A stretch of DNA of 64,000 bases, from assembly GCA_039818205.1 (NCBI GenBank), contig JBCBUK010000005.1, forward strand, positions 128,001 through 192,000, read 5' to 3'. Below the pieces are notes generated by a model that worked only from the letters and a program-made list of their open reading frames with translations, was not told the DNA's origin and ran no database searches. Each line of letters opens with the position of its first letter. Positions within the stretch are counted from its first letter, which is position 1. Both the position numbers and the translations under genes were made by a program. This DNA comes from Verrucomicrobiota bacterium (GTDB lineage Bacteria > Verrucomicrobiota > Verrucomicrobiia > Opitutales > Cerasicoccaceae). Positions 1 through 64,000 of this stretch are shown here, piece after piece.

Positions 1-1003
1 TGACGACTGGCAGTTCTTGGCACTGGTCCATGCTGCGCGATCTGGCAAAGAACAACTCTTTGCGAACCCCGAACTATCCGAGGTCGCGGTATCAGTTCCC
101 TCGCGTGGCTCATCGCTTTTTGCTGGCAGCGTCAGCACCAATCTGAATCGCGCCCTGCTCGAACAGATTGCCCTCGAGGGATTTCTCCCGCTCACCGCGC
201 CAACGGATATGCCGCAAGAGCAAGTGGCTGGCGGTCTGCGGGAGTTTGGTTTGAGTTATGCCGCAGACCCCGTATTGAGTAAGCACCTCGCGCGCTTCTT
301 GAAGCGCAGTCTCGAAAACGTTCGCTCAAGTGAGTCGCTGAAGGAGCAACTTCTGCCTGCCGCGCTCGAGGGTGAGTTGCTCTCACCAACCGCCGTATTG
401 TTCAACGGCGGATTCTTCAACGCCGAACCGGCCCGCCAACGCGTATTGCAACTTTTGCGCTCATGGTCCAATGAGCAAGAGATCCGCGAGCTCTCGGGCA
501 GCGACTATGCATTGGCAGTTGCCCAGGGAGCCTGCAATTATGGTCTCGCAAAGTTAACCGGCAAGGGCGTTCGCATCAAGGCCGGTGCATCACGCAGCTA
601 CTACCTTGGTCTCGAAACCACAATGATGGCGATCCCGGGCTTCAAGCCACCCGTGAAGGGTATCTGCGTTGTCCCGCAGGGTATGGAAGAAGGAACTGAA
701 GCCGTTCTCGATGGACAGGAGTTTGGCCTCATCCTGGGGCAGGACGTTCACTTTCGCTTTTTCAGTTCCACCTCGCGCGCTGGCGACCAAGTTGGAACAA
801 CATTGCCCAACGCAGAATCCGAACTCGAGGAAACCAGCGCGATCGAGACACGTTTGGACCCACTGGAAAACATGGTCGCGGGCGAGGCAATTCCTGTCAA
901 GCTGCACAGCCGCGTGACTGAATTGGGCGCTCTCGAGCTATGGATGCAACATACTCGTTCGGAAGCCAAATGGAAATTGGAGTTCTCCGTCCGCACGGAA
1001 TGA
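1..1003 (+). CDS. Atypical Hsp70 (DnaK-related) family protein, 5'-truncated by the window
   Basis: Frame is open from position 2 (DDWQFLALVH...). Contains actin-like ATPase C-terminal motifs AVLFNGG and ALAVAQGA, and the segment REFGLSYAADPVLSKHLARFL that is paralogous to the next gene. Confidence 0.85.
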   Translation, partial: DDWQFLALVHAARSGKEQLFANPELSEVAVSVPSRGSSLFAGSVSTNLNRALLEQIALEGFLPLTAPTDMPQEQVAGGLREFGLSYAADPVLSKHLARFLKRSLENVRSSESLKEQLLPAALEGELLSPTAVLFNGGFFNAEPARQRVLQLLRSWSNEQEIRELSGSDYALAVAQGACNYGLAKLTGKGVRIKAGASRSYYLGLETTMMAIPGFKPPVKGICVVPQGMEEGTEAVLDGQEFGLILGQDVHFRFFSSTSRAGDQVGTTLPNAESELEETSAIETRLDPLENMVAGEAIPVKLHSRVTELGALELWMQHTRSEAKWKLEFSVRTE

Positions 1004-1025
1004 TGCCTAATCGCAAGAGATTTTA

Positions 1026-3857
1026 ATGCCAGCACGTTATACTATCGGGATCGACCTTGGAACATCCAACTGCGCACTGTCCTATGTCGATACCACACGA
1101 GACGATCAACAAACCGAGCTCCTCGAGATTCCTCAGTATGAATCCCTGGGCAAATGGCGGGCGGATGCCGTGCTGCCCTCGTTTTGCTACTTTCTAACTG
1201 ACGACGAAGCCCGCGAGTTTTCAAACGATGAGCAAGCTGCCAGCGATTGGTCGAAGTCGAGGGTCGTCGGCTTATGGGCAAGAGAGCAAGCCTCACTTTC
1301 ACCCGAACGTGTCGCCTTCTCCGCCAAGTCTTGGCTGTGCCACCGTGGGGTCGATCGAGAAAGCAAACTACTCCCCTGGCAAAGTACGGTACTCGCCAGC
1401 GAGCGCAAGCTATCGCCTGTCGATGTCTCGGCGGCCTACCTCTCTTATCTGCGCACCGTTTGGGATCAGACAATAGGATCGGCAGACAAGCAGTCCCGGT
1501 TTGATAAGCAAAATATCGTCATCACAGCCCCAGCATCGTTTGACGCGGACGCGCAACGCTTGACCTTGCAAGCCGCCGAGCGGGCGGGCTACCCTGCCTC
1601 GACTCGACTCTTGGAAGAGCCCCAAGCAGCGTTCTATGCGTGGCTGGAGCGCCACGCTTCCCCATCGGCAATCACCCAGGCCTTCCCTCAGATCGATGAG
1701 AAGCCCATGCTCGCTTTAGTCTGCGATATTGGCGGCGGCACCTCGGACTTCAGTCTATTTGAAATCACCAAAGCCGAAGACGAAACACAACTGCCCGCCA
1801 TTCGCCGCCTTGCCGTGAGCGAGCACATTCTATTGGGGGGCGACAACCTTGACCTAGCACTCGCAAAACGCTTCGAGACTGAACTAACCAACGGGGGTAG
1901 TTTATCGACCAGTGCCTGGGCTCAACTAATCGCCCAGTGTCGCGCCCTTAAAGAACGTATTTTAGCGGATTCTGTTTCTGAGCAATCGAGCCCCTGCCAT
2001 GTATCGGTTACGGAGGCGGGTTCCAGCTTGTTCGGATCGGCCCGCAGCGCAGAGCTTCCCGCCGGCGAAATCCTGTCGCTCCTTCTCGAAGGGTTTTTCC
2101 CAGACTGTGCCAGCGACGCTTCTCCCGATGAACACCAATCGGGCATCCGAGAAATGGGTCTTCCCTACGCCCAGGATTCCGCTATCACGCGCCACCTTGC
2201 TGGATTCCTGCGTGGTCGACGGGTTGATTCAATTCTGTTCAACGGCGGCACGGTCGCCTCTCCCCTCCTCCAACAACGCCTGCAGAAACAAATCGGCCAA
2301 TGGCAAAGTAACGCGCTTCCTGCTGTGCTTGTCAACGATGAGCCTCACCTAGCGGTTGCACGCGGTGCAGCATATTACCGGATGAACGAGCGAGCTCGAT
2401 CGGGCCTAACGATTTCGGGCGGAGCCGCGCACGCTATCTATTTGGAGATCGAAGGGGCCGCGCCCAAGAAGGCGAAAGGCAAAAAGAAGCGGAAGAACAC
2501 GGAACCGGCCCGCGGCGGTGTTTGTATCCTACCGCAAGGGACAGAAATCGAGACGCCGCTTCGCCTGATTGAACCTGAGCTACAGCTATTGGTCAATCGC
2601 CCTGTCCGCTTGCAGGCATGGACCTCGCCGTCCCGGCCAGAAGACAAGGTTGGCTCAGTCGTCGATCTTAATGGAACTGATTTCCACCGTCTTCCACCAA
2701 TGCAAACCATGGCACAGCTATCGCCCAAGGCGAGCAAGCCCGCCGATGGCAAGGTCGCCGTCCACCTTCTATCGGAGGTAAACAATCTCGGGCTTTTGCA
2801 GGTTTTGTGCGAAAGCGTTCGGCGCCTGGACGGCCAACAACGCCGCTGGAGTCTTGAGTTTAATCTAAGAGAGCAGATAAGTGGGGACTCCGATACAACT
2901 GAAACCAGGCCAGAAGACAGCAACACTGGTGTCTCCAGCGAAGACCTCAAAGCGGCAGCTACATGCATCAGTCATTACTTTTCAAGGCAAAGCAACTCTC
3001 TTTCGCAAAGTAAAAACTTCAGCCTACTGAAAGAGCTGGAAACAAAACTACACTTAAAGCGTAAAGAATGGAACACAGCGCTACTTAGGCAGCTCTGGGA
3101 GCCGATTGGTGAATCCATCACCCTTCGCGACCTATCTCCCGAGCATGAGCTGGCCTGGCTGATCGCGGCAGGGTTTTCCTTGCGGCCAGGGTATGGCCAT
3201 CCACTCGATGAATTTCGGATGCAACGCCTCTGGTTCCTCCATGAGCTTGGCCTGGCGAACGCAGCCAACAAAGCGATTCTTGAGCAACTTTTCGTGCTGT
3301 GGCGGAGAACCGCCGGCGGACTCCAGGCGGACCAACAGATGGCACTCTATGAACAGTGGCAAGATCGCATATACGACCACGCAAAATCCGCACACGAGCC
3401 CTTGCGTATGGCGGGAGCGCTTGAATGGTTACCAACCGCTGAGCGCGAGCGCCTCGCGACTCATTGCGTACAAATAATCGAACAGAAGTCCGACAGATAC
3501 TGCGACCATGCGACTTGGGCACTCGGTCGCCTATTGACACGTACGCCGCTCTACGCTGGCGAAAGCGCTATCCTTGGTAGCGAAATCGTCTCCAGTGCAT
3601 TCACCGCATTGAGCTCGCTCGACTGGAGCTCCGGGCCGTTAAAATCCTGCGTGACAACCTTTGCTCTCGCCGCCCGCCGCCTCGACCACCGCGACCATGA
3701 TCTCCCAGGCGAACTTAGGGAGCGAATCTTCGACAAGCTCAAGGCTTCCAACGCAAGCCACACGCAATTGCAGAACATCCGCGAGTTTGCCCCTCTTGGG
3801 GAGAAGGACCGACAACAGTTATTTGGCGAGACACTCCCAGTCGGCCTGCATTGGTAG
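1026..3857 (+). CDS. Atypical Hsp70 family protein with C-terminal DUF3731-like helical domain
   Basis: 943 aa. IGIDLGTSN, EEPQAAFY, CDIGGGTSD and LLGGDNLD Hsp70 ATPase motifs; C-terminal region with GFSLRPGYGHPLDEFR and WALGRLLTRTPLY. Confidence 0.85.
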   Translation: MPARYTIGIDLGTSNCALSYVDTTRDDQQTELLEIPQYESLGKWRADAVLPSFCYFLTDDEAREFSNDEQAASDWSKSRVVGLWAREQASLSPERVAFSAKSWLCHRGVDRESKLLPWQSTVLASERKLSPVDVSAAYLSYLRTVWDQTIGSADKQSRFDKQNIVITAPASFDADAQRLTLQAAERAGYPASTRLLEEPQAAFYAWLERHASPSAITQAFPQIDEKPMLALVCDIGGGTSDFSLFEITKAEDETQLPAIRRLAVSEHILLGGDNLDLALAKRFETELTNGGSLSTSAWAQLIAQCRALKERILADSVSEQSSPCHVSVTEAGSSLFGSARSAELPAGEILSLLLEGFFPDCASDASPDEHQSGIREMGLPYAQDSAITRHLAGFLRGRRVDSILFNGGTVASPLLQQRLQKQIGQWQSNALPAVLVNDEPHLAVARGAAYYRMNERARSGLTISGGAAHAIYLEIEGAAPKKAKGKKKRKNTEPARGGVCILPQGTEIETPLRLIEPELQLLVNRPVRLQAWTSPSRPEDKVGSVVDLNGTDFHRLPPMQTMAQLSPKASKPADGKVAVHLLSEVNNLGLLQVLCESVRRLDGQQRRWSLEFNLREQISGDSDTTETRPEDSNTGVSSEDLKAAATCISHYFSRQSNSLSQSKNFSLLKELETKLHLKRKEWNTALLRQLWEPIGESITLRDLSPEHELAWLIAAGFSLRPGYGHPLDEFRMQRLWFLHELGLANAANKAILEQLFVLWRRTAGGLQADQQMALYEQWQDRIYDHAKSAHEPLRMAGALEWLPTAERERLATHCVQIIEQKSDRYCDHATWALGRLLTRTPLYAGESAILGSEIVSSAFTALSSLDWSSGPLKSCVTTFALAARRLDHRDHDLPGELRERIFDKLKASNASHTQLQNIREFAPLGEKDRQQLFGETLPVGLHW

Positions 3858-3858
3858 T

Positions 3859-3888
3859 AAAAAAGCCGACTCATCAGAGCCGGCTTTT
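3859..3888 (-). terminator. Rho-independent terminator for the cox operon, possibly bidirectional
   Basis: Minus strand GCCGGCTC-TGAT-GAGTCGGC followed by T6; a T4 run follows on the plus strand; lies between convergent genes. Confidence 0.75.
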
Positions 3889-3912
3889 CTTAAAAAAATT
3901 CCAGTAAACTGA

Positions 3913-4275
3913 CTACGCAACCATTTGCACTACTGGGTCCACTGAAGCGATAGCCTCCTCGTCCACATCTTCGTAAGAGAACAGGAGCATCAGTGCAATC
4001 ATCGTCCCAGTCGCGATCACCATGCCTGTCATAAATAGCCAAAACAGCAGGATTTTGTCGTAGATCAAATGCATGAACCACAGGATAACTGCGAAAAATT
4101 TGATGACCGAGAGCACGATCAGGCCACCCATCACGAGCCATGTCGCCCAGGGCAAAAAGATGATCACAATTTCAATCCCGGTAAGCACTGCGAGGAACAT
4201 CGCGAGGTTGAAAAAGGTATGGTAGCGCGAGTTCTCGATCTTCGCGGCTTCTTTCCATGTAGTTGCGTGGCCCAT
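3913..4275 (-). CDS. Cytochrome c oxidase subunit IV (caa3-type)
   Basis: 120 aa, three hydrophobic helices, LAVLTGIE and KFFAVILWFMHL motifs; last gene of the cox operon. Confidence 0.8.
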   Translation of the reverse strand: MGHATTWKEAAKIENSRYHTFFNLAMFLAVLTGIEIVIIFLPWATWLVMGGLIVLSVIKFFAVILWFMHLIYDKILLFWLFMTGMVIATGTMIALMLLFSYEDVDEEAIASVDPVVQMVA

Positions 4276-4322
4276 TGAAAATAAAGTCTAGCGGTTATGA
4301 GGCATGATTCAACCTAAAGCCG

Positions 4323-5342
4323 TCAGGCCGAAGGAATGTATTCGACGAGGTAAACGACGGTAAAAATAACAATCCAGACGATGTCCACGAAGTGCCAGTA
4401 AAGGCCGGCGATCTCGACATCAACTGCATTGATAACAGAAAAGTTTTTCGTGTAGGAGAAAACTAGCATCGAAAAGAGCCACAAAATACCGATGGCAACG
4501 TGGGTCCCGTGCGTACCAGTCATCACGTAAAACGTGGAACCAAAAACACTATTCTGCAGGCTCAATCCCGGGACTTGCTTAACCTGTTTGAACTCATCGA
4601 GCGTGAAGCCAAAATTATCGTGTTTGAAAGCCTCTCTCGGCTTCAAATAAGACTCCCCATCTTCGGCATGATGAGCCTCTGGATGGTACTCATAAACACC
4701 CGTAAAAATCATCGGCTCGCCACCGGTTTTACTCGGAAGCTTCAGCTTGTATTTGAACTCATTGGGCTTCTGAGCTGCAAATGATTCGATTTTCACGCCA
4801 TAGTGTTCATGGAGAAAACTCTCCTTAGCGGCGGCGGCGCTTGCCACGTCCTTAAAATAACGTCCATTCGCTTCGTTACCGACCACCTCTTGGCCATCTG
4901 GAGCCGTAGCCTTCCACTCATACCAGCCTTGGCCGTGAAAGAAGTGCTGAAACTCGTAAACCTGCCCACCCAGGAAGACCAAACCGAAGAGGATGACACC
5001 GAAAGTGTAATTACGAAAGCTCTGGATCGCCCCTTTGTGCATCGCCGAAACCGCGAGCGCCATCAGGAACGAGCTCATTAAGAGAATGAAGGTCGAAAAC
5101 GAGGTCAGCTCGATATCGAATGTGCCGGTTATGTTCACCGCCCCTTCCTGAGGATGCCCGAATGGATAGAGTTTGCGGTAAATCAGGTGCGTCGAAATGA
5201 GCGTGCCAAAGAACATGCAGTCCGACGCGAGAAAAAGCCACATGATCAGCTTCTTATTCTCAATACCGGTATTGGTGTTCTGGTCGGCGTGGATACGCTC
5301 CAGCAGCTTTTCGTCGAGTGGCGGATTTGCAGAGGTTGCCAT
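4323..5342 (-). CDS. ctaE: Cytochrome c oxidase subunit III with a ~120-aa loop insertion
   Basis: MWLFLASDCMFF, TFILLMSS, TGTHGTHV and GLYWHFVDIVWIVIFTVVY motifs. Confidence 0.92.
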   Translation of the reverse strand: MATSANPPLDEKLLERIHADQNTNTGIENKKLIMWLFLASDCMFFGTLISTHLIYRKLYPFGHPQEGAVNITGTFDIELTSFSTFILLMSSFLMALAVSAMHKGAIQSFRNYTFGVILFGLVFLGGQVYEFQHFFHGQGWYEWKATAPDGQEVVGNEANGRYFKDVASAAAAKESFLHEHYGVKIESFAAQKPNEFKYKLKLPSKTGGEPMIFTGVYEYHPEAHHAEDGESYLKPREAFKHDNFGFTLDEFKQVKQVPGLSLQNSVFGSTFYVMTGTHGTHVAIGILWLFSMLVFSYTKNFSVINAVDVEIAGLYWHFVDIVWIVIFTVVYLVEYIPSA

Positions 5343-5378
5343 GTAGAGTAGAAAATTAGCAATTAAAAGTCTTTGGCA

Positions 5379-7406
5379 CTAGTGAGCTGCTTGAGCTGCT
5401 GGCGCGTCCGTCGGTTCGTCGGATTCTTCATCACCTTCCTTGGGCGGATCGAGGTGGTAACCGCCGGGCCCCTCAAGTGCCCAGAGGTAAATTCCCAGCG
5501 TCACCGCAACGAGGCCGCCAATGGCAAAATAACCCGCCAAAGGAACACCCGCTGCCAGCATCGCCATGGAAACGCCAAAAACAGCAAATCCAAATCCACA
5601 GAGCAGCGGGAACCACGATTGGCTCGGCATGTGGATGCCATGGCCACCATCGTCCATAAAATCCATTTTCTTATCGCCGTGCTTATGAACCCAAAAGCAG
5701 TCACGTGCCTGGACTACCGGCGTGCGCGCAAAATTATAGGCGGGGACCGGTGTTGGCGTTGACCACTCCAGAGTTCGTCCATCCCACGGGTCAGACTCAC
5801 AAGGCTTTCCTTTGAGGGCCGTCCAAACGATATTCACGAAACAAAGGAGAACACCGATGCCCAAAATAAATGCACCAATTGTCGCCACATGATTCCATAG
5901 GTTCCATCCCATATCGCCAAGATAGGTGTGGGTCCGGCGAGGCATCCCGGTCAACCCCAGGTAGTGCATCGGAAAGAAGGTAATATTGAACCCAGCGATC
6001 ACCAAGAAAGCGGTCCAATAGCCAAGCTTCTGGTTGAGCATTCGGCCGAAAATTTTCGGAGTCCAAAAATACAGACCGGCAAGCAAGCCAAGGAGCACAC
6101 CGCCAAGCAAAACGTAGTGGAAGTGCGCTACCACGAAATAACTGTCCTGTTGCTGCGCATCGGCTGGAGCCGCGGAGTGCATGATCCCGGTAAAGCCACC
6201 CATCATGAACATCCAGATGAAGCCCAGAGCAAATACCATGGGAACCGTGAATTTGATGCGCCCGCCCCAAAGGGTACCCATCCAATTGAAAATCTTGACG
6301 CCGGTTGGAACCGCAATGGCCATCGTCAACAACGAGAACGCCGCAGTTGCAATCTTGCCCAAGCCAGTCGTAAACATGTGGTGACTCCAAACGGCGAAGC
6401 CAAGGAATCCAATGACAGCGCCCGAGAACACAATGATCGGATATCCAAACAATGGCTTCTTCGAGAAGGTTGGCAGAATCTCAGAGACAATACCCATCGC
6501 CGGCAACACGAGGATATAAACCTCGGGGTGACCAAACACCCAGAACAAGTGCTGCCACAAGATCGGTTGACCACCCGCTTCGACACGGAAAAAGTTCGTT
6601 CCAAAGTAGCGGTCAAACATCAACTCAGCCAACGCAATCGTAATTGCCGGGAAGGCGAATATAATCAGAAAACTGGTAATCAATGTCATCCAGGTGAACA
6701 CCGGCAGGCGCATCATGGTCATACCGGGAGCGCGCATGTTCAGAATCGTGACAATAAAGTTGAACGACGCTGCCAAGGATGCGACCCCAAGGATCTGCAG
6801 ACCGACAATCCAGAAGTCCGTGCCAATACCAGTATATTCAGCGCTAGTCAGCGGCACATAACCGAACCAACCACCGGCAGGTGCCATATCGGTGAGCCGG
6901 AGATCTTGCCCAAACCAGCCGACAGTGTGCGCAAATTGAAAGAACCAGCTGACGTTCAAAACGAATGCACCCGCCACGAAAGTCCACAGGGAGAAGGCAT
7001 TCAACCGGGGAAAGGCAACGTCACGTGCCCCGATCTGAAGGGGAACCAGGAAATTGAAAAAGGCGGCCGACAATGGCATGACTCCCAGAAAGATCATGGT
7101 GGTGCCATGCATCGTGAAAAACTGATTGTAGAGCTGCGCCGTAATGAAATCATTCTCCGGCACAGCCAACTGAACCCGAATCATCAGGGCCTCGACTCCA
7201 CCCAACAGGAAGAAGAACAGAGCGAAGGCACCATACATGACGCCAATCTTCTTATGGTCGACGGTCGTTAACCAGTCGATCCAACCGGAGTGGCGATCAG
7301 GGCGGTTCAGTCCCAACCAGGATTTCTCTGGCGCCAACTGACTTTTGTCGGCGACAGCATGATGATGATCGGCGTGATGAGGCGCGTCTGCGGTTGCGGT
7401 GCTCAT
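5379..7406 (-). CDS. ctaD: Cytochrome c oxidase subunit I, A1-type heme-copper oxidase
   Basis: TVDHKKIG, TMHGTTM, GHPEVY (A1 signature), VWSHHMF, AHFHY, GMPRR; two extra C-terminal helices as in caa3-type enzymes. Confidence 0.97.
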   Translation of the reverse strand: MSTATADAPHHADHHHAVADKSQLAPEKSWLGLNRPDRHSGWIDWLTTVDHKKIGVMYGAFALFFFLLGGVEALMIRVQLAVPENDFITAQLYNQFFTMHGTTMIFLGVMPLSAAFFNFLVPLQIGARDVAFPRLNAFSLWTFVAGAFVLNVSWFFQFAHTVGWFGQDLRLTDMAPAGGWFGYVPLTSAEYTGIGTDFWIVGLQILGVASLAASFNFIVTILNMRAPGMTMMRLPVFTWMTLITSFLIIFAFPAITIALAELMFDRYFGTNFFRVEAGGQPILWQHLFWVFGHPEVYILVLPAMGIVSEILPTFSKKPLFGYPIIVFSGAVIGFLGFAVWSHHMFTTGLGKIATAAFSLLTMAIAVPTGVKIFNWMGTLWGGRIKFTVPMVFALGFIWMFMMGGFTGIMHSAAPADAQQQDSYFVVAHFHYVLLGGVLLGLLAGLYFWTPKIFGRMLNQKLGYWTAFLVIAGFNITFFPMHYLGLTGMPRRTHTYLGDMGWNLWNHVATIGAFILGIGVLLCFVNIVWTALKGKPCESDPWDGRTLEWSTPTPVPAYNFARTPVVQARDCFWVHKHGDKKMDFMDDGGHGIHMPSQSWFPLLCGFGFAVFGVSMAMLAAGVPLAGYFAIGGLVAVTLGIYLWALEGPGGYHLDPPKEGDEESDEPTDAPAAQAAH

Positions 7407-7419
7407 GAGATAAAGATAA

Positions 7420-9042
7420 TTATTTCAAAGTGAGCAGATACTTAGCGATCTGCTTGAATTGTTCTTCGGTTAACCAACCGCTAACCTCAGCGAGCTTTTG
7501 CAGTTGAGCGGGGTCCTCCTCGATTGGCTCAACAATACGTCTCAAGGTCATGGGTTGCGTTACAACGCTGGTGATGTCAGCGCCCGGGTTCGATTTCAGG
7601 GCGGCAAGCTCCTTGCGGGAAACACCAGCGCTGGACAGCATTTTGTCAGTAGCAGAAATTGCGTCATCAAGCGCGTTGTAGGCTTCTTTGCCCATCTCAT
7701 TCTTGAGATCCTTGCGCTGGCTCCGATCCGAAAGCTGGGCAAAGACCGTTGCCAACTCCTCGGCGCTGATTGCCTTGCCCTCGTGATGCAGCGCAAGTAG
7801 ATCCGCGTAGGTCAACGCGATCGTCTTCAGATTAGCCAAGCCCGCGTCCATGTCGTAATACATGAGGTTGCCCGGCTTATAGTGGTGCGACCGAGCGATC
7901 CACTCGATAAAGTTCTCCTGCTGCTTCACGGCATCGATACCGCCGTCTTCCGTGTAGTGATTCAGAATACCAGCGGCGAGCGACTTCCGTTCAGCCACCT
8001 TGGTCAAGTTTGGCCCGATCACACCCGCGGCAGGCGATGCGTCAATGGCGTGGCAAACGATGCACTTGCCATCACCCATGAACAATTGAGCGCCCTTGGT
8101 GATGTCATCTTGCTTTTTATTGCCAGTCATCAGCTTGTCCGGGTTGCTGGCCGACTGCTTAAACCACTCCATCCAATCATCTTGGTGAGTCGGCTCGGGC
8201 TTCTCAGCGGTTGGCTTGGACTTAAACCCGCTTGGAGCCGGGGCCCCTTGCTTGTATTCGGCCACCCATTTTTCAAATTCTTCGTCGGAGACCACCTCGG
8301 CGCGGAAGAGCATGTAGGCGTGGGCATCACCGCAAAACTCCGCGCATTGGCCAAAATAGTAGCCCTCTTCATCGGCCATGAGCCACATCCAGTTTTTGCG
8401 ACCTGGCATTAAATCGACCTTACCGCCCAACTTAGGTAGCCAGAACGAGTGGATGACATCACGCCCGCGCAGGTTAAATTTGACCACTTTTCCCTTCGGG
8501 ATGACAAATTCGTTCGCGGTGACGATTCCTAGCTGAGGATATTCAAAACCGAACCACCATTGCCAACCGTCCACGGTGATCTCCAAAACATCGTCTTTGG
8601 CCTCTTTGGAAATTTCTCCGCCATACCAGGCCCCAAGCTTCGATTCTTCGTAGTAGGGCTGGTCCTCCGGGAGTTCATGGGTGAACCAAATCGCTCGCAA
8701 TGTTGGGATCGCGATGATCACGAGTAGAAAAATAGACGCGCCAATGAGGCCGATTTCGATCAGCGGGTTGCCATGACCTTGCGAAGGCATCGGCTTGTCC
8801 TCATCTCCGGGCCGCTCGCGGAAATGCCATACGACCCAGACCAGCGCACCGCCTACGACGATAAAAATGCCCAGCGAAACCCAAACGGTGATGTAGAAGA
8901 GGTCGAGCTGCTCACGGGCTACAGGTCCCTTAGGGTCGAGGGTCGACTGCTTTAAATTAAAACTACAGCCAGCCAATCCAAGGGTCAGTAAAAAGAGACC
9001 AAGGCGACTAAGTATCCGAGCAATTGGGGGTGAGATGATCAT
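7420..9042 (-). CDS. ctaC: Cytochrome c oxidase subunit II with fused cytochrome c (caa3-type), lipoprotein
   Basis: Lipobox LAGC, QWWF aromatic motif, CuA ligands DVIHSF and CAEFCGDAHAYM, heme c motif CIVCH, GPNLT. Confidence 0.95.
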   Translation of the reverse strand: MIISPPIARILSRLGLFLLTLGLAGCSFNLKQSTLDPKGPVAREQLDLFYITVWVSLGIFIVVGGALVWVVWHFRERPGDEDKPMPSQGHGNPLIEIGLIGASIFLLVIIAIPTLRAIWFTHELPEDQPYYEESKLGAWYGGEISKEAKDDVLEITVDGWQWWFGFEYPQLGIVTANEFVIPKGKVVKFNLRGRDVIHSFWLPKLGGKVDLMPGRKNWMWLMADEEGYYFGQCAEFCGDAHAYMLFRAEVVSDEEFEKWVAEYKQGAPAPSGFKSKPTAEKPEPTHQDDWMEWFKQSASNPDKLMTGNKKQDDITKGAQLFMGDGKCIVCHAIDASPAAGVIGPNLTKVAERKSLAAGILNHYTEDGGIDAVKQQENFIEWIARSHHYKPGNLMYYDMDAGLANLKTIALTYADLLALHHEGKAISAEELATVFAQLSDRSQRKDLKNEMGKEAYNALDDAISATDKMLSSAGVSRKELAALKSNPGADITSVVTQPMTLRRIVEPIEEDPAQLQKLAEVSGWLTEEQFKQIAKYLLTLK

Positions 9043-9182
9043 GCGTCAGAGAGCAAAAACAGGAAAATTTCAAGGTAGCAGCTGGAATGATACCAACTAG
9101 AAACCTTGTTAATTTGCCCAAGCAGCGATCGAGTTCAAGCGGAATATTGCATTGCTGGCCAGAACTGCTTTGATCGTTACCT

Positions 9183-9713
9183 ATGTTGAATCTCATTCGC
9201 ATTTTCTCGCTACCAATTGCCCTCGCCGGACTCTGCGGATGCGGCCCCCAACCCCTCCCGCCTGAGCCAGAGATCAAACAGGAGGTCAAGACCATCTCCA
9301 ATGCCGCTGGTGAGGTCAGCGATACGATCAAAATCACTTCCTTCGACAACATGCGTTACGATAAGATGTTGTTGGAAGTTCCTGCTGGGCAAAAAATCAC
9401 CTTAACACTGGTAAATGAAGGCCGCATGCCGAAAGAGGCCATGGCCCATAACCTTGTAATCCTAAAACTCGGCAAGGACGTGAATGCCTACGTGGCCGAG
9501 GCAATCTTTTCCGACGAAAGCGACTACATACCGGCAAACTACGCCGATTGGGTCGTTGCCCACACCAAGATGCTCGGAGCTGGCGAATCAGACACCATCA
9601 CGTTCATCGCTCCCGACAAGCCCGGTGAGTATCCGTTCGTCTGCACATTCCCGGGGCACTCCGCTGCCGGCATGAAGGGAATTATGCGGGTCGTCGTCGA
9701 AACCCCGTTGTAG
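9183..9713 (+). CDS. Azurin/auracyanin-like blue copper lipoprotein
   Basis: Type-1 copper ligands MAHNLV and CTFPGHSAAGM; N-terminal lipoprotein-like signal LAGLCGC. Confidence 0.9.
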   Translation: MLNLIRIFSLPIALAGLCGCGPQPLPPEPEIKQEVKTISNAAGEVSDTIKITSFDNMRYDKMLLEVPAGQKITLTLVNEGRMPKEAMAHNLVILKLGKDVNAYVAEAIFSDESDYIPANYADWVVAHTKMLGAGESDTITFIAPDKPGEYPFVCTFPGHSAAGMKGIMRVVVETPL

Positions 9714-9740
9714 TCCGCTCAACCTGTCGGATTTCGGCGT

Positions 9741-9878
9741 TTAGGCAGATTTCTTCGGGCAAGCGCAAGACTTCCCACCGCATCCGGACGAGGCTTCTCT
9801 CGATTTCCGCCAGGTGCGCCACAGGTAAACACTGGCTGCCAAAATAGCTCCCGCTACGACTACCGTTTCAACGATCAT
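9741..9878 (-). CDS. FeoB-associated Cys-rich membrane peptide (45 aa)
   Basis: ATG at 9878 overlaps the feoB stop (ATGA). MIVETVVVAGAILAASVYLWRTWRKSREASSGCGGKSCACPKKSA gives one TM helix plus a Cys-rich tail. The 118-aa ORF in the track is over-extended. Confidence 0.8.
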   Translation of the reverse strand: MIVETVVVAGAILAASVYLWRTWRKSREASSGCGGKSCACPKKSA

Positions 9879-12112
9879 AAACCGATTGCTGTTCCAATTT
9901 GATAGACCATAACGGCCCCAACCCAGGCAAGCAAGGTCATCGAGAAGAAACTTCCCGCCGCCCAACGCCAGCTGAGCTCCTTGGCGATCACGGCAACCGT
10001 AGCCCCACACTGCTGACAAAGCGCGAAAAACACCATGATCGCTAGAGCGACTGGCAGCGTAAAGATGGACTGCCCGGCCCGCTCGCCCTCCTGCCACTTC
10101 GCATTAGCCAAGGTTGACTTCAGATCGGGCGACTCTTCGTCCACATCCCCACCGAGGCTGTAGATGATCCCAAGGGTCGAAATGATGACCTCCCGGGCTG
10201 GAAAACTCGCTACGACGCCCACAGTAATCTTCCAATCAAAGCCCGCCAGCGCGAATACCGGCTGAATCGCTTTACCGACGCGAGCCATGATACTCTGGTT
10301 GATGTAGGCACTGTCGATTGCGTGGCCCAGCTCAATCGAAATATCCGATTCCGGGTCTGCCAGTAGAGCTTCGATCTCTTCAACTGAGTCTGGATTCGCC
10401 GCAATCTGTTGGCTAACAAAGTTTCTCGCAACGTCCTCCGCTAAGGCGTCTGGGCGAGGGAAATAAAGCATCGCCCAAACGATCACCGTAATTGCTAAGA
10501 TAATCGTGCCCGCACGCTCGACGAATTCACGCCCTGCCTGCCACATCCGATAAAGTACATCGGCCAAACGGGGTACCCGGTACGGCGGCATCTCAATTAG
10601 GAACGGCTGTGGCTTCGTTTTGACAACAAACTTGGTCAGAATCCAGGCAGCAGGAACGGCCAAAGCCAAGCCGAGCAGGTGCATCACGAATAGAACCAAG
10701 CCCGCAATAAATGGGCCATAAACAGGCTCAACAAAGGCTCCGATCAACAATACGTACACCGGTAGCCGAGCCGAACAACTCATCAAGGGCGCAACCAGAA
10801 TCGTGACCAGTCGTGCCTTGGGGTCTTCAATCGTACGTGTCGCCAGAATGCCTGGAATGGCACAAGCGTAGCTGGACAGCATCGGGACGAAGCTCTTTCC
10901 ATTGAGCCCGCACCAGCCAAATAACCGATCCATCAGGAACGCAGCACGCGCCATGTAGCCCGTATCCTCAAGCAGCGAAATGAAGAAGAACAGGATAAGG
11001 ATCTGCGGAAGGAAAATAACAAAAGCACCCACGCCCTCAATCACGCCATCCGCGACCAGAGACTGCAGCATTGGGTAGGCCGACAGCCAGCCACCAACGA
11101 TCCCCTGCACCCAACTCTTGCCGGCGTCGATAACATCCATCAACGGACCTGCCCAGGTGTAGACCGATTGGAAAACCAGATACATGAGTGACGCAAAGGC
11201 CACCAGACCCCAGCCACGATGCAGCAGCAGCCGATCGATCGACTCGCTCTTACGCTCCTTTTCTTCCCCCGCCTGGCCGATGACGCCATCAAGGATCTTA
11301 TCCAAGTGCTTATAGCAAATGACGGCTTCGGCGGCCATGGGGTTGTAACCCAGCTTACGCAGCTTCTCACGCCCCGAACTAATCGCCGCCCGGACGGAAT
11401 CTTGGCCAGATTCAACGCGATTCATCACGGCGGAACTGGCATCGAACAGCATCCGTCGAATCTCAAGCTCGGTAAGCGGAAAGGTCGTGTGGCCCTCCGT
11501 GGCAAATTGGATGTCTTTAACGGCGACATTGACCTCTTCTGGCCACTTGATGGGCGCCATACAACGCTCCTGGAAAAAGGCCCGACCGATCGCCTCACGC
11601 AGCTCGGCAACTCCAATACCTTTTCGGCCCACCGTCGAAACGATCGGCACTCCTAAGCGCTTTTCAAGCTCCTCAACATCAATAGTTTGGCCACGTGCCT
11701 CGAGTGAATCCCAGAGATTCAGGGCAATGACCATGGGAATTCCCAGCTCGGCAATCTGCAATGCGAGGAACAGATTCCGCTTTAAATTGGTGGCATCAAC
11801 GACGCACACCACGGCGTCGGGGCGCTCCATGCCAGGCAAGTGGCCACTGAGCACATCAACGGCAACACGCTCGTCCAGCGAACTGGCAGAGAGGCTGTAG
11901 GCACCCGGCAAATCAATGAGGGTCGCCTGGCCCATCGGCAAATGAACGGTCCCCAGTTTCTTTTCAACGGTGACACCCGGGTAGTTTCCAACCCGCTGAC
12001 GCATGCCGGTTAGGCAATTGAACAGCGATGTCTTGCCGGTGTTTGGATTGCCAATCAAGGCAATCTGCTTAACGCCCGATTTAGACGGAGATTTTGGGGT
12101 CGCAGTGGCCAC
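9875..12112 (-). CDS. feoB: Ferrous iron transporter FeoB
   Basis: GTPase motifs GNPNTGKT, NYPGVT, DLPG; membrane domain with LEDTGYMARAAF, MSCSARLP, EMPPYR. Confidence 0.96.
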   Translation of the reverse strand: MATATPKSPSKSGVKQIALIGNPNTGKTSLFNCLTGMRQRVGNYPGVTVEKKLGTVHLPMGQATLIDLPGAYSLSASSLDERVAVDVLSGHLPGMERPDAVVCVVDATNLKRNLFLALQIAELGIPMVIALNLWDSLEARGQTIDVEELEKRLGVPIVSTVGRKGIGVAELREAIGRAFFQERCMAPIKWPEEVNVAVKDIQFATEGHTTFPLTELEIRRMLFDASSAVMNRVESGQDSVRAAISSGREKLRKLGYNPMAAEAVICYKHLDKILDGVIGQAGEEKERKSESIDRLLLHRGWGLVAFASLMYLVFQSVYTWAGPLMDVIDAGKSWVQGIVGGWLSAYPMLQSLVADGVIEGVGAFVIFLPQILILFFFISLLEDTGYMARAAFLMDRLFGWCGLNGKSFVPMLSSYACAIPGILATRTIEDPKARLVTILVAPLMSCSARLPVYVLLIGAFVEPVYGPFIAGLVLFVMHLLGLALAVPAAWILTKFVVKTKPQPFLIEMPPYRVPRLADVLYRMWQAGREFVERAGTIILAITVIVWAMLYFPRPDALAEDVARNFVSQQIAANPDSVEEIEALLADPESDISIELGHAIDSAYINQSIMARVGKAIQPVFALAGFDWKITVGVVASFPAREVIISTLGIIYSLGGDVDEESPDLKSTLANAKWQEGERAGQSIFTLPVALAIMVFFALCQQCGATVAVIAKELSWRWAAGSFFSMTLLAWVGAVMVYQIGTAIGL

Positions 12113-12149
12113 TACTTAGACGCGCCCATGCGCGATTGCAGGGAAACGA

Positions 12150-12380
12150 TTAAACCGCCAACGGCTCTACCTCAACAGTAGCCGCCTCTCGACGGCGCAG
12201 GCTGATTTTCTGGCCCGCGAAACTGATTGCAATCGGGTCCCCAAGGGGTGCGACTTGCGCGAGCTGAACGATCTGCCCTGGCAACAAACCGAAATTAGCC
12301 AAGCGCTGGCCAATCGATTGTTCAAAGTTAACCATGGTTACACGGCAATGACTTCCGGGCTTAATTTCGTCGAGTCTCAT
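12150..12380 (-). CDS. feoA: Ferrous iron transport protein FeoA
   Basis: 76 aa, RLANFGLLPG...APLGDP...ISLRRREA; directly upstream of feoB. Confidence 0.93.
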   Translation of the reverse strand: MRLDEIKPGSHCRVTMVNFEQSIGQRLANFGLLPGQIVQLAQVAPLGDPIAISFAGQKISLRRREAATVEVEPLAV

Positions 12381-12394
12381 GATGCTTGTGTAGG

Positions 12395-12431
12395 AATTGT
12401 GCCTGAGTGAAAACGAGTCTCAAGCACAATT
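12395..12431. promoter_or_regulatory. Inverted repeat containing a Fur-like box upstream of feoA
   Basis: 13-bp arms AATTGTGCCTGAG / CTCAAGCACAATT (one mismatch). 12408-12422 reads TGAGACTCGTTTTCA on the minus strand, 12/15 to the 7-1-7 form TGAGAATCATTCTCA. Confidence 0.5.
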
Positions 12432-12497
12432 GTGACATTTCGACGTTATTATTCCATTCATTAATACAAGCTAGTAGCAGGCCTTCAAACTGAGAAA

Positions 12498-12956
12498 TTA
12501 GGCGGCTGGGAACCACTGATAGAGGAAAAAATAGACCAATACTCCCGTTACGCTAACGTAATACCAGGCAGGAAAGGTCCACTTTGCCCAGGCGCGATGC
12601 TTTTCGAATCGGCCCTTAAAGGCATGGAACAAGGTTATGAAAATGAGCGGGACAATCACCATCGCCAGTAAGACGTGGGTCAGAAGCATCGGATAGTAGA
12701 TCCACTGCCAAATTCCCTCCCCCGCAAACTTGGTATTCACGGCCTCACCCGCTGAATTTTTGAGGTATTTGTGGTAGAGATACCCAACGAGAAAAATGGT
12801 CGAAACGGAAAAGGCGCTCAGCATGCAAATCCGGTGGGCATTCTTGTTGGCTGCGCGGTTTTTTCGGATCAGCACAAAACCAATCGTCAAGAGAACAGTC
12901 GCCAGTGCATTGAGCGACGCGTTGATGGCGGGTAAGGTATGGAGAAGATCGGACAT
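12498..12956 (-). CDS. DUF420 membrane protein (CtaM-like oxidase assembly factor)
   Basis: LPAINASLN, AHRICM, LLTHVLLA, HRAWAKWTFPAWYYVSVTGVLVY; ATG start taken at 12956. Confidence 0.85.
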   Translation of the reverse strand: MSDLLHTLPAINASLNALATVLLTIGFVLIRKNRAANKNAHRICMLSAFSVSTIFLVGYLYHKYLKNSAGEAVNTKFAGEGIWQWIYYPMLLTHVLLAMVIVPLIFITLFHAFKGRFEKHRAWAKWTFPAWYYVSVTGVLVYFFLYQWFPAA

Positions 12957-12997
12957 AACGCTGAAACCAGTAAGCCGATGCCAAAGCCCCTCCAAGA

Positions 12998-13795
12998 TTG
13001 CAACTCACAAGCTTAAAAAAATTCAATGATCCCGACTTGAATCAGCGAGACGAGGCGGAGGAAGTGATATTTACAAATGTGCCCCTGACCCGAAAGTTGC
13101 TGATGCCGCTTGCGCTAGTGACAATCGTCCACGGACTGATTGCCAATGACCGCCGCATCGCCCCGAGAACGACCCAAGATCCGGTACAAATTTTGCCCGA
13201 TTATCAACTGGTCGGCGTACTTGAAATGGCCGATCGCCCAACCGAAGTTATCGTCCTGCGCCTTGAAGATGGTCAACTTTTCCAGGCAATGGAGGGCAGC
13301 ATGCTCGACTCCTACAAAGTTGAGCGAATCATTACCCAACATGGACTCGCGCGGGCCGAGGTAAAACGAATTGGTGAACGCTATCAAATTTCCATGAAGA
13401 CGCGGGCACCTGAGCCGTTCTCGCTCACGCCGCTGCAACAGTCCTTCAAAGACGGTTACATTGACCACGAGGGGCGGCTTACCGATCTCGGACGAGCGGC
13501 CATCACGGCCAAACTTAAACGACTGGCCCGAACCGGTGGCTACTACATGGAATACGTAGACCAGAATACTTTCGTGATCAACGTATCCACGATGCGAAAG
13601 AAGTCCTCCGAACTTGGCCATTGGGATGGCGCTGCCGATCCCTTTGCTCCGCCATCACCATCGAACAGCACGCTGAACAAGCTCTGCGAATCGATTGCCG
13701 GAGAGACCTATGACGATCTTATAATTTCATCGACTGGAGGCGACCTGTCGGTGACTACCAACTTTGGCGAAACGATTTCAATCAAATACGAATAA
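12998..13795 (+). CDS. Hypothetical exported protein; N-terminal part weakly resembles a PilP/GspC-type beta domain
   Basis: 265-aa ORF filling the gap between flanking genes. Hydrophobic stretch LLMPLALVTIVHGLIA, then YQLVGVL...G..LDSYKVERI. True start uncertain and probably downstream. Confidence 0.55.
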   Translation: MQLTSLKKFNDPDLNQRDEAEEVIFTNVPLTRKLLMPLALVTIVHGLIANDRRIAPRTTQDPVQILPDYQLVGVLEMADRPTEVIVLRLEDGQLFQAMEGSMLDSYKVERIITQHGLARAEVKRIGERYQISMKTRAPEPFSLTPLQQSFKDGYIDHEGRLTDLGRAAITAKLKRLARTGGYYMEYVDQNTFVINVSTMRKKSSELGHWDGAADPFAPPSPSNSTLNKLCESIAGETYDDLIISSTGGDLSVTTNFGETISIKYE

Positions 13796-13829
13796 GAAGA
13801 CTGCGAGAGACGCGCGAATCCAAACCACC

Positions 13830-15446
13830 TCACGGCGCGTGCACACGAATCGTTATGTCATCAATGGCATTGTCCCAGAGCGTTCCTCCGGGGTTCTGTG
13901 CGGTTTCCGTCGGGCCGTGCCAAACAATCTCATCGATTGGCAACGCGAGACTACCAGTAGTCGCCGTATTATATCGAACAAAACCAACATCGTTCGTCGG
14001 ATCAATCGTCCACATAACCGCACCATTCGCGAGGCCTTCAAGATAGACTGAATCTGGCTGTGCGCCCTCTTCCGCGCGTATATTGATCGACACCAATTGA
14101 ATCTGCACTGGCTGATTACTGAGCTCAAAGCGAAGCGTTCCATCAACCGCATCTTGCGCATAGTTCGCTTTGAAGCCATAGCCGTTGGCACCACCAAATC
14201 CGTCACCGCCATCATTCGCCGCGGTCCGGCCACCAGCAATCATGGTGACGCCGTTATTAGTCTCCGTCTGATTGTAGGCAACCCACCAATCACCCGAATG
14301 CTCCTCCCAATCGAAGGTCGCGTAAGTCGCCCCGAGCTGGGCATCACGCAAGGCGAAGAACTCTAGGTCCTTCGTCATCGGATACTGAACGGATACCATG
14401 CCCTGCTCATCAAATTGCAATCCGGTCACCACCGCTGCCCAGTTTGCCAACGGCACAGTCAACTGCTCGCTTGCAACCAGGTCTACGAGCGAAAATGGCA
14501 CGCCTTCCCCGAAGGCCAACTGAATCTCCTGACCCGAGGTTTCAATATCAGCCAGCACCTTTTTGGGGACGGGTTTGTACATGCGAATCCAATCCACCAG
14601 GTAGGTGTTGCGCGCTGGATCGAGCAGTTCCGCATCAGTCGGCGTCACCCCATTGTCGGATCTCCAATCCTGATCCTCCGTATCCATAATAATGTGCATC
14701 GGCTTGCTCAGGCCGGTACCGTTGGTGTAGCCCCGAGGGTCGATGATCGATTCACCGGAAACTGTCCTAACATGGACCCCATTGATGTAGTATTCAAGGT
14801 GCCAGGGATCTCGCCAATACATCCCATAACGGTGAAACCCGTCTGCCCAGATAGTGCCATCACGATACCAAGTGCCCGCATCCAAGGGCTGGTAGTCTTG
14901 AAAGGGGTTGCGAATAAAAACATGATGGCTGATGTGAACTCGCTCAGCCCACCACGTCTGATCCGGCCGATCGGAACCATAGGCTTCCAATGTATCAATC
15001 TCCTCAGTCGAATCGGCACTAAGGAGCCAGGCAGCCGAAGCCATCGTCAACGTATTGACCTTGGCACAAACCTCCATGTATAGCGGATACTCAAACGCCC
15101 CATGCGACGAAATGCAGCCCGCGTAGATTTCCTGGGTCCCGGGCTTCCGAGCCACTCGGATCACGAGATTGCCACCTTCGACCGATGAATAGGTTGGATT
15201 CCACTCAGTCAACCCCGGCCCCATCCAATTATTGATGAAGCTCGGCCGCCAACGGCTATTGAACTCCTCCGATTTTCCGACCGCAGGCGCGCTATAATTG
15301 AAATCATCAGAAACGGGAAGGAGCTGCCACTCCTTTCCAACACCAGGATCGGCTGGGACCGGATATGGGTCCCAATCGGCGGCGGCGACCCAATCTGGGC
15401 CGACCAGCAGCAACAATAGCGCTGGCAACAAGGCTTTTCTAAACAT
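13830..15446 (-). CDS. Secreted GH16 beta-agarase with C-terminal accessory domains
   Basis: Signal peptide; [11 protein letters not shown]...SDDFNY; catalytic [31 protein letters not shown], all typical of GH16 beta-agarases. Confidence 0.9.
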
Positions 15447-15783
15447 CTTAGGGGAGTACGGAGGCGGGTGTGATTAGCGTGGGGTAACAGATATCGACAG
15501 CTCAAAAGCAGACCATCAGTCATGCATTATTTGGTATATTTTGATCATCACCCTACCAGAAGTCAATCTGATCCATGATTCATTTTTCTAATTAAATCAA
15601 TACTCCAAGCCCAATCAACCTCCCACAGACGTCAACTTTACTCAAGCAAAACATGTTCATTACGGTCGAATCACCCTCATACCAAAGCAGCCATTCGAGG
15701 GGAGGATAGCTCAACCCCCAAAGTATGAATTAAATTCACTCAAAAACCCCTATTGATTTGGAAAATTTATACAATGAGCGGTT

Positions 15784-15799
15784 TGGCATGCCAATGGCT
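15784..15799 (+). promoter_or_regulatory. Candidate sigma-54 (-24/-12) promoter of nirB
   Basis: TGGCATGCCAATGGCT places GG and GC at canonical spacing, about 315 nt upstream of the nirB ATG. Confidence 0.4.
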
Positions 15800-16114
15800 C
15801 TATCATTCTAGGTATTCCAATGTCGACCGAGTAGTCGGTCACGGAACGCGATACAAACCCCTAAACCCTAAGAAAATTCTACTTTCTTCCGCATCCAATC
15901 CATCTCGTGCGATCTTCCGCTTTCCTCAGTCCGAGCCATCCAAGACAATTGAAGGCGGTCGCAATGTGGCCTTGGCCTGGATAGATGCGTAAATTTGACC
16001 ACTAAAGCGTCCGGATTTTCATGAAAAAATTTCATTAATTAGTCGGCCGCTTTCTCATTTCGAATCAAACCGATTTCCCGAAGATCCAACTCCCGAACAC
16101 ACCTCGATTAAGCA

Positions 16115-19096
16115 ATGAGCAAACACCAGAAAACAATCGTCGTTATTGGCCACGGCATGGTAGGCCACCGTTTTTGCGAACGGATGGTTCAGTTCGATGA
16201 ATCGCAAACCTACCGCATTGTCACGTTCTGCGAAGAGTCCCGTGCCGCCTACGACCGCGTGGGCCTGACTGCATTTTTTGCGCATCGTGACGCCGAGCAA
16301 CTGATGCTCGCCCGCATGGAGTGGTACCAGGAAAAAGGCATCGAACTTCACGTCGGGGATCGAGCCGAAAAGATCGACCGTGAGCGCAAGGTGGTTAAGT
16401 CCGCCAAAGGAGTAGAGATCGAATACGACATCGTGGTCCTGGCAACCGGCTCATATCCCTTTGTTCCACCCATCCCAGGTGTCGAGAAAACCGGCGTTTT
16501 CGTTTATCGAACCATTGAGGACCTCGAGCAAATCATCGCGTATGGTGGCACCGTCGAAAAAGCGGCTGTCATTGGCGGCGGCCTCTTGGGCCTTGAGGCA
16601 GCGAAAGCGGCTTTCGACTTAGGATTGGAAACACATGTTATTGAGTTTGCCCCGCGATTGATGCCACGCCAAGTCGACGAGGCCGGCTCCCGGATCTTAA
16701 AGGACAAGATCGAGGAACTCGGCGTAAAGGTTCATCTCGGCACAGCAACGGACAAGGTGCTGGGCAACGGCTCGGTCAGTGGCATGACGTTTAAGGACGG
16801 CGGCGAGCTCGACGTCGGCATGATTATCGTGTCAGCTGGCATTCGCCCACGCGATGAGCTGGCGAAAGACTGTGGCCTTGAGCTCGGCCCACGTGGTGGC
16901 GTCATGATTGACGACGAGTTGCGCACTAGCGATCCCTCGATATTTGCTATAGGCGAAGTCGCACTGCATAAAAACGTCGTCTACGGGCTCGTGGCTCCAG
17001 GCTACGAAATGGCTGAGTCCCTCGCCGCCAATCTCTGTGGAGCCACCCGGAGCTTCGCAGGCGCAGACATGTCCACCAAGCTCAAACTGATGGGCGTTGA
17101 TGTCGCGAGCTTCGGCGACTATGAATCCGGCCCCGATGCAGCCACTTCTCTGGTGGCTGAGGATCCGTTCTCCGGAAAATATAAGAAACTGTTTTTCTCT
17201 AAGGATGGTAAGAAGCTAGTCGGTGGTATCCTTGTCGGTGACGCCTCGGAATACGGAACCCTTTCCGCCTTTGCCAAAGCCGGTGACGACCTTCCCGCCG
17301 CGCCCAGCGACATCATGGGCCTCAACGGCGGTTCTGCTGCTGCGCTTGGCGGCGTTGAAGCAATGCCACCATCCGCCCAAATCTGCTCCTGCAACAATGT
17401 TTCCAAGCAGGATATCTGCGATGCGATTGAACAGCAGGAGCTCGACTCACCGGGCGCCATCAAATCCTGTACCACGGCGGGCACTGGCTGTGGTGGCTGC
17501 ATGCCCTTGGTTACTGATTTGTTCAACGCCGAGATGAAACGGCTGGGTCGGACGATTAATAAGAATCTCTGCGAGCACTTCGCTTACACTCGGCAGGAGC
17601 TCTTTGATATCTGCAAGGTCAAGAAGATCGACAACTTTGAAGAATTGCTGGCCCAATACGGTAAGGGTGACGGCTGTGAAGTCTGCAAACCAACGGCTGC
17701 CTCCATCTTTGCGAGTCTTTTCAACGACACTATTATCGACCCGAAACACGCGACCCTTCAGGACACCAATGACCGCTTCCTCGCCAATATGCAGCGGGGT
17801 GGGCTCTACTCGGTCGTGCCACGAGTGCCGGGTGGCGAAATTACGCCCGATAAGCTCATCGTGCTTGGACAGGTCGCCAAAAAGTATGGCCTCTACACCA
17901 AGATCACCGGTGGTCAGCGGGTCGATCTGTTTGGCGCACGCATGCAGGACCTTCCCTCGATTTGGGAGGAACTTATTGAAGCCGGCTTTGAATCCGGGCA
18001 TGCCTACGGCAAAGCGCTGCGAACCGTAAAAAGCTGCGTAGGGACTTCGTGGTGCCGCTTTGGTGTGCAGGACGCCGTCAAGTTTGCGATTGAAGTTGAG
18101 GAGCGTTACCGCGGCATTCGCGCGCCCCATAAAATCAAGATGGCAGTCTCAGGTTGCACCCGAGAATGCGCCGAGGCTCAATCGAAGGACATCGGCTTGA
18201 TCGCCACCGAAACCGGCTACAACCTATACGTGTCAGGCAACGGAGGAACCAAGCCGCGCCATGGAGATTTAATTGCGACCGACCTTAGTGAAGCACGAGC
18301 CATCCAACTGATTGATCGCTTCATGATGTTCTACATCCAGACCGCCGATCGCTTGACGCGCACGAGTGTCTGGCTGGAGAAACTTGAGGGCGGGCTCGAA
18401 TACCTGAAATCAGTGATCATCGACGATAAGCTCGGCATTTGTGAGGAGCTCGAGAAACAGATGCAGTTCTTAGTCGACACCTATCGTTGCGAATGGAAGG
18501 CGGTGGTCGAGGACCCCGAAAAGCGCAAGATGTTCAAACAGTTTGTGAACTCCGACGAGAGCGAGCCCATCATCGAGATGGTCGATGAGCGTGGACAGAG
18601 GCGCCCTGAGTATTGGTCAAAGGTTGGCGGCGACGTTCAAAAACTCATGGTCGACGATCAGGAATTCAGCCAGGTCCGCACACAAACAGCGACTCGCGAG
18701 GTGACGGTGGGCAAGGTCGAAGATTTTCCGGTCAACGGTGGTGCCGCTGTCAAGGTTGGCAAAACCCAGATTGCCGTCTTCAACTTTGAAAGCCGTGGCA
18801 AGTGGTATGCGACCCAAAACATGTGTCCGCACAAGAAAGCCTTCGTACTGTCGCGGGGTATCATCGGAACTCAAGATGAGATTCCAAAGGTCTCCTGCCC
18901 ATTGCATAAAAAGAACTTTAGCTTGGAGTCAGGCGAATGTATCAGCGGTGAAGACTACAGCATCGAGACATTCCCAATCACTATCCGCGGAGACGATGTT
19001 GTCATCGAACTACCGGCCGAAGAGGTGTTGGATGCTGCCCTATCGACCGCGAACTTCTGCAGCGCTGGTTGCTCGTCAGGTTGCGCGAGCTCTTAG
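16115..19096 (+). CDS. nirB: NAD(P)H-dependent siroheme nitrite reductase, NirB fused to a NirD Rieske domain
   Basis: FAD (VIGHGMVG) and NAD (IGGGLLGLE) motifs, two BFD-like Cys clusters, siroheme/4Fe-4S ligands CVGTSWC and SGCTREC, C-terminal Rieske CPH...CPLH. Confidence 0.95.
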   Translation: MSKHQKTIVVIGHGMVGHRFCERMVQFDESQTYRIVTFCEESRAAYDRVGLTAFFAHRDAEQLMLARMEWYQEKGIELHVGDRAEKIDRERKVVKSAKGVEIEYDIVVLATGSYPFVPPIPGVEKTGVFVYRTIEDLEQIIAYGGTVEKAAVIGGGLLGLEAAKAAFDLGLETHVIEFAPRLMPRQVDEAGSRILKDKIEELGVKVHLGTATDKVLGNGSVSGMTFKDGGELDVGMIIVSAGIRPRDELAKDCGLELGPRGGVMIDDELRTSDPSIFAIGEVALHKNVVYGLVAPGYEMAESLAANLCGATRSFAGADMSTKLKLMGVDVASFGDYESGPDAATSLVAEDPFSGKYKKLFFSKDGKKLVGGILVGDASEYGTLSAFAKAGDDLPAAPSDIMGLNGGSAAALGGVEAMPPSAQICSCNNVSKQDICDAIEQQELDSPGAIKSCTTAGTGCGGCMPLVTDLFNAEMKRLGRTINKNLCEHFAYTRQELFDICKVKKIDNFEELLAQYGKGDGCEVCKPTAASIFASLFNDTIIDPKHATLQDTNDRFLANMQRGGLYSVVPRVPGGEITPDKLIVLGQVAKKYGLYTKITGGQRVDLFGARMQDLPSIWEELIEAGFESGHAYGKALRTVKSCVGTSWCRFGVQDAVKFAIEVEERYRGIRAPHKIKMAVSGCTRECAEAQSKDIGLIATETGYNLYVSGNGGTKPRHGDLIATDLSEARAIQLIDRFMMFYIQTADRLTRTSVWLEKLEGGLEYLKSVIIDDKLGICEELEKQMQFLVDTYRCEWKAVVEDPEKRKMFKQFVNSDESEPIIEMVDERGQRRPEYWSKVGGDVQKLMVDDQEFSQVRTQTATREVTVGKVEDFPVNGGAAVKVGKTQIAVFNFESRGKWYATQNMCPHKKAFVLSRGIIGTQDEIPKVSCPLHKKNFSLESGECISGEDYSIETFPITIRGDDVVIELPAEEVLDAALSTANFCSAGCSSGCASS

Positions 19097-19734
19097 TCGT
19101 CCTCGATTCGGATAACGCCTCGCTTCAATCCTTTGACCACCGCATCCGTGCGGTCGGCCGCTCCAAGTTTGTTGCGGATATTCACCACGTGGAACTTAAC
19201 CGTCGGCAGGGATAAATCGAGGTGATCCGAGATCTCCTGATTACTCATGCCACCCGCAAGCGATTCCAACACCTCGACTTCACGATCCGTTAGGTCTTCG
19301 CCTTGGCTGCGCCGCTCGAGTTTTGCCGCTAACTTTGCCGGAAAGTATTGATTTCCCTCCGCGACCTCACGGAGCGCGTCCAAGATTACACTGACTTCAC
19401 CGGTCTTCTTTGTGAGGTAGCCCCGCACCCCGGCCTGAACCGCCTTCCAAATATCCTCCTCCGAATCAAAAATTGAGAGAAGAATGATCATGGCCTCTGG
19501 GTACTTAGATAGAATCGCCCGTGTGCATTCCACGCCATCCATCCCTGGCATTTGATAATCCATCGACACAACATCGGGACGCAGTGTATCGTAGAGGTCG
19601 ATCGCTTCCTCCCCACTGACCGCAGAACCGACCACTTCGAAGTCTGGCTCAATGGAAATGGTTTCGGACAGACCTCTTCGCAATAGCGCGTTATCGTCAA
19701 CCACAAGAACTCGGATAATTTGTTGGTCACTCAT
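19093..19734 (-). CDS. NarL/LuxR-family response regulator
   Basis: REC domain (VVDDN, SMDYQMP, GYLTK) and HTH-LuxR (LTDREVEVL...GMSNQEI...TVKFHV). Confidence 0.93.
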   Translation of the reverse strand: MSDQQIIRVLVVDDNALLRRGLSETISIEPDFEVVGSAVSGEEAIDLYDTLRPDVVSMDYQMPGMDGVECTRAILSKYPEAMIILLSIFDSEEDIWKAVQAGVRGYLTKKTGEVSVILDALREVAEGNQYFPAKLAAKLERRSQGEDLTDREVEVLESLAGGMSNQEISDHLDLSLPTVKFHVVNIRNKLGAADRTDAVVKGLKRGVIRIEDD

Positions 19735-21881
19735 TAGTCAATGATCCATTGCTTGATTGCTGGCAGGCAAACCGTCACCTTTGCTCCCAGATTAGGCCGA
19801 CTGCTTATGTCGACTTGGCCCTCCAGCTGTGCGATACGTTCCTGCATTCCTTGAATTCCGAAGTGGCCCGCCTTATTCATTGCTTTGGTATCGATCCCGA
19901 TTCCGTCGTCTTCAATCACGATCTCCAACTGATCAGGTCGGTAAATGAGAATAACGCGAATACGGTTTGCGTCCGCGTGTCGAATGGCATTGGTAACGGC
20001 CTCCTTGATCACCAGCAAGAGGTTTCGCTCGACCTCCTGTTTTAACACGAAGAGCTCACCAACGGCTTCGAGGGTCAGTGCGACGCCTGCTTGTTCAGCC
20101 AAGGGCTCAACGACCTCCTGCAACGCTGCCATCAATCCCATGCGCCCAATCTTGCCACTCCGTAGATAAAGGATTGATGACCGTGACTCCTCGCTGCATT
20201 GATCGAGCATATCTTGGAGCCCCTGAAGGGATTGCTCGCTGCGCTGCTGGCCCGACTCCAGATCCGCGATCGCAGCTTCCTGGTCACCCTTATCCAAACC
20301 ATTCACCCACTTCTTGGTACGCTGCATATTTAGGTGCAAAATCCTAAGCGTTCCTTGGAGCTGCATCGCCATTCCGACAAGCCCTTGCTCTAGGTTATCA
20401 TGCAGCTCACGCGCAATGCGTTGTCGCTCCTTGAGAAGCGTTTCCCGCTCAACCTGCTTGCCGATGATACCCGTTTGTTTTGATACGACCTGGCGCAAGG
20501 CCAACGCCCAAATAAGAACGGCAACCCCTAGAACGAGCAATATCGCCAATAGCAGCAATAGTTTGCCGGGTGTCCACCACGGCAGATTTTTGATAACTTT
20601 TATATCGCTCGCATTTCTTAGCTGCAACCAGAAGCCATCGATCGCGGATTCACCACGAGTAAATTGATCCGGTATGAGATGACATATCCCAGAAAGCTGT
20701 AGTTCCACCCCCACTTTTACCTGCTCTTCCGGAATACTTCCAATCGGCATGCGTGCCTCAAAAATGTAGTCATCCGAATGGCAGAGCAGCACCCACTCCT
20801 CCAAGCCCGATGGAGAAAAACTCTTGCCGATATCAACCAGGCGGGTTTCGAGCTGGACGAGGTTCCAGTTCATATTGCGGTCGATTGGTTGCTGATCGTC
20901 TATCCTTAGCGGAACTGGCTCCGGACCTCGTTCTAATACATCTACCGCGAAAGCTCGAAAGGCAGGGCTCAAGGGTTTTGGCCAAACAAAGCCAGCAATC
21001 TCAACCAAATCCCCAATCTTCGCATCAACTTCATTTGCGGTCCTTACTAGTAAATTTGAGTTTCCTGATTGAAGGATGAGTTGGCCATCATTGGCGTGAG
21101 TTACGGTACCTCGAGTTTTCACCGCTTCGAGGTGGTCGATCCCCAATCGCATAAAATCGCTCATGGATATGGTCTTCAGTTGCTCCTGGTTTGGCTCCTC
21201 ATCCAAAGGCGTCAGTAGATCCAGCGAGCTCAGCGCAAACAGGCGCCCAGTGACCTGCCGCTGATCATTGAATAGCGTGCTTGCCACGACATAGAGGCGG
21301 ATCCGGCGAAACAATAAGCCCTTCAGCGCCTGATAGTTCTCCAGCGTGTATCGTAGCTGGATCAGGAGCGAGGTCTGCTTGTGGTCCAACTCGAGCTGAA
21401 TCGACGTCTGGTTCTCATCGACTGAAATTGCCACGAGGCGGCCGGCTAGCACGAATGGATTACAATCAACTTCGTAAGCATAGTAGTCATCGAGCTGAAA
21501 CAGAGGCGCTTCCGGTAGTGGCTCATTTCCAACAACCTCAACTTCATGGGCAAAGACGATCGGGGAAAACCCGCCGGATTCCGTAGTCCCTCGAACCCGA
21601 ATAATATCGCCGAGGCGAATATTGCGGAGCAGCCCCGGCTTGTCAAAATCCTGCGCCATGTAGATGCCGTCGGATCCATCGTGTATGAACACACCAGAAT
21701 CTCCAAGATTGGCGGCAATAACCTGCACCCCTTCCAACGCAACCTCACGCGGCAGGTCCGCTTCCTCAGCAGAGAGTTCACGCACCTCGCGAATGCTCCG
21801 AATCGGGTCATCGTCTTCGGCGTGCAATCCGACTACCGCAAAGACCGCTATGAGTATGTTCCAGATTCTCATTCGAGACAC
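19734..21881 (-). CDS. Sensor histidine kinase (HisKA_3 type) with large periplasmic domain
   Basis: Signal peptide, one TM helix, ERQRIARELHD H-box, EAVTNAIRHA, DDGIG, GHFGIQGMQER; TAATG overlap with the regulator. Confidence 0.92.
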   Translation of the reverse strand: MSRMRIWNILIAVFAVVGLHAEDDDPIRSIREVRELSAEEADLPREVALEGVQVIAANLGDSGVFIHDGSDGIYMAQDFDKPGLLRNIRLGDIIRVRGTTESGGFSPIVFAHEVEVVGNEPLPEAPLFQLDDYYAYEVDCNPFVLAGRLVAISVDENQTSIQLELDHKQTSLLIQLRYTLENYQALKGLLFRRIRLYVVASTLFNDQRQVTGRLFALSSLDLLTPLDEEPNQEQLKTISMSDFMRLGIDHLEAVKTRGTVTHANDGQLILQSGNSNLLVRTANEVDAKIGDLVEIAGFVWPKPLSPAFRAFAVDVLERGPEPVPLRIDDQQPIDRNMNWNLVQLETRLVDIGKSFSPSGLEEWVLLCHSDDYIFEARMPIGSIPEEQVKVGVELQLSGICHLIPDQFTRGESAIDGFWLQLRNASDIKVIKNLPWWTPGKLLLLLAILLVLGVAVLIWALALRQVVSKQTGIIGKQVERETLLKERQRIARELHDNLEQGLVGMAMQLQGTLRILHLNMQRTKKWVNGLDKGDQEAAIADLESGQQRSEQSLQGLQDMLDQCSEESRSSILYLRSGKIGRMGLMAALQEVVEPLAEQAGVALTLEAVGELFVLKQEVERNLLLVIKEAVTNAIRHADANRIRVILIYRPDQLEIVIEDDGIGIDTKAMNKAGHFGIQGMQERIAQLEGQVDISSRPNLGAKVTVCLPAIKQWIID

Positions 21882-22099
21882 GAAAGATTAAAGCAAAGAT
21901 TCTGGTCCGCCAAAATCCGGGAAGCAAGCCACGAGAGAATCAGAAATTCACCGCCCGAAACTGAGACTAAATGGCCCAACAATTCCCATACGAAATATTT
22001 CCACCAGTCGAATTGTATCTAAATTTGTCTCACCGCATCCTTTTGCTTGGCTCAAAATCAAAAAGCCCCTATTCCCTGTCTTCTACGAACCGTAGACCG

Positions 22100-23539
22100 A
22101 TGGACTACTACTACTTAGACGGACAAGAAACCCGAGGACCTTTTGACCGGCCTGGGCTCACTCAATTAATCCATACGGGGATCATCAAACCCGACACCTA
22201 CATCTACCATAAGGATCTCGGTGAGTGGAAAAGGTATCGCGACGCCTACTATGACTTGTTTCCCGAGTCACGGCCTGCATTTATGATTGGTGCTGCGGGC
22301 ACGACCAAGCCTCCGATCGCGCCCGGAGTCAATGTCAACCACCCAGCCGCAGCGGCACCTGGCCAAGTAAAGGATACTCTGACCGAATCCGAATCAGACC
22401 ACGATCCAGCTTCGGGAGTCATGGCGGAGATTATCGCCTTTTACTCCATGTATAGCCTATGGATTAAGGTAGCGGCCGTCGTGCTCGTTCTCGGACTCGT
22501 GGGCGGCTACGTTGCAAAGAATCGGGAGAAGTGGGTCGAAGATGCAATCACGATGGATCGCGGCGAATCGTTCGATGCCGATGATGCGCGCAAGGAGATA
22601 AAGGCAGCCGCCAAGGAATGGAAGAAAACGGCCAAATATGTAGAAAAAGGCCAGATCGAAAAAGCAATAGAATCCTACGACAAGGGATTTAAAGAGGTCA
22701 TGACTCTGCATCACCACAATAACCGAGAGGTAATCGATGGAAACAAGAAGGTTGCTGATCTGATCAAAGAAGCCGTCGATCCAGTGATTGTTGCCCTTGA
22801 TAAAAAGCATTTTGCTCTACTGGACCAATTGGAACAGGGAGATATCTCGAAAAGCCAAGTCGATGCGTACGTGGACCAGTTCCGTATGGTCGTCTACGAT
22901 AATTTTTCAAATAACTTCCGAGAACGGAGGCATGCGATTGACAAAAGTCGAGCCGAACGGGCTGGTAAGGTTTTTCGCCTGATGTTACACTTAGAATATC
23001 CTGACAAATTCTCCGACGAAACCAAAAACTACCGCCGCATTCGAGAGACGATTGAGCAAATGGTTCGCGCGCAGTTCGCTGCTCCGCCGGGCTATATCGT
23101 CGAAGTTGCCTCACCGTCAGGACCCCTTGAGGAAGAGGCGACCTTCTTTACCTGCAGTGTCCGAGTCCGCTTCGACTACTTGCCTTACTACTTTGATAAA
23201 GGGGACGATCCGGAATTCAGTAAATTATTCTTCGATCGCGAACCGCGTCGGTATAGTCCCGACGCTGTCATCGTGAACAAAATCATCGTGACTTTGTTCG
23301 ACTACAATGATCGAGCGCGAATGGAACAACGCGGTATAAAAACCAACTGGGATAACCTTTCGGTCTACGTTGCAACGGTCCCCCCACCGCCTTACATCAA
23401 GGTCTCAAAAGACGCCAAGCCGGCTGAGCGAATCATGGTAATGGCCCGCCACGATGACCAAGTCGCCGACAAACTTATTGAGAAGCTGCAAACCGGTTTC
23501 AAGCTTCCCAAGTTAACAGTCAGCAAGAAAAGTCAATAG
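22100..23539 (+). CDS. GYF_2 (DUF4339)-like domain membrane protein
   Basis: From ATG 22100: YYYLDGQETRGPF...L...GIIKPDTYIYHKDLGEW, Pro/Ala linker, single TM helix, large unrecognised C-terminal domain. Confidence 0.7.
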   Translation: MDYYYLDGQETRGPFDRPGLTQLIHTGIIKPDTYIYHKDLGEWKRYRDAYYDLFPESRPAFMIGAAGTTKPPIAPGVNVNHPAAAAPGQVKDTLTESESDHDPASGVMAEIIAFYSMYSLWIKVAAVVLVLGLVGGYVAKNREKWVEDAITMDRGESFDADDARKEIKAAAKEWKKTAKYVEKGQIEKAIESYDKGFKEVMTLHHHNNREVIDGNKKVADLIKEAVDPVIVALDKKHFALLDQLEQGDISKSQVDAYVDQFRMVVYDNFSNNFRERRHAIDKSRAERAGKVFRLMLHLEYPDKFSDETKNYRRIRETIEQMVRAQFAAPPGYIVEVASPSGPLEEEATFFTCSVRVRFDYLPYYFDKGDDPEFSKLFFDREPRRYSPDAVIVNKIIVTLFDYNDRARMEQRGIKTNWDNLSVYVATVPPPPYIKVSKDAKPAERIMVMARHDDQVADKLIEKLQTGFKLPKLTVSKKSQ

Positions 23540-23558
23540 GACCAGCGACCTTCGATAT

Positions 23559-24668
23559 CTATTCGTCCGGAGGCACCATACCAGGCCAACCGTCGGTCGC
23601 GACGATTCGAATGGGACCCTCATTTGAACGAACCACGACAAGGGTTTCAACGTTGGTGAGGCTATCGATTAGCGATCTCGCTCCATCTACACCTAGGACA
23701 ACGCAGGCGGTCGCCAGGCCATCCGCCAACGCGCAGTCAGGCGCCACTACGCTCACGCTCAACACCTGATTATCGACAGGAAATCCGGTCCTCGGGTCAA
23801 TTATATGCGAATAGACCTCTTCGTCCCTCTTTAGAAAGTTTTGATAGTTTCCACTGGTAGCCAAGGCGCGGTTTTCCAAAAGCACTTGATCAATCGTTCT
23901 GGGTCGATCGAGATTAGCAATCGGCTTCGATATTCCAACGCGCCAGGGCCTGCCTTTGGGGCTGACCCCGACTGCCTTGAGCTCACCACCGAACTCGACC
24001 AGATAGTCAACGATCTCATGCTGATCCAGGATCTTAGCAATCGAATCGACTGCGTAACCTTTGGCCACTGCTGATAGATTTAGCTGCAGGCCCGCTCGCT
24101 CTTTCCTAACGGTTTGCGCATTGGGATCGACTGTAAGGTTCTCGTAACCGCAATGCTCCATCGTCCGCTCAACGAGTGCATCGCTCGGCACGGCGGGCGG
24201 TGGCTCCGAAGCACCAAATCCCCAGAGTTCCACCAGTGGTGAGACCGTTGGGTCCAATGCGCCATTGCTCAATCGGGCGATGTCCAAGCTTTTCGACAAT
24301 ACCTGAAGCGCGTGCTCGGGGATCTCAATTTCAACGCTGGCTGGCGCTTCGTTGAATTTACTAACCCAACTATCCGTTCTCCAGTTAGACAACTCCTCAT
24401 CCAGTTGCTCGAGCAGCGCATCAATCTCGGCTTGCACGATAGCTTCTTCGTCAAATTCGTTAACGGGTCGATAGACAATGCCATACTGTGTGCCCATGGC
24501 CTGGCCGTCAAAACCGATGAAATCTTGATCGGACGAAGGCCCATCGCACCCGATCCCGACAAGCAGCACCGTGCTCACGAGTGCCGAAGCAATAAGCGTG
24601 GTCCACCGAGCAATAAGCGGTCGACTAGTCTCGAAACCGAAAGCACTCATGATTCCACATTCGGGCAT
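23559..24668 (-). CDS. apbE: FAD:protein FMN transferase ApbE
   Basis: AMGT, DPTVSPLVELWGF, LSAVAKGYAVD, ALATSGNY, HIIDPRTG, ADGLATA; lipoprotein-like signal. Start may be 24650. Confidence 0.93.
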   Translation of the reverse strand: MPECGIMSAFGFETSRPLIARWTTLIASALVSTVLLVGIGCDGPSSDQDFIGFDGQAMGTQYGIVYRPVNEFDEEAIVQAEIDALLEQLDEELSNWRTDSWVSKFNEAPASVEIEIPEHALQVLSKSLDIARLSNGALDPTVSPLVELWGFGASEPPPAVPSDALVERTMEHCGYENLTVDPNAQTVRKERAGLQLNLSAVAKGYAVDSIAKILDQHEIVDYLVEFGGELKAVGVSPKGRPWRVGISKPIANLDRPRTIDQVLLENRALATSGNYQNFLKRDEEVYSHIIDPRTGFPVDNQVLSVSVVAPDCALADGLATACVVLGVDGARSLIDSLTNVETLVVVRSNEGPIRIVATDGWPGMVPPDE

Positions 24669-25851
24669 ACATCAAACTCGATAAGCCGATGGACAACGCA
24701 CACACAATGGCTAGTCCTGTCGGCGCTAGAAAAAGGAGAACAACGTAACCGAGGAACGGCGCCAGGATTCCTCGGATACCCGTGAGCGTGGTGTGCACAC
24801 TCATGTAGGCAGATACCTTATCGCTATCGACAATCTTGGTTATCCACAAGTTCCAGGAAATCAAACTACCGCCCATTCCGAACCCAACTAATAGGGCTCC
24901 AAGGTAAATGACGGGCAAACTGGAACCGGTGAAAAACAGCAATATTCCGACGATGAAGCAGGCGTTCACCGCAATGCGCCACGGAATATAATTCCACCGA
25001 TCAAAGAGCGCTCCCCAAAACTTGCTGCTCACGATCTTTGCAATACTTGGCAGGATCACCGTGGCGAGCGCAACCTGTTCATTCGATGCATTGATTCCGT
25101 ATCTTGGGTCCGCGAGCACTTCAACGCGAATTGGGAGGGTCATAAAGTTGGCAAGACCCATGAGCATTTTCGCTCCGAGTAACCAACCGAACACCTTGTC
25201 ACTCCAAATCAGCGAAAAGTTGCGAAGCGGATTCCGAACCTCATGGCTAGCCAAGGGCTTCGAAGGAATCTTTCGGACCCAAAACGCATTTATGAAACAG
25301 GCCACCGCCATCGCGATCAAAATGCCAGGGAACCAGTCAAAATTGGTATCGAGCAACCAACCGCCCGCCGCTGAAAACAGCACCGAACTAAACGCAATAA
25401 TCATGATCACGGTCGACACCCGTTTTCCGCGCTGGCGCGATTCGTAATTGATCGCGTACGTTTCCGCCATCAACGGTGCCTGTTGAGCGCTGATGATATT
25501 CGCCACGACAAACAAAGCTGCAAACCAATACAAACTGCCAGCTGAAGACGCAGCCAGCAGCATCGCACCCGCGAGCACAAGATAGATAGATATAGCCCGA
25601 GTTGCCGGCAGACGTGAACGGCTGACGAAGGACAGAGACAATGAAGTCAGCAAGAGACCGACAAAACCCGCTGAGGTTATCAAGCTCTTGATGCCGATCG
25701 ACGACCAAGACTCATCATCGGCTCCGAAGCCGCGAATAACAATCAACAAGCCAAAGGTAACCCACCCGGCTTCACAGATCCCGAGAAAGGCCGCGCGCCA
25801 GCAATCGTATCGATAGGTGAGTTGTGCGTCGTCTTGAGGTTTCGTTTGCAA
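24625..25851 (-). CDS. MFS transporter
   Basis: 408 aa, about 12 hydrophobic segments, WGALFDRW loop motif in the second half; TTG start. Confidence 0.75.
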   Translation of the reverse strand: MQTKPQDDAQLTYRYDCWRAAFLGICEAGWVTFGLLIVIRGFGADDESWSSIGIKSLITSAGFVGLLLTSLSLSFVSRSRLPATRAISIYLVLAGAMLLAASSAGSLYWFAALFVVANIISAQQAPLMAETYAINYESRQRGKRVSTVIMIIAFSSVLFSAAGGWLLDTNFDWFPGILIAMAVACFINAFWVRKIPSKPLASHEVRNPLRNFSLIWSDKVFGWLLGAKMLMGLANFMTLPIRVEVLADPRYGINASNEQVALATVILPSIAKIVSSKFWGALFDRWNYIPWRIAVNACFIVGILLFFTGSSLPVIYLGALLVGFGMGGSLISWNLWITKIVDSDKVSAYMSVHTTLTGIRGILAPFLGYVVLLFLAPTGLAIVCALSIGLSSLMYARMWNHECFRFRD

Positions 25852-25944
25852 TCTTCCCTATACAGATAAAAGACACCAAAACACTCAACCCTTTCCTGAA
25901 GAAACGATATAGACCAAATGGTTTAGTAAACGAAAGGAACCAAT

Positions 25945-27351
25945 TTACTTCCGATAAACCACATCAATTTCGGGGCGATTGCGGCGCAGGCTCTCGACAG
26001 CTGGCTCACTTACCTTGGTTCCCGAAAGGAACAGCTTCTCCAGGCCATACAACTGCTCAATCGTCGCTAGGCCTTGATCGGATACTTGCGTGTCGTAAAG
26101 GTTCAAATATTTGAGTTTTGGGAGCTGCCCCAACGCGGCCAAATCAGTATCAGTTACGTTCGTTCCATCCAAGTGGAGACGCTCAAGATTCTCAAAACGA
26201 GTCACCCCATTGAAAAACCCATTGGGCAACTTCAGTTTACTACAGTCCAGCCAGATCAATTCGCTCTTGAGTGATCCAATTGCCTGCAGCGCGGTACCCA
26301 GTTGCTCTGGAAACACAACCCCAAGATCAACCCGTACGGAACCGTCCCCCCAAGCATTGTACTCGGCTTTTGCACCCGTTTGATTTATGGTGGCGATGGC
26401 CTTGTCGGTTGCTGGAGTTCCAACATTTGAATGGCTGCCTTTGGCCGCATCGAGCTCAGCCTGTGTCGGCCAATAGGCCCCAGCCGCGATCCAGTCGTGC
26501 ACGGCTTCAATGGCTTGCGGAGACAAACGCGGCTTCTTTGACGGTGGCATTACATCGTCGTCGTCCGCTGGCAAAAGAATCCGATAGTATAGCTCGCTCG
26601 CATTGGGATCCCCAGCGACGACGGGTTCCTTACGACCTCGGCCCACGGTCATGATCGCTTCCGCGCTATCGACCCGGTAGTCGCCTTTTTGCTTTGTCGC
26701 GCCATGGCATTCAAAGCAATTCCGCTCCAAAACGGCATGCGCTGCATTAAACAGCGCCACCTTGGGATCAACCGCAGCAATTGTCATCACCTGCGAATCC
26801 ATCCGCTCGCTGTTGGCCAAAACGCTTGGGGTCACCCCGCTCGATACCGTCGTCGAAGTTTGTGGGGGTTCGTTGGAACTTGATTCCTTGGGCGGTGGCG
26901 GCGCGGGTCGTTCGTCAGACTTGAAACCCTTGGTCAAAAAACCCTTACCGTGGACAAGCTCGCCTCCGAGATGCCCAGTCACCACCATGGCCCCGGTTGT
27001 CGCAATCAGCGCAACAACATAGACAGCAAGAACACCGGGATTCTTCTTCTTACGGCGCACCCAGCTAAGCACATAGGTGACCAAGGCACAGGCACCAAAA
27101 ATGAATCCCCAGCGTTCATGATCTTCAACTTCATCACCAAACTTTCCGGATTTCTCGTAGATCAGCCCTGAGCCAATCGCGAAAGCAGTCGTCAAGACGA
27201 ACAGGAAATAGAGCATCCCCAGGGCCGGCAACTTTCGGTCGTCCTTGTCTCGTAGGAATACTTCGACGAACAGAATGGCCGCCAGGACGCCGATCGGCAA
27301 GTGGAGCAGTACAATATGAAATGGTCCAAAGGGCAAAAGGAACTCAGGCAT
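25945..27351 (-). CDS. Membrane protein: DUF2231-like 4-TM domain + planctomycete-type cytochrome c + leucine-rich repeats
   Basis: FHIVLLHLPIG, GHLGGELVHG, CFECH...MPP, C-terminal LRRs (LERLHLDGTNVTD, LKYLNLYDTQVSD). Confidence 0.8.
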   Translation of the reverse strand: MPEFLLPFGPFHIVLLHLPIGVLAAILFVEVFLRDKDDRKLPALGMLYFLFVLTTAFAIGSGLIYEKSGKFGDEVEDHERWGFIFGACALVTYVLSWVRRKKKNPGVLAVYVVALIATTGAMVVTGHLGGELVHGKGFLTKGFKSDERPAPPPPKESSSNEPPQTSTTVSSGVTPSVLANSERMDSQVMTIAAVDPKVALFNAAHAVLERNCFECHGATKQKGDYRVDSAEAIMTVGRGRKEPVVAGDPNASELYYRILLPADDDDVMPPSKKPRLSPQAIEAVHDWIAAGAYWPTQAELDAAKGSHSNVGTPATDKAIATINQTGAKAEYNAWGDGSVRVDLGVVFPEQLGTALQAIGSLKSELIWLDCSKLKLPNGFFNGVTRFENLERLHLDGTNVTDTDLAALGQLPKLKYLNLYDTQVSDQGLATIEQLYGLEKLFLSGTKVSEPAVESLRRNRPEIDVVYRK

Positions 27352-27363
27352 AAACTAAACGGA

Positions 27364-28647
27364 TTAGAATAATGCCGTAACCGGTTGTCCCTTATCCGCA
27401 ACCGTAAAAGGACGCCCACTAGGCGAATACACGACTTTTTCCAGAGGCAAGCCCAGGGAATAAGCAATTGTTGCGTTAAAGTCTGGAATCGTGACACGAT
27501 TTTCGACCACGGAGCCTCCACGCTCATCGGTTGAGCCATACACTTGACCGCCTTGTATACCGCCACCGGCCAACGCACATGAGAACGCCGACGGATGGTG
27601 ATTGCGGCCCGAGTTGCTATTTATCTCTGGGGAGCGGCCAAACTCGGTTGCGATGACGACGAGTGTCTCGTCAAGCAATCCACGGTAGTAAAGATCGTCA
27701 AGCAAGGCAGCAATCGACTGGTCCATCGGTGCGGTCAACTCTTCGACACGCTGGTGATTGTCGTCATGGGTATCCCACCCACCCGAGGTCACCTCAACGA
27801 AGCGGACCCCATGCTCAACCAAGCGCCGAGCAAGCAAACAACCTTTGCCAAACTTCGATTCACCATAAGTCTTTCGAACGCTTTGCGGCTCGTTGTTCAA
27901 ATCGAAGGCAGCGAGATCTTTGCTATTCATCAAGCGGATCGCGTCCGAATAAACATCGTTGTAGGCATTGACCTTCTTGGAGGAGTAATGTTTGTGGAAC
28001 GACAGGTCCATCATCTCGGCAATTGCGAGGCGCTCCCGCATCTCATTGTCATCCACGCTGTGATGCCGGTCCACGTAAGGCAGACCGTCATCCGGACTGC
28101 CTAGATGCAGCGGATCGTATTTTGCATTGAGGAAGCCCGCGCCGCCCGGAGCATTGTTACTCCCACCGATACGCACATTGCCCGGCAGGGTTGAATTTGT
28201 CCGCCCAGACATGCTCGTTAACCATGCGCCCAACCCAGGGTGCTTGATTGTCCCCCGCTGCGTGTAGCTGGTGTGCATGAAATAGGTACCGGGCTCGTGT
28301 GCTCCCTGGTTCGAGTGCATCGAACGGACGAGGGCCAGGTGATTCATACGCTTGGCCAGTTGGGGCAAGTAAGATGAGAACTGAACACCATCGACGTTGG
28401 TAGCAATGGTCTCAACCGGCCCCTGCTGATCCCAATCGGGCTTGGGATCAAAGGTATCGATGTGACTAATTCCACCACTCAGGTAAAGATAGATGACATT
28501 TCGGGCGGTCGGCCGTATGCCGCCCGTGGCAGCCAGCAGTGGATTAGCGCTCGTGGATGCCAAACCGACACCGAGCAATGCCTTGGCTGAATACTGCATG
28601 AACTTTCGGCGCGAAAGCTCATCAAGCTTGTTGAGTTCGTTATACAT
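27364..28647 (-). CDS. DUF1501 domain protein with Tat-like leader
   Basis: SRRKFM leader, YLSGGISHIDTFDPK, CLLARRLVEHGVRFV, GWDTH, EFGRSP; ATG start taken at 28647. Confidence 0.88.
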   Translation of the reverse strand: MYNELNKLDELSRRKFMQYSAKALLGVGLASTSANPLLAATGGIRPTARNVIYLYLSGGISHIDTFDPKPDWDQQGPVETIATNVDGVQFSSYLPQLAKRMNHLALVRSMHSNQGAHEPGTYFMHTSYTQRGTIKHPGLGAWLTSMSGRTNSTLPGNVRIGGSNNAPGGAGFLNAKYDPLHLGSPDDGLPYVDRHHSVDDNEMRERLAIAEMMDLSFHKHYSSKKVNAYNDVYSDAIRLMNSKDLAAFDLNNEPQSVRKTYGESKFGKGCLLARRLVEHGVRFVEVTSGGWDTHDDNHQRVEELTAPMDQSIAALLDDLYYRGLLDETLVVIATEFGRSPEINSNSGRNHHPSAFSCALAGGGIQGGQVYGSTDERGGSVVENRVTIPDFNATIAYSLGLPLEKVVYSPSGRPFTVADKGQPVTALF

Positions 28648-28673
28648 GGTCTTCTGGTCGCTAGGGTTCCACC

Positions 28674-31004
28674 TTACTGGATAAAGAGAAATTGTTGGGT
28701 GTTGAGCATGGCCCAAATGACTCGTTGCCGGGCCTTCTCCGGGTCCTTCTCAAAATGAGGCACGAGGGCGGCTGTTTCTTCCGGTGTCGGTTTGCGGGCG
28801 AGGAATCCAATGTAGAGGGTTTCCAATTTTTCCTCCGGCGTTTCAGCCAGACGCGCTTCGAGCACAGGCGCAGATCGATTGGCCAACAGATAGTTCGTCT
28901 GTGGCGAATTCATGAGAAACAGCGCTTGGAGAACATTAGCCGAGTTGTCGGAGTTCTCAATGAGTTCGCGATCCGACTGGCCAAAAACTTCGAGCAGGTG
29001 ACCGTTGCGTGAGGGCGAGGTCAACTCGGATGCTCGGCGAATCTGCTTTACCCATTTCTCATCGGCTTTGCTTTGTTTCTTATTGCTGTCGCCAGTCATC
29101 GTCATCGACATCATCATGCCTCCCATCATCGCGTCCTGCCCGGATTTGTCAGCATCTTCAAACTGATTTCCATTCAGCATGCCTCGCCAAACCTTGTTGG
29201 CCTGATTGCTCACCTTTCTCGCTTCTTTGAATTCTGGAGAACTCTTTTGCTTAGGATCATTGCGCATCTCGAGCCATACCTTACGGGTTGCCTGCTGCTC
29301 CTTGTAGACGTCAGTCGTTTCTTCGACATACTTTATTAGGTCGTTCGAACTCCACTGCGTCATATGCTCGATGATACCTGGCGGGCTTCCGCTTTCGTAG
29401 ACGATTCCTCGATCACCACTCCGGTAGGAAGGAATCAAGATATTGTCGATATCGGGCGTCATCAAGGTCGCGATTGAGTCCCAAATCTGCTCGGAAGACA
29501 TGCGTTGGAAGACCGGACCTTCGAGGTTATAATCATCCGCTAAATCCGGATCATCGATAACCGCACGGCGTTGAAAATACTCAGTATTGTAGACGATCCG
29601 CTGGAACTGTTTCAGGTCGTAGTCGAGCGCCTTCATCAACTCCTCAAGGTAGGCCATCAGCTCGGGAGAATCCGCCTCGGAAGCGGCCGTTAAATTGTCA
29701 ATGGGTTCGATCAAGCCCTTACCCATCGCATGCTTCCACATGCGATTTGCGATGACGTTTGTAAAACGCTCATTGTCGGGAGAAGTCATCCAGTTTGCGT
29801 AACCGTCGACACGAGATCCAGAGTCCTTCAAATACTTTGGGTCAATATCGCCGAACAACACATGGGGGTCAACGACCTCATTGGGGTAGGCATCGTCATA
29901 CTGATAGTCGTGCGGAAGTTGGAGCTCACGGTCAGTGTGTTGAACCCGCCAGCGCAGTGGCATCAACAACTCGCGACCGGCACTCGCTTGAGATGCCGCC
30001 TGATAACCTGGATTCTTTCCGCCGTTCTCCTTGCGCGCACGCTTGTTCAACTCCTTGAACACTGCCTGCAACTCCGGTGTGTCACGGGGAACGTTGATAC
30101 CCGCCTTTAATCCATAAGTAAACGAGGCGAGTTCGAAAAAATCTTTCTGCGTCCACTGATCCGTTGGGTGATCGTGGCATTGGGCACATTGCAGCTGAGT
30201 ACCCAAAAAGATCTGAGTCGTCATAGACATGTTGTCCAATGGCATCCCAAAATCTCGCAGATAGTAAGCGGTGGCCGGATTCTCCCAGGGATAACCTTCG
30301 GCAGTGAGCAACGAGCGAACAAACTCATCGTAAGGAACATTCTCCCGAATCTGATCTTTGACCCAAGGTGCGTAATAAACGCCGCCATAGCGAGCCCCCT
30401 GCTGCCCGGTCGTTTTGACGCGCAACACATCGGCCCACAAATTGAAGTTGTGGCTAACGTAACCGGGTGAGTCGAGCAACTTGTCAATCAACTCCGATCG
30501 TTTGTTCGCGTTTGGATCATCCAAAAAATGGACGGCTTCCGCATGGGTCGGAATGCGCCCGATGATCTTGAGGTAGGCCCGACGAAGGAACGTTGCGTCG
30601 TCAACAACGGGGCTCGGCTCAACCCCTTTCTGCTGCCAGTGATCTGCGAGCAAGTGATCAATGCGCCTACTCGCATTGAAGTGCTTTTCGCTCTTGGTAA
30701 CCGGAACGACCGTTGGTTGCGCAAAGCCAGTATACTCGTCCATACTGAGACGTCCGGCTTTGACTTCGGCCTTAATGTAATTCTGGTCCTTAACGGAAAA
30801 TTCGGAAAGCGGAATACTGAACGCTTTACCATCGCCAATGCGTTTAATGACCACCGTGCCCTGGTAAATCGAGTGCAACTCGGCATCAATCGTTTTACCG
30901 TCAACGTTAGTGAAAATACGCGCTTGGCTAAGAGGCGCTATCAAGAGTGCTGCCAACGCAATTGCCCATACCTGGGAACGTGAACAGATAAAATTTAAAT
31001 CCAT
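28674..31004 (-). CDS. DUF1549/DUF1553 protein with N-terminal SHD1-like domain
   Basis: Signal peptide; RIFTNVDGKTIDAEL...FSVKDQNYI; FLRRAYLKIIGRIPT; CAQCHDHP; NRMWKHAMGKG; QALFLMN. Confidence 0.88.
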   Translation of the reverse strand: MDLNFICSRSQVWAIALAALLIAPLSQARIFTNVDGKTIDAELHSIYQGTVVIKRIGDGKAFSIPLSEFSVKDQNYIKAEVKAGRLSMDEYTGFAQPTVVPVTKSEKHFNASRRIDHLLADHWQQKGVEPSPVVDDATFLRRAYLKIIGRIPTHAEAVHFLDDPNANKRSELIDKLLDSPGYVSHNFNLWADVLRVKTTGQQGARYGGVYYAPWVKDQIRENVPYDEFVRSLLTAEGYPWENPATAYYLRDFGMPLDNMSMTTQIFLGTQLQCAQCHDHPTDQWTQKDFFELASFTYGLKAGINVPRDTPELQAVFKELNKRARKENGGKNPGYQAASQASAGRELLMPLRWRVQHTDRELQLPHDYQYDDAYPNEVVDPHVLFGDIDPKYLKDSGSRVDGYANWMTSPDNERFTNVIANRMWKHAMGKGLIEPIDNLTAASEADSPELMAYLEELMKALDYDLKQFQRIVYNTEYFQRRAVIDDPDLADDYNLEGPVFQRMSSEQIWDSIATLMTPDIDNILIPSYRSGDRGIVYESGSPPGIIEHMTQWSSNDLIKYVEETTDVYKEQQATRKVWLEMRNDPKQKSSPEFKEARKVSNQANKVWRGMLNGNQFEDADKSGQDAMMGGMMMSMTMTGDSNKKQSKADEKWVKQIRRASELTSPSRNGHLLEVFGQSDRELIENSDNSANVLQALFLMNSPQTNYLLANRSAPVLEARLAETPEEKLETLYIGFLARKPTPEETAALVPHFEKDPEKARQRVIWAMLNTQQFLFIQ

Positions 31005-31130
31005 CGCGGTGAGAGGGTTGTCCTTGGGATTACACGAACTACTAACCAGTATTAAATTACCAGAAAAAGCATATCAAATTCTCGATAATAACATCTTTGC
31101 CGATCGTCATTCACGGTCAAACAAAACCCG

Positions 31131-31144
31131 ATATCTAAAGATAG
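31131..31144. promoter_or_regulatory. Near-perfect copy of the CTATC-N4-GATAG palindrome
   Basis: ATATC-TAAA-GATAG in the divergent gap between the DUF1549 gene and phoD. Confidence 0.45.
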
Positions 31145-31213
31145 TGCCAAAGGCCGGCCGGAGTCGCAATATGTCTGTTACCATCATTAACTGGATCGAC
31201 GTTTCTAACGTCC

Positions 31214-32653
31214 TTGAAACACCGAAAACATGACAACGTTTTAAAATTCTCCCTCGTGCATCGCCTCACCTTCATCCTCGTATTGGCCACACTCGCCGCG
31301 GAAGCCAAACCTCCGATTCTCACGCCGCCGGAAACACCGATTCTCGGAGAGTTGGATCCGTACCTACTGCAAACGCTCTACAAGTCCAAAGACACGGATA
31401 CCGGTCTCGTTGAAATCATTGATGAAGAACGCTTTAATGAGTTAACCAGCAAACACGACCTGTCGCTATTCGGTGGTCCGATGCTGGGCTGCGTCAGCGA
31501 CACCAGTGCGAAATTCTGGGTCCGCACCCCAGGTTCCGCGAAGGTGCAAGTAATCGCAGGCGACCGCGTGAGCGAGACGATCGAAACTAAAGCCACGGAT
31601 GATTTCACGGGTGTCGTTGCGCTGACCGGTCTTGCTCCGCAAACGAGCTACCACTATGAAATTCTCGTCAACGGCAAGCCCGTCTTTGCCGAAGATTTAC
31701 CGTCTTTCACAACCTACCCAATGAAGCAGCAACCTGCGACTGTCTCCATTGGTTTTGGGGGCTGCGCCCGCTACAATCCACCCAGGGAACATATGTGGGA
31801 TGTCATCGCGGGCCACCAACTAGATGCTTTTCTCTTCCTCGGTGATAATGTCTACATCGACCTGCCCGAACACCGTACCAAGCAGCGGGTTCACTACTAC
31901 CGGCGCCAATTGCGCCCGGAGTTCCAACGATTCACTGCGTCGACTCCAATCTACAGTATCTACGACGACCACGATCTCGGAAAGAATGACAGCGCCGGTG
32001 GCCTCCATCCATTTGAGCCTGAGTGGAAGTATCTTTCCTGGAAAGTCTTTCGGGAAAACTGGAACAACCCAGCCTATGGCGGCGGCGAACAACAACCGGG
32101 TTGCTGGTTTGATTTCTCAATCGGAGACATTGACTTCTTCATGCTCGACGGTCGCTACTATCGATCATTCGAAAACGGGACGATGCTCGGGCCCGCTCAG
32201 TTGGAATGGTTGTTGGAGAAACTGAAGCAATCGACCGCGACGTTTAAGGTCATCGCATGCGGAACCCTTTGGACCGAGCATGCCGAAAAAAAAGGCCGCG
32301 ATTCCTGGTGGGGCGTGAAAGACGAACGTGAGAAGATATTCTCCCTGATCGAGGAGGAAGACATTGGCGGAGTCATTCTCCTGTCCTCGGATCGACATCG
32401 CAGTGATGTCTACCTCATTGAACGACCGAACGCCTACGACCTCTACGAATTCGAATCCGGGAAGCTGACCAACGAACACACACATCCGACCAGGAAAGAA
32501 GCACTATTTTCCTACAACGAAGGCAACTTCTTTGGTATGCTCACCTTTGACCTGACGAAGTCCGATCCCGAAGTCACCTTTCAATGCGTCACGATTGACG
32601 ACGAATCCGTTTACGAACTAACCCTTCAACGAAGCCAACTTGAGGCTAATTAA
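31214..32653 (+). CDS. phoD: PhoD-like alkaline phosphatase / metallophosphoesterase
   Basis: FGGC, FLGDNVY, YDDHD, MLDGRYYR, MLGPAQLEWL, LSSDRH; TTG start uncertain. Confidence 0.85.
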   Translation: MKHRKHDNVLKFSLVHRLTFILVLATLAAEAKPPILTPPETPILGELDPYLLQTLYKSKDTDTGLVEIIDEERFNELTSKHDLSLFGGPMLGCVSDTSAKFWVRTPGSAKVQVIAGDRVSETIETKATDDFTGVVALTGLAPQTSYHYEILVNGKPVFAEDLPSFTTYPMKQQPATVSIGFGGCARYNPPREHMWDVIAGHQLDAFLFLGDNVYIDLPEHRTKQRVHYYRRQLRPEFQRFTASTPIYSIYDDHDLGKNDSAGGLHPFEPEWKYLSWKVFRENWNNPAYGGGEQQPGCWFDFSIGDIDFFMLDGRYYRSFENGTMLGPAQLEWLLEKLKQSTATFKVIACGTLWTEHAEKKGRDSWWGVKDEREKIFSLIEEEDIGGVILLSSDRHRSDVYLIERPNAYDLYEFESGKLTNEHTHPTRKEALFSYNEGNFFGMLTFDLTKSDPEVTFQCVTIDDESVYELTLQRSQLEAN

Positions 32654-32668
32654 CCCACGATACACCAG

Positions 32669-34066
32669 ATGCCACCCAAGATAAATCGAACCCGAAAACT
32701 CAGACTGAATCTCCTGCTTTGGATTGCCAGTTGTTTTTGTCTCCATAGCGCCATCGCCGAGCGACCGAACGTGATCATTATCTTGGTCGACGATCTCGGA
32801 TATCGCGACCTCGGATTCACTGGTGCCACCGAATTCAAAACGCCAAACATTGACCGCCTCGCGCATGAAGGCGTCATCTTTAAGAACGGGTACGCCAGTC
32901 ACTCATTCTGCGGACCGACCCGTGCTGGATTGGTCACCGGTCGCTATCAACAGCGCTTTGGCTTCGAAACCAATCCTGCCTATGCCCCACGTGATGCCAA
33001 GTCGGGCCTTCCGAAAACCGAGACCACGATCGCCACGCGCTTGAAAGACGTTGGGTATCGCACCGGTGTCGTTGGCAAATGGCACCTTGGACATCATCCT
33101 GACTTTCACCCGCTTAATCGCGGCTTTGACTATTTCTTCGGCATGCTTGGCGGCGGACACGACTTCTGGGAGACCGATTCCACCCGGCTTAACGAAAGCT
33201 ACCTTCACCCCTTGGTCTACAACAAGGAGTTTGCCAATGTCGAAGGCTACCTGACTCACCAACTGACCGACAAAGCCATTGAGTTCATTGAGGAGAGTAA
33301 AGACGAACCCTTCTTCTTGTATTTGTCCTACAATGCGCCTCACGCCCCCTTCCATGCACCCCAGGAAACCGTTGATTCCCTCTCTCATATCGAGCACAAA
33401 TTCCGCCGAGCCTATGCGGCGATGGTAGTCGAAGTTGACCGGGATGTCGGCCGGGTTATGGACACACTCGAAGAGCTCGGGCTAACCAAAGACACATTGA
33501 TCTTCTTCCTAAGCGACAACGGTGGTCCACAGGCAGGAACGGTGACTGACAACCTACCCTTCCGCGACGGGAAAGGCGCAGTCTATGAAGGCGGCATTCA
33601 CGTTCCCTTCTTTGCCTATTGGCCGGGAACCATCAAGGGCGGCCAAGAGTTTGACTACCCGGTCATTTCGATCGACCTGGCACCGACCGCAGCTGCGCTC
33701 GCCGGTGCGGACCAAGGCAACATGGAAGGAGTAAACCTAATTCCCTACGTAACTGGTGAGGAAACCGGCGCCCCCCACGACTACATCTTCTTCCGTCGCC
33801 GCGACGGTGCCGCCTGGGCAATCATCGACAAGGATGGGCACAAACTTGCGCGCACGCATTGGGAGTCCGACAAGAAGGAATACTACAACCTCAACAATGA
33901 TCCCTCGGAAACAACGGATCTAAATAACCCTGAGCATGCGGCCACCGTCGACCGCTTGCAGGCAAAATGGGATGACTGGAACAAAGACAACATCCGCTAC
34001 CAGTTTTGGGATTTCCCAGATCACTATAAACAACAAGACCAGCTCTATCAGAGCCAGCGACAATAG
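32669..34066 (+). CDS. Sulfatase (Cys-type, S1 family)
   Basis: PNVIIILVDDLG, CGPTRAGLVTGR, GKWHLG, SDNGG. Confidence 0.95.
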   Translation: MPPKINRTRKLRLNLLLWIASCFCLHSAIAERPNVIIILVDDLGYRDLGFTGATEFKTPNIDRLAHEGVIFKNGYASHSFCGPTRAGLVTGRYQQRFGFETNPAYAPRDAKSGLPKTETTIATRLKDVGYRTGVVGKWHLGHHPDFHPLNRGFDYFFGMLGGGHDFWETDSTRLNESYLHPLVYNKEFANVEGYLTHQLTDKAIEFIEESKDEPFFLYLSYNAPHAPFHAPQETVDSLSHIEHKFRRAYAAMVVEVDRDVGRVMDTLEELGLTKDTLIFFLSDNGGPQAGTVTDNLPFRDGKGAVYEGGIHVPFFAYWPGTIKGGQEFDYPVISIDLAPTAAALAGADQGNMEGVNLIPYVTGEETGAPHDYIFFRRRDGAAWAIIDKDGHKLARTHWESDKKEYYNLNNDPSETTDLNNPEHAATVDRLQAKWDDWNKDNIRYQFWDFPDHYKQQDQLYQSQRQ

Positions 34067-34084
34067 TCTGCAAATCCTTTCAAC

Positions 34085-34118
34085 GACCTCCTCGGCAAAA
34101 CCGCGGAGGTCTTTTTTT
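34085..34118 (+). terminator. Rho-independent terminator
   Basis: GACCTCC-T-CGG CAAAA CCG-C-GGAGGTC followed by T7, just after the sulfatase stop. Confidence 0.8.
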
Positions 34119-34119
34119 G

Positions 34120-35532
34120 CTACTCTTCCTTAAGGCGCTTCCACTCCACGCGTAGCTTCTCTTCGAGTGCAGAAACGATTTCTGGATACTGATGAGCCAG
34201 GTTCTGAGTCTCACCCGGATCGTCTTTTAAGTTAAATAGTTGAACAACAATCTCCTTGTTACCCTTGCCAAAACCTAAGCCTGACACCTGCCCTTTCCGG
34301 TATTTCCAATCCCCTTCGCGAATCGCCTGGTTCCAGCCATAGAGAAAGAAATCACGCTGTTCGATCTCGTCGCCCGAGAACAACGGGCGAATGTCAATCC
34401 CATCAATCTGGCGGTCATCGGGAAGTGTTCCGCCCGCGAGCCCGACAACCGTTGGCAACAAATCAAGCGTCGCGGCCATCTCGTTGCATACAGCGTTTTC
34501 CGAAACCATGTCCGGCCACCAGAAGATCGTGGGAACCCGTTGCCCACCTTCATAGGTTGTGCCTTTGCCGCCAAATAGCTTACCCGATGAGCCACCCCGC
34601 TCCCCCATCGTAAGCCAAGGCCCATTGTCTGAGGTAAAAACGACCAGTGTGTTTTTATCCAATCCCGTGTCTCGCAACGTCTGTAAGACCTGCCCGACAG
34701 ACCAGTCCAACTCCGCAATGACGTCCCCATAAAGACCGCGTTCAGTCGTCCCCTTAAATGCAGCCGACGCATACAACGGTATGTGGGGCATCGTGTGGGC
34801 GAGCATCAGAAAGAACGGCCTTGAGGAAGCCTCACCGGATTCGGAGTGAGCTTCGATAAACGCAACGGCTTCCTCCGTATATAGTTTCGTTAACTGCGCT
34901 TGATCAACGGGCCACTGAATCACTTCATGGTCCCGCATCAACGGTGACTTTCCTTTAAAGGCTTTGCGATTCTCGGACTTCTCGACTCGGGGGCGCAGCG
35001 CATAGTAATCCTCTTTGGTGAATCCCTCCCGGATTACGGCATCCTTAGCAAGGGGGATGTCGCCATCATGTGTCATGTCATTGCTAAACGGAATGCCATA
35101 GTAGTGATCAAATCCCTGATTGGTGGGTAGAAATTTCGGCGCGTGTCCCAAGTGCCACTTACCAACTAATGCGGTGTCATAACCTACGGCTTTCAGTAGC
35201 TCTGCAATGGTCACCTCACTAGGCGGCATTCCATCCTGGCTGTGCGGCCAGTAGACGCCGCCCTTGCTTCTCCAGCGAACCGGATAACGTCCCGTCAACA
35301 AACTGGCCCTTGAAGGCGAACAGATAGATTCGCTTACGTAGAACTCCGTAAAGCGCATACCCTCGGCCGCCATCTGATCCAACTCCGGTGTTTCGTAGCC
35401 CTCGGCACCGAAGGTCCCTAAGTCTCCGTAGCCGAGGTCATCGGCAAAGATAATGATGATGTTTGGCTGCTCACCACAACTCATTGCGGCCGTCAGCAGA
35501 AAAAGGATACACGAAGCGAGGGATTTATACAT
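34120..35532 (-). CDS. Sulfatase (Cys-type, S1 family)
   Basis: PNIIIIFADDLG, CSPSRASLLTGR, GKWHLG, SDNGP. Confidence 0.95.
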   Translation of the reverse strand: MYKSLASCILFLLTAAMSCGEQPNIIIIFADDLGYGDLGTFGAEGYETPELDQMAAEGMRFTEFYVSESICSPSRASLLTGRYPVRWRSKGGVYWPHSQDGMPPSEVTIAELLKAVGYDTALVGKWHLGHAPKFLPTNQGFDHYYGIPFSNDMTHDGDIPLAKDAVIREGFTKEDYYALRPRVEKSENRKAFKGKSPLMRDHEVIQWPVDQAQLTKLYTEEAVAFIEAHSESGEASSRPFFLMLAHTMPHIPLYASAAFKGTTERGLYGDVIAELDWSVGQVLQTLRDTGLDKNTLVVFTSDNGPWLTMGERGGSSGKLFGGKGTTYEGGQRVPTIFWWPDMVSENAVCNEMAATLDLLPTVVGLAGGTLPDDRQIDGIDIRPLFSGDEIEQRDFFLYGWNQAIREGDWKYRKGQVSGLGFGKGNKEIVVQLFNLKDDPGETQNLAHQYPEIVSALEEKLRVEWKRLKEE

Positions 35533-35604
35533 AGCAAAGATCTAGGAAACGGAAAACCCTGTATGTAGTTGTTCGCCAACGAAAGGACCAACTATCTTTT
35601 GGAC

Positions 35605-35635
35605 AAAACAAAAAGCCGCCAAAAAATGGCGGCTT
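35605..35635 (-). terminator. Rho-independent terminator of the PEP-CTERM gene
   Basis: Minus strand AAGCCGCC-ATTTTTT-GGCGGCTT followed by TTTGTTTT. Confidence 0.7.
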
Positions 35636-35672
35636 CGAAATTCCAGTTAACTGAATTCTATCGTATCGAAGA

Positions 35673-36416
35673 CTACTTACGTCGACGACGGATGAATGCA
35701 ATGCCCAGGACGGTGAGACCGCCGAGCAATGCATAAGTGCTCGGCTCCGGGATAACTGTGGCAACACCCACTTGCTGAATGTCGACAACATTCGCGAAGC
35801 CTGTTTGAGAAATGCCGAGACGAACACTGGCAATTTCGGACGGATCGCCGCCGAAATCCGCGATATTTGCCGTCCAGCCGTAAAGCCCACGACCGAACAG
35901 GTCACCACCATTCGAGCGAGAGAGGTTGGCGGTTCCAAAGTTCTCGGTGAAAAGTATACTCACGTTCAACACGCTGCCTACCTGGCTACCACCACCATCA
36001 AGTGCGGTAATAGTGGTATTGTGGTCAAAAAATGTTGGGCTGATCGAACCATTGAAGATCACGAAAACATTATCGGCAGCCGACACGGACTGGCCAAAAT
36101 TGTAAACGAGAGAATCTGCAGTCGAAAGCGAACCGGTAATCGGAGAATCGTCCAGCAATGAAGCGGAGCCATCCACCGGCTGAGTTCCGGCAGTGCCCCA
36201 GGTCGTGGCCGTTGGAGCGGTTCCGGTAAGGCTCGCTACCGTGTATTGGAAATTATAGGTGTTGGATGCAGTCGAGAATCCAGTGAGGGTCACATTGTCC
36301 GTTTCAGGGCTCGCGAATGCCGGAGTGGTATCAATACCGGTGATAACCGAGACTTGGGCATGGGCGGATGAGCAAAGAATTGCTGCAGCGGTGGCAGCGT
36401 AGATAAAGTTTCTCAT
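35673..36416 (-). CDS. PEP-CTERM sorting domain protein
   Basis: Signal peptide, Thr/Ser/Gly-rich body, C-terminal IPEPSTYALLGGLTVLGIAFIRRRRK. Confidence 0.93.
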   Translation of the reverse strand: MRNFIYAATAAAILCSSAHAQVSVITGIDTTPAFASPETDNVTLTGFSTASNTYNFQYTVASLTGTAPTATTWGTAGTQPVDGSASLLDDSPITGSLSTADSLVYNFGQSVSAADNVFVIFNGSISPTFFDHNTTITALDGGGSQVGSVLNVSILFTENFGTANLSRSNGGDLFGRGLYGWTANIADFGGDPSEIASVRLGISQTGFANVVDIQQVGVATVIPEPSTYALLGGLTVLGIAFIRRRRK

Positions 36417-36617
36417 GTAAGTGTTGGGGGTTGAGTTTCCGCAATCAATATACAGAAAAACACTCAGCCATACCTAGGCATGATCGCGCAAAGATTATAC
36501 CCAATTGCGCTCTAGATGAATCGATGACCCACAATTACGCCACAGACCCACCACAAATGCGCCTCAGTTACTGCAGGTATCCGCGCTCGGAACGAAATCT
36601 AATCGCCCTCTGCTCGC

Positions 36618-37994
36618 TTATGAGCCCCAGAGGTCTTCACCATATTCCCAACCAGGCAGGGTCGGCTCCTTGATGTATCGCTCCAAATCAGGATGATTAG
36701 TGACCTCCATTTTTGCAGCGTCCCATTCAATGTTCTTACCCGTGCGAATCGCCAGACCACCCAGTAATACGACCTCAGTCAGCGGCGCTGAATAGCTGAA
36801 ATTCGAACCAGCCACTGGACCTCCCTGAACGGCTCGGAACAATTCCTGAATCGGGCCACCCTTCACGCGAGGCAACGGGCGTTTCTTCAGGATGTCTTTA
36901 TACTTGGTCATGTTCTCACGCGGCCAAAGCATGGGGCTCTTGGGTCGCATTCCCTCACAGAAAAGCGTCTCCTCGGAACCAATCATGTACATGCCATTAC
37001 CGGGAAGCTTGGTCATGCCAGGGAGTAACGGTGGGCGAGGCTTGCCCTCATACCAATGCAGCGTCACCGGAGGCTTATCACCGCGAGCCGGGAAATGATA
37101 GATCACGTGGGCGTTGAACACCGTGTAGTCATCATCCGGTTCCTCAATCAACTCAACGTCGACTGCAGTGGGCAACCCTAACTCCAAAGCCCAAAATGGT
37201 GAATCCAAGGTGTGGCATCCAATATCGCCCAACGAACCGACGCCATAGTCCCACCAACCGCGCCAACGCGTTGGTAAATACTCGTCGCTGTACTCGCGGT
37301 GAGCAACTGGACCTTGCCAGAGGTCCCAATGCAAGCCCTCCGGAATCGGTTGCCCCGGGGCTGGAACGGCACCCGGCTTAGCGAACCAGGGAAGGATCGG
37401 ACGATCTGTCCAGCAGTGGACCTCGCGAACCTCTCCCAGGATGCCGGCCTGGTACCACTCGACAATCAAGCGAGCCCCTTCGAAGGTATGCCCTTGATTA
37501 CCCATGTTCGTTTGAACGCCATACTTCTCCATCGCCTTCTGGAGGGTGCGCGTCTGCCAAATATTATGAGCGAGCGGCTTCTGAACGAAGACATTGATCC
37601 CGAGCTCCATTGCGGCCATCGCTGCGGCGAAGTGTGTATGGTCCGGGGTCGCCACGGTGACCACATCAATCTGATCGCCCATATCGTGGAGCATCTCGCG
37701 AAAATCGCTATATTTCTTCGCGTGCGGGTTCCGTGCTGCAATTTCGGCAGGGGTCGCCCATTTCCAGTCACTCGGATTCACGGCCGCCCAGTCGACGTCA
37801 CACAGTGCGACCAGATTCTGGCTGTTGTTCGCGTGGTTCACGGCGTCCATGCCCATATGGCCAATGCCAATACAGGCGACATTGAGTTTTTCGTTCGGAC
37901 TACCCGTCGCGCGGGAAACATAGGGAAAAGCAATGCTGCCGGCAGCGATAGTCGATGAGGTCTTAAGAAAAGAACGACGAGTCTGAGCTTTCAT
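36618..37994 (-). CDS. Tat-exported Gfo/Idh/MocA oxidoreductase
   Basis: TRRSFLK leader, IGIGHMG, VATPDHTH, VQKPLA, GDIGCH. Confidence 0.92.
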   Translation of the reverse strand: MKAQTRRSFLKTSSTIAAGSIAFPYVSRATGSPNEKLNVACIGIGHMGMDAVNHANNSQNLVALCDVDWAAVNPSDWKWATPAEIAARNPHAKKYSDFREMLHDMGDQIDVVTVATPDHTHFAAAMAAMELGINVFVQKPLAHNIWQTRTLQKAMEKYGVQTNMGNQGHTFEGARLIVEWYQAGILGEVREVHCWTDRPILPWFAKPGAVPAPGQPIPEGLHWDLWQGPVAHREYSDEYLPTRWRGWWDYGVGSLGDIGCHTLDSPFWALELGLPTAVDVELIEEPDDDYTVFNAHVIYHFPARGDKPPVTLHWYEGKPRPPLLPGMTKLPGNGMYMIGSEETLFCEGMRPKSPMLWPRENMTKYKDILKKRPLPRVKGGPIQELFRAVQGGPVAGSNFSYSAPLTEVVLLGGLAIRTGKNIEWDAAKMEVTNHPDLERYIKEPTLPGWEYGEDLWGS

Positions 37995-38108
37995 AGGGTT
38001 AGGTTGAGGGATTTTGTATATGATTTAATAGCGTAAAAGCATCTACTATTTGAATCGCAGGTATCCTCCAAAGCGAACCTATAATGGCGCAAATGGTATA
38101 AGATTGCG

Positions 38109-38122
38109 CTATCAAAAGATAG
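38109..38122. promoter_or_regulatory. Perfect CTATC-N4-GATAG palindrome upstream of the Gfo/Idh/MocA gene
   Basis: gCTATC-AAAA-GATAGat in the 37995-38243 intergenic gap. Confidence 0.55.
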
Positions 38123-38243
38123 ATAGAAGAGGCCTATACGAAATATGATCAGCGAAATCTTTTGACGCAAATCGCCAAAAACGAACCGCCAACTTACATT
38201 GCTTTCTAGAATCGCTTTAACCTTCCGGGCTGACTTCGAACAG

Positions 38244-39113
38244 TTAGTTTCGGTATTTCTCCAACAAAGCCTGCGTGGCCCGAACGCCTTTGATCGGTTC
38301 CATTTTCTCACCCTCATACTCGATGGCAATAATACCTGAGAATCCGGAATCCTGCACGGCTTTCATCAGCTCGGCGTAGTCCAAGTTCATCTCCTCCCCT
38401 GCTGCGTCAAAGTTGTGGGTCTTAGCAGAGACAACCTCCGTGTACGGCATCATATCAATTGTCCCCTGCACAACATCGGTGCCCTGCATTTTTCCGAAAT
38501 CGGGCATCAATCGACAATTGGGGTGGTCCAATTGATCGACTACCTGCGCCAGGAATCGACCGAGCTTGGTCCGCTTGGAAGTGCCCGGCTCAATCACGAT
38601 GATAACGTCCCTTGTCGCTGCATAGTCTGCCAACGGCCGAAGCGCCAACAGACAGCGGTGGATCGCTTCCCTCGTCGAGATAGCATCATTCGCCTTGAGA
38701 AAAACCCGCACGTAGTCAGCTCCAAGCAGGACTGCTTGGTCGACGGCAAACTGGTGGGCCAAGCCATTGGCTTTGAGTTGGACAGGCTGATCAGTCACGG
38801 CATCAACAACACCAGTCATCACCAAAAAGATTTCTGAGCCTGCAAGATCCGCGCGCTGCTTTAGCTCTTTGAAGAACTCAGAATCATTTTTCCGATCGTC
38901 AGGAAATCCACCATCCCAGACATCGATCTTCGTAATCCCAAATGTTTCTTTGGCAAACGCCGGATAATCCAGCGCGTGCAGCTCTCCTGATTGAAAAAGC
39001 TGCCGCAGCGAATACATCGACAATCCGATCTCATATTCCGCGCGCGCATTCATCGGCACACCCAGACCAATCGACAGGAGCAATACCGCAAGCAACACGC
39101 GCTTGGATTGCAT
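38244..39113 (-). CDS. Exported sugar-phosphate isomerase/epimerase (xylose isomerase-like TIM barrel)
   Basis: Signal peptide from ATG 39113; IGLSMYSLR, VIEP, PDFGK, SAK, IAIEYEG. Confidence 0.8.
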   Translation of the reverse strand: MQSKRVLLAVLLLSIGLGVPMNARAEYEIGLSMYSLRQLFQSGELHALDYPAFAKETFGITKIDVWDGGFPDDRKNDSEFFKELKQRADLAGSEIFLVMTGVVDAVTDQPVQLKANGLAHQFAVDQAVLLGADYVRVFLKANDAISTREAIHRCLLALRPLADYAATRDVIIVIEPGTSKRTKLGRFLAQVVDQLDHPNCRLMPDFGKMQGTDVVQGTIDMMPYTEVVSAKTHNFDAAGEEMNLDYAELMKAVQDSGFSGIIAIEYEGEKMEPIKGVRATQALLEKYRN

Positions 39114-39132
39114 AAGACCTGAGCAAGTCCCG

Positions 39133-40662
39133 CTAGCTGTCGGACGATTCTTCGGTCGATTCGGGGGAAATATTGGAAAGTGGATCAACAAGGCCAAGAA
39201 TTTCGCAATCCTTGAGAGCCAACTGCACTTTCAACATCGAGTCAACGGACATCTCACTATCAAAGAGACGTAAGGTTCTGAGCGACCGCAGATCCGACAG
39301 CGGCTCCACCGCACTGTCACCGATCGCTGTGCCATGAAGGTTCAACGAACGCAGTTTCTTCAAGGAACTCAACGCAACAAGGTCTTCCGAGGTCACATTG
39401 GTCTCGTTCAGATTCAGGTGTGATAGGCGTGGAAATTTCGCTATCTCGTTGATCGACCCCGATTCAAGTTCCCGCCTCCACAGATCAATCGACATCACGT
39501 AGTCTGCGACCGGCTCGAGATCCTTCAAAGCCTGCGCTGGAATGGCCACATCTGCATTTCGCGTTACCACGTAGAGCCCCGCGTTGATATCTTGCGACAA
39601 CGGAATCAAATCAATGCCATACTCATGCTTGAGGCCGCGCGCAACTGACAAGAAAGTATCCGTGGCCAAGGGCGCAATCTCCTCCGGCTCATCACCCACC
39701 AAACGAGAAATGATGACTTCGATATGCTCCGGGTAAGACTCCTCGCGAAGCCCATCTATTGATTGTGTCTCGGATGCCCCACCCTCGATCCACCAGTGGA
39801 TCAATGCAATCTCGTCGCCAGTCATCGCAGGCTTTTCTTTCGGCGGCATTAGCTGATCGTCCGTTCGGGGCAAGGTGATGCGGTTAAAGATTTCACTCTT
39901 ATCCAAGAGTCCCGGCACAATTCCCGGAATCTTACTTTTCCCGCCCGCCAGCATGAGATCAAAAAGATCCATTCGCAGCTGACCTTTTTGCTTCAGCTCG
40001 CTGTGGCACTCGTAGCAGTGTTGTTCAAAAATGGGCTCGATCACCGCGTGAAACACGGGTGATTGGTAGGTTACGACAATCGGCACAACTTCGGGCACAC
40101 CGATTAAGCTTCGAATTGGTTTCGGAGCCTTGGCGTAAAGATAGTCCTCACCGTGAATCAACGACGCGCCATGATGGCTTCCGATCGTCAGCGCACCAAT
40201 GCTCACAAACAAAACGCTAAGGTAAGCGCCATGGACAAATCGGTTATGCAAGTTCAAGTTGAGCTCCCGCAGGCTCAGCGCAAAAATCATCAATACCGTC
40301 GTAATGATGCCTGCCCACATGTGATCGTTGATAAGCTTGCCCGTGGCACCCTCACCCGCTGCGAGCAGAAAACCAAGCACACAAGCAAGCGCGGCAAAAA
40401 GAACCGCCAGGCCCAGCAGAACTGGCACGGCCTGCTTGAGATAGCTCATCGATTTGAAGGAGCCTAGAATCTCCAACAAGGGAATCATCAACAGCAACGC
40501 GATCGGAAAGTGCAGCGCCAGAATATGAAACCGCCCAAGCGCAATGACTGAGTCTGAGCCGCCCTCACCGTTTAAAGGAAAGAAGATCGGCATCGAAATC
40601 AGCAAGGCCGACAGCAACACGCCACACAGAACAACCAACTTTGATCGAAGGGTAACTTCCAC
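39133..40662 (-). CDS. Membrane protein: DUF2231-like domain + planctomycete-type cytochrome c + LRRs (paralog of 25945-27351)
   Basis: GRFHILALHFPI, SHHGASLIHG, CYECH...MPP, LSHLNLNETNVT, LRSLNLHGTAIGD. Confidence 0.8.
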   Translation of the reverse strand: MEVTLRSKLVVLCGVLLSALLISMPIFFPLNGEGGSDSVIALGRFHILALHFPIALLLMIPLLEILGSFKSMSYLKQAVPVLLGLAVLFAALACVLGFLLAAGEGATGKLINDHMWAGIITTVLMIFALSLRELNLNLHNRFVHGAYLSVLFVSIGALTIGSHHGASLIHGEDYLYAKAPKPIRSLIGVPEVVPIVVTYQSPVFHAVIEPIFEQHCYECHSELKQKGQLRMDLFDLMLAGGKSKIPGIVPGLLDKSEIFNRITLPRTDDQLMPPKEKPAMTGDEIALIHWWIEGGASETQSIDGLREESYPEHIEVIISRLVGDEPEEIAPLATDTFLSVARGLKHEYGIDLIPLSQDINAGLYVVTRNADVAIPAQALKDLEPVADYVMSIDLWRRELESGSINEIAKFPRLSHLNLNETNVTSEDLVALSSLKKLRSLNLHGTAIGDSAVEPLSDLRSLRTLRLFDSEMSVDSMLKVQLALKDCEILGLVDPLSNISPESTEESSDS

Positions 40663-40675
40663 GAAATATCCTTAA

Positions 40676-42145
40676 TTATGCGTTTAGGAGGCCTTTTACC
40701 ACATGGGCTTCCTCGACCCCGGTCAGGCGTTGATCGAGACCTTGGTGCTTCACGGTGAAACGATTGTGATCAATCCCCAGTTGATGAAGTATGGTCGCGT
40801 TCAGGTCACGAATATGAACCGGGTCCTTCGTAATGTTGTAGCCAAAGTCATCGGTCTCGCCATAGGTCATCCCCGGCTTCACGCCACCACCAGCCATCCA
40901 CATGGTAAAGCAACGTGGGTGGTGGTCGCGGCCATAGTTGGTATTCGTCAGCTTCCCTTGACAGTAAATGGTTCGACCAAACTCACCTCCCCAAACGACT
41001 AAGGTGTCTTCCAAGAGCCCGCGCTGCTTGAGGTCGTTGATCAATGCATAGCTTGCTTGGTCAACGTCGCGGCATTGGTTCGGCAAATCACCAGTAACGT
41101 TGTGATGCTGGTCCCATCCGCGGTGGAAGATCTGAGTAAAGCGGACACCGCGCTCGGCCAAGCGCCGCGCGAGCAAGCAATTGTAGGCGAAGGTTCCTGG
41201 CTTCTTTACATCGGGTCCATAGAGTTCCAAGGTCGACTCCGACTCACCCGAGACATCGGTCAACTCCGGCACAGAGCTTTGCATCCGAAAAGCCATCTCG
41301 TATTGGGCAATTCGTGCATGGATCTCCGGATCCCCGATGTCTTCATAATGCATGTGGTTTATGTCTTCGAGTCCATCGAGCATGATCTTGCGGGCATGCG
41401 TGCCCACTCCATCGGGATTGCTCAAATATAGGACCGGATCACCCATCGATTGAAACGCAACGCCCTGGTGCTCCGAGGGCAGGAAACCACTACCCCATAG
41501 ACGCGAGAACAAGGCCTGCGCATCTTTACGTCCCGTCCAACTCGAATTCAGGACCACGAAGCTGGGTAAGTTCTCATTCTCGGTTCCAAGCCCATAACTG
41601 ACCCAAGCGCCCAGGCTCGGAAGCCCGGGTGTTTGCCGACCCGTTTGAATATAAGTGATCGCTGGGTCGTGGTTAATGGCTTCCGTCCACATTGACTTCA
41701 CAAAGGTCAGGTCATCAACCATCTTGGCGGTATGCGGCAACAACTCACTTACCCAAGCCCCCGACTGGCCATGCTGCTTGAAGTCATACATCGTGTGCGC
41801 AATCGGAAAACGATCCTGCCCAGAGGTCATCCCCGTAAGGCGTTGCCCATTCCGAATCTCTTCGGGTAGATCCTTGTCGTGCCACAAACGCATGTAGGGT
41901 TTGTAGTCAAACATGTCATGCTGCGATGGCGCTCCTGACATGAACAGGTAGATCACGCGCTTTGCCTTAGGAGCGAAGTGCGATGCTCCCAGCGCTCCGC
42001 GTCCACCCGCCAGATTGTCAACGGCCCCCATCAGGTCTTTCCCCAAAAGCGATGCCAAGGCAATACTACCCAATCCCTTACCCATACGAGTAAAGAACTG
42101 CCGACGGGTTTCCAGCTTGATGTATTCTTCGATTGGATAGCTCAT
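40676..42145 (-). CDS. DUF1501 domain protein with Tat-like leader
   Basis: [53 protein letters not shown]. Confidence 0.9.
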
Positions 42146-42158
42146 GGTTTCAATAATT

Positions 42159-45100
42159 TTAGTTTTTCGTAATAAACGAATCCAGGTTCATGATCTGGTT
42201 GGCAACGATGGTCCAAGCCGCCAACTCGGCCGGATCAACACCACCATCGGCTGGAGTGTTGCCCACCTGGATTAGCTTCTTCGCCGCTTCCTGATCTTCG
42301 ATATAGATCGGCAACACACTCTGATAGGTATTCTTCAAAACATCGACAACTGCCTCCTCGGGTTCATAGCCCATGGCGACTTCATAAAGCATGGTAAACT
42401 TGTCGGGTTGGCCACTGGTCAGGACAAACTCTGCGAGGTTTCGCGCCGCCTCAACATACTGTGGATCATTCATCAACACAAGCGCCTGCAGCGGCGTATT
42501 GGTGCGTTCCCGGCGCACTGAGCACGTCTCCCGCGAAGGCGCATCAAAGACAACCATCGACGGTGGCGGTGCCGTTCGCTTCCAGAACGTATAAAGCGAC
42601 CGACGGTAGAGGCTTTCACCATCATCCACCGAGTAATTGGCGGTGTTACTATTGGTATAACCAACCGCATTCCAAATGCCCATCGGCTGGTAGGGCTTAA
42701 CTGGTGGGCCACCGATGTCATCCACCAACAACTGGCCAACCTGCAGCGCTTGATCTCGAATAACTTCGGCATCTAACCGGAATCGAGGACCCCGTGCCAG
42801 CAAGCGATTTTCGGGATCCGCTTCGAGTTTCTCCGGCGTTATCGCCGAGGACTGACGATAGGTCGACGACATGAGCATCAACTTATACATATGCTTAATA
42901 TCCCAGTCGCTTTCGATAAACTCTGCCGCCAACCAATCCAACAACTCGAGATGGCTAGGCGGCTCGCCTTGGCTACCAAAATCCTCCGACGTTTTTACAA
43001 TGCCGGTTCCAAAGAGCTCCTGCCAAAAGCGATTTACCGTGACCCGAGCCGGCAGCGGATTCTTCGGGTCGACCAACCAGTTGGCCAGGGAAAGACGATT
43101 GGCAACTTCGCCCTCCGGCAGGTTCAACAGAGCCTCAGGCACATCGGCCAAGACTTCGTCACCCGGCTGATCATAGAGTCCACGATTGAGAATGCGCGCC
43201 TTCGGAACGGAATCTTTCTTCTCCTTCATCACCAAGGTGATGTTCGCCCGGGCTTTCATATCCTGCATCTCTTGGCGGGCCACGCGCAGCGCATTGAGCT
43301 TCTCGATAGCAGCATCGTCGATGGCGGCCAACTCGGTCTCGCGGTCAGCAATTGCGATCTCGGTTGACGGAAAGGTGCGGGACAGGACGATTTGCTCCGG
43401 CCGCGACAAGATATGGTCGAACAAACGCACATCACGAATCGCCATCGTCGGTGCATCATCAGCAATTTTATCGTTCGGATTCGGAGATCCAATCATCAGC
43501 GGTTGGTCAACCGATATGTTCATCGTTTTGAAGAACATTCGGAGTCCTCCGCCCTTCAAGGCAGTTGATTTTTCGTTGATGGATCCGGAAACCACACTGC
43601 CAACATTCACGATGCCATCTACCTTCGGATCATCACCTGAAACGGTTAATAAGACATGGTTCCAAGCACCGGGTTTCAGCTTCTCGCGGGTCGTGAGGTT
43701 CAACTGATGGCTCCATACTGGCTTTCCATCGCCCTTGATTGAAAGGGTAACTTCAGATGCGCTGGTCGTGCGTACGGACCAACCTTGACCAGTCTCTGGG
43801 TCAAATTTTCCGAACAACGAATACTCGGGCAGCTTGGCTCCTTCATCCAATTCGGGATGATAAACCCAAAAACTTACCGTGAAGGGTTTGTTAACCGCGA
43901 GCTGTCCATAGTCCCCCAGCTCAACTGACGTGTCTTTCGCAATGGTGATCGCACCTAACCCGGCTGTCTCTTCAATCGCAGCCTCGAAGATCTCCGGTTC
44001 GGCGGCCGCCGAACCGCTAACCACAATACCTTCCTCAGTCGCATCGACGCGGACCAAAAGGTCGTCGCTAGCTAACCAGTGGTTCTCGGATTCTATGGGT
44101 AGCGACGGTCCAACGTATTCCTTCAATGCTTTCTCCAGTTTCCACATTTGCCCCTCGAGAACCTTCTTTCGCAGAAGCGCGTCCTCTTCGTAAACACGGA
44201 TCGACGGCGGCGTATCCAAAACGTTCCGGTCCATCGGAGCCTGGGTAGTGTTGCGGAAAAAAGCCGTCATCTGATAGAAATCCTTCTGAGACAAGGGATC
44301 AAACTTGTGATCATGGCAGGACGCGCAGCTCATCGTTAATCCAAGCCACACAGTCGACGTCGTTTCGACACGATCCAAGGCGTAGATCGCACGGTATTCA
44401 TCGCCAATCGCCCCACCCTCGCTCGTTGTTGGATTACAACGATTGAATCCTGTTGCGATGAGCTGCGATTGCGATGGCTCCGGCAGCAGGTCGCCCGCAA
44501 TTTGCTCTACGGTAAATTGATCAAAGGGCATGTTTGCGTTGAAGGCGTCGACCACCCAATCCCGATAGGGCCAGATACTTCGATAATTATCGAGATGCAG
44601 ACCGTGAGTGTCACTATAGCGCGCAGCATCCAGCCAGTAGCGCGCACGGTGTTCACCATACTGGGACGAGGCCAGGAATTGATCAACCATCTGCTCGTAG
44701 GCATTCGGTGACTCATCGTTGACGAAGGAATCAATTTCTTGCTCAGTCGGCGGCAAGCCACGTAGATCAAAGCTCACCCGGCGAATCAGGGTTCGGCGAT
44801 CGGCCTCCTTGGCGGGCTGAAGACCCGCCTGGTCAAGGCGGCGCACAATGAACGCGTCGATCGGATTGGCCACGAACGAATCGTCCGAAACCTGCGGCAC
44901 CTCCGGCCGTTTAATGTCAGTGAAGGACCAGTGATCCTCCCAAGGCGCACCCATCGCAATCCATTGCTTAAGCAGCCGGATGTCTTCCTGCTTCAAGTGC
45001 TTATGCGAGGTCGGCGGTGGCATAATCTCATCTTGTTCCTTGGTGATGATTCGCTTGTAGAGCTCGCTGTTCTTCGGATCTCCTGGGATAACCGCACGGC

Positions 45101-45761
45101 GCCCATCTCCCAAATCGGCCAACATACCGTCGTGGGTATCCAGTCTCAGATCAGCAGCCCGCGTAGCCTTATCGGGACCGTGGCAATGGAAGCAATTGTC
45201 GGATAGGATCGGACGGATATCGCGGTTGAACCGGATGGTCGAATCTTTGTGAGGAACGGAGGTCGCTACCGGGCGATCAAGCGACCCAGAATCTGGTAGT
45301 GAGTTCACCGACTTCATGTACTCTTCGATGGGATTTCTATCTTGAACCTGTTGGTCGAACAGATTTCCGTTGCTCACATAAACAGGCGCTGGTTCTTCCT
45401 CGTTAAGGATCAGGAAAAGCCCCCCCAGCAGCAAAACGAAGCTCGCGACGGAGGCCACCACCCAGCCAACCCAGGCGACAGGACGACGGCTACTATTGCC
45501 CCCTGTCGCGGCCGCATTTTCCGCGTCATCCTCAAACATCGAGACGACTTTCTCACCCAAATCGGCTTCGGCAATGGTTTGCAGGAGATCGGTCTCCTCA
45601 AGCAACATTGCGTGGATCTGGCACTGTTTGATGTAGAGGCGCCGGGCCTCGGTCGAGCTCTGCAGAATGCAATTGAACTCATTGGCTTCTGCCTTGTTCA
45701 ATCCGTCCGAAAACTGTTTGGAGATCAGAATCTCGAGTCGTTTCTTGATGGCTTCATTCAT
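42159..45761 (-). CDS. Fusion: anti-sigma-like N-terminus + TM + PSCyt1 cytochrome c + DUF1549 + LamG-like + DUF1553
   Basis: [62 protein letters not shown]...WNHV (LamG-like), [23 protein letters not shown]. Confidence 0.88.
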
Positions 45762-45773
45762 GGTTCGGATTCG

Positions 45774-46319
45774 TTAAACTTTCTTGTGGTCGACCGTTAT
45801 GCGCTCGATGCAGCCCATTAGTTGCTGACGCAGCCGATAGAGGACCTGCGCCAAAGCGTTGGCATTCGTATTTCGCTCTTTAGCTATCTGCTCGAGTGGC
45901 AGTCCTTCAAAGTATCGCTGAGATACCAGTTGTTGATTGTGTTTACCCAGCTGTTCGAGGCAGTGACGCAAGGCGTGTTTGCGAGCGGCATATTGCTCGC
46001 CCTCTCCCTCTGACTCCTCCGACAACTGCTCGATCAATGAATCGTCAAACACCAGCTTGTCACGCTTGGAGGTCGCCCGATGCCGCAGCACTTCGAAGTA
46101 AGCGATTCGACAGGCCCAAGCCAAGAAATTGGTCCCCAGAACGAAGTCGTCCCCCTTCTTGCAGATTACCAAATTGGCCTCCTGGAGGACATCGTTGGTT
46201 ACGTTGGGGTCTGCGGTCAGTGACAAAATATAGCCACGGAGGGTGCCTTGGTGTTGGGCCAACAGTTGATAGATCTCAGGCTGCTGGTCAGGCGTCATGT
46301 TGGAGTCATTCGCAAGCAT
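45774..46319 (-). CDS. ECF RNA polymerase sigma factor, Rhodopirellula/Verrucomicrobium type
   Basis: DVLQEANLVI...GTNFLAWACRIAYFEV...LVFDD; ALRHCLEQL...RYF...LYRLRQQLMGCI. Start may be 46298. Confidence 0.9.
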   Translation of the reverse strand: MLANDSNMTPDQQPEIYQLLAQHQGTLRGYILSLTADPNVTNDVLQEANLVICKKGDDFVLGTNFLAWACRIAYFEVLRHRATSKRDKLVFDDSLIEQLSEESEGEGEQYAARKHALRHCLEQLGKHNQQLVSQRYFEGLPLEQIAKERNTNANALAQVLYRLRQQLMGCIERITVDHKKV

Positions 46320-46339
46320 TCGGGGAATTCGTTACCATA

Positions 46340-46368
46340 ATAACATCAAAATCAGCCCGGGTATTACA
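46340..46368 (-). promoter_or_regulatory. Candidate autoregulatory ECF promoter
   Basis: TGTAATACC-N14-TGTTAT directly upstream of the sigma gene; the same geometry recurs at 52933. Confidence 0.45.
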
Positions 46369-46683
46369 CAATTTGTTCCATATTTCCTTCAATTCCGAAG
46401 CTAAATCCTATCCATCTAATTGATAAACATCAACTTAAATAGAATTTGCAAATTGTGAAGATTTCCCATCTCGCCGTGCGCAAAAGGTAACCAAATGATC
46501 ACTTAACTATCCATTTGAATGTCCGATCAACGAGATGATCATCGTTTTGGGCCGAAGATTGAATTGTCTCTGGCTGGAGACTTTTTGTGACGACAAAGCT
46601 CCAATCCGGGCGCAGATTTTTCAATATCGGGCTTGAAGACGCCCCCTAAAAACGGCTTCCTAGACCGCTTTGATTTTTCATTC

Positions 46684-48603
46684 ATGTTTCGATCGTTCAC
46701 TGGCACCATATCCCAAGGAAGACTCTCCGATAAGCTGAAGCGTTGGGCATCGCTATTCGGCAGCGAGGAATCTGTGGAGATCCAGGATCACGAGGAAATC
46801 GAAACCTTTGAGCCCGAAGATCCGCCTCAGGCAACCGAGTCGCACAGTGCGATCGAAGAACTGGACGAGGTGGTCGCCGAAGAAATACCAGCGGAGGAAC
46901 ACGTCGAAGACCGTGAAGCGATCTGGCTGGCTGAATGGGAACGACTTGACGATTGGACTGCTGAGCTCGACGAGCGACTAGCGGCGCGAGACTTGAGGAA
47001 ACGGGACCACGCGAAACGAATGGCCGAATGCCACGCACGCATCGAAACTGTCCTCGCCGCGCCAGAAGTCGAAGAGGTCGCCCAGGAAGCAGAAAATAGC
47101 GTCGAGGAGGCAACGCCCGTTGAGCCACCGGCAGCAAAGCCACCTCCCGAACCCGTCGAGGGATATAAATCAACCGACCTCGACGGTTACCAACCACCCG
47201 TTCTCGATTTTCTGGCCGAGCCCGTCCATACGGATGGCCCCGTCGTCGACGACGCCGAATTGGTCCAGCAACGCGAAAGCCTACAAACGACTTTTGACAA
47301 TTTTGCAGTGGATGCCCTGGTCTGCGACGCCACCGTGGGCCCCCGGGTCACTCAGTATCGCGTGAAGCCTGGCTACGGAGTTCGGGTGGAAACGATCGCC
47401 GGGCTCGATAACAACATTGCCCTCGCGCTCAAGGTTAACGCTGTCCGCATCCAGGCCCCCATTCCGGGCGAACCCTATGTCGGTATCGAAGCGCCCAATC
47501 CGAAGAGCCGGACAATTATGCTCAAGGAGGCGTTGTTAAACCAGGCTTGGAGAAGTAATGAGTGCCAGCTTCCAATGGTCCTGGGGATGGATATTGCGGG
47601 GCGTATTCAGCTGCTCGATCTGGCCAAGGCGCCCCACCTACTCATCGCTGGTTCGACGGGTAGCGGTAAATCCGTTTGCATAAATAACCTGATCCTTTCG
47701 CTTGTTTACCATTTCAAGCCTGGTGAGCTCGAGCTCGTGCTCGTCGATCCGAAGCGGGTTGAGTTTGCGATGTATAAAGACCTGCCCCACCTCATCCACC
47801 CGGTGGTCGACGATGCCAAGCAGGCTTGCCAAGCGCTCAAGTGGTTGGTCCGGGAAATGGAAAGCCGCTACGAACGAATGGCCTCACGGCGCGTCCGCAA
47901 CATCGCCGGCTACAATGAAAAAGCGACGAAAGAAGGCTTTGATCCCATGCCCTACATTGTCCTGGTGATTGACGAGATGGCCGACTTGATGATGACCGCC
48001 AAAGATGATGTGGAAACGCCAATCGCCCGCCTAGCCCAGATGTCTCGTGCGGTGGGCATTCACACCGTCCTCGCAACGCAGCGCCCGAGCGTCAACGTGA
48101 TCACCGGAGTCATCAAAGCCAATTTTCCCACGCGCATTGCGTTCAAAGTATCCTCGCAGATCGATAGCCGCACGATCCTCGACGGCAAGGGCGCAGAGAC
48201 TCTCCAGGGCAAGGGCGACATGCTCTACACGCCTCCGGGCCAAGCACGACTCAAGCGCTTGCAAAGCCCGTTTGTTGATGACGACGAAATCTTACGGGTT
48301 ACCGACCACCTCCGCGAACAAGCTCCACCACGCTACCGCGTCGAGCTGGTCGACGAAGACGCACCCGCCGGCGAGCAGGGTGAGCTCTTTGAAGAAGGCG
48401 CCGACAAGCTCCTCATTGATGCCTTGGCGGTCGTTGCGACAACGGGAAAAGCCAGTACCAGTTTTATCCAGCGAAAGCTCAAAATCGGCTACAATCGGGC
48501 CGCAACGCTTGTCGAGGAACTCGAAGTTCGTGGACACATCGGCCCGCAAGTGGGCACGGCACCGCGGGAGGTATTTGTCACCCCGGCGGACCTGCCTCGC
48601 TAA
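46684..48603 (+). CDS. ftsK: FtsK/SpoIIIE-family DNA translocase lacking the N-terminal membrane domain
   Basis: RIQAPIPG..VGIE.PN, Walker A GSTGSGKS, DPKRVE, Walker B VIDEMADL, LATQRPS, gamma domain ASTSFIQRKLKIGYNRAA. The N-terminal ~170 aa are acidic with no TM helix. Confidence 0.9.
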   Translation: MFRSFTGTISQGRLSDKLKRWASLFGSEESVEIQDHEEIETFEPEDPPQATESHSAIEELDEVVAEEIPAEEHVEDREAIWLAEWERLDDWTAELDERLAARDLRKRDHAKRMAECHARIETVLAAPEVEEVAQEAENSVEEATPVEPPAAKPPPEPVEGYKSTDLDGYQPPVLDFLAEPVHTDGPVVDDAELVQQRESLQTTFDNFAVDALVCDATVGPRVTQYRVKPGYGVRVETIAGLDNNIALALKVNAVRIQAPIPGEPYVGIEAPNPKSRTIMLKEALLNQAWRSNECQLPMVLGMDIAGRIQLLDLAKAPHLLIAGSTGSGKSVCINNLILSLVYHFKPGELELVLVDPKRVEFAMYKDLPHLIHPVVDDAKQACQALKWLVREMESRYERMASRRVRNIAGYNEKATKEGFDPMPYIVLVIDEMADLMMTAKDDVETPIARLAQMSRAVGIHTVLATQRPSVNVITGVIKANFPTRIAFKVSSQIDSRTILDGKGAETLQGKGDMLYTPPGQARLKRLQSPFVDDDEILRVTDHLREQAPPRYRVELVDEDAPAGEQGELFEEGADKLLIDALAVVATTGKASTSFIQRKLKIGYNRAATLVEELEVRGHIGPQVGTAPREVFVTPADLPR

Positions 48604-48621
48604 TCGCCGCAACTGACCTAG

Positions 48622-50010
48622 ATGGACGTTCCGCAGAACATTTCAGAGCTGATTGCGCTCGTTGAAGAACATGGTGCCGAGAAGGTGGCCAAGCGCTTCC
48701 GCAAGCCACCGATTCCGAGTCAGCTCCTAATTGCCGTCAGTCATGAGACGCCACCCGAATCCGTTTGGGTCTTTCTAGCTCAATACGTGTTGACGCCCAG
48801 TAGCCTGCTGGAGGAGCTCGCCCAAGAGAACTCGAAATTCCCAGGTCAGGTTCTCATTCCGCTTTCCCAGAATCCACGGACTCCGCCAACGTCGCTATCC
48901 AAACTGATGGCGCACCCCGAGCGCTCCGTGCGCGCTGCCGTTGCCGCAAATCCCAATCTGCCCGCTCGAGACATCAATGACCTCCTCGAAAGCAAGGATA
49001 CGGAAGTCTGGCAGTCACTGGCGACAAACCCAGCATTGAAGTTTAAGGTGCAAGCCCAGCTGGCTGCCCAAGGCGATGCCGCGACTCGCCTGGCCTTGGT
49101 CAAAAACAAGTCCCTGCATCCGGATCTATGGATTGCGCTCTCGGCCGACCCGAGCCCGATCGTGCGGTTTACGTTGGCAACCGCCAGCAATGCGCCCGAT
49201 GACCTCCTACCCTTTTGGGCGGACAGCGATCGTGAAGAGATTCAGCTGGCACTCTTAACCCGCTCCTCACTGCCTCCCAAGATTCTCAAATCGTTACTGC
49301 TCTCACCGCATGCCAGCGTTAGACAAGGCGTCCGTGAGCAATTGGAGTTAGATGAGGTCGATCTGCTTTATTTGAGCCGCACCAATGCCATTGAGGAACG
49401 TCAATATGTCGCCGCTCTTCCCGGCGTAAGTGGCAACCTACAACATCAACTCGCGCAGGATGACGACCTCGCGGTTCGCGCCGCACTGGCCACCAACGAA
49501 TCCATTTGGCCAGAAGTCGCGGAGTTCCTGGTGACCGGTGAAGACGAAGACGCTTGCTTGGCGATGCTCGATAACCCCGAGATGCCGGAATCACTCTACG
49601 TCGAGCTTGCCTGGTTGAACAAACCCCGCTTGGTCGCCGCGCTCGCCAGCAGCGACAACACTCCCGAGGAAGTCCTGCACTATCTGGTGAACGATCGACT
49701 TTCAGCCGAGGCAATCTTCCACCTTGCTGCTTGCCAACGAGCCGCACCTTGGCTTCGCGCCGATCTAGCAAGCGCACTTTCCAAGCACACTTCTCCATCG
49801 CTGCGCAATCTGGCGGCAAGCGCCACCGGACTACCTCAGGCGGATCGCAATCGCCTGCGCGACGACCACATTCCCCGCGTGCGCCAAGCCGCTTACGAGG
49901 TGCTCCCCGAACCAATCGAGATCAAGAGCAGTACGAAGGCTGCGATCGAAAAATGCCTCCAGGAACTCGAACAACTTTTTCAACGTGGAACCCACGACGA
50001 AACAAATTAA
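48622..50010 (+). CDS. Variant leucine-rich (LRV)/HEAT-like repeat protein
   Basis: Repeated ~24-aa units of the form D..VR.A.A.NP..P...L..L along most of 462 aa. Confidence 0.75.
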   Translation: MDVPQNISELIALVEEHGAEKVAKRFRKPPIPSQLLIAVSHETPPESVWVFLAQYVLTPSSLLEELAQENSKFPGQVLIPLSQNPRTPPTSLSKLMAHPERSVRAAVAANPNLPARDINDLLESKDTEVWQSLATNPALKFKVQAQLAAQGDAATRLALVKNKSLHPDLWIALSADPSPIVRFTLATASNAPDDLLPFWADSDREEIQLALLTRSSLPPKILKSLLLSPHASVRQGVREQLELDEVDLLYLSRTNAIEERQYVAALPGVSGNLQHQLAQDDDLAVRAALATNESIWPEVAEFLVTGEDEDACLAMLDNPEMPESLYVELAWLNKPRLVAALASSDNTPEEVLHYLVNDRLSAEAIFHLAACQRAAPWLRADLASALSKHTSPSLRNLAASATGLPQADRNRLRDDHIPRVRQAAYEVLPEPIEIKSSTKAAIEKCLQELEQLFQRGTHDETN

Positions 50011-50027
50011 CGAACAACTAAATCACA

Positions 50028-50405
50028 ATGGCAAAGAAACCTAATCAACCAATGACCCTTAGCCGTAACGACATCATCCTAGGCGCCGAAGCCGATGTCA
50101 TCCGTGCGGCATTCGAGGCGCGCGAGCAGATTGATACCTTGCTCGCCGAACGCGCAGAAGCTTATCGGAAGATCGCTGAGCTTGAATCCCAAGTGGATGG
50201 TATTCTGGGCGAAGACGATGAATTCCCATTCCCAGAACCGGAAGAGCCCGTAGCGCAGTTTCCGGTGGCCAAGAAGAAGGTCGCCAAGAAGAAGGTCGCG
50301 AAACCAGCAGTTGAGGACACCGACACTGTAGACGGTGCCGATGCCGACACGGGTGATGACGCAGCCGATTCGGACGCTTCTGACGACGACACCACCGAAT
50401 CCTAG
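50028..50405 (+). CDS. Hypothetical protein: coiled coil, AKKKV repeats, Asp-rich tail
   Basis: 125 aa, ATG start after an A-rich leader, 17 nt after the previous gene. Confidence 0.75.
   Translation: MAKKPNQPMTLSRNDIILGAEADVIRAAFEAREQIDTLLAERAEAYRKIAELESQVDGILGEDDEFPFPEPEEPVAQFPVAKKKVAKKKVAKPAVEDTDTVDGADADTGDDAADSDASDDDTTES
50268..50297 (+). repeat. 15-bp tandem duplication encoding AKKKV twice
   Basis: GCCAAGAAGAAGGTC occurs twice in direct succession. Confidence 0.85.
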
Positions 50406-50445
50406 TCTCTCCTGACCCGGTCGATGGATCGGGTACCGGCTTGGT

Positions 50446-50859
50446 ATGGCATTAACAGCGCAACAGCGTATTCGCTTACAGGAACTCCTGCTTAAACGGG
50501 AGGCTCTCTACGCGCGCGTGTATCAAACCGAGCAGAAAATCCATCAGGTCTTTGGCGAGACTTATCCGCTTACTCCGCCACCGATCGATCTCCCCAGCGC
50601 CAACCGGCAAAAGACAAAACCCAAGCGCGCCGCAAAGAAGAAGTCGGCGCCCCCACGCATCCGCAACTTGATCAAAGGCGAAACCGCCTATCGCGTCCGC
50701 TATGGTGGAGCGACGGATGCTACGGAAGAAACCCACACCGATCGCAAGAGTATTGAAGTGCTCTTGCGGATTCCCGCGGTCAGATCGACAATCGCTTCGA
50801 TCGAAACCATCGACTCTGGTGGTAAGTTGCGCGAATTCATTTTCCCGCCAACGGACTAG
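50446..50859 (+). CDS. Hypothetical protein, N-terminal domain paralogous to 50028-50405
   Basis: 137 aa; LLLKREALYARVYQTEQKIHQVFGETYP followed by a Lys-rich linker and a small C-terminal domain. Confidence 0.72.
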   Translation: MALTAQQRIRLQELLLKREALYARVYQTEQKIHQVFGETYPLTPPPIDLPSANRQKTKPKRAAKKKSAPPRIRNLIKGETAYRVRYGGATDATEETHTDRKSIEVLLRIPAVRSTIASIETIDSGGKLREFIFPPTD

Positions 50860-50918
50860 CTCGCGCATTGCCCGTCGGGCATCGCCATAGAACTTTGCGC
50901 CAATAGCACTTGAGGCAG

Positions 50919-50932
50919 CTATCTAACGATAG
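50919..50932. promoter_or_regulatory. Perfect CTATC-N4-GATAG palindrome upstream of a sulfatase
   Basis: gCTATC-TAAC-GATAGat, with extra half/degenerate sites at 50951 and 51011-51024 (CGTTC-CAAC-GATAG). Confidence 0.55.
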
Positions 50933-51033
50933 ATTGAAAAGGCGCCTTAACTATCGAGAATACGGAACATCCGAAGCTCGCGCATGGTGCGACTTCGCCC
51001 ACCTCAAATCCGTTCCAACGATAGTTACCTAAG

Positions 51034-52668
51034 ATGAAACGCTCGCTTCGCGTCGCTTTTTGCGCACTGACTTGTCTGGCCATCCAAGCGTCGGCCCAAG
51101 ACACCAAACCAAACGTCATCATCTACTTTACGGATGATATTAGCGCCCGGGAATTCCCGATCTACGGCAGCAATGTTTGGACTGATCCATATAAAAACAA
51201 CACCCAGGACCTCAAATACCGAGCCGAGACACCCGTGATGGATCGCCTGGCCGAAGATGGTTGCTGGATCGAAACGGCTTGGGCCGCAACGGTGTGCTCG
51301 CCGAGTCGCGCGATGATGATGACTGGGCGTCATGCTCACTTGCACAAATGGTGGCACAACAAAGAGAAGGGACAATACATTGATGAGAGCGGAAAACGCC
51401 ATACCTGGCCGCTCTACGAGAGCTCACCCTTGCAAATGGGTCACCTCGCTCAACAGGCTGGCTACGGCACCTATTGGGCCAGCAAAACGCAAATGGCCGG
51501 TGACCTTCGAAACTACGGCTATGATGAAGGTTGCTTCACTCCGGGGAATCTTTCCGACACGGACAATCCCTATACCGATTTCAAAATGGCCTACCAGAAG
51601 GTCGATGGTAAGCGCGAATTGATCAACCTCGACACCGGAAAACCGGTCAACACGTATCAGCAACACGGTTGGTATTGGTTCCCCCATGTCCGCCTAATGA
51701 ACGACCCAGCCGCCGACGGTTTCAGCTGGTGGCCTAATTCGCCAGAGTCAGAGGCAGCATTTGGACTGAGTACCTATGGGCCCGATGTTGAAATGGATTT
51801 CATCTTTAACTTCATGGACCGCCAGCAAGCCGCCGGAAAACCATTCTTTGTTTACCACTCAACTCACCTTGGCCATGCCGGCTTCGATTTCTTCTCTCCC
51901 GAAGAAAACGGTCAATGTTGGGTGGGCACGCCAATCATCGAATGGGATGGCGAAAAGTACACCCGCACAGAGCCTCACGTCACTGGTGACAATGGCGTCT
52001 ATGATACCCACGGAACGGTTACCGAGACCGGCATGCATACCCACGTCAACTACATTGACTTCCAGATCTGGCAGTATCTCGAAAAGCTGAAGGATATGGG
52101 CCTCGATCAAAACACCATCTTGATCATTGCGTCGGATAACGGCTCCTCCGGCTACGGAAAAGATAGCCCCGACCGACAAAAAGGAACCCACGTGCCATTC
52201 ATTGTCTATGCTCCGGGGTTCGAAACCACCAAGCAAGGTAAGCAAGAAGTCTTGCTCAGCCTCGCCGATGTACTACCCACTTTGGCCGACATCATGGATG
52301 TCGAGATCCCAGAGGACTATGAAGTGAACGGTGAAAGTTTTTGGACCTGGTTGACCACCGATCAAGTCGAGCACCGCGATTGGATCTACGCCTACCGAAA
52401 AGGGGAACAGCTAGTCCGCGGGAAATACGTCATGAAAGACGGTTGGAATCGTTGGTACGACGTAAGTGGCGAAGAACCCGACGACATGATCAGCTATCCA
52501 GAGATCAAGAACTGGAAAAAAGTCAGCGATGCCCACCGCGCCGAACGAGACCTACTGCTCGAGACGATCAAGCAATATGCGCGCGAATCAACAACCATGG
52601 ATGCCCCGGGCACTCCACCGCGCCCCGAAGCCGCCAAACCGAAGAACAAGAACAAGCAGAAGGGCTAG
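51034..52668 (+). CDS. Sulfatase (Cys-type, divergent)
   Basis: Signal peptide, PNVIIYFTDDI, CSPSRAMMMTGR, ASDNG, GTHVPFIV. Confidence 0.9.
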   Translation: MKRSLRVAFCALTCLAIQASAQDTKPNVIIYFTDDISAREFPIYGSNVWTDPYKNNTQDLKYRAETPVMDRLAEDGCWIETAWAATVCSPSRAMMMTGRHAHLHKWWHNKEKGQYIDESGKRHTWPLYESSPLQMGHLAQQAGYGTYWASKTQMAGDLRNYGYDEGCFTPGNLSDTDNPYTDFKMAYQKVDGKRELINLDTGKPVNTYQQHGWYWFPHVRLMNDPAADGFSWWPNSPESEAAFGLSTYGPDVEMDFIFNFMDRQQAAGKPFFVYHSTHLGHAGFDFFSPEENGQCWVGTPIIEWDGEKYTRTEPHVTGDNGVYDTHGTVTETGMHTHVNYIDFQIWQYLEKLKDMGLDQNTILIIASDNGSSGYGKDSPDRQKGTHVPFIVYAPGFETTKQGKQEVLLSLADVLPTLADIMDVEIPEDYEVNGESFWTWLTTDQVEHRDWIYAYRKGEQLVRGKYVMKDGWNRWYDVSGEEPDDMISYPEIKNWKKVSDAHRAERDLLLETIKQYARESTTMDAPGTPPRPEAAKPKNKNKQKG

Positions 52669-52693
52669 AATTTAGTTTGTGTTTGATAGTGCG

Positions 52694-52724
52694 AGCCGCA
52701 TGGAGCAATCCATGCGGCTTTTTT
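52694..52724 (+). terminator. Rho-independent terminator
   Basis: Perfect 11-bp stem AGCCGCATGGA-GCAA-TCCATGCGGCT followed by a T run. Confidence 0.9.
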
Positions 52725-52932
52725 GCGCCTGAAAGACCCACAAACGCTCACGCGAAATGCAGATTCTCAGCCCCACTTGCCACGAATTCCTAAAATGATT
52801 CCGTCGTCTCACCCCCGAGAAACTGCCTGTCATTGGCGCGGCCTGACGGAAACTTTACAATGTCACCATTGATTCCATGGAACTTGTGCCTTTAGTTATG
52901 GGTCGCTAAGCACTATAAACAGGCCGAGAATT

Positions 52933-52961
52933 TGTAATACCTCATTTTCTTGTTCCGTGAT
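52933..52961 (+). promoter_or_regulatory. Candidate ECF promoter of the MoxR operon
   Basis: TGTAATACC-N14-CGTGAT ending 14 nt before ATG 52976; matches the motif upstream of the ECF sigma gene. Confidence 0.4.
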
Positions 52962-52975
52962 AATCTCACACTACC

Positions 52976-55657
52976 ATGAATAGCCGCCTGACCGCTACTC
53001 TCGTTCTACTCCTGTCGCTATGTGCGGTCCAGCCCCTGTTGGCCCGCCCGGTAGCCGTTATTCTGGTTGGCCTCGCGGGGGATGCCGAAGTCTGGCGCCA
53101 GCAGTTTCAAGAGCGGGATGCCTGGGTTCAAATATTCGAGGAAGCCGGTGTTACCGATGCGGACATCCACTTGATCGAAAGTGAGCAGGTGGTTGGTAGT
53201 AGCAATGACGGGTCCAGCCAGGCAAAAGCGGATTTCGATGCGCTCATGGCCGAATTCGCGGAGACGCTGACACCAGAGGATGATTTAATCTTCGTCCTTG
53301 CTGGCCAGGGTTCGACCCGCGGCGACCGCTACAACTTCCAGGTCCGCGGTCCACGCATCAAAGGAGATCAGATTCGATCAGCCGTTGAGTCCGTTGATGT
53401 TCAATCTGCATGGGTATTCATCACCGGACCGGGAGGCAAGGGTCTGGCCGACCAACTTGCCCTGCCGAACGTCATGGTATACTCGGCCACGGCTCATGCG
53501 GACGAGATCAACCGAACCATATTTGGAACAGCTCTAACCGAATCGATCAAGCAGGCACCTGATCAATCGCTCCGAGACATTCTCGAAAGCACGGAGGAAA
53601 AGATCGAGGAGTATTACGAGATGCGATCGCTCGCACGACTGGAACACGCCACACTACAAGTCGGCACCGCCTCGCCGATGGAGGCACCATTTGAGTCCGA
53701 TGTAACCATTATCGACCAATGGATCGATGCCACTTCGCTCGGTAGCCTGTTGCCTGTCCCGGGTTCACCCGCAGCCTTAGCGGCCGCCGAAAAGGATGCT
53801 GCTCGACCGATTGCGAACTTAAGTTTAGACGAACTCAAACGCCTGCCCGAAGAATGGCAGGTATTGGCGGGTGACTACGAACAGACACCCTACATCAAGC
53901 TGCGCGATGCGACCGAAGAGGAACTTAAGCTCTTCGAGAATTTGCCGCCACCAGAGTTTTACGAAGGGCATTCTGGGGTGATCCTTTTGCGGGAGGAATC
54001 CAACCTGATCGAGGCCAAATATGCTTCGAAACAGACCGAACACTATCGCGTTCTGGTCGAAGACATGGGGATCCGGCGTTTGCTCGATCGCATGGTTCCG
54101 GCACCCGGCGGCGGCTACGTCAATCTGTTGGCTCTGAAGACCGTGCATCCAGATGGGCTGGTCCTCGAGCTAGATATCCAAGGGTGGATGCAATTAGCGA
54201 TGGGTGGCTCAAGTGACCTGATTTTCTTTCCTCCCGGCGTCGCCCCTGGTGTGATTGTCGAGTATGCCTACGAGATCAATGCCCCGCCCTCTCCAATTCT
54301 GGCCTATTGTGAATCCGTCGAAATTGCGCGCAGTGTACCAACCGCCACATTCCGCTATCGTCTGGAGAAACCCAAGGAGCAGTTTCTTGCCGCCGAACTT
54401 GAGACTTCGATTCCACCGAGCCAGCAAGGCGAGTCCGACGAAGCCTATACCCAGGTAAACCATTGGGAATGGGAACAAGTTCCGGCTCGAGTCTTCGAAC
54501 CCGACACCCCCTATTGGGAGAATGACTTCGATCGGCTTTTTCTGACGAGCTACCAAAACTGGGATGAGTTTGCCGACTGGTACCGCAGCATTTTCCGTGG
54601 CGCTGATGTGTCCAGCGAACAGGTTGTCGAAGTCGCCAACCGGCTAACGGAAGCGCTCGAGGAAGAGGATGAGAAAATCCGAGCGGCGTACGACTACGTT
54701 TCGAAGCTCCGTTATGTTGCCATTGAAACCGGAGTGAACGCGTGGCGACCGCGCAACGCCGATACGGTGCTCAATCGACAATTTGGTGACTGCAAAGATA
54801 AAGCAAACCTCCTGATCGCTCTCCTGCGAGAAATGGATATCCCAGCAAACTTTGTTTTGGTGTCCCGCGGGCAACCGATGTCAACGGCGGTTCCTAGCTA
54901 CCACTTCAATCATGCCATCGCAGCCGTTCCTCGGAAAGACGGTTGGCTCTGGTTGGACGCCACCGATGAATCTTGCCCTTACGGAATGATGCCACCAGGG
55001 GACCCGCATCAAATGGGTTTTATTTTCAAGGAAGACACACACGAGTTCGCCCTGATTCCCGCCTATAATAAGGACTTCATCCGCGCCGACGCTGTCACCG
55101 TTGAGATGGAGCATTCCGTATCGAGCAAGCCCTCGAGACTAACAATCACTCCCGGACTAGTGCGTGAATATTATTGGAGGTCACTCGCCCGCGGCCAAGG
55201 TCCCATCGCGGTTGAAAATGCGATCGCCACTGAGCTTGAACAGCTATGGCCCTCCGCCCAGATCCTAGATGTCCAGTTGGACATGCCCGAATCGCTCAGT
55301 GACGCACCGGTATTGAAAGCGGATTTCGTAGCCAGCATGCCTCCGCCCCTCCTCGACTTCCCGGTTCCTCCTGGCGCGAGACACCGGAACGAAGCCTGGT
55401 TGCCGTACAACGGGTATCCCGTACGCTTTACCCAAACCGTCACAATCCCTCTAGAAGAAAATGAACCGCTCCAGGAGTGGAAATCGCCGGAAGGATTCTC
55501 AGTCCGCGACACCGTTTCCAATGGTATTCTCACCCGGACCAGCTCGCTCGATTTGAGCGATACGGCAATCCCGGCCGAGGACCTCACCGTTTTTCGCGCT
55601 GCCTACTACGAATGGTATCGCCGCACTACCGCCCCCACGAAGCACTACTTACAATAA
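52976..55657 (+). CDS. Secreted protein: caspase-like alpha/beta domain + DUF3857-like + transglutaminase-like domain
   Basis: Signal peptide; PGVIVEYAY (DUF3857-like); catalytic triad motifs GDCKDKA, FNHAI, WLDAT. Confidence 0.78.
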   Translation: MNSRLTATLVLLLSLCAVQPLLARPVAVILVGLAGDAEVWRQQFQERDAWVQIFEEAGVTDADIHLIESEQVVGSSNDGSSQAKADFDALMAEFAETLTPEDDLIFVLAGQGSTRGDRYNFQVRGPRIKGDQIRSAVESVDVQSAWVFITGPGGKGLADQLALPNVMVYSATAHADEINRTIFGTALTESIKQAPDQSLRDILESTEEKIEEYYEMRSLARLEHATLQVGTASPMEAPFESDVTIIDQWIDATSLGSLLPVPGSPAALAAAEKDAARPIANLSLDELKRLPEEWQVLAGDYEQTPYIKLRDATEEELKLFENLPPPEFYEGHSGVILLREESNLIEAKYASKQTEHYRVLVEDMGIRRLLDRMVPAPGGGYVNLLALKTVHPDGLVLELDIQGWMQLAMGGSSDLIFFPPGVAPGVIVEYAYEINAPPSPILAYCESVEIARSVPTATFRYRLEKPKEQFLAAELETSIPPSQQGESDEAYTQVNHWEWEQVPARVFEPDTPYWENDFDRLFLTSYQNWDEFADWYRSIFRGADVSSEQVVEVANRLTEALEEEDEKIRAAYDYVSKLRYVAIETGVNAWRPRNADTVLNRQFGDCKDKANLLIALLREMDIPANFVLVSRGQPMSTAVPSYHFNHAIAAVPRKDGWLWLDATDESCPYGMMPPGDPHQMGFIFKEDTHEFALIPAYNKDFIRADAVTVEMEHSVSSKPSRLTITPGLVREYYWRSLARGQGPIAVENAIATELEQLWPSAQILDVQLDMPESLSDAPVLKADFVASMPPPLLDFPVPPGARHRNEAWLPYNGYPVRFTQTVTIPLEENEPLQEWKSPEGFSVRDTVSNGILTRTSSLDLSDTAIPAEDLTVFRAAYYEWYRRTTAPTKHYLQ

Positions 55658-55673
55658 ACCTGAACTGCATGGT

Positions 55674-56666
55674 ATGAGCAACGAAGACAACGTCCAAGAA
55701 ATCGAGAACGCACGTAAATTCCACGCGGCGCTCAAGGCTGAAACCTCCAAGATCATTGTCGGCCAGGAGACGATCATTGACTACCTTACCTACGCGCTGC
55801 TCTGCGGCGGACACGCCTTACTGGTCGGAGTACCGGGCCTGGCCAAGACTCTGCTGGTTCGAACGATTGCCGAGGCCACGCACCTGAAGTTTAAACGGAT
55901 TCAGTTCACACCTGATCTGATGCCAGCCGACATCACGGGAACCACGGTGCTTGAAGAAGACCAAGCCGGTCACCGCGCATTCGAGTTCATGCCTGGGCCC
56001 ATCTTTGCAAACATTATCCTAGCGGATGAGATCAACCGCACCCCACCGAAAACGCAGTCCGCTTTGCTAGAATCGATGCAGGAGCGCAGCGTCACCGCGG
56101 GTGGGGAAACACGACCGCTCGAACCACCGTTTTTTGTCCTAGCCACCCAAAATCCAATTGAGCAGGAGGGCACATATCCCCTCCCGGAAGCCCAGCTCGA
56201 TCGCTTCCTGTTTAATCTGGTCCTCACCTACCCACCAGAGGAGGAAGAGGTGGCCATCCTTCAGGCGACCACCGGCGCACCACCGGAACCGGTCGAACCG
56301 TTGGCCGATGGCGCCGCGATCATCCGGATGCAAAACGCTATTCGCCTTCTGACCTGCGCTGAGCCTGCCATGCGGTATGCGGTTCATCTGGTCTCGGCGA
56401 CCCGTCCAGAAAGCCCCCGCGCAACGGATCCGGTAAAACGCTACCTGAGGTGGGGCTCTGGACCTCGCGGCGCACAATTCCTGATCCTCGCCGCCAAGGC
56501 CCGAGCCGCCATCAGCGGTCGGTTCCACGTCGAGTTCGAAGATATCGTCGAAGTGGCAAAGCCAGTATTGCGTCACCGCTTGCTCCTCAACTATCATGCG
56601 GAAGCTGACAACGTGGATGCGGATCGAATCATCGATGATATTATCAAAGCCGTCGCCCGCCCTTAA
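55674..56666 (+). CDS. moxR: MoxR-family AAA+ ATPase
   Basis: GVPGLAKT, RIQFTPDLMPADI, LADEINRTPPKTQSALLE, ATQNPIEQEGTYPLPEAQLDRF. Confidence 0.96.
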   Translation: MSNEDNVQEIENARKFHAALKAETSKIIVGQETIIDYLTYALLCGGHALLVGVPGLAKTLLVRTIAEATHLKFKRIQFTPDLMPADITGTTVLEEDQAGHRAFEFMPGPIFANIILADEINRTPPKTQSALLESMQERSVTAGGETRPLEPPFFVLATQNPIEQEGTYPLPEAQLDRFLFNLVLTYPPEEEEVAILQATTGAPPEPVEPLADGAAIIRMQNAIRLLTCAEPAMRYAVHLVSATRPESPRATDPVKRYLRWGSGPRGAQFLILAAKARAAISGRFHVEFEDIVEVAKPVLRHRLLLNYHAEADNVDADRIIDDIIKAVARP

Positions 56667-56668
56667 AC

Positions 56669-57649
56669 ATGTCCTTTAAGACGCCCAGTAACCGACCTGG
56701 CCCACCGCCACTTCCGCGATCACGAAGTGGACCGCCGCCTCTTACGGTTGCTCGGCCGAAGGTTACCTGGGACCCAAAGCTTCTTGCACATTCACAGAAT
56801 CTGGAGTGGCTATCAAACTTGGTGATGGCGGGCTACAACCAGGGCTTACACCGAAGCCCATACCATGGCTTCAGCTCTGAGTTTTCGGAATTCCGCCCCT
56901 ATACCCAGGGAGATGATCTTCGTTTTCTGGACTGGCAAGTTTATGGCCGGCACAACCGACCCTTTATCCGGCGTTTCGAGGCGGAAACCAATCTGAATGC
57001 ATTAATCGTGGTTGATGTCAGCCGCTCGATGGACTACCACTCCAACCCCGACTTCCCAACCAAGTATCAATACGCCGCTCTGTTGGCCTCAGCTCTCATC
57101 CGCCTGTTCAACAGTCAAAATGACGCGGCGGGGTTGGCACTCATTCAGGATGAAGCCGTTGCCTCTTATTCAAGTCCAGCAAACACCGCAGCCAAGTTTA
57201 AGCATTGCCTTGCGTTAATGGAGAATGCCCAAGTAACCGGAGGGGGTGAAATCGCTCAACCGCTGCCCGGACTTGCCCGCCGATTAAAAGGGCGCGGGCA
57301 GATCATATTGATCAGCGACTTTCTTCACGAACTCGAGGGGCTCGAGAACGCCTTGAAATACATTGGTGCCCAACGCAACGAGATCAGCCTGCTCCAGGTT
57401 CTGGACCCAGAAGAAACGGAGTTTCGGTCAGCCCGCCAAGGTGTTTATGAAGACATGGAAACCGGCTTTCGCTTAACCGTGAATCCCGAATGGCTGAAGG
57501 CACGCTACCTGGAACGAGTTCGAGCCCATCAGCAAGAGCTGGAGGAAATCTGCAAGAGCCATCGCGGGCATTTCCATTTGATTTCCACTCAAGAAGCTCC
57601 CTTCGGAATCTTAGGTGAACTCACCGCCCGACGACAGCGTAAGCCATGA
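56669..57649 (+). CDS. DUF58 protein
   Basis: GLHRSPYHGFSSEFSEFRPYTQGDDLRFLDW, DVSRSM, ISDF. Confidence 0.93.
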   Translation: MSFKTPSNRPGPPPLPRSRSGPPPLTVARPKVTWDPKLLAHSQNLEWLSNLVMAGYNQGLHRSPYHGFSSEFSEFRPYTQGDDLRFLDWQVYGRHNRPFIRRFEAETNLNALIVVDVSRSMDYHSNPDFPTKYQYAALLASALIRLFNSQNDAAGLALIQDEAVASYSSPANTAAKFKHCLALMENAQVTGGGEIAQPLPGLARRLKGRGQIILISDFLHELEGLENALKYIGAQRNEISLLQVLDPEETEFRSARQGVYEDMETGFRLTVNPEWLKARYLERVRAHQQELEEICKSHRGHFHLISTQEAPFGILGELTARRQRKP

Positions 57650-59538
57650 ACCCATCCATCTTACAACCGTTGATGCTCTTGGGTGCTCTGGCGATCGCCA
57701 TACCAATCATCCTGCATCTCCTAAGCTTGCGGCCTCGTAAAAGTATCGAATTTCCGTCGCTGCGCTTCTTCATGGAGAAAGACATACCCGCGGACCGTTG
57801 GAGGAAGGTGAAGCGTTGGCTTGTGTTACTCTGCCGCTGTCTTGCGATCATCATCCTCGCATTGGTGTTCGCTCACCTTCTTTTTGAAAAGCCAAGTGAA
57901 TGGCGCGAGGCCGCCGTCATCGTGGTTGATCGATCGGCTTCGATGACGATGGGCGACACGCCAAATCGGACCGAAGATGCCTTTCGAGAAGCGCTCAATC
58001 AAATGGGACCGGGATCTCGGGTGGCCGTGATCGAGCTTGATGCCTCCCCGGAGATGCTCAGTGAGTTTGGTTCGGTTGAACAAGCGAGTTCAACTTCCAA
58101 CAAACTTGATCCAAACATTGAATCTGGCGACCCTCGGGCCGCAATTGATGCAGCCGCTGCACTCTTGGCGGGCGCCTCCGCCCAAACCAAACGTTTGACC
58201 ATCATCTCAGACTTTCGGGGGCCCCAATGGAGATCAATCCAATCGACTGATGAATCTATCGATGTCGAGTTCATCTCGGTCGCTGATGCAAATGCTGCCG
58301 AAAATCTATGGCTGGAAATCCCTCGGATCGAATCCACTGGCCAAAGCGATCAAGCCGTTCTTGCTGTCCGGGTACACAACGAGGACACCTCTTCTCGCGA
58401 AGCCGTGATTCACCTATCCGGAGACTCCTTTAATGATAGTGCACGCGACATCGTTCTACCGGGCCTATCATCTATTGAACTTCGCCTACCAGTTGAGCTA
58501 ACGCCGCCAACACCGGAGATCCATGGTGTCCTACGGCTCGATCCAGCGATTGAAGACTCATTCCTACTCGACAACGAACGTTACTTTGCCAAACAAAGCT
58601 CCATCGAACGCAAGGTCGCCCGCATTAGCGAGACGGCTTCGCCCAGCGACGTTTTTTGGCAAGCTGCTCTATACCCAACCTTTGATCGCAGCCGATCCAC
58701 GCAACAATGGTTAACCGGGATTGATGCCAAGCGGGCCTTGGTCAACGCCACCACAAACTTGGTCATTCTTGATCGTTCCACCCCGTTGAACGAGATCGAA
58801 TTGAAAGCGCTTGAAACCTATCTGGATCAAGGAGGCACGATCTTCTATGTCGTCGATAAGACCACTACTAAGCAGCCCTTCGACAAGATCATTGGGCTTA
58901 AATCCCTCAGCTCCCAATCCGCAACCAATAAGTTGCTCGCGCCACGACTCACCGGCTTTGATTTTGGACATCCGCTTCTCGGAATCTTTAACCGACCCGA
59001 CATGACGAGCCCCTTTGGAGTCAAAGTCTTCAACTGGGCCACTCTACAGAGCGACGCAATCAATCCTCTCATCCAATTGGAGAATGGAGACATCGCACTT
59101 GGTGAAATATCGATTGGCAACGGCAGAGTTTTCATCAGCACCTTTCCGTTCGAACGCGAATCAACCGATTGGCCTGCACGCGTCAGTTTTCTTCCCTTTG
59201 TTCAAGAACTACTCGCCCTGACCTCTGGCGTTGTGCAGACCGAAGCCCCGACTGAAACCGGGATGCGTCTCGAAAGCGGTGAGGTCGCTAGCCTACCCGG
59301 CATATACGAACAGCAAGGCAGCCGAACTATCGCGGTGAACTTGGCAGAGGAAGAATCCGATCTTCGCATCTGGGCGAGTGAACAGTTTCAAAGTGCTGAC
59401 GAAACAGATGCACTACAAGGACCTGAAGGAGGTAACAACCCACCAGAGCAACCCGTCGACCCAACGTCCTGGCTGCTTTTCCTGGCAGCCTGCTTTGGAG
59501 CATTCGAACTATTAATCGCTAACCGCACCTCGCTATGA
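57646..59538 (+). CDS. BatA-like N-terminal double-TM + vWA domain protein
   Basis: IPIILHLL...FPSLRF...LLCR; MIDAS DRSAS; IISDF; C-terminal AVNLAEEESDL + TM; ATGA overlap. Confidence 0.87.
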   Translation: MNPSILQPLMLLGALAIAIPIILHLLSLRPRKSIEFPSLRFFMEKDIPADRWRKVKRWLVLLCRCLAIIILALVFAHLLFEKPSEWREAAVIVVDRSASMTMGDTPNRTEDAFREALNQMGPGSRVAVIELDASPEMLSEFGSVEQASSTSNKLDPNIESGDPRAAIDAAAALLAGASAQTKRLTIISDFRGPQWRSIQSTDESIDVEFISVADANAAENLWLEIPRIESTGQSDQAVLAVRVHNEDTSSREAVIHLSGDSFNDSARDIVLPGLSSIELRLPVELTPPTPEIHGVLRLDPAIEDSFLLDNERYFAKQSSIERKVARISETASPSDVFWQAALYPTFDRSRSTQQWLTGIDAKRALVNATTNLVILDRSTPLNEIELKALETYLDQGGTIFYVVDKTTTKQPFDKIIGLKSLSSQSATNKLLAPRLTGFDFGHPLLGIFNRPDMTSPFGVKVFNWATLQSDAINPLIQLENGDIALGEISIGNGRVFISTFPFERESTDWPARVSFLPFVQELLALTSGVVQTEAPTETGMRLESGEVASLPGIYEQQGSRTIAVNLAEEESDLRIWASEQFQSADETDALQGPEGGNNPPEQPVDPTSWLLFLAACFGAFELLIANRTSL

Positions 59539-62204
59539 ATGACCACTCCCAACCGACCCGCGAAGAAATTTATGATTGGTTGAAGCGCATTCGCATGCTG
59601 CGAATGGTTCGAATTACTGCGCTCACCTCACTCATCTCCGCCTTCGTTCTAAACTCAGTTTATTTGTGGTTGATGGGAGCACCAGAAGGCTCGACCGGCT
59701 GGTTAATGGTCGGCCTATGGGCAGCAATCACGGCGCTAACTGCCGCCATGACGTGGCGCGACTGCGGTGACCTCCCAACGCTCGCGCGCAAGACTGAACA
59801 ACGCCTACCTGTGATTGGCCTGAGACTCACATCCAGCTTGGAATCTGGTGACAATCCGCACGCAGATCCTGATATCGATGCAGCGGTCTGGCAAGAGGCG
59901 GCCGCGGCAACGATCCAGGAAGAGACGAACCAACGGGCAATGCAGACGGGGTTCACCCTCGCCTGTGTCACCGCGATTGCAATTGCGACTCTGAGCTTCC
60001 TTTCAATCTACGTTGTAATCCCCGGCCTATCGGCAATTGCTCCTGCCGTAACCTTGAACCCAAAGGAAATTGTCGAAGAAGAAGTGGAGCCAGCCATTCC
60101 TCAGGAGCTAATTGCGGCGAGCATTACGATTCAAGAACCCGGAGAAGACTTTTGGGCAACGCGTATTGAAGCCGTTCCGCTCGAACTCACGACCGACTCG
60201 CCCCATGGTTTTTCCGACCTCACGATCAAAGCGTCCGTCAACGGCGGTGATTGGGTAACGCTTTCCGACTCAGCGGAATTTGTTGAAGCCGGTGAACAAG
60301 CACTGTCTTTGGAGCTGTACCTTGATGAACTAAAGATCGAGGACTTCGATTTGGTTTCCTATGCCGTCGAGGGGCTCGCTCTACACCCCGAACACCCTGG
60401 TGCGCTCCGTCGATCGGACATGTATTTCATTCAGATTCGGCCGTTCGATTGGCAGATCACCAAGGTTCCGACGGCAGAGGGCGACATGCAGCAGATGATT
60501 CAATTGATGAACCTGCTCATCTGGCTAATCGAAGAGGAACGTATCGTTATTCGCCACACCTGGGTTTTGAACCGGGAAGAATCGGCTTATGCTGGCACTG
60601 CAGAATTCAATCGTGCCGCCGGGTTTGTCCGCGACTCACAACAAATGGTTCAGGACCGACTACTAGAAGCAATTGATCTGTTTACCAACGAACTACAAGA
60701 GCAACTCCCCGGGCCGTTCCTCGCTAAATTCAATGAGTCATCCGACCATTTTGATCAAGCGATCCAGTATCTCGATAACGAGAACTGGGCCGAGGCTGGC
60801 CAAGAAGAGCAACGTGGACTCGCGGACCTCATTTACCTCTACAGCATGATTCAACGAATCGTCGGCGAAGGCGCTGCTTCCCCTTCCTCGGGCGAGCCAG
60901 AAGAAGGGGAAGCAAAGCCCAAGGATTCGCAGAATAAGAACGAACAGAAAAAACTTGCTGGCCTTGAAGATCGCCAGTTAGTGCGACGCCAATCGAGCAA
61001 GATCGCTCAACTACAAGAAGAGCAAGAGAAACTGAATCGGGAAATGGAGGAACTCCAAGACCCGTTTGCCGACATACCCGAGAAAGAATACTACGAGAAA
61101 AAACAAGAACTCGAGGAGAAGCAGGCCGAGCTAAAGAAGGAAGCTGAAAGCATGGCGAGCAGCAAAGGATCATCGAGCTCTGAGGCAATGAAGCAGGCAA
61201 GTAAGGCGATGGAAGAAAACGAAGAGGACATCGCCGATGCCCAACCGGGAGAACAAACGGGAGAAGCCGGCCAGCAAGCACAGGAAATGTTGGCGGCCGC
61301 AAAAGCAATTTCGGAATCCCAAGAACGGCAGGCTTTGAATGAAGCCATCAGCCGTATGATGAAAGACATCAGTGAGTCGCTGGCTGAAGAAGACTCAGAC
61401 GACGGCGAAGTGAACGACTTGCTCAGCGACTACGCTGAACAGATCGAAGCAACCGCTATGGAGGAGCCGTCGAAAGAAATCGCGGCCGCGCTGAACGAAG
61501 CAGCCGAGGACATGAACACAGCCGCCAGCAAGCGTGGCAGCGAAGAAGCCGTCGCGACAGCGATGGAGTCCCTCGCCGAAGCACGACAAGTCACGGCTGG
61601 AGAACTGGAGAGTCTACGTGAGTTAGAACAAGCCCTCGCACGCATGAAACGCCAGTTGCGCGGCGCGAAACGACAAGCCGAAGCACAGGCTCAAGCGAAA
61701 GCCGATGGCCAGCAACAGGCTCAATCCGAAGAGTCCAAAGGAGAGTCCTCAGGCCAGGGATCTGGCGAAGGTTCTGGAGAGAGCGAGTGGCAGAAAGCCC
61801 AACAAGGCGATGCCGCTCGCCTACGAGCAGAAGTCGCGGCAGCTACTGGCGATGGCGAGCTGGCCAAACAACTTGAGGAAGACATACGCTCGATGGGTTC
61901 CGCTTCTGGACAACCATCCGAAGAACGTTCCGAGAGTGGATCAGGCGGCGATGAAAAGCAGTACACCGACCAGGAAGTTGACCCGAACTTCAATCCCGTT
62001 TTCAAACAGATCGGCGGAATTGAAAACACAGTCGACGAGGTCCTCGCGGTCATCCGAGAACGCTACGCGAGTCTTCAGCAGAAAGACCTGCTCGTCGGTG
62101 GGGACCAGGAGCGCATCGCCGAACAGTACCGCGAAATGGTCGCGGCCTACTTTGAAAAACTCTCCCGCGAAACCGGCGCTGGCGACGAATCCCCAAAAGA
62201 GTAA
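59535..62204 (+). CDS. DUF4175-like membrane protein with long acidic coiled-coil C-terminus
   Basis: Three N-terminal TM segments, YFIQIRPF, E/Q-rich helical region, terminal YREMVAAYFEKL; ATGA overlap. Confidence 0.72.
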   Translation: MNDHSQPTREEIYDWLKRIRMLRMVRITALTSLISAFVLNSVYLWLMGAPEGSTGWLMVGLWAAITALTAAMTWRDCGDLPTLARKTEQRLPVIGLRLTSSLESGDNPHADPDIDAAVWQEAAAATIQEETNQRAMQTGFTLACVTAIAIATLSFLSIYVVIPGLSAIAPAVTLNPKEIVEEEVEPAIPQELIAASITIQEPGEDFWATRIEAVPLELTTDSPHGFSDLTIKASVNGGDWVTLSDSAEFVEAGEQALSLELYLDELKIEDFDLVSYAVEGLALHPEHPGALRRSDMYFIQIRPFDWQITKVPTAEGDMQQMIQLMNLLIWLIEEERIVIRHTWVLNREESAYAGTAEFNRAAGFVRDSQQMVQDRLLEAIDLFTNELQEQLPGPFLAKFNESSDHFDQAIQYLDNENWAEAGQEEQRGLADLIYLYSMIQRIVGEGAASPSSGEPEEGEAKPKDSQNKNEQKKLAGLEDRQLVRRQSSKIAQLQEEQEKLNREMEELQDPFADIPEKEYYEKKQELEEKQAELKKEAESMASSKGSSSSEAMKQASKAMEENEEDIADAQPGEQTGEAGQQAQEMLAAAKAISESQERQALNEAISRMMKDISESLAEEDSDDGEVNDLLSDYAEQIEATAMEEPSKEIAAALNEAAEDMNTAASKRGSEEAVATAMESLAEARQVTAGELESLRELEQALARMKRQLRGAKRQAEAQAQAKADGQQQAQSEESKGESSGQGSGEGSGESEWQKAQQGDAARLRAEVAAATGDGELAKQLEEDIRSMGSASGQPSEERSESGSGGDEKQYTDQEVDPNFNPVFKQIGGIENTVDEVLAVIRERYASLQQKDLLVGGDQERIAEQYREMVAAYFEKLSRETGAGDESPKE

Positions 62205-64000
62205 TGGACTGGGAAAAAACAGACAGCCAATGGATCTTTGGGTCCGGATTGCCGGGATGGGCATTAGCCGTAGTCTTAGTCATCGCGGGCGTTGTGCTTT
62301 GGAATTTCTACCGACTAACACTCGCACCGATTCCATTAATTAATCGAACAGTCCTTGGTGGACTGCGAATTACATGGATCGCACTGTTGCTCGTTTGCCT
62401 TTGGAATCCCAGTCAAGAAACGACCTTTGAGAAGACCATTGGAGAAATTCCCGCCGTTCATGTCGCGGTCGATCTATCAGCGAGCATGGGTGGCGAAGAC
62501 CCAGCAGGCGAGGCACAGTACCGGGAGACGCTCGAGGTCATTGAATCGCTTCGCGATACCCTACCGGACGACAACGCCGGCAACATAAAATGGTGGTCCG
62601 TTGGCGATTCGCTAAAGCCCTACGAAGCAACCGATTTCCCCGCACAGAGTCGAAGCGACATCAGCCGCCAGCTCAACCTATTGGCTCGCACCGGCAGCAG
62701 CGATGGACGGTCACAAGTGATCTTTCTATTGAGCGACGGGAAAGACACAAGTGACAACGAGGGTGTCGGTTGGCAATTTCCCGCAGGAACTCGCGTATTT
62801 CCCATCCTGCCCGATTGGCGGGTTCAAGATACTGCCACAGCCGGTATCTCTGCGGTTGAAGGACCCGTAGCCGTAAACATTAAAGAACGCTACCAACTGC
62901 GGGCTATCCTCGAATCCTCACGTCATGCCCAAGACCCACACGAGCTCGAGCTACGTTCCGGCGGGCAACTCATCGAAAAGAAGCCCGTTGATTTTATCGG
63001 TGGAATGACCATTGCCGAAAGCTTCACAACCATCGAAGGGGCACCGGGCCAGCGAATCTTTGAGTTTGTTTTGCGCAATCGAACGACCGGCGAAGCGGTC
63101 GATCGATTCTACCACGCAGTTACCGCCACTCAGCGAGATTCACTCCGCGTGCTGGTCCTTCAAGGCAGCCTCGATTGGGAACCCCACTACATTCGGAAGG
63201 CGGTTGCCGAGAACCCTTCAATCGAAATCGATACGGTTAGCCGGCTTAGCGAGAAAACCTACCGCGTTGAAATTGGTGAGACCGCCAAAAATGTTTCTCC
63301 CTCGGAAGCCTATCGCGCAGTCGCGAACCTCGGAGATGAATACGATGTTGTTCTACTGGCCAATGTTGGCCCGAAGCTACTCGACAGTAATTTGGAAGCA
63401 CAACTCCTTTCCCTGCTTCGCGAACGTGGTGGTGGCATCCTCTTCCTAAACGGAAATCCAGTCCAGGCGTCCGCATTCAGTGGAAGTGTTTTAGAATCAT
63501 TACTACCAGTCGTCTTCACTCCCAACCCGGAGGGCGTGGCCATTGTCGATCCCTTTGCCCGCAACTTTGTCCGCAACGTTTACCGCGGCAATCGAATGAC
63601 CTCCAACGAACATGCCTTCGTTGACCAGATGCAGGCGGACCTGCACCAACGTTTTTACACCGATCTCAAAAGCATCGAACTAACCGACGAAGCCGCGTCA
63701 TCTCAAATTTGGGCCGACAGTGGAAGCGACGGTATTGCCGCACTGCCGACTCCGCCAAAGACCTACATCTCGTATGCCCAGGTAGAAAAAGAGAAACCCG
63801 CCGCAACCGTGCTCGCAGTCCATGCGGAAGACGCTGGAGGCACTCCCCTGATGGCCGCCCAATCAATCGGCCGGGGCCGATCCGTATTTATCGGTGTTGA
63901 TAATCTTTGGCGCTGGCGCATGGAGACCGAAAGCCTGGCCCGCGGCTATGACCGCTTTTGGCAGCAGCTCTTGCTTTGGCTTGGTGAGAATGCGTCCATT
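62204..64000 (+). CDS. Membrane vWA + glutamine-amidotransferase-like domain protein, 3'-truncated (absent from the ORF track)
   Basis: TAATG overlap at 62204. Translated by hand at several points, all in one frame: MDWEKTDSQW..., two TM helices, MIDAS VDLSASM, FLLSDG, LRVLVLQGSLDWE, GRGRSVFIGVDNLWRW...RFWQQLLLWL at the window end. Confidence 0.85.
   Translation, partial: MDWEKTDSQWIFGSGLPGWALAVVLVIAGVVLWNFYRLTLAPIPLINRTVLGGLRITWIALLLVCLWNPSQETTFEKTIGEIPAVHVAVDLSASMGGEDPAGEAQYRETLEVIESLRDTLPDDNAGNIKWWSVGDSLKPYEATDFPAQSRSDISRQLNLLARTGSSDGRSQVIFLLSDGKDTSDNEGVGWQFPAGTRVFPILPDWRVQDTATAGISAVEGPVAVNIKERYQLRAILESSRHAQDPHELELRSGGQLIEKKPVDFIGGMTIAESFTTIEGAPGQRIFEFVLRNRTTGEAVDRFYHAVTATQRDSLRVLVLQGSLDWEPHYIRKAVAENPSIEIDTVSRLSEKTYRVEIGETAKNVSPSEAYRAVANLGDEYDVVLLANVGPKLLDSNLEAQLLSLLRERGGGILFLNGNPVQASAFSGSVLESLLPVVFTPNPEGVAIVDPFARNFVRNVYRGNRMTSNEHAFVDQMQADLHQRFYTDLKSIELTDEAASSQIWADSGSDGIAALPTPPKTYISYAQVEKEKPAATVLAVHAEDAGGTPLMAAQSIGRGRSVFIGVDNLWRWRMETESLARGYDRFWQQLLLWLGENASI

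Follow-up and report, generated by a model that had tools for sequence, protein, structure and literature searches.

Gene Organization of the Locus

The window, a 64,000-nucleotide stretch of a Verrucomicrobiota genome, contains four open reading frames on the forward strand (46684-50859) separated by gaps of 18, 17, and 40 nt, reproducing the operon layout proposed in the original prediction. They encode an FtsK-type translocase (FtsK2), a repeat solenoid (SOL), and two small proteins, SM1 and SM2 (Table 1). Two starts had been put forward for FtsK2. The TTG at 46633, which would add 17 codons, was ruled out as part of a conserved upstream element, and because an MFRS or MFGS start is also conserved, the start is assigned to 46684. 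The upstream element reads CTTG..CGGCTTTCT and includes this TTG; all 10 upstream regions aligned from relatives share the CTTG without variation. Strict matches to the element number two in the genome versus none in two shuffles. We infer that it acts as a promoter. The strict-match scan of the genome defines no regulon, and a sigma-70 scan returned sites at chance level.

Five neighboring genes were scanned, encoding an ECF sigma factor, a DUF1553 protein, a sulfatase, a transglutaminase-like protein, and MoxR. None of them is a nuclease, integrase, or transfer gene, in line with what had been noted.

Table 1. Genes and elements of the locus, in window positions
Feature	Position	Strand	Description
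Upstream element	46632..46661	+	CTTG(A/C)(A/G), then CGGCTT(T/C)CT, spacing fixed; promoter-like
FtsK2	46684..48603	+	TM-less FtsK/SpoIIIE translocase, 639 aa, ATG start
FtsK2 N-terminal basic amphipathic helix, residues 13-24	46720..46755	+	candidate membrane anchor
FtsK2 long Trp/Arg helix, residues 77-128	46912..47067	+	predicted solenoid-binding segment
FtsK2 gamma winged-helix domain	48400..48579	+	Pfam match
SOL	48622..50010	+	LRV/HEAT-type solenoid, 462 aa, predicted FtsK2 adaptor
SM1	50028..50405	+	unnamed family, 125 aa
SM2	50446..50859	+	137 aa, paralogue of SM1

The FtsK2 Motor and Its N-Terminus

On sequence grounds, FtsK2 belongs to the FtsK/SpoIIIE DNA translocases. Its alpha domain, RecA-like ATPase, and gamma winged helix (PF17854, PF01580, PF09397) all exceed the Pfam cut-offs, and the Walker A, Walker B, arginine-finger, and TQRP motifs are intact. 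The domains and ATPase motifs are those of the divisome FtsK of E. coli (PDB ID: 2IUS; E 9e-114). In contrast to that protein, FtsK2 has no FtsK_4TM domain and is accompanied by a canonical FtsK in the same genome. This other copy, FtsK1, lies on contig C19 and is the only gene of the genome matched by FtsK_4TM (PF13491); it is the second, membrane-spanning FtsK that the original prediction had suggested looking for. No transmembrane segment is predicted at the N-terminus of FtsK2, where the best 19-residue Kyte-Doolittle mean is 0.38, versus 2.79 in FtsK1; the N-terminal maximum stays below 1.8 in all 53 FtsK2. The proposal of an intact motor with a gamma domain and no transmembrane segment is thus borne out.

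The description of the N-terminus as an acidic linker plus one Trp-rich helix is correct as to the Trp helix, but it missed a basic amphipathic helix. In the window's FtsK2 this helix has a moment of 0.68, a net charge of +3, and a shuffle p of 0.055; the amphipathic-helix criterion is satisfied by 33 of 53 FtsK2. The term "membrane-anchorless" leaves out of account a conserved amphipathic helix, present in these FtsK2 and in 26 of 61 solenoid C-termini. By analogy with SftA of B. subtilis, FtsK2 may still touch the membrane through this helix. In the long helix, W91 is conserved in 34 of 39 sequences and R102 in 37 of 39.

The gamma domain differs from that of the E. coli protein at a KOPS-reading position. 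E. coli FtsK R1300 reads KOPS (PMC2680272), and its place is taken in FtsK2 by Thr608 (48505-48507). The equivalent arginine occurs in 2 of 39 FtsK2 (replaced in 37/39) and in all 15 FtsK1 examined from these lineages.

The Solenoid and Its Predicted Contact with FtsK2

The assignment of SOL to the LRV/HEAT solenoids agrees with its matches to LRV, HEAT, and DUF2336 families, all below the curated cut-offs, and with its family profile, for which the LRV protein 1LRV is the sole match among solved sequences (E 5e-9). SOL shares the repeat type of 1LRV, DUF2336, and SpbR. Its scores against DUF2336 (27.6, cut-off 34.6) and SpbR (16.7, cut-off 400) do not reach membership, and these sub-threshold matches reflect the repeats.

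In the structural model of the complex, the Trp helix of FtsK2 lies in a predicted groove of the solenoid (residues 119-298, with a conserved WADSD at 199-203). The score is 0.70 versus 0.00 for the best control, and it covers the FtsK2 helix alone. The score was lost when the solenoid was replaced; runs agreed in at least 95% of contacts, with a partner pLDDT of at least 81. In calibration, 116 of 157 solved pairs and 2 of 215 mismatched pairs attained the score mark; the complex job, unlike the calibration, used four chains and custom alignments. The proposed role of the solenoid as an adaptor gains from this model, and it is probable that FtsK2 contacts SOL through the Trp helix. A solenoid wrapping a helix is a common shape, a point that weighs against the pump reading discussed below.

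Residues of the interface follow the presence of FtsK2. At position 203, SOL has Asp in 45 of 49 genomes with a long-helix FtsK2 versus 1 of 9 without FtsK2; for D201 the counts are 35 of 49 and 0 of 9. As judged from these alignments, the solenoid interface residues decay where FtsK2 is absent. All nine FtsK2-less genomes belong to a single family, in which they represent three genera, and the decay thus counts as few independent events. The amphipathic C-terminal tail helix of the 26 solenoids is basic and MinD-like, and occurs in none of the nine.

The Small Proteins SM1 and SM2

SM1 is modeled as one long helix (13-60), followed by an FPFPEP motif and an acidic disordered tail. No family is common to more than 3 of its 39 members, and its fold search gave only generic matches; its sequence search collected 91 cluster representatives, with weak SM2 cross-hits among them. 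SM2 (pLDDT 79.5) is modeled as a helix (5-36), a Pro/Lys linker, and a small beta-beta-alpha-beta-beta domain, for which fold searches returned only generic matches (best Z 4.6) and no clear known fold. Such generic matches do not show a new fold. An hhalign comparison (98.2%, E 3e-14 over 51 columns) identifies the two proteins as paralogues.

Both had been described as Lys-rich DNA-binding partners. Short Lys patches are present, but the overall Lys content is 8% in each, and SM1 is acidic (pI 4.2, net -17), in contrast to the basic SM2 (pI 10.1). SM1 should therefore be a poor DNA binder, and a DNA-binding role is unlikely for a family in which 1 of 39 members is net basic; SM2 may bind DNA. 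H-NS/Lsr2-like nucleoid proteins combine an oligomerizing helix with a basic C-terminal DNA-binding domain of known fold. The SM1 model has no folded C-terminal domain, and the SM2 domain has no clear fold match.

Distribution and Ancestry

Among 301 genomes of the order, those with FtsK2 and those with SM1 are the same 29, a count reduced from 30 by dropping an SM1 match (E 4e-5) in a genome with no partner genes (G298). This co-occurrence is the unbiased test; the 17 negative genomes of the two-FtsK count were hand-picked. The four-gene order is kept in 38 of 61 other module-bearing genomes; in 14, FtsK2 is divergent or elsewhere, and in 9 the solenoid-SM1-SM2 trio stands without FtsK2. One genome (G006) retains all four genes though they are dispersed over three contigs. 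The three trio genes keep the same order in 58 of 61 genomes, FtsK2 is present in 52 of 61 trio genomes, and FtsK2 without the trio was not found in the 301 genomes. The trio is thus the invariant core of the module. It persists in nine genomes without FtsK2 and must therefore have a job of its own.

The FtsK2 tree largely tracks families, and the AU test does not reject a single origin (p-AU 0.52); a few sequences are placed across family boundaries (f33 within f1, G251 with f22). Inheritance appears mostly vertical and single-copy. The module is chromosomal and old, and searches of phages, plasmids, and viral contigs gave no match. We regard it as very probable that the four genes form one functional module. 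A truncated divisome FtsK, a doubt attached to the original prediction, is ruled out by the second, TM-bearing FtsK and the conserved N-terminal plan; the shared gene order and co-occurrence likewise describe a conserved module. Two true FtsKs are present in 42 of 51 module genomes. The raw count of 50 of 51 overcounts, because eight of the second matches are a degenerate FtsK-HisE fusion (7 of the 8 seen in sequence or Pfam).

FtsZ is present in five of five genomes tested; SepF and MinE were not found in any of the five, including the window's own 99.97% complete genome.

A Putative Accessory Chromosome Pump

SftA carries an N-terminal amphipathic membrane helix and, after it, a short stretch for binding a recruiter; its recruiters are SepF and FtsA, both general division proteins (PMC9320952). 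Like SftA, FtsK2 is a second chromosomal paralogue without TM helices beside a TM-bearing one, with an intact motor, an amphipathic helix (here a sequence pattern), and a predicted partner-binding segment. Whereas SftA uses SepF and FtsA, FtsK2 comes with a dedicated, co-inherited solenoid and two unnamed proteins. FtsK2 falls together with the FtsK1 copies of its phylum; the likeness to SftA is one of features.

We give about an even chance to FtsK2 serving the host chromosome as an accessory pump in the manner of SftA, with a dedicated solenoid as its adaptor; a chromosome-clearing role for it is just as evenly balanced. The sequence shows an intact alpha-beta-gamma motor whose membrane domain has been replaced by the amphipathic helix, the acidic linker, and a 50-residue helix. 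The last of these would lie along the solenoid groove, with R102, R105, and K106 predicted to face the WADSD loop. Amphipathic helices of FtsK2, of the solenoid tail, or of both may tether the complex to the inner membrane in a reversible way, and a coiled-coil scaffold of SM1 and SM2 could position the solenoid, as SepF and FtsA do for SftA. Hexameric FtsK2 would then move or clear chromosomal DNA, probably at division, with KOPS guidance weaker than or different from that of FtsK1, which would keep the divisome and dif jobs. The retained gamma domain, as in chromosomal FtsK, and the housekeeping character of the flanking genes favor this reading. Against it, roughly 90% of genomes in the order are without the module; 20 of 53 FtsK2 fail the amphipathic-helix criterion; the solenoid of the window has an acidic tail helix (net -2); the trio also exists without FtsK2; and in five genomes the module is tracked by none of FtsZ, SepF, MinE, ScpB, FliG, and ComEC. 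The altered-KOPS part is opposed by the retained equivalents of E1303 and E1306, and FtsK1 of families f75, f83, and f84 likewise lacks the KOPS arginine. Amphipathic helices can also bind proteins rather than membranes, which also counts against the pump. A bolder version, which we hold to be rather doubtful, is an ancient, undescribed Verrucomicrobiota pump in which an importin-like solenoid replaces the FtsK membrane domain and, with the two-protein coiled-coil scaffold, puts a KOPS-independent motor at a separate site away from the divisome, where it would move or export entire chromosomes.

Alternative Readings

Streptomyces TraB and Thermus TdtA are DNA-transfer or export pumps. FtsK2 could similarly send host DNA to neighbors or vesicles through an exit site marked by the trio; the patchy distribution of a dispensable module, the few tree placements across families, and the loss of the KOPS arginine, which would allow loading anywhere, are consistent with this. 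It is nevertheless unlikely, since the 107 flanking genes include no recurrent pore, relaxase, or integrase gene, no predicted TM segment was found in any of the four proteins, and ComEC is present in five of five genomes, module or not. The module is also not located on plasmids or integrative elements, as transfer translocases are, nor on phages. The TraB profile scores 53 against FtsK2, with a cut-off of 800. Equally conceivable from a weakened KOPS helix and a missing TM anchor is a nucleoid remodeler of damage or stress, in which FtsK2, off the septum, would strip away proteins or pull in broken chromosomes while the cell repairs its DNA or lies dormant. DNA-acting flanking genes (RecD2, RecQ, Fpg, GyrA, TatD) and MutS-, RecN-, and DinB-like ORFs read manually point this way. 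However, these repair neighbors amount to about 8 of 107 (raw count) and differ among lineages, and 65 upstream regions gave no match with fewer than two mismatches to the presumed Verrucomicrobia LexA box, a motif that a paper search did not confirm, leaving the reading improbable.

The conserved trio order, its survival without FtsK2, and the MinD-like tail helix could instead mean that the trio is a scaffold bound to the membrane with a positional function in its own right, a polar or septal landmark like SpbR or PopZ, with FtsK2 as an optional client. The weak DUF2336 and SpbR matches would fit, but both are far below cut-off and explained by the repeats, and the restriction of FtsK2, across the 301 genomes, to genomes with the trio, most of which have it, also argues against this quite improbable reading. 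It is partly compatible with the SftA-like pump. An anti-phage system, in which the solenoid would act as sensor for the FtsK motor, is very unlikely, and the defence role floated in the original prediction is disfavored. The accessory distribution, the FtsK domains of SspH and MADS8, and one flanking gene matching PDC-S01 speak for it. On the other side, SOL, SM1, and SM2 have no PADLOC match and no nuclease or other effector domain, neither a Sir2 or modification partner nor a defence-island context was found, and inheritance is mostly vertical. PADLOC matches 13 of 107 flanking genes, of which 12 read as housekeeping look-alikes by Pfam or manual annotation. SspH, MADS, and TraB share with the module the motor superfamily and the accessory distribution; unlike them, it has no effector, island, or mobile context, and its gamma domain is canonical.

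Relation to Known Systems

A literature search, with subscription journals and supplements outside its scope, found no description of the four-gene operon, consistent with the claim of an unrecognized module. It turned up neither a published interaction between an LRV protein and FtsK nor a paper linking SpbR to DUF2336. SpbR is reported to act on centromere translocation (bioRxiv 10.1101/2020.06.12.148478). FtsK is reported as one of few division genes kept across PVC bacteria (PMC12283558). The module bears on how FtsK is placed in these bacteria, adding a second FtsK with a predicted adaptor and two unnamed protein families. If the SftA-like pump reading is true, the module would reveal a novel means of tethering FtsK motors and serve as a natural experiment on FtsK function with a changed KOPS helix. 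The predicted interface provides residue-level mutation targets in cultured genera, as carriers include Cerasicoccus, Ruficoccus, Coraliomargarita, Pelagicoccus, and Oleiharenicola.

Operon structure and the second ftsK

The four open reading frames of the operon were confirmed in the window, with the stated gaps of 18, 17 and 40 nt: FtsK2, the LRV/HEAT-type solenoid (SOL) and the small proteins SM1 and SM2. FtsK2 is a full FtsK/SpoIIIE member, with FtsK alpha, ATPase and gamma domains each above cut-off and intact Walker A, Walker B, Arg-finger and TQRP motifs. As originally noted, it has no TM segment, and the TM-bearing copy that was to be looked for, FtsK1, is present with an FtsK_4TM domain on contig C19 of the same genome. 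We place the FtsK2 start at ATG 46684, because relatives begin with MFRS or MFGS and because the alternative, TTG 46633, sits inside a conserved upstream element (CTTG invariant, 10/10) and was rejected. The named records with 61-63% SOL identity are Cerasicoccus species, from which the organism belongs in Opitutales. The minus-strand genes preceding the operon form a typical PVC cluster.

Locations of the features discussed (window positions, or fetched loci with the prefix L)
Feature	Location	Strand	Content
FtsK2	46684..48603	+	
SOL	48622..50010	+	462 aa
SM1	50028..50405	+	125 aa
SM2	50446..50859	+	137 aa
Preceding cluster	39133-46319	-	ECF sigma factor, DUF1553/DUF1549 cytochrome protein, two more large ORFs
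Following genes	52976-59538		transglutaminase/DUF3857 protein, MoxR ATPase, then DUF58/vWA-like genes (last two labels read from the sequence)
Inserted gene, G045	L021:7004-7375		123 aa, GxxExxY-type (label read from the sequence)
Reduced SM2, G123	L075:2436-2621		61 aa
Reduced SM2, G225	L066:4995-5222		75 aa
FtsK-HisE fusion	L155:5057-6859, L156:2524-4326, L157:5088-7145, L158-L162		
Third FtsK-like protein, G314	L164:2767-5019		751 aa

The solenoid as a predicted adaptor

SOL, SM1 and SM2 were co-folded with the FtsK2 N-terminal region (SOL 1-455, SM1 1-82, entire SM2, FtsK2 66-130). The scored chain, the FtsK2 helix, reached a complex score of 0.70 versus 0.00 for the best of three controls, one of which had SOL replaced; runs agreed in at least 95% of contacts, with partner pLDDT of at least 81. 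In calibration the mark was reached by 116/157 solved pairs and 2/215 mismatched pairs, rates that apply only roughly to a job unlike the calibration set. In the model FtsK2 77-128 lies along SOL 119-298, with R102, R105 and K106 at D201. The model favors the adaptor role proposed for the solenoid on the motor side. Among the contacts listed for the helix, none to SM1 or SM2 was confident. SOL has a single solved sequence relative, 1LRV, although complexes between a solenoid and a helix are generally common.

Residue conservation agrees with the modelled contact. W91 and R102 of FtsK2 are kept in 34/39 and 37/39 sequences. SOL D203 and D201 occur in 45/49 and 35/49 genomes with a long-helix FtsK2, versus 1/9 and 0/9 without FtsK2, a decay that is weak as statistics since those nine genomes are close kin; their SOL also lacks the last repeats and tail. 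A further three genomes, in which the FtsK2 N-terminus is unusual, were tallied separately; one of them keeps the Asp.

SM1 and SM2 are paralogues across a helix, Gly and FPxP motif (hhalign, 98.2%), and neither has a Pfam family. SM1 is modelled as one 48-residue helix with a disordered acidic tail. SM2 carries an extra small beta-rich domain, for which structure searches gave no clear match; in G123 and G225 it is reduced to helix and linker. The suggestion that both bind DNA is unlikely for SM1, net basic in only 1/39; SM2, net basic in 20/39, may bind DNA. We infer a hetero-coiled-coil scaffold of the two.

FtsK2 N-terminus and gamma domain

No TM segment occurs in any of 53 FtsK2 N-termini. 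The usual layout is a short basic amphipathic helix, an acidic or Pro-rich linker, the long helix bearing W91 and R102, a second linker and the motor. The amphipathic criterion (moment at least 0.55, net positive charge) holds for 33/53; the helix in the window has a moment of 0.68 (shuffle p 0.055). This helix is weak or absent in family f22 and some others. A basic amphipathic helix, e.g. LLKQLKRLF, ends 26/61 solenoids, including most from f22, whose FtsK2 has no such helix; it resembles a MinD anchor. The SOL tail helix of the window is acidic.

In the gamma domain, the R-x-x-E-x-x-E helix of E. coli FtsK corresponds to the KOPS residues R1300, E1303 and E1306 (PMC2680272, available part). 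Thr608 takes the R1300 position in the window; the Arg is found in 2/39 FtsK2 versus 15/15 FtsK1 (Opitutales, f74, f58), and is missing from both copies in f75, f83 and f84. Because the Arg is replaced and both Glu are retained, KOPS guidance of FtsK2 is probably weakened or changed.

Distribution and history

The SM1 profile matched 30/301 genomes of the order; one match (G298, E 4e-5, no partner genes) was dropped, leaving 29. The FtsK2 profile found the identical 29; its threshold was placed above the highest FtsK1 score in this order (686 bits) and below the lowest FtsK2 score (839). It was built mostly from these 29, so a very diverged FtsK2 elsewhere could escape; G006, outside the profile, still scored 866. 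SM2 matched 45/401 genomes across the phylum, and its clusters are commonest in Verrucomicrobiota and Lentisphaerota (Atlas).

Among 61 further genomes whose locus was fetched, the four-gene order that was to be checked is kept in a single direction in 38 (one with an inserted gene). FtsK2 is divergent in 5; the trio stands alone in 15 (FtsK2 elsewhere in 6, none in 9); and 3 loci are dispersed or broken by a contig end, with FtsK2 elsewhere. Since all 61 have the trio and 52 have FtsK2, SOL-SM1-SM2 is the invariant core. The G045 insertion separates ftsK2 from the solenoid gene.

FtsK2 of Opitutales, f74 and f58 forms a clade of 39 (starred) that mostly tracks families, with two exceptions. 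A single FtsK2 origin was not rejected, though not thereby proven (p-AU 0.52; 40-row tree of 24/53 FtsK2 and 16/30 FtsK1). We read these sequences as an old duplication with many losses. In G128:C5, G164:C23, G290:C1 and G149:C1, ftsK1 lies 6-70 kb from the module, a proximity that may be left over from that duplication.

Proposed mechanism and alternatives

We propose that SOL would grip FtsK2 by its long helix, that amphipathic helices would keep the complex on the membrane, that SM1-SM2 would set its position, and that the FtsK2 motor would then move chromosomal DNA, leaving the divisome role to FtsK1. This cellular role is the weak step, to which we give an even chance. FtsK2 lacks the TM domain of divisome FtsK and so falls outside that class. 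On paper it works like B. subtilis SftA, where an amphipathic helix binds the membrane and residues 30-75 bind SepF (PMC9320952, available part). However, SepF and MinE were not found in five genomes tested, with or without the module, so the SepF route is unavailable; FtsZ and ScpB were present in all five. The literature searched, including the available part of PMC12283558 (further sources, likewise in part: PMC3384302; bioRxiv 10.1101/2020.06.12.148478), yielded neither the dedicated solenoid partner nor the SM1/SM2 families; these appear to be the new part beside the known FtsK/SpoIIIE motor.

A module for DNA transfer or export seems unlikely; searches of phages, plasmids and viral contigs with SM1 gave no match. 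Remodelling at the time of repair is similarly improbable, and a scaffold-first reading, with the trio as invariant core and the motor in 52/61, slightly more so. Least probable, and quite unlikely, is a defence system: the 107 flanking proteins (nearest ORF of at least 150 aa per side, 55/63 fetched loci) are mostly metabolic and housekeeping and vary between genera, and 12 of the 13 PADLOC matches read as look-alikes (RecQ, RecD2, ABC ATPases, TatD, others), the other being a PDC-S01 candidate.

In several lineages (L020, L066, L069, L074, L113-L118; raw tally) the module adjoins genes for DNA repair or topology (RecD2, Fpg, RecQ, GyrA, TatD, RecN-like). A degenerate FtsK-like motor, in which Walker B and Arg-finger motifs were not found, carries phosphoribosyl-ATP pyrophosphohydrolase (HisE) as a C-terminal fusion; it usually lies directly behind ftsK1 in genera g175 and g231, and occurs in 8/9 genomes with the trio and no FtsK2. 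The third FtsK-like protein of G314, without the gamma motif, has a long N-terminal domain that is nuclease-like by eye.
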